From NCBI RefSeq assembly GCF_001194135.2, contig NC_068983.1, positions 134,943,645 to 134,993,738 on the forward strand: a stretch of DNA of 50,094 nucleotides, read 5' to 3'. This DNA is from Octopus bimaculoides (Eukaryota). Under the pieces are notes generated by a model. The model ran no database searches and was not told where the DNA came from. It saw only the letters and a list, made by a program, of their open reading frames with translations. Positions within the stretch are counted from its first letter, which is position 1. Every line of letters starts with the position of its first letter. Shown here one piece after another: positions 1 to 50,094 of this stretch. The position numbers and the translations under genes were made by a program.

Positions 1-47
<47 letters not shown>

Positions 48-260
48 CATACAGTTTCATTCTTATTTTCTAATAGCTGACATGCAAGTTTTAAGGAAGA
101 ATGTCTATAAATACATGTATACATACATAAACATATATATATACACATATATATATACACACATATATATATACACACATATATATATACACATATATAT
201 ATACACACATAACATGCATGTTTATATACAAAGGATGTATACATACGGTGTGTGTATATA
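1..260. repeat. (TA)n/(CA)n compound microsatellite; similar tracts at about 395-515, 880-985, 1697-1735, 2630-2722, 3133-3172, 4465-4565, 8263-8440, 11197-11280, 19855-19925, 20445-20540, 21755-21820, 23190-23282
   Basis: Directly visible di-, tri- and tetranucleotide repeats; these generate the YI/HT/CV/ER ORFs. Confidence 0.95.
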
Positions 261-328
261 TACTTATATAGACCAATATCGATCTGTCTAACTTGCTTAT
301 CCCTACATTTATTTCTATACCCACTCAC

Positions 329-391
329 GTTTGAATCCCTTGAGCACTACTAAGTGTATTCTATACGGAGAATATCTGATTCTAATCTATG

Positions 392-429
<38 letters not shown>

Positions 430-893
430 ATATATGTATATATACATGTGTGAGTATGCATGCATATCTATATATATCAATATATCATGTGTGTGTATGT
501 GTGTGTGTGTGTGCATGTGAGTAAAAACAGACAATGCCAAATGCTTAAAATGTTTACTTTGCAATCATGAGATCTTGGGTTTAATTCCACTGTGTAGTCT
601 TGGGCAAGTCTCTTTCACAAAAGCCTTTAGTCAACCCAAACTGTGTGAGTGAAATTAAGTAGATAAAAACTGTGTGGAAGCCCATTGGATGAATTCTACA
701 TATTATTCAAATGACCAGCCTTGTCACATTATATTTTACTGATTCAGAAATTAGCAGTTATGTTTTATGTAGATGTGTAGTATATTCATAAAGTATATAT
801 TGCAATGATAGGCATTAAACCAGTAGTCACCTTCTGACCAGGCATAAACAAAAATATACTACTCAACTGCATAAAATATATACATATATATAT

Positions 894-946
<53 letters not shown>

Positions 947-1692
947 CACATACATACACACACGCACATACATACACACACTCACAGATAAATGGATAGA
1001 TTATTATATTNNNNNNNNNNNNNNNNNNNNNNNNNNNNNNNNNNNNNNNNNNNNNNNNNNNNNNNNNNNNNNNNNNNNNNNNNNNNNNNNNNNNNNNNNN
1101 NNNNNNNNNNNNNNNNNNNNNNNNNNNNNNNNNNNNNNNNNNNNNNNNNNNNNNNNNNNNNNNNNNNNNNNNNNNNNNNNNNNNNNNNNNNNNNNNNNNN
1201 NNNNNNNNNNNNNNNNNNNNNNNNNNNNNNNNNNNNNNNNNNNNNNNNNNNNNNNNNNNNNNNNNNNNNNNNNNNNNNNNNNNNNNNNNNNNNNNNNNNN
1301 NNNNNNNNNNNNNNNNNNNNNNNNNNNNNNNNNNNNNNNNNNNNNNNNNNNNNNNNNNNNNNNNNNNNNNNNNNNNNNNNNNNNNNNNNNNNNNNNNNNN
1401 NNNNNNNNNNNNNNNNNNNNNNNNNNNNNNNNNNNNNNNNNNNNNNNNNNNNNNNNNNNNNNNNNNNNATATAATTAAATATATATATAATTAGATAATA
1501 AGGGTAGAAATTGATATCAACCAATTAACATCAATTTTAACTAGTGGTCTAGCATATTTAAAAAATCCGAAGATTTAAAAATTATATTACAATTAATAAG
1601 AGGAATGACCACTTAATTGGATTCCACTAAAGATTTGACGTCTATCTTTAACATATTAGGAATCCACTTTAGCGGTCATTCCTCTTATTAAT

Positions 1693-1736
<44 letters not shown>

Positions 1737-2510
1737 CCCTACTTCAGAAAATATCAATATAGTATAGAGATGGAGGTATGTAGAAATCTCATCATTATAT
1801 GCAATATTCTCATAGACAAATGAAGAGTGACCAGCTTGTGTTAGGATTTCATCAGTACCTGAGTATCCTCTTTAACTGTCCACAGAAACATTGCTCATCG
1901 GTGTTCAATATTATTGTTTTTTCTGGCATACAAGTGAAACTTTTCTTGCTAAAATTTACAGCCAAAAAAGAGAGGTCGGCTTATAAACCAAGACGACTTT
2001 GAAGAACCAAAAATTCCATGTGAAATGCAGCAGGATTTGGAAAGATACTAACAATTTTTTAATTTGATTCTACATGTTTACATTATGTATTACATCACAA
2101 TATATGATACTAATATATCATATATGTCACAATATATGATATTAATATATCATATATGTCACAATATATGATACTAAAGAATTAAGTAGATCAGGTAGAC
2201 CAGACTGCATTTGTAACATTCTTTTCGGCGTGTTCTATTAATTAATTATTGATCTGTTAACAGAATTTTGTTTCAATGCTATAAAACTATTCTACAGAAC
2301 ACATCTGTCGGTATTTAACCTACACTATATTATTAGACAAATGGCCTTTATAAACAGTAATGCATTAATCAATGTTGCCCTTGACAACACTGGAGTTATA
2401 AGTAGTGTCTCTGTGGACAGCTTACAAAAGTACTCAGCTTACAAAAGTACTCAGTTACTATTGAAATCCCAGCATAGGACTGAAGTTAGTCTGGATGATT
2501 TTTGCTTTTC
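329..2510 (-). pseudogene. Downstream exons about 2510-2320, 1948-1859, 375-329
   Basis: 1948-1859 (CAG|GTACTG) and 375-329 (AAC|GTGAGT) splice in an open phase-2 frame: KKSFTCMPEKTIILNTDEQCFCGQLKRILR-YSPYRIHLVVLKGFK. Confidence 0.45.
1588..1696. mobile_element. Short TA-flanked MITE/foldback element
   Basis: Perfect 23-bp inverted repeat tacaattaataagaggaatgacc / ggtcattcctcttattaattgta, extending imperfectly inward. Confidence 0.65.
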
Positions 2511-2690
2511 CTGTAGTCAAAGATGTTTATGTCTGTGAACACATACATTATTAACCAGAAATCCATCGATATATTCTATCATGCAGTAAAGTATCAAGAT
2601 GAAGCATTGTTAATACAGTTATAATATATATGTATATGCACAAACACACACATATGCACACACACACACATGCATGAATGTGTGCGTGTG

Positions 2691-2722
<32 letters not shown>

Positions 2723-3132
2723 NNNNNNNNNNNNNNNNNNNNNNNNNNNNNNNNNNNNNNNNNNNNNNNNNNNNNNNNNNNNNNNNNNNNNNNNNNNNNN
2801 NNNNNNNNNNNNNNNNNNNNNNNNNNNNNNNNNNNNNNNNNNNNNNNNNNNNNNNNNNNNNNNNNNNNNNNNNNNNNNNNNNNNNNNNNNNNNNNNNNNN
2901 NNNNNNNNNNNNNNNNNNNNNNNNNNNNNNNNNNNNNNNNNNNNNNNNNNNNNNNNNNNNNNNNNNNNNNNNNNNNNNNNNNNNNNNNNNNNNNNNNNNN
3001 NNNNNNNNNNNNNNNNNNNNNNNNNNNNNNNNNNNNNNNNNNNNNNNNNNNNNNNNNNNNNNNNNNNNNNNNNNNNNNNNNNNNNNNNNNNNNNNNNNNN
3101 NNNNNNNNNNNNNNNNNNNNNNNNNNNNNNNN

Positions 3133-3174
<42 letters not shown>

Positions 3175-3289
3175 GATCAGATGAAATGTTGACACATATT
3201 TATTCAAATAACATCTCGATACACAATGATATATCAAATTTGAATATGCTCAAATAAAGCCCTGAAAATGTAGGTTAAGATGATATATT

Positions 3290-4330
3290 TAATTTTCAAT
3301 ATATTCCCTCTTGGCAGAGACTACCTGCCAGAGTCTGGGAATAACTTTGGAGCAAGTGGTATGAACAGTTTCTTTGGAGATTTTGTCCCAGCATTTTCAC
3401 AAATGGTGCTCAAGAGCTCTGAGACTCATATGTGAATTAGCACAGGCTTTGCTCACAAGGATAGACCATATACCAAAGTCCATCAGATTCATGCCAGGTG
3501 AAGAGTGGGGTTAGGAACTCTTTCAGCCAGAATGCCTTGAAATTCTCTCAGCACCATTTTTTTGTGGGATGTTGTGTCATCTTGTTGGAGAGTTACACCT
3601 TGTTCCCCATTGTTGCAATAACCCAAAGGACTACTTTATCTTTTAACATATCCAAATAAACATGTTAGTTGATTTTTCCACCCTCTTCAATGAAGATTAG
3701 GGATGTTTTCATGCCCTTTGAGGTCACACCCACCCACATCATTATGGATGCATGTTTCTTCCACCGAAAGGATAATCTTTGTTTGACAGGAATGTCCTCT
3801 TTATTTACTGCATATATATGATCATTTTATAGATTGTAGCACACTTGCACACTGATTAACTTTCCATCTGTGTACAGTATTGGTGGCTGCGTGCAATCTC
3901 TCAGCTTATGCAGAAGAAGCTTTGCTCTTTGCAGTCTTTTTTCTTTGTGGCTTCAGACAAAAGATGTGCTTTTGATATCTTATATGGGAATAATTGAAGA
4001 TCATTTTTCAACAAATTATGCATAATTCCATAGCTTGTACCAGCTTCTGGAGCAAGTTTTCTGATGCTTCTTTTTGGGTTATGCCCGATCTTTTCTCATG
4101 TGTTTTTGATGAGTTTTTGAGCTCTCACTGGTCAAGGTGGAGTAGTTCTCACTTTTTTGGTAAGCAAAAACCAGAATCTTTTATTTGTTTGATTACTTTA
4201 TAGACCCTCTTCTGTTGACAGTGAGTTACAAAATCTTGAAAATCTTGCTTGGAGTTTTACCTTTCCTGAATAAACCTTCAATTGTTTTACTTATTCCACT
4301 CAAACAAGCTTAAATACTAGCTTCAAGTAT
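3290..4330 (-). mobile_element. Degenerate Tc1/mariner (maT-like) transposase remnant
   Basis: Minus-strand fragments QQDDTTSH, GMNLMDFGIWSIL and KHASIMMWVGVTS match FQQDGA, PDLNPxDxxIW and SVMVWAGV motifs. Confidence 0.75.
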
Positions 4331-4468
4331 ATTAAATTTCAAGTACAAATTAGCTTCAATATATTACCTTAAATGTTAAGAGTATTAAATTTCTGAAATA
4401 AGAAAAGAAATGTTAAGTAAATTTAAATAAAATAAATATCTACACTTGGATTGACCTCCCTGTATAAT

Positions 4469-4567
<99 letters not shown>

Positions 4568-4959
4568 ATAGGGCAGGTAAAATTTCCAAGATCCATGGAC
4601 GAGTTCTCTCCAGTGGTCTTTCTCCCTCATCATCACTGGCATGTCCTGTGTCTCAGAGACAGCTAATCCATCATCCACTGGCCCTCCCTGTGGCTCTAAA
4701 CCAGCAAAATCATAATGACCAGGTTGCTCTATGACAGTGTAATTAGGGACTCTAACCCTAGTGCTGTTAAGTACACTCTCCATGGTTCTTTTCAGCGGCT
4801 GATAATACTTTACTGGTGGCGCTCGAGTAAGGTAATTATTTAACCCATAAACTTTTGGATTATAAACTTTTCTTTTAGATTTTATAGATTTTTAAATCAG
4901 TATTTTGTAGAGTACGTTTTTCTTGATAGTGTCTGATCTCCTTCATTGTTTGGATTGCA

Positions 4960-5838
4960 TCTTGGTGGTTCTTCTCTAAATTATTAATATGTGTGAAAAA
5001 GTGCCACAGCCTTGCGGTTGAGGGTACCTGTGGAAGAGGTAGACCCAGAAAGTCCTGGAATGAGGTGGTGAAGCATGACCTTCGAATATTAAGCCTTACC
5101 GAGGCAATGACTTGTGACTGAGACCTTTGGAAATATGCTGTGCATGAGAAGACTCGGTAAGACAAGTGAGAACATAACCCGTGGCCTTTACCAGGGGTGT
5201 AGCCAGCCCACTTATGCATACTTTTCCTTCTTTGGACACAAAACCCTGCTTGTGAAAACCTGTTGAGGCTAGTGAAATCAAAAATTGAATCAAATTCATT
5301 GACTGGCACCCATGCCAACCTTTCTTTATTGGACATTAAACTCAGCCTGTGAAGACCTGTTGGGGCAAGTGAGATCGAAACTGAACCAAATTCGATGACT
5401 GGCACCCATGCCAGTGGAGTGCTAACGGCACCATCCGAGTGGGATCACTGCCAGAACAGCAGTCTCACTTCCATGCCGGTGGCACGTAAAAAGCACCATT
5501 TGAGCGTGATCGTTTCCAGCTTCGCCTTACTGGCACCTGTGCCGGTGGCAGGTGAACAAAACATTGGACTGACTCCTGTGCAGGTGGCACGTAAAAAAAC
5601 ACCATTTGAGCATGGCTGTTGCCAGTACCGCCGGACTGGCCCTCGTGCCGGTGGCACGTAAAAAGCACCCACTACACTATCGGAGTGGTTGGCATTAGGA
5701 AGGGTATCCAGCTGTAGAAACTCTGCCAGATCAGATTGGAGTCTGGTATATCCATCTAGTTCACCAGTCCCCAGTCAAATCGTCCAACCCATGCTAGCAT
5801 GGAAAGCGGGTGTTAAATGATGATGATGATGATGATGA
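4960..5838 (+). mobile_element. 3' end of an RTE-clade LINE: ORF C-terminus, modular 3'UTR and (GAT)n tail
   Basis: EGTCGRGRPRKSWNEVVKHDL; ends gttaaatgatgatgatg. Confidence 0.75.
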
Positions 5839-6401
5839 CTTTTCATTATAAAATTCAATTTCGTATTACTAAATTGAATATCCTTGTAAGTTTGGATTTT
5901 AACATTCCCTAATATTATCATATATATATAAATGAAATATTCAAACACTGAGATTTGAAGTTAGATGTCACTACTGTTCATATCATCTGTGGATAAATTC
6001 AAAATTTGATGATATCACCAGTAGTAGCATTGGTGGAACGCAGTTATGATAGCTTTAAGGAGCTATGAAATGTCGTAATGATGCTTAATGAGCATCTAGC
6101 TGCTAGAAATAAGAGCCAAGTCTTAAATAATCCACCGTAGCGCACCAATATAACAGAGAAAAACAGTATGCGAGGAAAACAGACCGAATTAAAACATTTA
6201 ACAACACAAATAAAAATATTATGCAATTACGGATATCCACAAACCAGGTTTCTGCTTTTGGTTATTCAACCTTGAGCTTTCATATCCACATATATGTTTG
6301 TATGTATATATACATCTGTGAATACATACAATATTAACCAGAAATCCCTTGATATATTCTGTAGTGTAGTAAAGTATCAAGTTGAAACATTGTTAATGCA
6401 G

Positions 6402-6443
<42 letters not shown>

Positions 6444-6453
6444 NNNNNNNNNN

Positions 6454-6493
<40 letters not shown>

Positions 6494-6619
6494 ACACTCA
6501 AGACACACGCATGCACACACACATACATACATTTATATCTGTGTGCATGTGTAAATGCTTTCAAAATATCATTATTTGGTTTGACTTCATTATTATAAAT
6601 TATATATTATGTATGTATG

Positions 6620-7012
6620 AGGAGACATGGTTTAGTGATTAGGGTGTGGCACTCCCAATCATGAGATCATGGATTTAATTCCCAGACTGGGTGATGTGTT
6701 GTATGCTTGAGCAAAACCTTCATCTCACGTAGTTCTGTGATCACTTCAACACTTGATGTGTGTACACCATACACCTGTCCAGGCAACATTAATTTGATGG
6801 AGGGTGTGAGCTAATGCACAGCACATACATTAGATTGCTATAAATAAATACTCATTTATGCAGCTTGTTCGGCAAGAAATTGCAGAACTTTCTCTCTCAG
6901 ACTGGAGACTGGTGCAGCCTTCTGGCTCACCAGCCCTGAGTTAAACCGTCCAACCCATGCCAACATGGAAAGCGGATGTTAAACGATGATGATGATGATG
7001 ATGATGATGATG
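6620..7012 (+). mobile_element. tRNA-headed SINE joined to an RTE-type (GAT)n tail
   Basis: ggagacatggtttagtgattaggg head; ccaacccatgccaacatggaaagcggatgttaaacgatgatg tail. Confidence 0.6.
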
Positions 7013-7571
7013 ATATATATATATATATATANNNNNNNNNNNNNNNNNNNNNNNNNNNNNNNNNNNNNNNNNNNNNNNNNNNNNNNNNNNNNNNNNNNNN
7101 NNNNNNNNNNNNNNNNNNNNNNNNNNNNNNNNNNNNNNNNNNNNNNNNNNNNNNNNNNNNNNNNNNNNNNNNNNNNNNNNNNNNNNNNNNNNNNNNNNNN
7201 NNNNNNNNNNNNNNNNNNNNNNNNNNNNNNNNNNNNNNNNNNNNNNNNNNNNNNNNNNNNNNNNNNNNNNNNNNNNNNNNNNNNNNNNNNNNNNNNNNNN
7301 NNNNNNNNNNNNNNNNNNNNNNNNNNNNNNNNNNNNNNNNNNNNNNNNNNNNNNNNNNNNNNNNNNNNNNNNNNNNNNNNNNNNNNNNNNNNNNNNNNNN
7401 NNNNNNNNNNNNNNNNNNNNNNNNNNNNNNNNNNNNNNNNNNNNNNNNNNNNNNNNNNNNNNNNNNNNNNNNNNNNNNNNNNNNNNNNNNNNNNNNNNNN
7501 NNNNNNNNNNNNNNNNNNNNNNNNNNNNNNNNNNNNNNNNNNNNNNNNNNNNNNNNNNNNNNNNNNNNNNN

Positions 7572-7599
<28 letters not shown>

Positions 7600-7603
<4 letters not shown>

Positions 7604-7750
7604 GTGGCTTTCAGTTTCCATCTACCAAAACCACTTGCATAGCTTTGGTCAGCCCAGGTCTATAGTAGAAGACACTTGGCCATGGTGCCTCACAGTGGAA
7701 CTGAACCTGAGGTCACATAGTTGGGAAGAAGCAAGCTTCTCAACCACATG
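7600..7750 (-). mobile_element. tRNA-derived SINE; further copies at about 560-700, 10010-10145, 12930-13085, 18920-19040, 31550-31685, 37250-37540, 38780-38930, 42540-42960, 49290-49440
   Basis: Shared core tagtagaagacacttgcccaaggtgccacacagtgggactgaacc / ggaagcaagcttcttaaccac. Confidence 0.7.
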
Positions 7751-7859
7751 TCTATGCCATATGCATATGCTTATGTAAATATGTGCAAGTGGTTTCTTTA
7801 TACTAATGAGATTAGGTGCTAGCTGCTCAAAGAACTGACAAAATAGTTGTGGGATGTGG

Positions 7860-8735
7860 TCAAGTGCAAAAATATTTATACCTACTGAGCTTTATTATAT
7901 ACTTTGAAATCAAATATGCACTTGCCTTCAATCTTCAAACAGCAAGAGGTTTGGCCACTTGTATTTGATATACTAAAAAGCAAAAATTTTTCAGTATATA
8001 ATGCCAAAGAAAACTTTTTATATCTCCAAAGTTTGTTACTGTTTTAATGGTTGTAATATGCTTTGCCATTTTTTTTTCTTTGTAACAGCTTCTCTGCTAA
8101 TGTTTATAGTTGAAGTTCATGGCAGATATTCCATAGATAAAAACATTTTCTAGTGAAATGTTGGCATTAAAAGACCTTATAAAGTCAATATATTTCAGAC
8201 TAGCTAGATTAGTTATTTGATGTAGCAACTATTTTTCATTTTAGTGATTATGTATGCATTATGTGTGTGTGTGTGTGTGAGTGTGTGTGTGTATGTGCAC
8301 GTGTGTGTGTGTGTGTGTGCATGTGTGTGTGTGCATGCATGTGTATGTGTGCATGTGTGCGTGTGTATGCATACATATATATATATGTGTGTGTGTGTAT
8401 ATATGTCTGTGTGTATATGTATATATATGTATATATATAAACAACTTTCAGGAACAATAATAGTTCATGGTTAGCAATTAAGGTTTCTATGAATGCAAAT
8501 AAAAATCCAAGTTGAGGGAATGGTACAGGTAAAATCTAGGCTACATATGTTTCCTAGGTACCAGAACCTAAGAAGTAACAATTACTCAATGAGGGGTACT
8601 TCACTAGCTATTCATCAGGCCAAAGATACCTTAGTTAAATGAAGGTTACGTTGTCATTAAGGGATCACAAGTTAACTTGCCAGAGATGGACTGCTCAAAG
8701 CTTACTAACTTCCTACACCTAGATCCTTGGATCTT

Positions 8736-8773
<38 letters not shown>

Positions 8774-9486
8774 TCATCTTCGAAACACCTAGTTTAGAAT
8801 AGAGGCAGCTGATGAAGGAAAAGTTCCATAAGTGGCTCGTCTGTTTTCCTATGTGTTTGTTCTGTTGTCTGTAAACAAAGTCCATTTTTGTGCTTTATGT
8901 TCCCGTTCCTTTTTCTGACGCCCTGTACCCGGCTTAGCTTGAGGATAAATTTAGTGAAGTGAACATGTATTTGCAAGCAGATTTAATTTCTGCTAACATT
9001 GACTTCAAATATGTAATTGCAGCCAATAACTTGGGCTCCTTTTATTGAGCCTGGTTGCAGTTCATTTATTTTCATTCAGTATCTGACAGTCATCTTTGAG
9101 GTGCCCTGTGTCAAAAAAATAACATTTGTAACAGACATTCCCTTGACATTGTTCACATGCGCCTAACTCGGGCTCAGAAGTTACAATCATAAAAATTAAA
9201 AGTAATCCGAATTCAATGTTTTCTTGAAACAATAAATTTCTATAGAGATTGAGATTCAAATTCCAATCTATGAAATGTTTCTGTTCTACAGTATGCTTAA
9301 AGGAATGAAAAATTATACAGCAACTAGGGCTAATACGAACAATCCTGGTAGGTGTAAAAGACTAACTGTCAAGAGTACAGCTGACAGTCAGATCACTGAT
9401 GTTTGCTGTGCACTCTGCTGTCATTATTTGAGTGCTGGTATTCTATGTGTCTGTGTTTAAAGATCAGTTGTGTTTTGCAGAGATAG
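7860..9486 (-). pseudogene. Large relic exon (Cys- and N-x-S/T-rich, extracellular-like) interrupted by microsatellites
   Basis: Acceptor tcttttctccatttctaag at 9487; frame runs into track ORFs 9062-9259 and, after a shift, 8794-8976; (TA)n and (TG)n tracts inserted. Confidence 0.5.
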
Positions 9487-9687
9487 CTTAGAAATGGAGA
9501 AAGACATATCAAAACTATTTTTAACCTTAACTTAAAAATGGAGAAAGACATTAAAATTATATTTGTGTTTTATTGTTAAATTATCAGTGCACATATAAGT
9601 CTGCATTAGGTCTCTTACCTTCTTTTATACATGTGTCTTATGCGAAATCTGTGATGAGCCCGAGTGATGCTGATGACCTGGAGTTGC

Positions 9688-9735
<48 letters not shown>

Positions 9736-10342
9736 TACACAAGTGAGTGGACAAACACAAAGAAAAAGGCACCTTAAGTAGGAGTTACACATATCATTAT
9801 TAAAATAGCTTGGTTTGGCCCCAGTACTTACTTTTTCTCCTTTTTTTTAAAAGTCTAGTATTTATTCTATTAATCTCTCTTTTGTTAAAGTGCTAAATTA
9901 CAGGGAAGAAGACAAACCAATACTGACAAGCTGTGAGGTGGTGGGAACAAATACAAATGCAAAGATACAACCACACACACACACACACACACACACATGC
10001 ACACATTTATAATGGACTTCTACAAAGTTTCTGTCTATCAAATTCACTCACAAGGCGTTGATCAGCCCAGGTTTATAGAAGAAAATACTGGCCCAGGGTG
10101 CCACACAGTGGGACTGAACCTGAAACTACATAGTTGCAAAGCAAGTCAGTAGTTTATTTGAAAAATAAACAAATTTATATTTTGATGCATCATAGCTTAC
10201 TTATCAGTTGATTTGTAATGTATTGATTTACTAATTTATTTAACTCCAGGTTTAGTATGAGCTTGGATGAAGAATGCATTGTCCAAGTGTTTGGTTTTCT
10301 GAAAATGAGATCCTCATCCAGAAAAATTATCTTTCATAAGAA

Positions 10343-10385
<43 letters not shown>

Positions 10386-11231
10386 CTTTACTACCCACAA
10401 GGGGCTACACACAGAGGGGACAAACAAGGACAGACAAAACGGATTAAGTCGATTATACCGACCCCAGTGCATAACTGATACTTATTTNNNNNNNNNNNNN
10501 NNNNNNNNNNNNNNNNNNNNNNNNNNNNNNNNNNNNNNNNNNNNNNNNNNNNNNNNNNNNNNNNNNNNNNNNNNNNNNNNNNNNNNNNNNNNNNNNNNNN
10601 NNNNNNNNNNNNNNNNNNNNNNNNNNNNNNNNNNNNNNNNNNNNNNNNNNNNNNNNNNNNNNNNNNNNNNNNNNNNNNNNNNNNNNNNNNNNNNNNNNNN
10701 NNNNNNNNNNNNNNNNNNTGTGTGTGTGTGTGTGTGTGTATGTGTGTGTGTGTGTGTGCGTGTGTGTGTGTACACATGGGTGCCCATGTACACATAGTGA
10801 AAAATTTACAAGACTCATAACTAAGAAAGCGATGACAATAGACTATTTCGGTAACTCAATGATGAAAGGGAAATTTGTGCCGATGGACCAAAATGTTACA
10901 ATTCAAATACCACAAGAACACTCTCCTTAGGCTGTGTCAACTTGGCATTAAAAGATTATTGTTGTTGCAATTGTTATAGTCACTGGGGGTACTGTTTCTA
11001 CATTTACCAACATCCCTACTGCCTTTAGGAAAGGCATGAATGTGACCACCTGCTATTTCTTGTTTTTTATAAATATAAATATGAGGCTTCATGTCTAATG
11101 TATACCTCAGACTTATTGTTATTGTTACTCTGCTTGTTACTCTGTTAATCCTTTGTTAATCATTTCAATAACATTGTTATTTTCATTAACATTTTTATCA
11201 TCATCATCATCATCATCATCATCTTCATCAT

Positions 11232-11264
<33 letters not shown>

Positions 11265-11369
11265 CATCATCATCATCATTGCATAATATAATTTATGCGA
11301 AAAACCATTGGGTGATAAAATTTAGTGTTTACTACAATGATGTATGTGACAGTGAGTTAAAAGAACTCC

Positions 11370-12562
11370 AACCTTTAACCAAATCAAATGTTTTCAAATC
11401 ATTTCTTGCTACATTTCAACACTAAAAATTTCATAAATGTTATTGAATTCGAAAAATTGTATTATTTGTTTGTTTTCTTTTTAGTTAGTTTTTACTCAAT
11501 ATCAACTGTGACATAATTGTTATGAACAGCTTCCTCTTTCTAAATCTCGGTGGAAGTACTTTTAATGTCTGCTTCTGATGTCTTTGCTATTTGCAAATCA
11601 AAATGAACTGCAAATGAAATATGCTGGTCTCAAAGCTTTTCCATTTTTTTTTTTTTAACTAAACATCCCCCATACTCACAATTTCATTAAACAATGCCTG
11701 CTTCTTTTCCCTTTTATTTTTGTACTTTTTTTAATTGATTCAGATATTCTTTCACTAAAATTTTAACCAAATATATCCTCTTATTTTCCATTTCTAATAT
11801 GCTTCTCAAGACAGTGATACGTTTGCTTATTTGTTATTTCAAATCATATCTGTTTTAATCTGCTCTGTACATTATCCATATCTTTTAATCATCTATTACA
11901 ATCATAATTATGGAAAGAAAAACATCTTTCCTTATCAATATTTTCAATATTCTATGTTTTCTTTTCAATTCAAAGTTGATAAGATGTCAAGATGTCAGAT
12001 TTAGATTCCAAGGTAAGTTTATCACGAAAATTCCTGTTGTTACAGAGAACTTTCTATTCCTTTTATGGCAGTAAAATATAAAACTGGAGACATCAAATCT
12101 ATATTTATCAAATATTTTATTTTCCACAGTATGTTTTTCAAAAATAAGAAAAAAATCTAAAGAAAGATCAACTGTGTTTCTTTCTAATGTTAAAAAGTTA
12201 GTCACTACTTTTCTTCTCTAATTCTTTTTCCACCATTTCATTTCCTCTTATAGAAATTTCTGGAAATTCTTTCATTCCTATGATTTTCTTTTTGGAACTG
12301 TTTTTAATTTCATGACTGAAATCTTGTCCTAAGTAATTTTTTTTTAACCTTGCTTTCCTTAGTCAGGAAAAACTGCTGAATATTGATTTATTGATTTCTT
12401 TGTATTAAAAATTGTTCAGACTCTGAGACTCTATATTTTCTTTCCTTTAAAGAAGTATTAATATTTTTCATTAAATAAATTCTTACATAAACTTAAACTG
12501 TTTTATTTCATTCACTTTTGTTTGGTTATTTATGTATTCATTGAATAAGTTTTGTTGCAAAG
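11370..12562 (-). pseudogene. Heavily decayed Lys/Glu/Asn-rich large exon
   Basis: Acceptor gactattttcag; purine-skewed minus strand; peptide-like runs with many stops. Confidence 0.35.
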
Positions 12563-13091
12563 CTGAAAATAGTCAAATTGAAAAGATTTTGTTGTTGAGC
12601 TAAAGACTCACTAGTTTGTGTATTCTCAACTAGCTCAGCCTGTCATCAATGATCAAGACACTTAACTCACAAATAACATTGTCCATTTTGCTAGCAATAA
12701 GTACCATAGGATATGAGCAATTCACTGCATGATAAAATCAATGAATGTCCCCCCCGCCACTAATTCACCTCAGCATCATCATCTTTTGATAACATTAATT
12801 CTCTGTTGATTAATTTACTATGATATTTATTTTTATCACTTGCAACAGAATAAGCTACACTAAAGGTACCCAATGCCTAAATGCCAAACTAAGCCTACCA
12901 ACAAGGAACAGAAACAATGTCTCCTATAGGCTTCCACACAGTTTCCTTTTATCAAATTTCACTTACCTGGCCAACTTGAGGCCACAGTAATAAACACTTA
13001 TCCAAGGGGTCAGGCAATGTGACTGGAATTGAACCTGAAGTCACTTGGTGGCAAGGTAAACCTCTTAACCACACAGCCATGCTGCATCTAC

Positions 13092-14414
13092 TTTGGAGAA
13101 AGAGAGAATGCTTATGAGTTATCATTTTATGGAAGTCTTAGAAATACAGTATTTGGATGAATATGATGACTACTTCCCAAGTGATAATAAAGAAATTATC
13201 TCATATCCAATGTTAGTTCTGATGGTTTGTACCAATGGGGCTTTTGGGGATGACATCCCTTCTAATAACTTAGTCTGACAAGGAAGGGTAATGCTCATAG
13301 CTTTTCAATGGTTTACCAAACTAGGAGATAGAGTTTATTAAGATTAACATGCTTAATATTCAATTCAAATATTTTGATATTAGTAATTATATGAGAAACT
13401 GATACTGAAAGGATTCTACATATGTTGTACAGTTTGTGTGCAAATGTAGTTCAGTGAGGAGCAAGAGGAGGAGATAGAATATGCATGTTAGGAGGAGAGA
13501 AGATAGATTGGATTAGATAAAGCTGATATATATATATGATAATCGGTTTCAGTTATGCTTATAGAATGTTAATGCTATCTTGTTTTTAAAATAGATTCCT
13601 TTTAAATCTGGTGTATGTAATTGAAGCAGTATTAAATTAAAATAACCATCTATCATATTTAACATACATACACCACTGACAGGCAAGATACTGTGATTTT
13701 CACTTGTGATAAAATTTCCTATAGATGTGCTGTGTTGAAAAATGCAATATATATCAGAGGGAGACAAAAATTAATCCCAGGACAGCTAACAAAAATGCCA
13801 GAAGCATTTCAGCCTTCTTGAACCTTGTGAATAATGTGTCTTAACTGCATGCTTCAATTGCATACAACAGATTTTTATGCAGCCCAGCATCTATTCACAA
13901 TATCAGTGAATGTATTATTCCCTGTTCCCTATATCAGAGGCAACAGACTTTGTCTAAGCCTGTGGATGTGAAAATACATCATTGACAAGGTCCATACGAT
14001 GAAATTCATCTGGTATTCTTGCTGCTGCCAGGACGATTTTTTGTCTCCCTTCAATATGTGTGTGTGTGTGTGTGTGTTTTAATACTGCAAATCTATAACA
14101 TTTTAGTTTTGCTGAAAGCCACAGTATCTTGTATGCCAATAATGTATATACATTAAATATGATAGACAGCTCTTTTACATTTATGATACATTTCTTCTCA
14201 AGTGTAAATTACCCCAAATTTTCTTCTTCAAGCAAGGTTTGTTGTGGAAACACTTCAGAGCAAAAGCCAGATACATTTACCTCTCCATTTGTCCCCATAA
14301 CTATCTCCCCTTCCAACTCCAAACACTTTCCCTAACTCCCTGGACTATTCTCTTCATTAAAAGTGTATCCTCCAAAAATTCCATTCCTGTTTGTTTTTGT
14401 CCTCCATCTATGAC
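13092..14414 (-). pseudogene. Relic exons near 14414-14152, 13720-13676 and 13274-13092
   Basis: Strong acceptors (ctttctttgatttattgtag; cccttccttgtcag) followed by VIDGGQKQTGMEFLEDTLLMKRIVQG... and TKLLEGMSSPKAPLVQTIRTNIGYE..., with stops/frameshift. Confidence 0.45.
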
Positions 14415-15162
14415 CTACAATAAATCAAAGAAAGCATTAATTATACTAATCATACCAACTCAGCAGCATACTTCCTCTTCCATCATCATGTAACCATGTT
14501 TTCTATGCTGGCATGAGTTGAATGTTTTAGCAGGATGCAGCAAGCTAGAGGATGTCTTCAAACTTCAATGTCAGCTTTGGCAAAGTTGCCCTTCCTAATG
14601 CCAACCACTTTACAGTGTGTACTGGGTGCTTTTTTCTATTTTTTTTTCTTTTGAGAGACAAGTACAGGTATCTTGCTGCAGCCATGTATCTACACTGTAA
14701 GGGTAGACAGGAGTAGCTGGGAAGAAGATAAAGACAGTAGTGATGGAGCACCAGAGCAAATTTGCAAGGTACAAGAAGATGAGCATAAGGGAGGATACAG
14801 AGAGTGGATCACGGAAGCAGAGGCACAGTTTCATAAGAGAGTGAGGGAGGAGTAACATGGTTAGACATGGGGGGAGTGAGAAAAATGTGAGTGATGAATG
14901 AGTGATGAACAAGGAACTGCTACCGAGTGGTGGTTCATTATCTGGTGCAATGCATGTGGTGCATGTCAAGTGCCTTGACAGTCAACAGTGCAGCTGATGT
15001 GCAACCCTTAGTTTTTACTGTAGTTGAAAGCATTACATTTAAAAAAGGGGGTAGCCAACTTGATTGCTACACAAGGTAGCCAAAACCCACTTTCTACCAC
15101 TGAAATGTACCCAGCTCTGTAATTCTTTGTCCTTGTGTATTTGATTCATGCTAGATGCTAAC

Positions 15163-15810
15163 TTAACATTTCATCCACCTTAATATTGATAAAACAAATC
15201 TCAATAAAGGATCAATTATATTCACTACATCTCCCATTCAATACAGGGCAATGAAGATGGTTAAGACACTAGGAAACCTAAATCCTATAGTAAGTGTTTT
15301 ACTGTGTCTGCTTAATTGAAACTGGAGTTGATTCTGCTGTTTATCCTTCAGGATAATTGAGCAAATCAATACCAGTAATAAACTTGAGTTAAGCCAAATG
15401 ATAATATCTTCTCTCCTTAAAAAAATTGGCCTTTTGGCTAATCAGAATAAATCATTATTTTCTAGAACCACTGACAGTGAATCATAAGCATTCATTAATT
15501 TTTCAACTGGTTGACATTTTTTCAAAGAAGAAGCTATTTCACAAACAAATGTCAGACACACTACTAAAATGAAAGTAACACTAAAAACACTAATTGACAT
15601 GACCCACAAACTATTATTATCATTACTATTATTATATTTTAATTTTTCATCAAAAGCAAAGGCCAAAATGAATGAAAGTATGAGTAATAATTCTTTGAAG
15701 TTCATTAGCACTGGCACTGTAGAGAATTCTTGCAGTTTTCTGTTACATTTGAAAGACTTAATCTCGGTACTGTAAACTAACAAAATATTTATCCATTTCC
15801 AGGAATCAAA
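15163..15810 (-). pseudogene. Relic exon encoding several hydrophobic (transmembrane-like) segments
   Basis: Acceptor atttctgtcag at 15811; one frame for 216 codons with two internal TGA (15444, 15240); includes track ORF 15442-15783. Confidence 0.65.
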
Positions 15811-16419
15811 CTGACAGAAATATTATATATAAAGGCTTCATAAATTTCTCAAATAACTCAAAAACATTCAAGATGATTTATTTAGGTACAGAATCGATTT
15901 ATGAAGACTTATATTAAAATGGCAATGGATAATCAGGTCAAGAGAGTAGCGAACAGTCAATACATATACATGCACGCACACACTCACACATGTACATATA
16001 TGTGTGTGTGCATGTATATATGTATGTAAACACCAAACCTCTAATAAAGATTAACAGGTAGTAGATAATCAAATTAACATTTCAAATAAGATAATACAGA
16101 TGTCTCTGAACACAACAGCTCCCACATACACAGCAAACAAAAAAGATTGTAGGTTCTGTACAAGAGGACTTAAGATACTTCTTACTGATAAGAAATAACT
16201 TAATCAGAGAGGTAAATGCATGATATCCTGTAAACACAAATTTCTTAAAACTTTCTGTCATTATATGATAACTCCAGATAAATGGATAGTCAGAAGGCAA
16301 TTAGACAGCAATAATTATTTTTCACAAAACAGAAACATGTGTTAGACCATTAGAATGTAAATTATTGAATAGTTTAATTTTGTCTGGTAGATCAATGTAT
16401 ATACTACACTTCAGAAATA

Positions 16420-16772
16420 TACACCTCTTGTGCGGGAGGCACATAAGATGTACCATCCTGAGCGTGACCGTTGCCAGTACCGCCTGACTGGCCTTGTAGG
16501 GTTTTCGAGCGAGATCGTTGCCAGTGCCCCTGGACTGGCTCTTGTGCGAGTGGCACATAAAAGACACCATTTCGAGCGTGGCCGTTTTCGTGCGGGTGAC
16601 ACGTAAAAGCACCCACTACACTCTCTGAGTGGTTGGCGTTAGGAAGGGCATCCAGCTGTAGAAACTCTGCCAAATTAGACTGGAGCCTGGTGTTGCCATC
16701 CGGTTTCACCAGTCCTCAGTCAAATCGTCCAACCCATGCTAGCATGGAAAGCGGACGTTAAACGATGATGTA
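16420..16772 (+). mobile_element. 5'-truncated copy of the same RTE 3'UTR / SINE-like tail
   Basis: High similarity to 5640-5838 (cacccactacactctc...aacccatgctagcatggaaagcggacgttaaacgatgatg). Confidence 0.8.
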
Positions 16773-17126
16773 TGAAAACATGCATGGATGTATCTATGAA
16801 TCTATGTAGATGTGCATGTGTGCGTGTGTGTGTGTGTGCATGTATGTGTACAGGTTACACAGGATCGATCATATATGTGTATATGTATATACAGACATGT
16901 AAATATATATATATATGTATGTATATATATATATATATATATATATNNNNNNNNNNNNNNNNNNNNNNNNNNNNNNNNNNNNNNNNNNNNNNNNNNNNNN
17001 NNNNNNNNNNNNNNNNNNNNNNNNNNNNNNNNNNNNNNNNNNNNNNNNNNNNNNNNNNNNNNNNNNNNNNNNNNNNNNNNNNNNNNNNNNNNNNNNNNNN
17101 NNNNNNNNNNNNNNNTTTTATATATG

Positions 17127-17350
17127 TAGTAATCCCTCGCCATATCGTGGTTCACCTATCGTAGTTTATTATTTAAACCTATGTAAATTCTTCCATGGTG
17201 TTGTTTTGCAGTTATAATAAAATAAATATATACAAATTATAAAAATAATTTTTTAAAAATATGCAGCACAGTACTGTTTCTACTTCACGGATTTTCACCT
17301 ATCATGGGGTGTTTTGGAACATAACACCTGCAATAGTCGAGGAATTACTG
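17127..17350. mobile_element. pogo/Tigger-type MITE
   Basis: Termini (t)agtaatccctcg ... cgaggaattactg, followed by TA. Confidence 0.7.
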
Positions 17351-17439
17351 TAGATATATATATATATATATCATCACCAATATATATATATATATATATA
17401 CATATTTGCATATATACTAGAAAAGTGCACTGGTTTCGT

Positions 17440-17700
17440 CCTGTGATGTGATTGGATACGGACAGTTGCATAGAGAAGTGCCAATCACTTAAATTGGATG
17501 GAACTTGTGAAAGAGGGAGACCCATGAAGACATGGTAAGAAGTATTGAAAGCTAATTTCAAGATGTTGGACCTTACGGAGGAGATAACAAAGGACCGAGA
17601 TGATTGGTGTTTCACTGTGCTCAAGAAGACCCACACATTATAGCAAAAATGGCATCCTAAAACCACCAAGTTGAGCTTGTACATGCTACACCCAGTTCCT
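17440..17700 (+). mobile_element. RTE LINE C-terminal fragment (second subfamily)
   Basis: DGTCERGRPMKTW*EVLKANFKMLDLTEEITKDRDDW. Confidence 0.65.
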
Positions 17701-18359
17701 CCTCCTCTCCTTTGCTCGACATATCAAGCATTCCCCCCCCCCCCTGCATTTTCAGTCGCACTCGAGAGCAGTATTGTCCCTTCCCAAATGACGCTCCACC
17801 TCAACCGATGGAAATGTTCAAAAACTGACGCGCTTTTTTTTTAACACAGCTAGAACTGTTCAAAGGGAGGTAACTTTGTCTCTCCCAATAGGGATTTTTA
17901 CTTCAAAAAAATTCTGTACAGGGATTTTGTCACCAACAAGTTGACGTAAAGAGGTTAATAAAAAGGTTATGTACCTCCGGTCAGGAAGTCTGATGACTCG
18001 TCTATATTGCTAAATGCAATAGTGGACCTGAGACCAATGATAACTATCTGACCGGCCATACCAAACCACTACATAGAATATTACTGATCAAACAAAAACA
18101 TTTTAGTATGCTCTTTTCAGACTTATGGACAACCGACCTACACACACACACATACATTCATCCTTTAAAACCTCCATGCTTCCTGAAATTTGCCAACACT
18201 ACACCTGCTATCCCCGCTCTATATGCACAAATATCATGACTCTTACACTGTTCACTTTCCTGACTTTTGTACGTAATTCTATGTACTGTAGATGCACCTT
18301 TGATGAGTTGTAGTGCACTTGAGCACTATACACAATAATTTCATTATTATATATATATC

Positions 18360-18672
18360 ATCGTCGTGGCACTCCGTCGGTTTGGACTACGAGGGTTCCA
18401 GTTGATCCGATCAACGGAACATCCTGCTCGTGAAATTAACGCGCATGTGGCTAAGCACTCCACAGACACGTGTACACGGAGTGCGACAAGGCCGGCCCTT
18501 TGAACAACAGAAACAGGAAGAAAGAGTAAGAGAAAGTTGTGGTGAAAGAGTACAGTAGGGTTCGCCACCATCCCCCGCCAGAGCCTCGTGGAGCCTTAGG
18601 TGCTTTAGGTGCTTTCGCTCAATAAACATTTACAACGCCCTAACCACTGAGCCATTGCGCCTCCACAAACAC
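18360..18672 (-). mobile_element. tRNA-derived SINE
   Basis: Head ggaggcgcaatggctcagtggttaggg (A-box); body ttaatttcacgagcagg..ttccgttgatcggatcaactggaaccctcg shared with 42090-42350. Confidence 0.75.
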
Positions 18673-20506
18673 TATTATTATATATAACACTATATTATAT
18701 ATATATATATATATNNNNNNNNNNNNNNNNNNNNNNNNNNNNNNNNNNNNNNNNNNNNNNNNNNNNNNNNNNNNNNNNNNNNNNNNNNNNNNNNNNNNNN
18801 NNNNNNNNNNNNNNNNNNNNNNNNNNNNNNNNNNNNNNAGAGAGAGAGAGAGAGAGATAGAGAGAGAGAGAGAAATTCATTCACCATGTCGTTCTAGCTG
18901 GAAGAAGCCTTTTCTTGATTCCGCCTAGCTTCTGTATAGTTTCCATCTAACAATTTCTGCTCCAAGAAGTTGGTCGAGCACTGACAATAGTAGAAGACAT
19001 TTCACTAAGGTGTTACCAAAGGGTAAATATGTTCTGTTATAGCCCTGGGCTGGCTGCTGAGCGGATTTGTTGGTTAGAAACAGAAGGAAGCCCGTTGTAT
19101 ATTTGCATGTGTATCTGTGTATACTCTTCTCCTTGACATCATGTGATGGTTGTAAACAAGCATCACCGATACAAGTGATGATGTTGGTTTCCAAACTTTC
19201 GTGAAAAACATCTCTAGGTATGGAGAAATGTGACCTTACTTGGAAATAGGTAAGTGTTTGCGACAGGATATGCATCCAGTCATAGAAAATCTTCCTCAAC
19301 GAATTCCGTCTGACCCATACAACCATGGAAAAGTGGATGTTAAATAATGATGATGATGATGATGATGATATAGCTGTGTGTGTGGTGCACGTTGTTGGTT
19401 AGTTTCATATCAGCTTTTATCAAAGGCGTTCCACTCATGAACATTTCGATTTTTTTGATGGCCAGTGTGTTCATTTTGTAAGACGGCAGGGAGAAATTTG
19501 AGGAAAATTTGGTTGCTATTTTTTGCAGGTTGAACGACAGCACAAAGGCTTTCTTGAGTAATGTGTGTGTGTGTGTGTGTGTGGTGTGTGTGTGTGTGTG
19601 TAAATATCTAAAAAAAATATCCCTTTAAAGAAAAAATTGCGCGTAAGGAAGACAACAAATAGATCCTCTATATGATGTTTGAGATTGATACTTTATCTCT
19701 TAAATCCATGAGCAACGAAATTGGATATTCAGCAAACCATACTCTCAGCCCCTACTCCCAATGTCTGGGTTTGAATCTATATCAGATATAGTTATTACCG
19801 TAGTCCATTATGCTTAGTTGCCCAGCAGTAGTGAATGCAAACACATACGTCTGCGCGCGTGTATACATACATGCATACATACATGCATACATACATGCAT
19901 ACATACATACATGCGTGCATGCATGCATAAAGCCTTTTTTTGTATGACATTATTGATAACTAATGTCTTACAAAAAACATGCTTTACGAATGTAAGGGAG
20001 ATAACTCAGCAGCTATAAATTTTGTTTCATCCTCGCTTCGGCGCAAATATTTCTCAAATCTGATTAACCAACTGCCGTTAAAATCTTGCATTTTTTTCTA
20101 TTTTTCTATACGTGTTGATTATTCAACTGTAACAATGACATTTGTGGTTCAAGTTATCAAAGAAAATACGAATCAATTTTGTTTCATTTCCTTTTGTACG
20201 TGATTTTCAAGAATCCTTCATCTTTTATATTTTACTTGCTTCAGTCATTGGATTGTAGCCATTCTGGGGCACCGACACGAAGAATTTAGTTGAACATGTC
20301 ACCTCAGTATCATTTTTTTAAGTGTGTTATTTATTCTATATGTCTCTTTTTCCGAACCACTAAGCTACGGGCGTAAATAAACCAACACTAGTTGTCCAGC
20401 AGTAGTGAAGCAGTAGTGAACGCAAACACAGATACGCCTGTGCGCGTGCATGCATACATACATACATACATACATACATACATACATACATACATACATA
20501 CATGCA

Positions 20507-20541
<35 letters not shown>

Positions 20542-21019
20542 ATGATGCATGTTATTTAGTTCCATAATCAAAAGCATTCCAGTCTTGACTATTTCACTTT
20601 TTTGATGGCCAATGTGTTCATTTTGTAAGATGGCAGCGCGTAATCTAAGGAAAATGTGTACGATGGACTTCCATATAGTTTCCGTCCACCAAATTCACTC
20701 ACGAGGCTTTTTTAAATTTTTTTTTTTTAGAAATCTAGACATATAACAAGTGTTTTTTAAAGACTTTAAAAAAAAAATTAGGTTTTCTAGGGTTTTTGTT
20801 TTCTTTTTTTTTTTTTTTTGTCGTTTTGTCGCTGATCTTGCTTATCATGACAGACACGTTCAGTCTAAATAGGATTTAATATGATCCAGAGAGTTTGGCT
20901 AAAATAAATTTCACTGCACTTTGCGAGAGAATGAGTGCACATCCTTTCGGGAACAAGCAATGCTCCCGAAATACAATATTGATAATGAAATATAAAAAAA
21001 AAAAAAAATTTTATTAAAA

Positions 21020-21660
21020 AAACGAAATATGGCAAGGAACTACCAACCAATAACCTACCTTCCATTGATGTTATTGAAAGGTGTTATTGCAAAGGATATG
21101 TATAAATATCTTGAAGGGAGAGGCCTATTGCCAGAAGAAAAAAAAAGATGGGTGTAGAAAAGACACACTCATGGTTCCAAGAATGCTTCAATATATTTGG
21201 GATAGCTAAGAATGTTGTTCAGCTCTCACAGAACAATATATCGAAATGGAAAACTAAATTAACATCAAGTCGAGATAAGTTAGACGTGGTCAGCATATAA
21301 AGTGTATATTAGAAGGTGGTACATTCTTGCCGCTGCTATGTACAGTTTGTCTTATTCCTCTTAGGTTAACCTTGAGAGTGACAAAAGTCATTCTGCGAAT
21401 TTAGCAGTGGTGAGAAAATAAATTATCTCCTGTTTATGAATGACCTGAAGTTATTTGCCAGAAAGCCTTAGGTTCATTGGTCCAGACAGAATTGTGAGTC
21501 ACGAGACTGGTATGAAGTTTGGAATAGATAAGTGTGCCGTGCTAGTAAAAAGGAGAGGGGGAAATATCCAAGTCAGAAGGAACTGGATTCCAAATGGGGC
21601 GTTAATCAAAGTAATGTATGACGGTGACAATTACAAGTTTTATAAATTCCTACTTCATTA
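21020..21660 (+). mobile_element. Degenerate non-LTR reverse transcriptase (R4/Dong-like)
   Basis: NYQPITYLP, GLLPEE, LPLLCTVCLIPL, LLFMNDLKLFA, GMKFGIDKCAVL. Confidence 0.75.
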
Positions 21661-21752
21661 TATAAAGAGAAGGGGTGTCAAATTGTGTCCAAAAGGACAC
21701 CATTCTTGTGTAATTATATTTGCACTCGTTTTTTCTCTCTCTGTCTCTGTCG

Positions 21753-21822
<70 letters not shown>

Positions 21823-22289
21823 TGGAACTTTGGAACTTTAGAGTCAGTAACACAGATCAGATTCAGAGATGAGATGACCGTAAGAATGGTTCTTACCACG
21901 ACTAACTTCATTAGAGAACATTATCCTTCCTTTCGTTCTAATACGACAGCCGCCCAGAGTGGGTGCAAGAAGCAGTGCTAGCACAGGTACAACAACAATT
22001 ATAACAAAGGTAACGACAACGTCAGCAATAGGAAAGGCGACATTTTCAACAACGACGATGACGACGACGGCAAAGTGGTATAAGCAACTCTACGCACAAA
22101 CAGTCTTTTGCTAGTATTGTGGTGAATTTAATGAAATATTTCTCTCTCCCTAGCAATGAGGAGGCACGCCTGACACAGCGACACAACTTGTAAAAGTAAA
22201 CAGAAAGATATTCCAAGTTACAATCCCAACCGAGGTTTTAGCAGCAACTACCCTGGAAACCGTACTGTATCGCGGTGTGACGCCTAGAA

Positions 22290-22930
22290 GCACCAGCACA
22301 CACCGAGGTTGAAAGAGCCCCCACAGATATATGGGCAGATGCAGAACAGGTGACCAGAACGAGGCAGCTTGAGAGCATGAAGCGGTTTAGCGAGGAAATA
22401 GTGATATAGAAGTCTAGACCAGAGAGAGGTGTAATTAGAAACCAGGTAAGGATACTTAGATCGTGACCAACGAGTTCGCGACGAGGCTAGCCTTTGACCA
22501 GTTTCTTCAAGACAAATCACAAAAGTTACATTATCAGAGCTAGGATGCCTGCTCTGAGATATAAAAGAACAAAAGTTGTTCAATGGATTCAAGTAGTAGA
22601 GGCACAATGTAGAAACAAAGTCATTATCATGGTGCGTGTTACTCGATTCGAAGCAGATGTATACTACAACTTTTCAGCAGCACTTTACTCAACTGTTCGG
22701 GACAATTGACGTGTTATAGATGGATATGAACTTTACTGCGTCGGCTTTCCACAGATCTCGGATAGGGATGCAGAATTCTGCGAAAGGCCGATAACAATTG
22801 ATGAAATTCGAGAAGCTTTGGCTGCATGGACGAGATGTTGCCGAGGTTGGATGCTCTGCCCTACGATCTTTACTTTCATAATTCAGACTTGTTCAGTAAC
22901 CTCTTAGTAAATGTCTGCTTCACCTAGCAG
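22290..22930 (+). mobile_element. Degenerate L1/Tx1-like ORF2 fragment
   Basis: YIIRARMPALR, CERPITIDEIREAL, LDALPYDLY resemble the Tx1 linker before the RT domain. Confidence 0.6.
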
Positions 22931-22962
22931 CATATACACACGGAAATACCCACATAACCAAC

Positions 22963-23224
22963 CTTGTCAAAAGCAATAAACATTCCTCTAGTAACCATCC
23001 ATTAATCTTATATCGTCTGAAGAAATGAATCCATGGAAATAATCTACCCGATGTCACGGGTACTCCGGACTACACCGTAATCATCCCAGAAATACGGACT
23101 GTGGTATTAAGAGACATATGATTTGTGGAAACGCGCGTAACGATGCATTAAATGTATATAAATTCCATCCAAGGATTATTGTTATTATTACTAAATATAT
23201 ATACATCAGTATATATATATATAC

Positions 23225-23282
<58 letters not shown>

Positions 23283-25711
23283 NNNNNNNNNNNNNNNNNN
23301 NNNNNNNNNNNNNNNNNNNNNNNNNNNNNNNNNNNNNNNNNNNNNNNNNNNNNNNNNNNNNNNNNNNNNNNNNNNNNNNNNNNNNNNNNNNNNNNNNNNN
23401 NNNNNNNNNNNNNNNNNNNNNNNNNNNNNNNNNNNNNNNNNNNNNNNNNNNNNNNNNNNNNNNNNNNNNNNNNNNNNNNNNNNNNNNNNNNNNNNNNNNN
23501 NNNNNNNNNNNNNNNNNNNNNNNNNNNNNNNNNNNNNNNNNNNNNNNNNNNNNNNNNNNNNNNNNNNNNNNNNNNNNNNNNNNNNNNNNNNNNNNNNNNN
23601 NNNNNNNNNNNNNNNNNNNNNNNNNNNNNNNNNNNNNNNNNNNNNNNNNNNNNNNNNNNNNNNNNNNNNNNNNNNNNNNNNNNNNNNNNNNNNNNNNNNN
23701 NNNNNNNNNNNNNNNNNNNNNNNNNNNNNNNNNNNNNNNNNNNNNNNNNNNNNNNNNNNNNNNNNNNNNNNNNNNNNNNNNNNNNNNNNNNNNNNNNNNN
23801 NNNNNNNNNNNNNNNNNNNNNNNNNNNNNNNNNNNNNNNNNNNNNNNNNNNNNNNNNNNNNNNNNNNNNNNNNNNNNNNNNNNNNNNNNNNNNNNNNNNN
23901 NNNNNNNNNNNNNNNNNNNNNNNNNNNNNNNNNNNNNNNNNNNNNNNNNNNNNNNNNNNNNNNNNNNNNNNNNNNNNNNNNNNNNNNNNNNNNNNNNNNN
24001 NNNNNNNNNNNNNNNNNNNNNNNNNNNNNNNNNNNNNNNNNNNNNNNNNNNNNNNNNNNNNNACTAGTTTTGAAAGTTGCATTCCCTCGCGATCGGTAAA
24101 AATGTGCTTATTTTGGTAGTTTTTACTTATGGAGTCCCTCTAAGCGTGAGGCATTATTGTATAGTAATGCCCTTATATAAATTAAATTTTATATATTTAT
24201 GGGGGGAAAAAATGATGGTTTTGTTTTCCTTATGAAGTTTTTTCACGCTAACTACTTGATAAATTCTTATAAAATTTTTATCCTAATATTATATTATAGA
24301 AAAATATATAAATAATTTCTGGTCAAAACGCAAAACCACTTATGTATTAGGAAAATAGGAAACGCGTTCTGCGACAGTCACGTTTTTCAAAAAAGGTAGT
24401 AGCGTAAAGATAAGTATCAGAATGAAAACATCTAAGAACTATTGACTGAATGACTGACAGACGTGAATGGCAAGTGTGAAAGTAAACGAGAAATTGCGAG
24501 ACTTGAGAAGGTCACGAGTTTTCTATTACACTTTTGACAGCAGCATTTGTTGTGAGTAGATCAGCTTACATACTTCTTGCTTTATTTTCATTTTCGTCTT
24601 TATGTTGGTTTCCTTGCCTCTTTTCTTTGCATCTCAATTGTTTTCCACGTAAATACCTTTGACGATTAATTAGTTTTTTTCGCAAAAATAAGAAACAAAG
24701 GAACGAAAACTTCGTACAAAGATAGATAGGTACCACCACAAGCGAATTAACCATTTGTTGTTCTATAATATTTCTTTATACAGGTATGAAACCCGAGATA
24801 TTTAGAGGGCGGGAAAGGAATGGGAAGTAGTGATGATCAGACCCTATTTTTTGTTTACCCATTAAAACATTAGCAATAAGTTAAGTTTAATATCGTTGCA
24901 TCGAGAGATCGCAAAAGTGGGGCGCCTTTCTAATTAGACAATCTGTCAATTATTAGATAGATGTATGTATCATATATGTGTGTGTGTATGAATATGCATG
25001 CTTGCTTATAATGCTTTGTTTTTAATCACAAGTACAAAGCTTGCTTACTGATACAAAATATAGCACTCAATACTTGAAGCTATATTTATTTAGTGACTAG
25101 TTTTAATTTTAATGCATCTGTCCGCAACTGTGTGAGTGTGTGTACACTTCCACGTGTATGTGTTTGTGCGCGTGTATGTACTCCTTGAAACATACACTCA
25201 GTACTTAGAATAAAGAATTAATGGGTTCTCTTCCATAAATTGTTTTGTAACTAATCAGTAATGATATACCAACTTCAGATTGAGACTTTCTGTGTTAATT
25301 CGTTATTTTTTCTTTCTTATTGTGATAGTTATGTGTACACACGCGCACTCGTGTAAATATTAGACAAATAGTACTTAAACAGAAAGAAAGTACAATGGAA
25401 TAGTTTTAGTCGACTAAAATATATCAGTACGAAATATCTATCTCATCGAAGAAAGGGATTGATATAAAGCGATTAAATCAACAGCACCCCTTGCCACCAA
25501 AATACGTAAGTCTCTTTCATGTCATGTTATAACTTCCAACCCTAATACTCTTGGGAAATACATGAACGTCAGAGCTTCTTAAGATTTTCAAACTGCATGT
25601 CTATATAATGAAATAACTTCAACCTGGAATAAATCCTCTAACAGTTTCTCTTTCTGTATCACAGGTTTCTCGGTTCAGATGTCACCGAGGCCAAATTTGT
25701 TTTTCATTTCT
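22963..25711 (-). pseudogene. Relic exons 25711-25624, 24656-24570, 23016-22963
   Basis: EMKNKFGLGDI*TEKPVIQKEKLLEDLFQ; YLRGKQLRCKEKRQGNQHKDENENKARS-I-RYKINGWLLEECLLLLT (last two exons open and phase 2/2 compatible). Confidence 0.45.
23283..24062. other. Assembly gap (N); others at 1011-1468, 2723-3132, 6444-6453, 7032-7571, 10488-10718, 16947-17115, 18715-18838
   Basis: Runs of N, each adjoining a microsatellite on at least one side. Confidence 0.99.
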
Positions 25712-26252
25712 CTAGACAATTACATAAATACCGTTAACTACCTATTTTTCTTTTCGACTATAATGGTTTGTGGCATTATTTGCATTTCATTTATATGACT
25801 TATATGCTTCAGAAAAGCATGAACCTCACGAAATCACATTTCATCTCACCATAAATCTTATGCTTATGTAGTAAATCGTTATTAACGATGTTATCAGCAC
25901 AACTATTTTATTTTCAGTTAAAGCTAATTTGTTTTCTTATCGACAAACTTTTGTTTGGGATATCAACAGTGAGGGGATTGGCGATTTGTAATAGTGTCCC
26001 TCCCAAAGTAATTCATTACTGAAATGTGAAACCTTTGTCCGAGTAAATCCGTGAGAAATATCTAATGTTTGTTTATTTCTTTACTGTGAACTTGCTCGAG
26101 AAGTGACAAAAATAGTGACTATTTTTGTCACTTCTAATGATTGAAAGAAAACGTTGTTTATTTGTGAGTGTGTGAATATATATATTTATAGATATAGATA
26201 TATATATATAGGCGACCTATATATATATCTATATGTAATTGCCGAATTTGTA

Positions 26253-26296
<44 letters not shown>

Positions 26297-27229
26297 TACA
26301 AATTCAGCAATTATTTTTATTTTTGATAACTTTTCTAATATGGATTGTTTTCTATAATTCTGCTTCCTCACTTGCGACACAATTCTTGAAATACAAGAGG
26401 ATGATTTATTGTTTAGACCCCAGGTCGGACCGGAAAAAGTTATGATAAAAAATAATCCAGTCGTGAACACCACCTTTTTCTTTTCTTTTTTTTTTGTCGG
26501 GTCACATTATCTAATGTTACTTCTTTCTAGCAGATCGTACAGCCATTTAATGACTCCCACCATGGTTTAGCCTTTGATCAAAGACGTTCTGTGCTCATCC
26601 TCTCTTATTTAAAAACACTATCTCTAAGACAACAAATGTAATCTTATGATTATGGGAGATTTGACTACTGTTTCTAGCATGGCGAGTGATCGCGTTGAGG
26701 CTACCTTGATGTATCGTCAAGTGAAGAATAAATGCAAGTGTCCTAAATCTAGTCATTATCTAACTTTCACCTTAAATCCAGTCATCCATGTTTACACTTT
26801 CTGAATGGTTTTCTAAGTTTGCAAAGTGCTTTAAATAGTAGTTAACTACGATTTCCACCGTGTTATTCCTGAAATATTCTATAAAGAATTCTGCTGTGTA
26901 TTTCGATTGGCCAGCTTTGTATGAATTTAGTTGTCTTCGTAAATAACCATATGGAGAGGAGATAGAGCTTACATTGCATCTCCTTTGAAGTTGTGCGTGC
27001 ATTATTGCTGCTTCCCACTGATGCTGTACTTTCTATGACAATAATAATGCTATGATCGAGTGTAAGGCTCTTACAATTAATCTAATAGTTTGCTCGTTTT
27101 ACACCTTCAATTTCTTACAGTCGCAGTAGCTCAGGTTTATGAAGGAGATAGTGCGATACGTTTTATTATTATTATTATTATGTAATATCTATGACGATAA
27201 ACTATAGCGGTTATGAAACAACAACTTAG

Positions 27230-27281
27230 ATTTTTCACTCCGTTTGTCAGTCGCTTTACTGATGTTTATTTGTATGAAGAG
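27230..27281 (+). promoter_or_regulatory. Candidate GPATCH2 5'UTR exon / transcription start region
   Basis: Donor-like GAG|GTGAGG at 27282 and an Inr-like TCAGT near 27247, upstream of the exon-1 acceptor; no expression data. Confidence 0.3.
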
Positions 27282-27543
27282 GTGAGGTTATCGTTGTAGG
27301 TGCATGTGTTTATGCATGTTGGATTGCTGCAAGTGGTCGGTTTAATCTTCCATGTTTTAATGTTTGTGAGGTTTCTTCAGTATCTATTTGTAATGTTTTT
27401 GTAGATTCATTTCTGCGTACTGAAATAAGGAGGAGAAAACAATCCTATCGCTCGGAAAGTTTTCTTTGGTTTATTTCGTTTGTTTTTTTCTTCTTCTAAT
27501 TTCAGAATATTCCTGATTTTCTTTATTTGTTTTATAGTTTGAC

Positions 27544-28256
27544 ATGTGTGATGGAAGCAGGCAGCAAATGGAGAATTACATCGTAAGAGAGTTCCAAAAC
27601 TTACATGTTTTGTCTACATGTAACTTAGAGAAAATGGACGAATTAGTTCAAGATTTAACCAATGCTCTTGAAGAAACATCCAGGAACAATGGGGAAGAAA
27701 ATTCGGCACCGACCATTATCAGAAGGCATTACAAGAAGAAAAAACCCCGAAAACGGCGGTCGAACACCAACTTGATATGGGAAAGTGGCAACTTCAGCGA
27801 AGCCTCAGAAAGCAGTTTAGATGAAGCTTTTAAAGACTACATCCAGAGTGTTGTTCAGCACAGTGATTCGGATGACTTGGACGTTGTTAAACATCTATCC
27901 CAAATAGGACTTCCTCTTCCTGCTATGGTTCCACCTGTGGAATCCGATTCCGTACCAGAAACTTTTTCCCCGACTGACACGCAACGGAGACGGAGAAAAT
28001 TTCGCAGTATGACTGTCGACCCGATCTCCTGCGACCACTTTACTCTGACTCGGTGTAAAACCAAAGGTTCACGGATCTCGACGCGACAGAGGATGTTTCA
28101 CGATGGCAACATGAATTTAAAATGTTTAACCGAGTCAGACGACGCTATGAACATTTTACCGGGGAAACGAAAACGAAGTCGCAAGTATGACTTTTTTTGT
28201 ACGAATGGAAGCAACAGTGGTGATATCAGAAAAATCGAACTTTCGTCCTTCAATCA
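27544..28256 (+). CDS. GPATCH2: GPATCH2 coding exon 1
   Basis: 238-aa ORF in the track; acceptor ttttatag at 27537; donor CA|GTAAGT at 28257 (phase 2). Confidence 0.9.
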
Positions 28257-31200
28257 GTAAGTTGAAAGATTACTTGTATTTGTTTGTGTATTTTATGTTT
28301 GTTTATTGATACGTTGACAAGTTTTGATATGTTATCGTGCTCCAGCATGGGCAATGTTAACTGGAACCCGTAAAGGAACTCTCTTTGACTGGTTCCAGCA
28401 AGTTAACACGAGCCATCATGTTTTATTTTTGTTTACTTCTCCCAATTACTCACGTGTTTGTATACGTGATGGGTGGGGTGTTTTTCTTTTCTTTTCTTTT
28501 TTTTGTGTGTGTTGTAGAGTTTCATTGTCTACACTTGTTCTCTCTCTCAAAAACAAAACAAAAAAAGAAAAAGAAAAATGTTGTGTGACTTTATTCATTA
28601 ACGTTTACTTTTCATGTTAGAAACCTTCAAAATATCAACAACTGGTATCCATTCATTGATTCAGCTGAATTTTTCAGTTTATACTGTCTTTCTGAACAAT
28701 ATCTATTTTAGAAGAGGACTTTGATGTACTGACCTTATCAATTCTTAACCATATCTATTTTGGGATGTAAAGAGAGGTCTTTGATTGTCGTAATTCACCT
28801 GTGTGGGGATGGGTGAAGGATTTAACTATTCGGTTTTTCATCTTAACAACGTTTATGATTTACTCTGTGCGGAGGTTCGTACTAACATTCTTCCACTTTT
28901 ATTATTATTATTATAACACTAGCATATTTTTATAATATATATATACATACATATTAACACTTTACAGTATATTTACATATATACATACATCTATACATCG
29001 ATCTAAAACAACTGGAATACTAAAGGAAGGCTGGAATTTAAGAGAAGAGAAAACCAAAAGGTCACATGCTGTTCATTTAAAAATTCCTAAGTAGAACTTA
29101 TTATTACCTCCGCCTTTGAAACTGTTTTGAATGGTGAATTTGTTAACTTTGGCTTGTATTAGATAAGGATAAACTATTTATTACTGTTACTAAATTTTCT
29201 ACAACCACCTTCACATTCCATGACTACCATTGGGATCGATCAGGTACCAGCCAGTCGGGTTCATTTTTAGTATTCTTGTTTGTGAGAGCAGTTGAATTTA
29301 TTTCAGATATTCTCATTTTAAAAATCATCTCTGACTAATAGTTGAGAGGACATTGGTGTTGCCTTGGTGGAGGTTTGTGCTTTTTGAGTGCTCTTGTTAT
29401 TTTTTCTTTCTATTGTTGAAGTTATTATGCTAGCATCAACAACCTCTCTGCTGTTACATTCAGCAACACTTACACTTGTACTGATAATACCACACTAACA
29501 TTCTGCACCCAAGCATCATCCACATGTGACTGAGACCCCTAATGACAAATTTGTCAATGACTTGATAAACAGAGTCTTCCAAAACATTCTCCAATGAGGT
29601 CATATTAGTCAATCCTGGGGCCTTCAACAGCCAAAAGATACATTCACTACATATATCAAGAAAGCAATTTTATATCCCATCCCCTCTAAACATGTGAAGC
29701 ACACAACCAGAATTCACAAGGTCACTACAAATACTAAACTGCTCTGTTTCTAAGAATCTCTCCTGGTAATTGCACATCCTCAACATAGCAATATATGCAT
29801 CACAAAGATAGCCTTTCCTTTTCAGGACCAGAAAAATATACATCATTCCTCATTACCTTCTACAAAACCTGGTGAGACTCACAAGGAAGTACTACTCCCA
29901 CATCTAGGATGCTTTTGCTACTGTATACACAGATATCTCAGGGCCACTAGAATGTTGGTACAAGGTTACATCCCAACACATTCAACCTTTGTGTCACAAA
30001 CATGCTGTCTCATCTCTCTGCCTTTTCTAGCACTACTCAATAGTGACTGCTCTTCTAAGTTGTCTGGTCTTACACCATATTCACTCAGGCGCTCCTGACA
30101 CACTCATCTCTCTTCTTTCTATATTGTGTTCAGTCTTCAGTGATTCCTTCACTAATATTTTAACCCACAGCTGTCAACTTGCAACTACTCAAAAGTAACA
30201 TTAGTATCTTCAGTCCCACTGGTCACAGACAGTCTTCAAAAACCATGGATACAACCCCTTCCTCAAAGTCAATAATTATAAAAAAAGTTACACTGAACTA
30301 TTATAAGACAAAACCTTACTGCAGTTATTGTGTTATTAAGAAAGATACATTACTGCATTTGCCTCATTCTGTCTAACTGAAAATAGATGTCAGTCCTAAT
30401 TCCTTGTTGTTTAGGTTGAAGTAGAAAAGGATATTGTGTTATAGAGGCACTTGCTACAGCAATCTATAAATGTTCATAATTGAAGTCACTTTTGTTACCC
30501 ATGAAAAAGATGTCAAATGATGAAACAATACAAAATGGTGTAAACATTACTGAACTTTCAGTTTGATAGCAACGGGTGATGAATAAAACCCAACTAATTT
30601 TATATTGACATATAAAAATACTTAATAACCATTCCTGATTGGTTTCTTTATTGGTTCTATCTTAGTTTATGGTCAGTAATTATTAAAACTGTCATACATT
30701 TTGTTTTAGTATACATAGTAATGAATTTATATTGTCTATAAATGCAAATTAAATAGCTAAGAACATACCATGATGGTTCATCTGTCTTTATGTTCTGATT
30801 ATTTCATTTCTTTCTTGAATTTGTCAGAAAAACGAAGATATAGTCATATTGTCAGGAATACATATTGTCTTTTCCACACATGGTTACTAAATTGGTTTTG
30901 GTAATTTGAAAATTCACTAGATAGAAGGTAAAATCTGCAGATTGTGATATCTGGAACTCATATATTGAAGTTTTAATATCCATCCATCTATCTCTCCAAC
31001 CATTCATTTCCAATGCTGGAATGGATTGGATAAGTCTAGTCAAACATATCTCTGTACATTTCCATCCTATATTCATTTATTTTGGGGATTCAACAATTTC
31101 AAATCTGAAACATTTTCCTTAGCCTACCACCCTTATAAGTACCCACCCCTAACAATTCATGATGCATTCTATCCACAAATGTTTAACAAAACTTTAAAAT

Positions 31201-34200
31201 GAAAGCATGATGTGATCAAGCCAGCCAGCTTATCCTTCAAAAGAAATTATACTCAAACTACATATCTTTGAATAATTTGTGCATTCAATATGTTTTTCTC
31301 TAATATGATGGATTGGCCAAGGGACATATTTGAGGTAGGATTTTAAGACCAGATGCTTTTTCTGTTGCAAACTCTTACCTGATTTTCAAGTAAGGGTTTT
31401 TTTTCTTCTACAGGTTTTCAGAAGCACAAAGTGACCTGTCATACTATCAACAAGGCAAGGAATATAAACTTATCACCATTTTGGTGAGCCAAGCTGTACC
31501 ATTCAATGTCAATATTCATGCACATACACACATATGCTAGACATCCATCGAATTCATTTTCAAGGCATTGGTGGCCTGGAGCTATAGTAAAAGACACTTG
31601 CCAAAAGTGACACACAGAGAGACTGAACTCAAAACTATGTGGTTGCAAAGTGAACTTCTTAACCATACCACCATACCTGTGCAAGCATGAATAACATACC
31701 TGCTTATTGTCATACTTATTTGTTTGAAAGAATAAAATGATTAAGTTGACAAGGTATTGAATTACAAATTCATGGGTTGTGAATTCAAATCTATTGCGGA
31801 CATTTCAATTTCCTGCTTAATATTTATCTGTTCTGGAGTTAAACTTAGTAAAATTGAACCATTTTCTTCATCTTTCAGTGACAATACTAGCAGCTCATTG
31901 AGTAGCAGCGAGAGTGATGCAGGTTTAATTACCAACGATGAATCTCGAGAAGGTAAGACTGCACTTCAAAGTTGTTCCATTGTTTAAGTGTCACTATTAT
32001 TTTTCTTACTAGATAATATTAAGTTTGTGTGATACACTATTTCAGTAACTGGATAAACCTGTAGCATTCTAAAATAAACTGAAAAAGGAAACGTTTTTAT
32101 CAAGTATTTGGAAGGTGGGTTTATATTGTTGGTGATCATATGAAACTATTTTCTAAATCCATTATAATTGTATAATTCTTCATTAGCTACTGCTGACCAT
32201 GTAATAGGGTGTCAATGTAGGATCTAACTTCATATTCTACCCATGTCAGAGTTGCTTAATTGTGGCTAGCTTATTCTACTTACCTGTTGATAGATTCCAT
32301 GAAACAAGAATAAATTGATACTATATATAAGTGGTAAGTGTTTCATTGAAATTTTCTCTTGAAATTAAAAGTATTAATCACCATTTAAGAATGCATCTGA
32401 TTGGAAAAAGTTAGCAATTAACTTTTTCTTATATTTATATATATATACACACCGTATTTACTTGAGTTAAATACATAGATTGATAATTGCTCCATATATT
32501 GTTTTTAAAGGATAGCTTTTATGGCACCTGTGCCCAGCGTCGCCTTCCTGACACTTGTGCCGGTGGCACGTGTAAAGACATTCGAGCAAGATCGTTGCCA
32601 GTGCCGCTGGACTGGCTCCTGTGCAGGTGGCACGTAAAATACACCATTTTGAGCATGGCCATTGCCAGTACCGCCTGACTGGCCTTTGTGCCGGTGGCAC
32701 ATAAAAGCACCCACTACACTCTCGAAGTGGTTGGCGTTAGGAAGGGCATCCAGCTGTAGAAACTCTGCCAAATCAGATTGGAGCCTGGTGTAGCCATCTG
32801 GTTCACCAGTCTTCAGTCAAATCGTCCAACCCATGCTAGCATGGAAAGCAGACGTTAAACGATGAAGATGATGTTCAACAAAGAAGGAAGAATATTGCTC
32901 AAGATTGTTGCGAGACCCCCAGCTAAACTGGATTGGAAAATGAAAGTGATAATCTGACATAAATGCAATTAAGGGTTAATTTGGATTCAAGCAGGTTTCA
33001 AGTGATTCTATTTTCCTATTATTAATTACAGCTGATGACGAACAGAGTGATTTCTACTATGAACCAGGGTCTGCCTGTGGAGTACCAAGCATTATTCCTA
33101 TTTGGGAAACAGATAAGATGGATGATGAAGACAAAGAGGATGAGTTTCAAAAGATTTTCACTGGGACATTTGAACATCTCCCAAAATCTTCACAGCTAAG
33201 TTATACTGCCAGAGTTAAAAAGTTAATGGTAAGAAAACCAGATGTTATCATCTCTATATATTGGTATCATGTATTGTAACTGGTATACAATCAGAAAAAA
33301 ATTAAGATGTTGGAGTACTGATGCAAGGGTTACTGAGTTCAAACCTTGTTACTAGCATTAAATTGTGCACATTTTTGACTGGATTTGGTCAATATTTCAT
33401 CAGTGATGAATGTTGAGATTTAAACATGCTGTCAAGTATAAGATCTGCTTTGATCACCTGCAGCCATATTTTCAGTCGTCCACCATCCAACTTGAATATG
33501 GATTCAAATTAACAGCAACATAATGAAGTCTTACAGAGTGAGTTTTTAGTATAGATTTTTAGCTTTATTGTTCTTGCAGAAGCTACTGTTTTAAGGAAGG
33601 CACACACAATATTCTTTTCAAACACCATTTGTCAAATATTTTCAAATAGCAGATAATCTGAATTTATACAATCCAAGTTTCACAGCTGCAGATACCAGTA
33701 CTTGGAGCACACAGTTCTTCATGTGAAACTTGGTCTACTTGCAGTACCTAGGGTAGTTTTTTTCTACCTGGCAGGCACCTGTCATCCATCCTACCCATGC
33801 ATGCATGGAAGATGGACATTAGACAATGATGATAATATATATTTACTCAAGGTATTAGTTGCTCTGTGACAGTGGAGACCTCTGGTATTCTTGGTCCCTG
33901 AACCATATTCCCTCTCACTGCTGTCGGGGCAGAGATGACTGTCTACAAGTGCAAGCCCTGTGAGTCAAAGTGGCTGTTCCAACACATCTTCCTTGCCATC
34001 CTCTGGGGCAACACCTTTTCCATTTTGTCTGCTGGGGCCATGAGAAATGTTTCTTAATAAAGATGTCAAAAACTGCACACAAAAAATTATCTCTATGTAC
34101 TTTTTCCAATTGTTTGGGCCATGGGCTTCCTGTTGAAAAATGCTTATCTTGCACCAATTTACTGTTCTACATTAAACAATCTCAGTTGATATATTATCTG

Positions 34201-35371
34201 ATCACTTCAGCTGCTTTACTTGTTCTTCTCTTGAGTTAAAACTGTACTCACAAACCTGTTAATAAAAATCACAGGGTTCCAGTTTCTTGTATCTAAATAT
34301 CATCAGTGAGGTTAACTCTCCAATCAATTTGATCTCATTTTATCTCATATATGTAAAAACTAGAGAGAAAAAATTCATCTTTCTTTTCCAATGCTGTTTT
34401 GATAGCTTTATTTTTATGTACATTTTAGTGTGGAAGACAAATCCGTTCAGGGCGAAGAAAATTAAAAGGAAAGGTAAGATCATATTAACTTCTTCCTTTT
34501 GATATCATTGGGACACAGAATTATAGCCTCTTTAGTTGGGGATGTGTCCAAACTACATTGTCGAATGTCTCCTATTTTTTACAATAGTAGGGGAGGTTTG
34601 GTTGCTATTTCTAGCAAGGTGAGCAACTGCATATAGATTTTCTCATGTATACTTGTGTTGTACATGAGTGATCTTTCTTTCATTCTGATTCATGATGATT
34701 TGATCCTGAAACTGAAAACTACAAAACTAGATCTCAATTTCCAAATCCTTTCATGTACTACTTCTCTTTCCCTTGGTTATTTTTACCTGTTCTTTAACCT
34801 AAATATTTGTGCCTCATCAACTTGCATTTTGTAACACCTCAAATATCATTTGAGTTAGAATAAAGTTTCAAAGTAAACAGGATTTAATTTATAGTTTATT
34901 TTTTCTTTCCCCAGTTACATAGTTGTGTTATTAATCAATTTTCTTTGTGATTTATTTTAATTCTAGATTCCTGGGTATTCCATGTCAAGATTTCTACAGG
35001 AACAGCAAAAATGGAATGCTTTACAGATGAGACATCGGACATCTTTACATGGGCACGAATCATGCGATCATAAACGGCAAAGAAAAATTACATCTTGTGA
35101 AGGTAGAGTTTTGAATTAAATGGTATTTTCAGGTTGTCTTTTTGCTTGGAATATTTTGGAATTACTGTAATTATAACTAAATGAAGGCTGAAAATTATCT
35201 TTATTTATTTTTTCATTGATAGGGTGCCAAGGTGAAGATACGGACACTATAAGTGAATCAAATGGTGGAAACCATTTATTACATAACACAAGTTTGAAAA
35301 CAGGATCAGAACATAGTCTCTCAGGGGAGGGTGTTGCTCAACCTATACAAACGGATATATATAAGATCTAG
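27544..35371 (+). CDS. GPATCH2: G-patch domain-containing protein 2 (6 coding exons: 27544-28256, 31879-31952, 33032-33228, 34429-34473, 34967-35102, 35223-35371; 1314 nt, about 437 aa)
   Basis: All introns are GT-AG, phases match (2,1,0,0,1) and the total length is divisible by 3. Peptides MDELVQDLTNALEE, KKPRKRRSN, SEASESSLDE, HSDSDD, SSSLSSSESDAGLITNDESREADDEQSDF and CGVPSIIPIWE parallel vertebrate GPATCH2 ([41 protein letters not shown]). Confidence 0.9.
31879..31952 (+). CDS. GPATCH2: GPATCH2 coding exon 2 (DNTSSSLSSSESDAGLITNDESRE)
   Basis: Acceptor ttttcttcatctttcag; donor G|GTAAGA; conserved motif. Confidence 0.9.
32520..32873 (+). mobile_element. 5'-truncated copy of the same RTE 3'UTR in GPATCH2 intron 2
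   Basis: Same tail and tandem modules as the 5838 and 16772 copies. Confidence 0.8.
33032..33228 (+). CDS. GPATCH2: GPATCH2 coding exon 3 (DDEQSDFYYEPGSACGVPSIIPIWE...ARVKKLM)
   Basis: Acceptor attacag; donor ATG|GTAAGA; conserved motif. Confidence 0.9.
33600..33770 (-). mobile_element. RTE-like LINE fragment
   Basis: Minus-strand CETW and FDKWCLKRIL motifs. Confidence 0.5.
34429..34473 (+). CDS. GPATCH2: GPATCH2 coding exon 4 (CGRQIRSGRRKLKGK)
   Basis: 45-nt phase 0/0 exon; acceptor cattttag; donor AAG|GTAAGA. Confidence 0.78.
34967..35102 (+). CDS. GPATCH2: GPATCH2 coding exon 5 (IPGYSMSRFLQEQQKW...KRQRKITSCE)
   Basis: Acceptor ttttaattctag; donor AG|GTAG; open and phase-compatible. Confidence 0.78.
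35223..35371 (+). CDS. GPATCH2: GPATCH2 terminal coding exon with degenerate G-patch-like segment
   Basis: Acceptor ttttcattgatag; peptide ISESNGGNHLLHNTSLKTGSEHSLSGEGVAQPIQ aligns by spacing to the G-patch; TAG at 35369-35371. Confidence 0.75.
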
Positions 35372-35435
35372 ATGACCTGAGCCTTGACCCCCAACAAACA
35401 AGTGTTGGTCACTGGAACTGCCAAATTACAGTTTA

Positions 35436-35470
<35 letters not shown>

Positions 35471-36624
35471 GTTTCTCAGTTATAAGGGAAAGAACAATAA
35501 GATCTAAGTTAAAACAAACAAGAAAATCATTAAATCATTTTTAGTTATTTTGACACAAAATCTATATTTGAGGATGACAGAGTACATCAGTCTATTTATT
35601 TAATAAGAAATCTAAATCTTCTTGTAACCAGAAGATAAAATATATGCAGAAAAAAATAAATGTATAACAACTCAGATTAAGCTAGTGAAAGATGGAAAAG
35701 CTATTTAGTTTTATCTTTGGAGATATCCTAACGAGGATTCTATCTTAGTGCCAATGAATTAGAGGTTCCAAAGCTCATTTGATCAATTTGTCTCATCAAC
35801 AAAATTTCAAATTAATTATTCACATCATTGTTACATTTTCATTGAGATTTATTCCATCCCTCCCTAAACCATTTCCAAACATATGTCATGTGTCTTTGTA
35901 TGTTTTGATATACTGTCTCCACACTCTCCAGCTTTTATTGTTATTTCAAAATAAGGGCTGCAACTGGCAAAATCGGTAGAGTGCTGAGGAAAATGCCTTA
36001 TGCTTATTTAACTATGTTTCTTTGCACTCTGAGCTACAATCCCTCTGGAAATCAATAAAATGTTATGCCAATCAAGTACTTGGTTCAATTTAATTGATTA
36101 TAAATTCTGCCTATGTGTTAGTGTTTGAAATTTGGGGTCAGTTTTGTTTTTCATCCTTCTGGGGTTGATAAAATGGGTACTAGTAATATATTGGTATTGA
36201 ATTAATTGACTGTACCCTTCTTCAAACACACACTCATCCCCTAAAGAAATTTCTAATCATGTGTTAATGTTAGAAATCTCTTTTATTAATTCAGTAGAGC
36301 ATCAGACAGAATACATTTCAGTTTTTAATTCTGGTTCTTTACATTCTGTGTTCAGATCTGATCAGAGTCAAGTCAACTTTGCCTTTCATCCTTCTTAGGG
36401 TGACAAAGTACCAGTCAAGTACTGGGTTTGATTAAAATTATATCTATTCTTTAAATCTGAGGCCTTGTACCTATATTAGAAAACATTATTAATAAATTGG
36501 AGAATTTACAGAAATAATGCTCTGGACTAAATATTTTGCAGTATTTAACTGTCTCACTTCATTCTGGGTTGAAATCCTGCAAAGGACACTTTTGTCTTTC
36601 ACTTCACTTGGTGTTGACAAAGTA

Positions 36625-36849
36625 AGTACTTGTGTATAGGAGTCAGTTCAATGTATACTTCTTCTACAATAGCGAAGCTTTGTGCCAGTGTAAGAAATCA
36701 TTATGTGAGGCATGGTTCAATGTTGAATGCATAGCTAACAGAATCCATGGCCTGTCTAAAATTCTGGTTGGTACGGCTTCATTGACCATGATAATCTACT
36801 TGGGAAAGACCCAAACTCCACGACTATTTCATCTCCATGATTCACACCT
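36625..36849 (-). pseudogene. Relic exon (VNHGDEIVVEFGSFPSRLSWSMKP.../RILDRPWILLAMHSTLNH...)
   Basis: Acceptor gcttaattag, coding-like frame with a frameshift and stops; the + track ORF 36632-36871 overlaps it on the opposite strand. Confidence 0.4.
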
Positions 36850-37617
36850 AATTAAGCACATGAATATTTAATTAACAATTTACAAAAATCAATTTGAATA
36901 ACCATATGGATGGTTAAAATATAAATACAAGGATGACATAAACAACAGAAATTAAAAAAAAATATTTCACTATTTTCATTTGATTTGTTTTTGTAAATCA
37001 AAGATAAATGCATCCACTTTAGTTTCTACATGACATTTAGTATTTTATTTATTCTGAATTCTTGGAAACATATTTGTAATTTGAAATTGATATTCCTTTG
37101 TTTTTTAAAAAAACAACTATAAAATTAAATCTTAAAATTCTCTTGATTTTCGTTTTTCTTTTTATAAATATAAACTCAGAAACCAAAAGTCTAATGTAAT
37201 TGAATTTGTGTTTTGCAATCATTAATTTGGTGTTTTAAGCATAACATGAATCTTCTACTGTAACCCTGGGCCAACCAAAGCCTTGCAGTGGATGATTTAA
37301 TAGAAGCCAGTCATACAATTATATATATGTTGTGTGTGTTTGTGTTTCCTTGTCTTGACAGCATGTGATAGTTGTAAATGGGTATCACTGCCATACAAAC
37401 AGTTTTCTTCATTTCCAATCTTCCATGAAAATGTGTCTGTTCATGAGGAAATATTACCTCACTTCGCAAGTGACAGGAAAGACATCTGCTTCAATGAATT
37501 TTGTTTGACCATGCCAGAATAGGAAAATGGATGTTTAAAACAATGATAGATATGTGAGTGAGTAGACAAATTTAAAAACTGCTTCTTACCATTGAACTGG
37601 TATTTTATTTAACTTAC

Positions 37618-39335
37618 AAAACTTGACTGTTGGACAGTGTTTCACGCTTGGACTGAAATATTCCAAACTTTGACCTCTATAAAGCATCCAACCTCATTCC
37701 CTTGGCCACTGTCCTGTCTAATTCAATATATAAATATTTCTGATGAATTTTAAAGACACAAGTAAAATATGTCTAGGCTAATGAAATACTTTTTACACTA
37801 TGTGGCTATAGGTATTACATAGGTAAGTAATGTACAAGCAGGATGAACTTTTTAGCTCCAGTTGTGTTGTTAAAAAATGAAACTAGTGTCTATTTTTCAG
37901 GTAAGTAGACTGAACAAAAATAGAAAACACTTCAAGTTAACACCAATAAACTGGTGTTATGGTAATTTTTTTCAGATAAGTAAACGAGGACTCACCTCCA
38001 AAAGACAATATAGCTAGCTTTGCAAGTGGAAAGTGAGATCTTTTGGGTTGTCACAGGTTTGAAAATTTTCAAATTAGGTATATTGATGTGATTTTTCACA
38101 CTGAATCCACATTTAGGATTCATTCCCAGAAAAATTATGTTATCAAGGTTCAACATTTGATGGTTTTTAGTCAAATCAGAAAACAGGAATTGAAAGCCAG
38201 CATTTTCTGTGTTACAAAATGACTGACAGAAATAACACAGGCACAAAATATCACTCATCAAAAATTGCAGTAGTGGAAATATCAAACTTCAGCTTTGCTT
38301 GTTACTAATGTGAGATTTATGGTCATGTGTATAATGGTGATTTTTGATTGGCTAAAACTACCCAATACTTGCAAATTTTAAAAGCTATTAATTTAAGGCA
38401 AAAATGAATGTCATTTTCACAATTACCATACAAAATTAAATTGGGATCCCAAATTTGAAAACAACTGAAACAAAACTGAAAAAATATGAAATCTGTGACA
38501 GCAACCGAAAAGATCCAAGATGAGATCTAGTAACAAAACAACTGATTCGATTATGTCTTTTTAGCAAACTCGGAGAAAAAGACTGTGATAAGAGGTACTT
38601 TGTGAGCCAATGGAATCAAGAGTTGTGGAAAATTAGAAATAATTTCATTAGGATGATCACACAAAGAAGAAATCCATCAATTAGTAAACCTAACAAAAGC
38701 TGCCAGTCAAGCTATTAAAGTGACTGTCTATTGATGAACAGTCAGTTTTATTTTATGTTATTGCATAAATAGCATGTTTCATTAGTTGTGTGGTTAAGAA
38801 GTTTACTTTCCAGGTGTAATTTTGGGTTTAGTCTCAGTGTGTGACACCTTGAGCAATTGTCTTCTGCTATAACCCTGAGCCAGAAGTGGATTTCATAGAC
38901 AGAAACTGAAAGAAGCTTGCTATGTATGCATATGAAGGTCTAACAACTATAATACGGTTAGACCTTCATGCATTGAAGCCAACAGAAGAATCCACAACGT
39001 TTGTGCTTCCTCATCTTGACATTACATGATAATTGTAAGCAAGGGTTGGCAACAGGAAGGGCATCTGGCCATAGAAAATTTGTCTCAATGAATTCTGTCT
39101 GATTTGTGTAAGCATAGAGAAACAGATGTTAAAACAATACTGATGAGTCTATGTACATGTCCATGGAGAAGAGCTGATAAGACTTCAAAATATATCATAG
39201 GTGATACTGCCAAGAAAACACCAATACAATAGACATTCTCAGTTAACTTTACATTTCTACCTGGATTCCTTGGTATCATTGCAAAGAACTATCAGAGGCC
39301 AAGCTGCTCAAGGGTCTTAAACTCAGCAGTGACAT
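37618..39335 (-). pseudogene. Relic exons 39335-39261, 38222-37996, 37717-37618
   Basis: Phases 0/0, 0/2, 2/0 match. The middle exon is a fully open 75 codons ending WR|GTGAGT; each flanking exon has one TGA. Confidence 0.6.
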
Positions 39336-40219
39336 CTAATGAAACATCAATTATATAATATTCTGAGTCTTTGCATCAGTGAAATGCACCTATTCATAGC
39401 TGGATGTTGTGAGCATTAAAAATATTAACCAATATACAGTTTATGAATGATCAATTCTTCAGTTAGTGCAATGCTACATTAATTTGGTTTACTATTACTT
39501 TATATAATATTAAACAACTACACTGAATTTCAACAATTCATTGCATGTGGGGTGAACATTACATGTTAGTTTCTTGTATAGGTATAAGCTGTAAGGTTTA
39601 TATGAGATAAATAAAGCTTATGTTTACACCAAAAGGTATTCATTTGTGATGTAAGTGAAATAACTGTTATTGACACAAGAATCAGTTCAAATGAGTTCTT
39701 TCAACCCTATAGTTCTGTCCTGCAAAGTGTAATCACATTTACACAACTATATGATTTCATTGTTATAGGAAAGAGAAATGGGATTGCAAGCAGCTCATTC
39801 CTTTCTCAAGGGTATCTGCAACAAGTGATATGGCTCAAAACATGAATAGGTAAACATGATACACAAGCTTTCATTTTCCTCACACAGCAAAAGACACACT
39901 ACACACACACACACACACATTCATATATGCTTTATTATACATGAAACATGTTTGGGCAGATTATATTATGAAGAACCAAAATATTGTTTTTACTTGTGAG
40001 AAATAACAATGTTATTTGAATAAATGAATATCAGCAATTATGTATGTTTTTTTTTTCTTTTCCAACATTGCACTGATGAGAGAATTGTTCTAAACCCATA
40101 CCCTCAACAATGCATAAAGGTATCACAGTAAGGTGAGCTGAATGTCCAAGATTGAAAAACAGGAAAAAATTCAACAGTCAATTATTATTCAGAATAACAT
40201 CAACCAATTATGGTTGATG

Positions 40220-40328
40220 TTAAAAATATTGTAGAAGTGATGTGGCAATAAAACCACCAGCCCACAGAGCTGGAACAATGACAAATGATAATTTGGAGAG
40301 AAGCATTATACCAGATATACCATGACCA
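40220..40328 (-). CDS. yeeE: YeeE-like terminal exon (IGHGISGIMLLSKLSFVIVPALWAGGFIATSLLQYF*)
   Basis: Acceptor tttttctacttgcag; GHG motif; TAA at 40222-40220. Confidence 0.87.
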
Positions 40329-41328
40329 CTGCAAGTAGAAAAATTTAGAATTACTTAAGATGTTGAAGTGCAATTTTTGTTTTACATATACCTTCATTAT
40401 ATACATATATCATCATCATCATCTTTTAACATATATGTTCCAAACTGGTTTGGGTTGGATGGTTTGACAGAATCTAATGGGTTCAAGGATCGCATCATGC
40501 TACAATATATGTGGGGAAAGTCTTTGCATTCTGAGTTCAAATTCCGCTGAGGTCGACTTTGCCTTTCATCCTTTCGGGGTGGATGAATTAAGTACCAGTT
40601 GCATACTGGGGTCAATCTAATCGACTGGCTCCCTCCCCAAAATTTTAAGGCCTTGTGCCTAGAGTAGAAAAGAATATATGTGCAGGAAGGGTTGACTTAT
40701 ACATTGCTTAAAATTTTCATGAGTGTGAGAGCACATCTATCTCGTTATCTTTAAGTTTGCTTACCGTGTAGCATGGGTAGGTTGTTTTGTCAGGATCTAA
40801 CAGATTGGAGAGCTATGCTTTGCCCCAATGTTTGTTGTTGTTATTGTAGGAGGGGGAGGAAAAGAGTCTAAGTAGAGGGAGGCAGTAGTCCACAAACTCG
40901 AAAGATGAAAGGTAAAGTTAACCTTGGCAGGATTTGAACTCAGCAAGTAAAGGATCAGAACAAATGCTACAAGTTCTTATTCTCAACATATGTACTCTCC
41001 ACTCCTTGAATAAGACATCGCATAAACATCAACTTATTCTGACAAGACTGAACGCTTGGTCATTCTGTTACAAATCAGTAACAGAATGTTATTGTTGTAG
41101 TAGTAGTAGTGGTGGTGGTGATGGTGGCAACATAGACAGCAGCAGCAGAAGTTGATCAACCATAAACACTTAATTGTTGTTTATATAAAGAAACATTTCT
41201 TACTGGGAAATGGGTGCAAGAGTGGCCGTGAAGAGACACAAGGCACGTTATATAAACCTGCCTAATCTCAATGCCTCAGTGGCAAGAAGCTATTAGTAGC
41301 TCTTACCTTAAAGACTGCGTAAATTAAA

Positions 41329-41363
<35 letters not shown>

Positions 41364-44300
41364 CATTTGTGTTCTTTGAAAATTGCTGAGCTACAAGTGT
41401 TGATGTTCTCATATCTCCTTCAACAAATCATTCACAGGGTTAGTGACAGAACAAGCATTCAGCTATAAAACAATGTTGCAATAATATATTCATCTAGCCC
41501 ACGCTAGCATGGAAAAATAGATGTAAAAATTAAAGGTGTGTGTGTTGTGTGTAAGTGTGTGCGCATGCATATGTGTATGCGTGTATTTCAGCAAAAGATG
41601 TAAACATTAAGAACAACTGATAACCAATGCTTAGAAACAAAAACTCCTAATGGTATTTTTTGCACCCAAGTTATAACAACCCTGATCACTGATGCTATTG
41701 TAAATGCAGTGAATCTGTAGTTCGTCCAACAGAAACTCATAATCAATAATGCTTTGGTTACATATTGTAATATAAGATAAATATAACTATACTTACATGT
41801 AACATCCTGCAGCCATCATTGATCCCCAAGATACTAGAACACCACCGAAAAAGGCTTGGTTTCTCGTAACTCGGCTGTATTCATAATTATATGAATGAAA
41901 TGATGAAAAATAAGCTCCAAGTATTAGTCCAAGACTAAAAAATATCTGAAAATTATTGCAGAATAGAAATAATATGGTGATTTATTACTATAGATTAAGA
42001 AGAATACAACAGTTAAAGTTAGAACTACAACATGATTCCAGGGAGAGTATGATTCTGTCAATTACAAATTTGATGGTTCCAGTTAATTCGATCAATGGAA
42101 CAACCTGCTTGTGAAATTAACATGCAAGTGGCTGAGTGCTCTACAGACACACATACTCTTAACATAGTTCGCAGGGAGATTCAGTGTGACACAGAATGTG
42201 AAAAGGCTGGCCCTTTGAATTGCAGGTGCAAACTGATTGAACTGGAGCAATGAGAAATAAAGTGTCTTGTTCAAGGACACAACAAGCTGCTGGGAACTGA
42301 ACTCACAACCTTACAATCATGAGTTGAATACCCTAACCATTAAGCCATCTGGCTTCTCCAAGATATTATACTAATAATATAAAGACTGTCAGAGTTGGCA
42401 AAAATGGTAATGTACTAGTTAAAATATTTTTATAATTAGTAAAAATAATGGTATTTTAACAGTCATTAGTTTCATCCAAATTCATGCTAGTCATTAACAT
42501 TTCCATAATTAAAAGAAATCAATTCACAACAAAAATACATCATATGCCTGGTGAAACATTATCATCAGCAGCAGCATCGTTTTAATGCCCACTTCTCACT
42601 GCCTGCATAGGTTGGACAGAATTTATTGAGGCAGACTTTCTACAGCCAGATGCCCTTCCTGTCACTAGCCCTCACCTGTTTCCAAGAAAGAAATATTTCC
42701 CTATGGTCAGACACGTTTCTACAGAATATTGGAAATGAATGACAGTGACACTCACAACTTGTCATGTAATGTCAAGACAAAGCAACACACACAGCCAATG
42801 GGCTTCTTTCAGTTTCCATGAACCAAATCCAGTGACATGGCTTTGGTCAGCCTAGGATTATAGTAGAAGACTCTTGCCCAAGGTACCACACAGTAAGACT
42901 GAAACTGAAATCATGTGGTTGGGAAGCAAGCTTCTTAACCAAATAGCCATAACTACTGTGGAGGCAAGTTCCTGATGGATAGAGTGGGCCAACCCATCTC
43001 AATTTCCACATAGAACCACTACATTTCAATGGGTTAGATAGTTTATTACCAATGGTCAACATAGCTTCTATACCTACAATTATGACAATAACCACTGTCA
43101 TCATCATCATTTAACATGCATTTTCCATACTAGCACAGGGTGGAAGTTTGACAGGAGCTGGCAAAGCCAGGATCCATACCAAGCTCCATTGTCTGTTTGG
43201 CATTGTTGTTACAGCTGGATGTTCTTCCTACTGCCAACCAATTTATAAAGTGTGCTGGGTGCTTTTTACATGATGCCAGCAGCAGTGCTTTTTTTTTTTT
43301 TTTTTTTTGGAGGGGGGATATTTTGTATATGCACAGAGTGGAAAGGTTTTCAGTCATATAATATAACCAATAAGAAGATGCCAAATGAGAAAGCCTCTAT
43401 GTTTTTCTAACAACTTGCTCAAAATAGCAACAAAATCTCCACAAATAACATCCTAACATCTTAAAAAAAGGAAGAACACATTGAATCATGTAATCTTGGA
43501 TACATTATGCCCATGAAAATATCAATCAGAGGTCAGCTTAATCAGGTCTAACTTGAAACTAAACAACAATATTTATTTCATTGTTAATAATATGGAAGAA
43601 GATATGAATGAATATTATGTCAGCTTCTCCATCTCGTTCACTTAATACATAAAATACAGTATTTAAATCAATATTTGAATTTCATCATTCTAATTCAACT
43701 AAAATTACAAAAACATGTCTGATGTTTGCTGAATTGAAAACTGATAAGTTAAAGAGTAGATAATTTCTATATTAAATGTCAAAAGCAGGACTCACCCAGA
43801 AGTACTCAGTTGAAATTTTAGAAGACTTTGATGGAAGTTTTCCTTTTTTAAAAATACTCATCAATGTTTTATTGATAACAGTAAAAACTTCACTGTTTGC
43901 TATAAAAGAAATTTAAATATATAAGAGAGTGAGTGTGTGTGTTTGTGTGTGTTTATTTGCATTATGGGAGTGTGTATTTGTTTGTTCTTTGTAAATATGT
44001 GTCAGTTTGTTATAAATATTTATTACACGAGTGTATTTTTTTCAGTATCTTTCAATATTGAAAGCAATTCAAATTCAATTTTTTTTATTATATATTTTGT
44101 CACAAAGTGGATTGTATTTAAAGCTAATCCTTCAACCAAGAAAATGGACAGCCACCTATTTTTCAAGTTAATATGCATCCTTCATTCCTTCTTAAGTCCC
44201 TGTACACAAGCACTATTTAGATGTAACCTAGTCACCTCATTCAAGACCAACACTACTTCCACAAACAAAAACCGCAAACATCTTCCAATGAAGACTTAGC

Positions 44301-47300
44301 AACTTAATCTTCAACAGAATAAAGACATAATCACTACACACATCAAGGAAAACAGTTTTGCACTCTCTACACATGAAAAACAAAGTCAGGACAACAGGCC
44401 TCACAGTTGAATATATAACTGCCAAAACTGCATCTCAGAGATAAATCTTCCACTTCAAGGCCATAAAAGACTTTAACTCTGATTAATTGCTGACCTACTA
44501 AGACAAACATTAGAGTACAGCTTACATATCTAGAACAGTGATGTTGTTACACAAACATCTTAAATTACACCCCAAAACAGGTCATTTGATTGATTTACAA
44601 AAATTTACTCACCGACACACTACAACCACTGACTAAAAGATGAGCTGTTTCCATTCTCTGTCTCTGTTGTTGCTACTACAATTGTTTGTCATGGAACTGC
44701 TTAGCTACAGACTCCCTCCACCTAGGCCTACTTGATACATCTGTCTCTTTCTTCCTCTTACCCTCACCACTGTATCTCATTCACCACATCCAGACAATTT
44801 TTCCAATCCTTCCAACCAGAATATTATCTTCAGGAATACACTCTACACTTAAATTTTCCTGGAGGCATCAACCTTTAGAGATTCAAAGTGAACACCAATC
44901 ACATCAAACCCACTACAATAGGAGGACCTGTAAAGATCAAGAGTAGTACCCCTTCTCTGTGACTAACTTATCCTCATGATTTTTAACAACAGATGAGAGA
45001 TTAGAATAAAACATCCTTCCACCACCTACCCCTATTTTTTTTTTCTCTGTTAGCCCTAACAAAATTTGTCAACTTAATCATCAATATTAATTACCTTACA
45101 ACTACCATCATCAGTGCTGTCATCAACATCTTCTTCTTACAGCCTCTTTCCATGCTGTCATGTGTTGGACAGGTCTTTACAGTTGAAGTTAGTTCTTATT
45201 CTAAATTACTGCCAGCCTAAACAAATTTAAGGACCATGTCACACTCATATGTTCCAATTTTGGCATGGCTTCTACAGCTTCTTAATTCTTAATTTAGAAT
45301 AATTCATTGAAAACGTCATCAAAATATTATTGAGATATTTTAGATGAAGTCTCTCTTGTAAGAATTGCTTCTACTGTTGTAAAGAGAAACAGTAAAAACT
45401 GAAAATTTTACACATCCTCTCCAAGCCACTGACTCTGAACCAGAATGATATCTCATTTAAACATGAAAGATTATACCTTGATAACAAAAAAATATAAATA
45501 CAACAGCAAAGGTGAGACTTACTGATAACTTTGTTAAAACTTCCTATAAGAATTAGTTGCAATATGGCAGTTGAAATTCCAATGAGATATGGAGACCAAA
45601 CTGGAGCAAATAACCAGCTTCCACCACCAAATCTAACCTAATTAAATAAAAAAGAATGTATAATATATCAAATCATTAAAGTTTCGTCATAATCTTTATA
45701 TTTTATTTAGCTTTCTTTCTTGATAATAAGTATGTTAACTCCACTGCTTATAAGACAGAAGTGACAAATGACTGAATTAATAAAGTGCTGGATTACTGAG
45801 AAACCAAACAGTCTGTGTCTCACCACTGTTACTGGGCTATATTTGTGGCCAAGACACTTAATTTTCTATAGTTAAGTCCACCAAACTGTAAATAGTAACC
45901 ATTTATAGAGACCACTTATTACTGCAATGTGTAGGAGCACCGTATAATTAAAGAATATTTTATTAGATTGCAATGCTGAATTCAAAACTTCTAAAAGACT
46001 GAATAAAGTAAGAAGCTTCAACAGTTACTGCAGCTTCCTTAATGGCTAGACAATTTGAGGATTGTTTCCATTTTAATTATGCACCCTGGTCTAATTTAGG
46101 CTGGAGTGACAGTTTATCCTACATTAAATTCGTTGTCCCAAACATAGACTCACTACAGATTCATTTCTTAAATATGTTTGTACCCCACCAGCACTGGTGT
46201 GCTCAAGTCTCCATAACTTAGCAGTTTGGCAAACGAGACCAATAGAATAAGCACCAGGCTTTAAAAAAATAAGTATTGGGGATGATTCGATCAACTAAAA
46301 TTCTTCAAGGTGGTGCCCCAGGATGGCCACGGTCTAATGATTGAAACAAGTAAAAGAAAAGTGTGAAAGATCATATTTTGGTAAAAATAAACCAGAACAT
46401 GGTTCTTTCTCCCAGCTCTATGTTTATAATTCCCATATCAAATGCTTGTCTTTGTGAAGATATTTCATATAAATTTAAATTATCTTTGGAGCTATTCTTT
46501 ATTAAAAGTTCAACTTTGAGAAAACTCTTTTTTTTTCAAGAAATATAAAAATGAATAAAGTATCAAGAGTAAAAGTTGTAACACTAAATTTCAATGTAAC
46601 AATGACACTTACCAAATATTCATTCTGCCAAGGCTTATGAAGCTCTAAGAAAAACGTTACAGTCGCCAGGATTACAGCTAAAGGCATTGCCACATTGAAG
46701 TAAGGTGTCGACATGGAGTAATGTAAACTACAATTAAAAATGATTAATATTTTTTTTTAAGTGTGATTCCACTATAATTTCTAAATAGATATAAAATAGG
46801 TATTTATAACATATGGTCAAATTCAGTCTTGCAATGCACATGCTACTCTTTGATTCTTAATATGAGACACACAAAACTATTTAGCTAAAATACTTTTTGC
46901 ATCCAATTAATGTGAAAAAAAATGCATAAAATTAATTCAAAAAGGGATGAAATACAAATGTTTTCAATATAATTACCTAAATGAACTTACCTACCTATTT
47001 ACCCTGTGCAGTCCTCTGGACTACTTCTCTCATATTAACTTTTCCTGTAACTTGAGGATATGCCCTGACACGCACTACCATCTTCTCTTTTTTTCCAACT
47101 AGGACAGCCATGTATCATTTCTACAGCAAGACACCTGTTCCTGTCTCTCTATCATACTTTAAACTTTCATTACCTTGCATAAATCCACCCCCACTCAACA
47201 CTACACTCACCTCAGTTGAAGGGTCATGTCTTATAAGTTATTTGCTGAGCTCACTCATGCAAGTGCCATCTAAAAAAAATGTATCTAGTACAGTCTGTGA

Positions 47301-49803
47301 AGTGGTTGGCAATAAGATCATTCAGCCATAGAAATCATGCCACAGCAGACATTAGAGTTTGGGTGCAGTCCTCTAGTTCATTGGCTCCTGTCAAATTATC
47401 CAACCCATGCCAGTATGAAAAACAGATGATGATGATATGGCTATCATTTCCATCTTCATGTTCTTATCTCTTGTCACAAAGATTTATACATATCTGTCCA
47501 TCCTTCCTCTGAACAATTTTGTCTTTATCATTCCCTCCATTTCTACAAACATTTTATTCTTTACATACAGACCAATGATCATAAGTGTAATAATAATGTA
47601 ACGATCACAGATCACATTCCTCTGCTAACTACCTTTACCATCTCATTTTTTTCGTTGTGTATATATATATATATATTTCCATTTGGCCATATCCCACTTT
47701 GCTTTCTCACTTCCCCCACTTCATTTGACCTGGTCCTAACCACCTCCCTCTCCTTTCAGTTGATCTGAATCTTGTCACAAGCTCTTCTACCCCTTTCTTC
47801 TATATTACTTCCTCCCACTCCTACAGCTTAACTCACAACCTACTCACATCAGTTCTCATTTTTCTCTCTTCTCTTCCCACACTAACCATCCTTGACTACT
47901 CTCTTCTTTATTCACTTCTTCATTTGTGACTTAAGAACTAAGCTACTGCATTTCTACATTTTTTTCTCTCTCCTCAAACAAAGATAAGTATCTGAAACTC
48001 TAGAATTCTCTTCTTCACAACACAAAATTTGTTTAAATTTTTGTCAATGTAAAACATCACTACTTTCACTGAATTCTGCTATTTTACTGCTCTAATTTTC
48101 AGCTAGAACTTGGTATCCCTACCATTTTATAGAGTTCAGTGATCAATTCAAAATAAAATATACCACTAACAATATACCACTTAAAAATTAACTGCATTAT
48201 AATTTACCTCATTATTGCTATCCTCTTGTTTGGAAGGATTTGCAAAGAGACTGTGAGCCTGTCTGTCCTAAAACTAATGCAAATAAAGAAATGATACAAA
48301 GACAACAAAAGTCTTAGAAAATATTATATGGTTACTTACTAAGTTTGTCTGGATGTTTTACTTTTAGCAGCAAGAGGAGGAATAACATCATATAAAACTG
48401 TACCACAGTAAGCCCCAAGGAATACATAAAGAGCATAAGGTACACCTGAACCCAGTTGAACAAACATAGAAACAGGACACTGGAGAAAATGTGAAAAGAT
48501 AAAATGAAATTAGTTTCCTGTCTTAATTTGTTAGTTTGTTGCTATAATTGTTATAGGATGTAGAATTGGTAGAATCTTTTGAGCCTTGAACAGAATACCT
48601 TGTGGTATTTGCTCTGGTCCCTTATGTTCTGATTTCATCTCATCTTTTTGCCAGGTAGTGTATCTATGATTACATTATCCAATAAGTCATTTTATAAGGC
48701 AATAAGGTGTGATTTAAAGAAGATTTTTATTTCTATTTCTAGCAGGTTAAGTGACCGGGAAGATGCTCCCTCACAGTTTACTTGACACATAGACATATAT
48801 GGCACAGCAATGGGCTAGATACTTCATATGACCTAGATTTGGTCCACTGTTCACAATTTAGAAAATGAAGGACACATTGGATAATGTATTTCTAGATACA
48901 CTGACAGAAAAAGGTAAGCTAGTATGATAAAAAATTGAATGCCTTTGAGCATAGATTTGCATGATCAATGATCAACTGATGCTAAACAACAGTGACAACT
49001 GATGTTAAGAAGGCTAAGTTGATCATGGTAGGATTTCATTGAGATAGATATGTAAGTTTGTTTGTTTTTTTTTTATATGGTTTTGAGATGAAATCCTACC
49101 ATGATCAACTTAGCCTTCTTAACATCAGTTGTCACTGGCAAAAGGATGAGATGAAATCAGAACATAAGGGACCAGAGCAAATACCACAAGGTATTCTATT
49201 CAAGGCTCAAAAGATTCTACTAGATTTTTTAAAAAGTTATATTTTAAAGTATTAATGATCTTTGTAGATAAAAAATCTGTTTTTTTATAGGTACAGGCAC
49301 GACTGTATTGTTAAGAATTTCACTTTGCAGCCAGAAAAGGTTTTGGGTTCAATCCTATCACATGACACCTTGAGCAAGTGTCTTCTACTAGAACCATGTC
49401 TTATGAGTGAATTTGGTAGGTGGAAACTGTGTTGAAGCACGTGTGTGTGTGTGTTTATCACCTCACTGCTCTACTTTGTGTATGTCCTTGTAACTTGGTA
49501 TTTCAGTAAAAGAGATAGAGTAAGTACCAAACTTAAAAACAAAAAAAACTGAGTACTGGAGTTGATATATTCGAGTAAACTCTTCAATGATTGAAACAAG
49601 AGAAAGATAAAAGATAGTGTTATTATCGAGATTCTAGAGACTTACAGCTCCAGCACATGCCACACCAGCTCCCATAAACAGCCCTCCAAGAATGCCAGAC
49701 AAGTAGGATTGATCAATCAGATTAGCAGAATGGTAGATCAAGGTATTTTCAACTGCTCCACCATGTCCTTGAAGCATGCTTGCAATAGAGCAGAGAAACA
49801 TGC
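40220..49803 (-). CDS. yeeE: YeeE/YedE-family (TsuA-like, Sulf_transp) thiosulfate/sulfur-compound transporter, 5'-partial; exons 49803-49646, 48479-48340, 46727-46613, 45637-45523, 43899-43796, 41945-41797, 40328-40220
   Basis: Seven GT-AG exons, phases matched (0,2,0,1,0,2), no internal stop, about 295 aa. Two family motifs: ILGGLFMGAGVACAGA-CP and FFGGVLVSWGSMMAAGC-YIGHGISG; WSPY motif; many hydrophobic Gly-rich helices. Confidence 0.87.
40490..40680 (+). mobile_element. SINE (aattccgctgaggtcgactttgcctttcatcctttcggggt family); related copies at about 20230-20350, 36290-36490, 40860-41000, 46170-46360, 49490-49620
   Basis: Recurrent motifs gactttgcctttcatcctttcgggg, ttaagtaccagtt, gatctaatcgact. 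Confidence 0.65.
41797..41945 (-). CDS. yeeE: YeeE-like exon (IFFSLGLILGAYFSS...AFFGGVLVSWGSMMAAGCY)
   Basis: Acceptor ataattttcag; donor AT|GTAAGT; second family motif. Confidence 0.87.
42090..42358 (-). mobile_element. tRNA-derived SINE, same family as 18360
   Basis: A/B-box-like head gatggcttaatggttaggg...gtgagttcagttccc plus shared body. Confidence 0.7.
43796..43899 (-). CDS. yeeE: YeeE-like exon (NSEVFTVINKTLMSIFKKGKLPSKSSKISTEYFW)
   Basis: Acceptor tttcttttatag; donor TGG|GTGAGT; phase 1 to 0 bridges its neighbours. Confidence 0.78.
44170..44640 (+). mobile_element. Possible degenerate Penelope-like (GIY-YIG) fragment; similar debris at about 16090-16260 and 29500-29900
   Basis: A/C-skewed decayed frames; APTYTANKKDCRFC at 16120 resembles the C-x-x-C tail of Penelope endonucleases. 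Confidence 0.35.
45523..45637 (-). CDS. yeeE: YeeE-like exon (VRFGGGSWLFAPVWSPYLIGISTAILQLILIGSFNKVI)
   Basis: Acceptor cttttttatttaattag; donor A|GTAAGT. Confidence 0.85.
46613..46727 (-). CDS. yeeE: YeeE-like exon (LHYSMSTPYFNVAMPLAVILATVTFFLELHKPWQNEYL)
   Basis: Acceptor tttttaattgtag; donor TTG|GTAAGT. Confidence 0.85.
48340..48479 (-). CDS. yeeE: YeeE-like exon (CPVSMFVQLGSGVPYALYVFLGAYCGTVLYDV...)
   Basis: Acceptor cacattttctccag; donor |GTAAGT; supplies the conserved Cys-Pro. Confidence 0.87.
49646..49803 (-). CDS. yeeE: YeeE-like exon (MFLCSIASML...ILGGLFMGAGVACAGA)
   Basis: Acceptor ctatatttcag; donor GCT|GTAAGT; lies within track ORF 49634-49840. Confidence 0.87.
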
Positions 49804-50094
49804 CTGAAATATAGCCAAATATCATTATTACAACAATCATGAAAATTATTTAAAGGAGTTGCTTAATTATGTATATGTGAAAATATTGCTATAAATTAAT
49901 TCTGGGTTAAAATCCTTTGTAAGTGAAATAGGGAGCAAGAAAGATTTCACTTAGAATAAACATACTTGCTGTTTTGTGTATTATTTAATTATTTGCTCAT
50001 ATTATTGCACTAACACCACCAAATGAAACATTCAGATACATATATATGTATGTGTGTGTGTATATATATATCTATATATATAAAAATGAGAATG

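What the first reader, a model, noticed from the sequence alone, without database searches (positions are those of the whole stretch)
40220..49803. Spliced animal gene for a YeeE/YedE (TsuA-type) thiosulfate transporter
Seen: 7 intact exons giving a Gly-rich polytopic protein with the paired motifs GGLFMGAGVACAGA-C-P and GGVLVSWGSMMAAG-C-YIGHG. Established: bacterial YeeE/TsuA imports thiosulfate through a relay of three conserved Cys, and the family is characterised in prokaryotes. Two relay-type Cys are present here; the first would lie upstream of the window. Six canonical introns among host SINEs argue against contamination. Inference: a cephalopod retains an uncharacterised inorganic-sulfur transport route, via ancient transfer or patchy retention, possibly tied to sulfide/thiosulfate handling.
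Basis: partly seen in the sequence, partly recalled or inferred. Interest (0 to 1): 0.8.

Follow-up and report, generated by a model that had tools for sequence, protein, structure and literature searches.

The report
Octopus YeeE-like sulfur transporter gene
A real, spliced and expressed octopus gene encodes a membrane protein of the bacterial YeeE/YedE sulfur-transporter superfamily, but it belongs to an already annotated eukaryotic branch with two pore cysteines instead of three, and no member of that branch has a tested substrate.

Summary
Seven minus-strand exons (49803-40220) joined by six GT-AG introns encode residues 60-355 of Octopus bimaculoides LOC106872003. One RNA contig joins all seven exons exactly at these junctions.

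The protein hits Pfam Sulf_transp (104 bits). Its AlphaFold model (pLDDT 89.5) matches only the YeeE/TsuA crystal structures.

- It is not a TsuA orthologue. The NCBIfam TsuA models score 28-33 bits against cut-offs of 400-645.
- The predicted upstream cysteine does not exist. The two upstream exons contain no Cys, and the TsuA Cys22/25 position is Phe33.
- It is not a cephalopod oddity or a recent transfer. Relatives occur in cuttlefish, argonaut, abalone, scallop, all echinoderm classes, a sponge, ichthyosporeans, protists and hundreds of fungi. RefSeq already calls many of them "thiosulfate transporter TsuA-like".
- Octopus and starfish share five of eight intron positions and phases, and a sixth nearly, which indicates vertical descent.

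The nearest prokaryotic relatives are two adjacent half-size genes, mostly in Alphaproteobacteria. The eukaryotic protein is their order-swapped fusion.

It most likely conducts a small reduced inorganic sulfur species (thiosulfate or sulfane sulfur). The substrate and direction are untested. This is an ordinary annotated gene from an uncharacterised subfamily, of moderate interest.

The parts
49646..49803 (-). Coding exon 3 of the gene, the first exon inside the window. It has a phase-1 acceptor (tttcag|GC) and encodes G60-A112, ending in GGLFMGAGVACAGA.
   Evidence: tblastn and boundary inspection. RNA contig piece 49646-49806 is joined to 48479. Raw reads cross the 48479/49646 junction.
49804..50094 (-). 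The 3' part of intron 2. The two upstream coding exons (aa 1-31 and 32-59) lie beyond the window end.
   Evidence: The O. vulgaris locus L001 has exons at 10001-10094 and 15094-15177 upstream of the orthologous exon. The RNA contig continues about 328 nt past 49803.
48340..48479 (-). Coding exon 4. It starts with the Cys113 codon (48479-48477) of the GACP motif, the equivalent of StYeeE Cys91.
   Evidence: RNA junctions 48479/49646 and 46727/48340. Alignment to 6LEO.
46613..46727 (-). Coding exon 5, encoding the central transmembrane helix region (YLHYSMSTPYFNVAMPLAVILATVTFFLELHKPWQNEYL).
   Evidence: RNA contig pieces.
45523..45637 (-). Coding exon 6 (VRFGGGSWLFAPVWSPYLIGISTAILQLILIGSFNKVI).
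   Evidence: RNA contig pieces.
43796..43899 (-). Coding exon 7 (TNSEVFTVINKTLMSIFKKGKLPSKSSKISTEYFW).
   Evidence: RNA contig pieces.
41797..41945 (-). Coding exon 8. It holds the Cys318 codon (41804-41802) of AAGCY(I)GHG, the equivalent of StYeeE Cys293. The alternative acceptor at 41874, used by RefSeq isoform X2, shifts the frame and removes this motif.
   Evidence: RNA contig piece 41797-41945, the canonical form.
40220..40328 (-). Last coding exon (GHGISGIMLLSKLSFVIVPALWAGGFIATSLLQYF plus TAA).
   Evidence: RNA contig piece 39549-40328.
39549..40219 (-). 3' untranslated region, with a minimum extent of about 670 nt.
   Evidence: The same 1892-nt RNA contig runs continuously from 40328 down to 39549.
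43098..43272 (.). An interspersed repeat of about 175 nt inside intron 7. It has 74-76% identical copies at 5655-5829, 16605-16775 and 32703-32871. It is SINE-like but was not classified.
   Evidence: Self-blastn. Copies also occur in the O. vulgaris locus.

Best explanation
The window holds exons 3-9 of a nine-coding-exon nuclear gene of Octopus bimaculoides, LOC106872003. The gene is intact, expressed and vertically inherited. It encodes a 355-residue polytopic membrane protein with the YeeE 'hourglass' fold.

The protein belongs to a eukaryote-wide subfamily of the Sulf_transp (YeeE/YedE) superfamily. Three signatures define this subfamily: EK(S/G)(K/R)VF(E/D)P near the N-terminus, G(A/S)CP in the N-half, and GC(T/Y)(S/I)GHG(I/L)SG in the C-half. 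Its closest prokaryotic relatives are pairs of adjacent half-size genes, mostly alphaproteobacterial. The first gene (about 171 aa) corresponds to the C-half and the second (about 206 aa) to the N-half, so the eukaryotic protein is their order-swapped fusion.

Inferred mechanism: as in TsuA, re-entrant loops and half-helices narrow the centre of the protein. Two cysteines sit at their N-termini, C113 at the centre and C318 on the outer side, and guide a small anionic reduced-sulfur species through the constriction. Candidate substrates are thiosulfate, or sulfane/zero-valent sulfur as reported for YedE1E2. The third, cytoplasm-side cysteine of TsuA, which hands thiosulfate to the TusA-like partner TsuB/YeeD, is Phe here. 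I therefore infer facilitated passage without a TsuB-coupled step.

Animals detoxify sulfide to thiosulfate, so I think the most likely role is in handling sulfide-oxidation products or sulfane sulfur rather than in sulfur assimilation.

Shown: the gene structure, expression, family and fold, the cysteine pattern, the taxon spread, the shared introns and the split-gene relatives. Inferred: the substrate, the direction of transport, the membrane in which it sits and the physiological role.
For: Gene model and splicing. Orthologous, collinear locus in O. vulgaris (about 90% nt identity including introns, nine coding exons). Purifying selection: dN/dS 0.34 (14 synonymous, 16 non-synonymous differences over 296 codons). 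Conservation in Argonauta (70%) and Sepia (48%). Family: Pfam Sulf_transp 104 bits. Fold: AlphaFold2 pLDDT 89.5 and pTM 0.90; Foldseek against the PDB returns only 6LEO, 6LEP, 8K1R and 8J4C (probability 1.00, TM 0.60-0.68), and the next hit has E 0.045. Cysteine pattern: the alignments place C113 and C318 at the St C91 and C293 positions and F33 at C22. The model has short helices beginning right after F33, C113 and C318 (H35-42, H114-123, H319-328). Split relatives: nearly all of the 80 prokaryotic loci show gene 1 matching profile positions about 210-362 and gene 2 matching about 9-202, with 120-165 bits per half in Proteobacteria. The motif EKSRVFEP is identical in scallop, starfish and Alphaproteobacteria. 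Sulfur context of the prokaryotic relatives: an MBL+rhodanese (persulfide-dioxygenase-like) neighbour in 11 of 80 loci, FCSD flavoprotein in 5, plus ArsR, CsoR-like and SulP genes. A metagenomic fusion joins BLH_phosphatase to Sulf_transp. Vertical descent: 5 of 8 introns are identical in position and phase between octopus and Asterias rubens, and a sixth lies within 2 alignment columns. Homologues occur in a sponge, echinoderms, molluscs and ichthyosporeans. Literature: StYeeE C22A still complements growth whereas C91A and C293A do not (PMC7449682). PmpA/PmpB carry only the C91 and C293 equivalents (PMC11582611). YedE1E2 is reported as a zero-valent sulfur transporter encoded next to a persulfide dioxygenase (PMC10812762).
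Against: No transport assay exists for any eukaryotic member in the library I searched. The substrate is extrapolated from relatives that are 18-30% identical. In E. coli TsuA all three cysteines are essential (PMC7449682), so a two-Cys protein may work differently or carry something else. The genomic context of the closest alphaproteobacterial pairs is heterogeneous (CcoG, ABC-F, FAD monooxygenase and others). The PDO-rhodanese neighbour was found in only 11 of 80 loci, and the cluster's representative comes from a Clostridia genome. Cephalopod sequences are the most divergent of the clade: GGCTSGHG has become AGCYIGHG, LGGSxxYCT has become ITNSEVFTV, and the branch is long. Some change of function in cephalopods is therefore possible. 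dN/dS rests on only 30 differences. Deep nodes of my NJ tree are unsupported: the group of metazoa, protists and proteobacterial pairs has 14% bootstrap.
Confidence: 0.8

Rival explanations
1. The gene is a TsuA-type thiosulfate importer that uses a three-cysteine relay, with the first cysteine encoded upstream of the window, and it supplies thiosulfate as a sulfur source.
For: Same superfamily and same fold as TsuA. Two of the three relay cysteines are conserved. RefSeq names animal homologues 'thiosulfate transporter TsuA-like'. StYeeE C22A still supports growth (PMC7449682), so thiosulfate transport with two cysteines is not excluded.
Against: TsuA equivalog models score 32.7 and 27.9 bits against cut-offs of 400 and 645. 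Identity to EcTsuA is 18%. The upstream exons have no Cys and the relay position is Phe33. No TusA/YeeD-like gene lies next to the gene in octopus; the neighbours are a cation-efflux gene and a product without Pfam hits, though operon logic does not apply in animals. Animals are not known to assimilate thiosulfate into cysteine (general knowledge, not tested here).
Confidence: 0.12
2. The gene is a bacterial contaminant or a recent horizontal transfer into cephalopods.
For: The family is overwhelmingly prokaryotic and fungal. The animal distribution is patchy.
Against: There are eight spliceosomal introns in all, six of them inside the window. Host interspersed repeats lie in the introns. The locus is collinear on chromosome-scale scaffolds of two Octopus species. 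Spliced mRNA is present. Five or six intron positions and phases are shared with a starfish. Homologues occur in a sponge, echinoderms, other molluscs and ichthyosporeans. The best prokaryotic identity is only 30-37%.
Confidence: 0.02
3. The gene is a decaying or function-less relic. It is transcribed but no longer encodes a working transporter in cephalopods.
For: Cephalopod sequences are the most divergent in the clade and have altered several otherwise near-invariant motifs. A RefSeq isoform (X2) uses an alternative acceptor at 41874 that frameshifts away the C-terminal Cys motif. dN/dS of 0.34 is not very low.
Against: The 355-codon ORF is intact in O. bimaculoides, O. vulgaris and Argonauta, and a 361-codon ORF is intact in Sepia. 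Both pore cysteines and the flanking glycines, Pro114 and His322 are retained. The structure prediction is confident. The canonical isoform is the one assembled from RNA. dN/dS is below 1.
Confidence: 0.05
4. The protein carries a non-sulfur or selenium substrate (YedE/FdhT-like selenium handling, or another small anion), so the sulfur label is misleading.
For: The superfamily includes YedE/FdhT, which is linked to selenium metabolism. The NCBIfam YedE model scores about the same as the TsuA models (27.7 bits). No eukaryotic member has been assayed.
Against: 27.7 bits is far below the cut-off of 350. The neighbours of the closest prokaryotic relatives that can be interpreted are sulfur enzymes (PDO-rhodanese, FCSD, SulP). 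Fusions are with BLH_phosphatase and YgaP-like domains of sulfur pathways.
Confidence: 0.08

Closest known systems
TsuA/YeeE thiosulfate transporter (E. coli b2013; Spirochaeta thermophila, PDB 6LEO, 8K1R)
   Same: Same Pfam family (Sulf_transp) and same hourglass fold (Foldseek probability 1.00, TM 0.6-0.68). Similar length (355 aa against about 330-350). The cysteines equivalent to St C91 and C293, the two indispensable in StYeeE, are conserved at the starts of short central helices.
   Different: Only 16-18% identity. The NCBIfam TsuA cut-offs are missed by more than tenfold. The cytoplasmic Cys22/25 that faces TsuB is Phe. The post-Cys motif is GHG(I/L)SG rather than GNGLVM. No adjacent TusA-like TsuB was found. 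The gene is nuclear and intron-bearing.
Split 'long-half' YeeE/YedE gene pairs of Alphaproteobacteria (e.g. Xanthobacter, Rhodoplanes, Bradyrhizobium; annotated only as 'YeeE/YedE thiosulfate transporter family protein')
   Same: They are the closest prokaryotic relatives: 30% identity to octopus and 37% to starfish, with 120-165 bits per half against the eukaryote profile. They share the signature motifs EKSRVFEP, GACPG and GCTSGHG(L/I)SG. They have two cysteines and none at the TsuA C22 position.
   Different: They are encoded as two genes in the order C-half then N-half, whereas the octopus protein is one chain in the order N-half then C-half. They are uncharacterised experimentally as far as I could find.
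PmpA/PmpB, also called YedE1/YedE2 (Serratia, Cupriavidus, Sinorhizobium). These are short two-protein members, and YedE1E2 is reported as a zero-valent sulfur transporter next to a persulfide dioxygenase.
   Same: Same two-cysteine logic, with one Cys per half at the C91 and C293 positions and no C22 equivalent (PMC11582611). Sulfide-detoxification context (PMC10812762), which matches part of the context seen for the split relatives here.
   Different: They are about 130-140 aa each, have four helices per protein and lack the central helix. The octopus protein hits the corresponding Pfam DUF6691 only weakly (E 0.04, 14.6 bits against a cut-off of 27). A tblastn of an alphaproteobacterial N-half against all PLSDB plasmids found three weak hits (33-36% identity over 57% of the query) in Spirosoma and Runella plasmids, annotated DUF395 YeeE/YedE or DUF6691 family.
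RefSeq-annotated animal homologues ('thiosulfate transporter TsuA-like' and 'UPF0394 inner membrane protein YeeE-like' of Haliotis, Pecten, Asterias, Apostichopus, Diadema, Amphiura, Anneissia and Oscarella)
   Same: Same subfamily, same architecture and same motifs. Intron positions are shared with Asterias.
   Different: Cephalopod proteins lack the 20-190-residue N-terminal extensions of many of these homologues. They have diverged at several near-invariant motifs. Identity is only 28-33%.

Membership tests
Sulf_transp / YeeE-YedE superfamily (Pfam PF04143) | Significant full-length match to the Pfam model above its gathering score | tested here: met
   104.2 bits against a cut-off of 27, profile positions 7-310 of 310. 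The window-encoded halves alone give 30.2 and 40.8 bits.
Sulf_transp / YeeE-YedE superfamily (Pfam PF04143) | YeeE hourglass fold with central re-entrant loops and half-helices | tested here: met
   AlphaFold2 model with pLDDT 89.5. Foldseek hits only YeeE structures: probability 1.00, TM 0.60-0.68, rmsd about 6.7 A.
TsuA (thiosulfate transporter proper) | Scores above the NCBIfam equivalog/exception cut-offs (NF052577, NF041049) | tested here: not met
   32.7 bits against 400 and 27.9 bits against 645.
TsuA (thiosulfate transporter proper) | Three conserved pore cysteines (St C22, C91, C293; Ec C25, C94, C302) | tested here: not met
   C113 and C318 are present. The C22/C25 position is Phe33, and there is no Cys anywhere in residues 1-59.
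TsuA (thiosulfate transporter proper) | Works with an adjacent or fused TusA-like TsuB/YeeD partner | tested here: inconclusive
   No TusA-like gene lies next to the O. vulgaris orthologue; the neighbours are a Cation_efflux gene and a gene without a Pfam hit. Adjacency is not expected in animals, and the rest of the octopus genome could not be searched with these tools.
TsuA (thiosulfate transporter proper) | Mediates thiosulfate uptake | not testable with these tools
   This needs complementation or proteoliposome assays.
Eukaryote-type fused two-Cys Sulf_transp subfamily (informal) | Single chain in the order N-half then C-half, with motifs EK(S/G)(K/R)VF(E/D)P, G(A/S)CP and GCxxGHGxSG | tested here: met
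   EKSKVFDP, GACP and GCYIGHGISG. The order relative to the split bacterial genes is shown.
Eukaryote-type fused two-Cys Sulf_transp subfamily (informal) | Descent shared with other animal members (intron positions) | tested here: met
   5 of 8 introns are identical in alignment column and phase with Asterias rubens, and a sixth lies within 2 columns.
PmpAB / YedE1E2 (DUF6691-type short pairs) | Two separate proteins of about 130-140 aa; match to the Pfam DUF6691 model | tested here: not met
   The octopus protein is a single 355-aa chain. DUF6691 scores 14.6 bits against a cut-off of 27.
YedE/FdhT selenium-metabolism membrane protein | Scores above the NCBIfam NF033796 cut-off | tested here: not met
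   27.7 bits against 350.

The most novel reading that the evidence does not exclude
The eukaryote-type two-cysteine YeeE-like proteins may be the so far unidentified membrane route for thiosulfate or sulfane sulfur in the sulfide-detoxification pathway of marine invertebrates, fungi and protists. They would have been inherited from an alphaproteobacterial two-gene transporter, possibly of mitochondrial ancestry, that fused in swapped order early in eukaryote evolution and was later lost in vertebrates, arthropods and nematodes.
Probability: 0.15. Interest if true: 0.7.

Novelty: new member of a known kind. Interest (0 to 1): 0.35.

Why it matters
Sulfide-exposed marine animals oxidise H2S to thiosulfate. 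To my knowledge it is not established how thiosulfate or sulfane sulfur crosses their membranes. A conserved YeeE-fold protein in molluscs, echinoderms, sponges, holozoan protists and fungi is a concrete candidate, and it can be tested with assays already established for bacterial TsuA and YedE1E2. The subfamily also gives a natural experiment on the relay model, because two cysteines suffice across hundreds of eukaryotic and split bacterial members. For annotation, the RefSeq label 'thiosulfate transporter TsuA-like' overstates what is known, since these proteins fail the TsuA model cut-offs and lack the TsuB-facing cysteine. For the scan itself, the finding is a correctly read but already annotated gene.

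Tried and rejected
- An exact look-up of the O. bimaculoides isoform X2 protein found no contig, so the upstream exons could not be read from O. bimaculoides DNA. I used the RefSeq protein N-terminus and the O. vulgaris locus instead.
- A third read-laying run was meant to count reads at the last three junctions and at the isoform-X2 acceptor. Those three junctions rest on the assembled RNA contig alone.
- The first word-indexed protein search found only 6 hits. Profile searches and the exhaustive representative search were needed to see the family.
- The Rfam scan of the window found nothing, and the tRNA scan of 39-50 kb found nothing.
- A tblastn of an alphaproteobacterial N-half against PLSDB plasmids was meant to reach S. 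meliloti YedE1E2 on pSymA. It returned only three weak Bacteroidota hits, so I dropped the idea that the closest relatives are PmpAB/YedE1E2 proper.
- Pfam scans of other long ORFs in the window (27544-28260, 4875-5405, 17295-17684, 21455-21841, 18925-19326) gave nothing usable.
- The first tree script timed out. I replaced it with a numpy NJ implementation, and its deep nodes are unsupported.
- A literature search for any study of animal or fungal members found none. One query was too loose to be informative.
- I considered a mitochondrial presequence. The octopus N-terminus runs straight into TM1, and the N-terminal extensions of other animals are heterogeneous. I make no localisation claim.

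Full report
WHAT IS THERE

The gene lies on the minus strand. Stop-to-stop translation and a tblastn with the Octopus vulgaris orthologue located seven coding segments. Inspection of the boundaries gave these exons: 49803-49646, 48479-48340, 46727-46613, 45637-45523, 43899-43796, 41945-41797 and 40328-40220. The stop codon TAA is at 40222-40220.

All six introns (975-1850 nt) are GT..AG, five of them starting GTAAGT. The joined sequence encodes 296 residues without a stop. Residues 60-270 are identical to RefSeq 'uncharacterized protein LOC106872003 isoform X2' of Octopus bimaculoides, so the window comes from that species.

The window-encoded part is 10.5% Gly.

EXPRESSION AND SPLICING

Eighteen public runs, fourteen of them listed as probable RNA, hold every sampled word of the first exon. 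One assembled RNA contig of 1892 nt (run X1, depth 24.5) contains, contiguously, 39549-40328, 41797-41945, 43796-43899, 45523-45637, 46613-46727, 48340-48479 and 49646-49803. It then continues about 328 nt that are not in the window.

So every predicted junction is used, the 3' UTR is at least 670 nt, and about 178 coding nt plus a 5' UTR lie upstream. Raw reads of two 2026 RNA-seq runs cross the 46727/48340 and 48479/49646 junctions.

RefSeq isoform X2 uses an alternative acceptor at 41874 (atacag|CCGAG), 71 nt inside exon 8. This shifts the frame and deletes the C-terminal cysteine motif. The assembled transcript is the canonical form.

THE MISSING 5' END AND THE 'FIRST CYSTEINE'

The O. vulgaris locus (L001, on a 182-Mb scaffold) is collinear with the window at about 88-94% nucleotide identity, introns included. 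It has nine coding exons, and the two upstream ones encode residues 1-31 and 32-59. In O. bimaculoides these 59 residues are MWLGQNKFVSSGPFSAILLGMVLGLLLEKSKVFDPEIVQKQMLFENFVMLKLFFSTLAT. They contain no cysteine.

In the HMMER alignment to the S. thermophila YeeE crystal sequence, St C22 aligns with Phe33 (EKSKVF against QRGRIC). St C91 aligns with C113 (GACP) and St C293 with C318 (AGCYIGHG). A 50-sequence alignment including E. coli TsuA gives the same result. That position exists and is not a cysteine.

FAMILY AND FOLD

The full-length protein matches Pfam Sulf_transp at 104 bits over nearly the whole model. It is not a TsuA orthologue:
- The NCBIfam TsuA models score 32.7 and 27.9 bits against cut-offs of 400 and 645.
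- The YedE/FdhT model scores 27.7 bits against 350.

An AlphaFold2 model built with a 41-sequence alignment is confident (pLDDT 89.5, pTM 0.90). A Foldseek search of the PDB returns only the YeeE/TsuA structures 6LEO, 6LEP, 8K1R and 8J4C (probability 1.00, TM 0.60-0.68, 16-18% identity). Everything else has E of 0.045 or worse. In the model, short helices start immediately after F33, C113 and C318 (H35-42, H114-123, H319-328). This corresponds to the loop and half-helix arrangement that puts the TsuA cysteines in the central constriction (PMC7449682).

WHO ELSE HAS IT

An exhaustive HMMER search of 1.84 billion representatives gave 986 clusters at E of 0.001 or better and 33 at 1e-30 or better. 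Every hit among the best whose source carries a name is eukaryotic:
- Cephalopods: Sepia pharaonis (48%) and Argonauta (70%).
- Other molluscs: Haliotis and Pecten.
- Echinoderms: holothurians, echinoids, asteroids, an ophiuroid and crinoids.
- The sponge Oscarella.
- The ichthyosporeans Sphaeroforma and Amoebidium.
- Goniomonas, Chrysophaeum and chytrids.

A profile search also finds hundreds of Ascomycota and some Mucoromycota. RefSeq already names many animal members 'thiosulfate transporter TsuA-like' or 'UPF0394 inner membrane protein YeeE-like'. Ikei et al. 2024 state that YeeE-like proteins occur in eukaryotes (PMC11073785). I found no paper that characterises any eukaryotic member.

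VERTICAL DESCENT, NOT TRANSFER INTO CEPHALOPODS

I mapped the exons of the Asterias rubens gene (L083, nine coding exons) and of the O. vulgaris gene onto a common alignment. Five of eight introns fall in the same column with the same phase. These include the one directly before the Cys-Pro of GACP and the one inside the GC(Y/T)..GHG motif. A sixth differs by two columns next to a gap.

Together with the sponge and ichthyosporean homologues, this shows that the gene was present in the bilaterian ancestor and probably earlier in holozoans, and was then lost in many lineages. An NJ tree gives 100% bootstrap for cephalopods and places them beside Haliotis and Pecten. That node and the deeper nodes are weak (31-40%).

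Between the two Octopus species dN/dS is 0.34, from 14 synonymous and 16 non-synonymous changes. Cephalopod sequences are the most divergent of the animal set.

NEAREST PROKARYOTES AND ARCHITECTURE

A scan of one genome per prokaryotic species returned 513 relatives. The best 80 are mostly Alphaproteobacteria (Hyphomicrobiales, Bradyrhizobium, Xanthobacter, Rhodoplanes, Acetobacteraceae), at 30-39% identity.

In nearly every one of these 80 loci the match is two adjacent genes. The first, about 171 aa, matches the C-terminal half of the eukaryote profile (positions about 210-362). The second, about 206 aa, matches the N-terminal half including the central helix (positions about 9-202). Each scores 120-165 bits in Proteobacteria and 60-105 bits in other phyla. 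The eukaryotic protein is therefore a fusion of the two halves in swapped order.

The motifs EKSRVFEP, GACPG and GCTSGHG(L/I)SG are shared almost letter for letter between scallop or starfish and Alphaproteobacteria. None of these sequences has a Cys at the TsuA C22/25 position. The one exception is an unnamed eukaryote-type sequence.

On the trimmed alignment:
- Starfish is 37% identical to the proteobacterial pairs, 37% to protist members, 30% to fungal members and 21.5% to EcTsuA.
- Octopus is 30% identical to the proteobacterial pairs, 29% to protist members, 24% to fungal members and 18% to EcTsuA.

An alphaproteobacterial source is suggested but not demonstrated. Bootstrap for that grouping is 14%.

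WHAT THE RELATIVES DO

In the 80 prokaryotic loci the commonest neighbour family (11 loci) is a metallo-beta-lactamase plus rhodanese fusion of the persulfide-dioxygenase type. Five loci carry an FCSD sulfide-dehydrogenase flavoprotein. Others carry ArsR and CsoR-like regulators or SulP. There are also unrelated genes such as CcoG and ABC-F. Metagenomic fusions join Sulf_transp to a BLH_phosphatase domain or a YgaP-like segment.

The literature supplies three relevant points:
- In StYeeE, C91A and C293A abolish function but C22A does not. In E. coli TsuA all three cysteines are needed (PMC7449682).
- C22 abuts the catalytic Cys of TsuB/YeeD (PMC11073785).
- The short PmpA/PmpB proteins carry only the C91 and C293 equivalents (PMC11582611). 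The PmpAB-like YedE1E2, encoded next to a persulfide dioxygenase, is reported to take up zero-valent sulfur (PMC10812762).

The octopus protein is not a PmpAB member. DUF6691 scores 14.6 bits against a cut-off of 27. A plasmid-wide tblastn with an alphaproteobacterial half found three weak hits in Spirosoma and Runella plasmids, annotated DUF395 YeeE/YedE or DUF6691 family.

MOST LIKELY MECHANISM

Shown: a YeeE-fold membrane protein with two cysteines at the central constriction.

Inferred: it lets a small anionic reduced-sulfur species (thiosulfate or sulfane sulfur) pass a membrane by transient interaction with C318 and then C113. There would be no TsuB-coupled capture step, because the TsuB-facing cysteine is absent. 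Animals produce thiosulfate when they detoxify sulfide and are not known to assimilate it. I therefore consider handling of sulfide-oxidation products or sulfane sulfur the more likely physiological role. The membrane, the direction and the substrate are all untested.

VERDICT

It is wrong about TsuA orthology and the upstream cysteine, and it overstates novelty. This is an already annotated member of a widespread but experimentally untouched eukaryotic subfamily.

What I add:
- the two-cysteine pattern;
- the order-swapped fusion of a split, mainly alphaproteobacterial, gene pair;
- the octopus-starfish intron conservation.

Interest is moderate.

Noticed in passing
window 48569-48654 and 49135-49220 (intron between exons 49646 and 48479): Two 86-nt arms, 97.7% identical and in inverted orientation, lie about 480 nt apart. 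A further self-complementary stretch at 48990-49137 sits between them. This looks like a foldback or MITE-like insertion in the intron.
   Followed up: no
window 41874 (inside exon 41945-41797): RefSeq isoform X2 of LOC106872003 uses this alternative acceptor (atacag|CCGAG). The 71-nt shorter exon shifts the frame and replaces the C-terminal 85 residues, including the Cys318 motif, with 68 unrelated ones. The assembled RNA contig shows the canonical acceptor.
   Followed up: partly
window 27544-28260 (+): A 238-codon ATG-to-stop ORF on the opposite strand, rich in Ser/Lys/Arg, is the longest gap-free ORF in the first 40 kb of the window. It has no Pfam hit. It may be an exon of the neighbouring gene.
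   Followed up: partly
window 5655-5829, 16605-16775, 32703-32871, 43098-43272; also 40520-40677: A family of interspersed repeats of about 170-175 nt has 74-86% identical copies in the window and in the O. vulgaris locus. RNA-run depth over such repeats is very high, for example more than 10,000 at 40370-40583. They are SINE-like, but no tRNA-like head was detected by ARAGORN in 39-50 kb.
   Followed up: partly
window 1011-1468, 2723-3132, 7032-7571, 10488-10718, 16947-17115, 18715-18838, 23283-24062: These are assembly gaps (runs of N), mostly flanked by (TA)n and (CA)n microsatellites. They produce long spurious X-filled ORFs.
   Followed up: yes
window 44001-48000: GC skew on the + strand drops to about -0.26 over the middle of the gene, against about 0 elsewhere in the window.
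   Followed up: no
P0126 (Haliotis asinina 'thiosulfate transporter TsuA-like'): This abalone homologue has lost the central cysteine (GAAP instead of GACP) and has SDHIISG instead of SGHG(L/I)SG. It is a possible change of function within the animal clade.
   Followed up: no
P0125 (Phlyctochytrium planicorne, 689 aa) and P0293 (metagenomic, 755 aa): The chytrid protein is a tandem duplication of the transporter, a full copy followed by a near-full one that lacks the first transmembrane helix. P0293 fuses a BLH_phosphatase (DUF442) domain, known from Blh persulfide-dioxygenase proteins, to a full Sulf_transp domain.
   Followed up: partly
L001 1-9684 (O. vulgaris): The upstream neighbour of the orthologue, on the opposite strand, is a Cation_efflux (ZnT-type) gene. 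The downstream neighbour has no Pfam hit.
   Followed up: no
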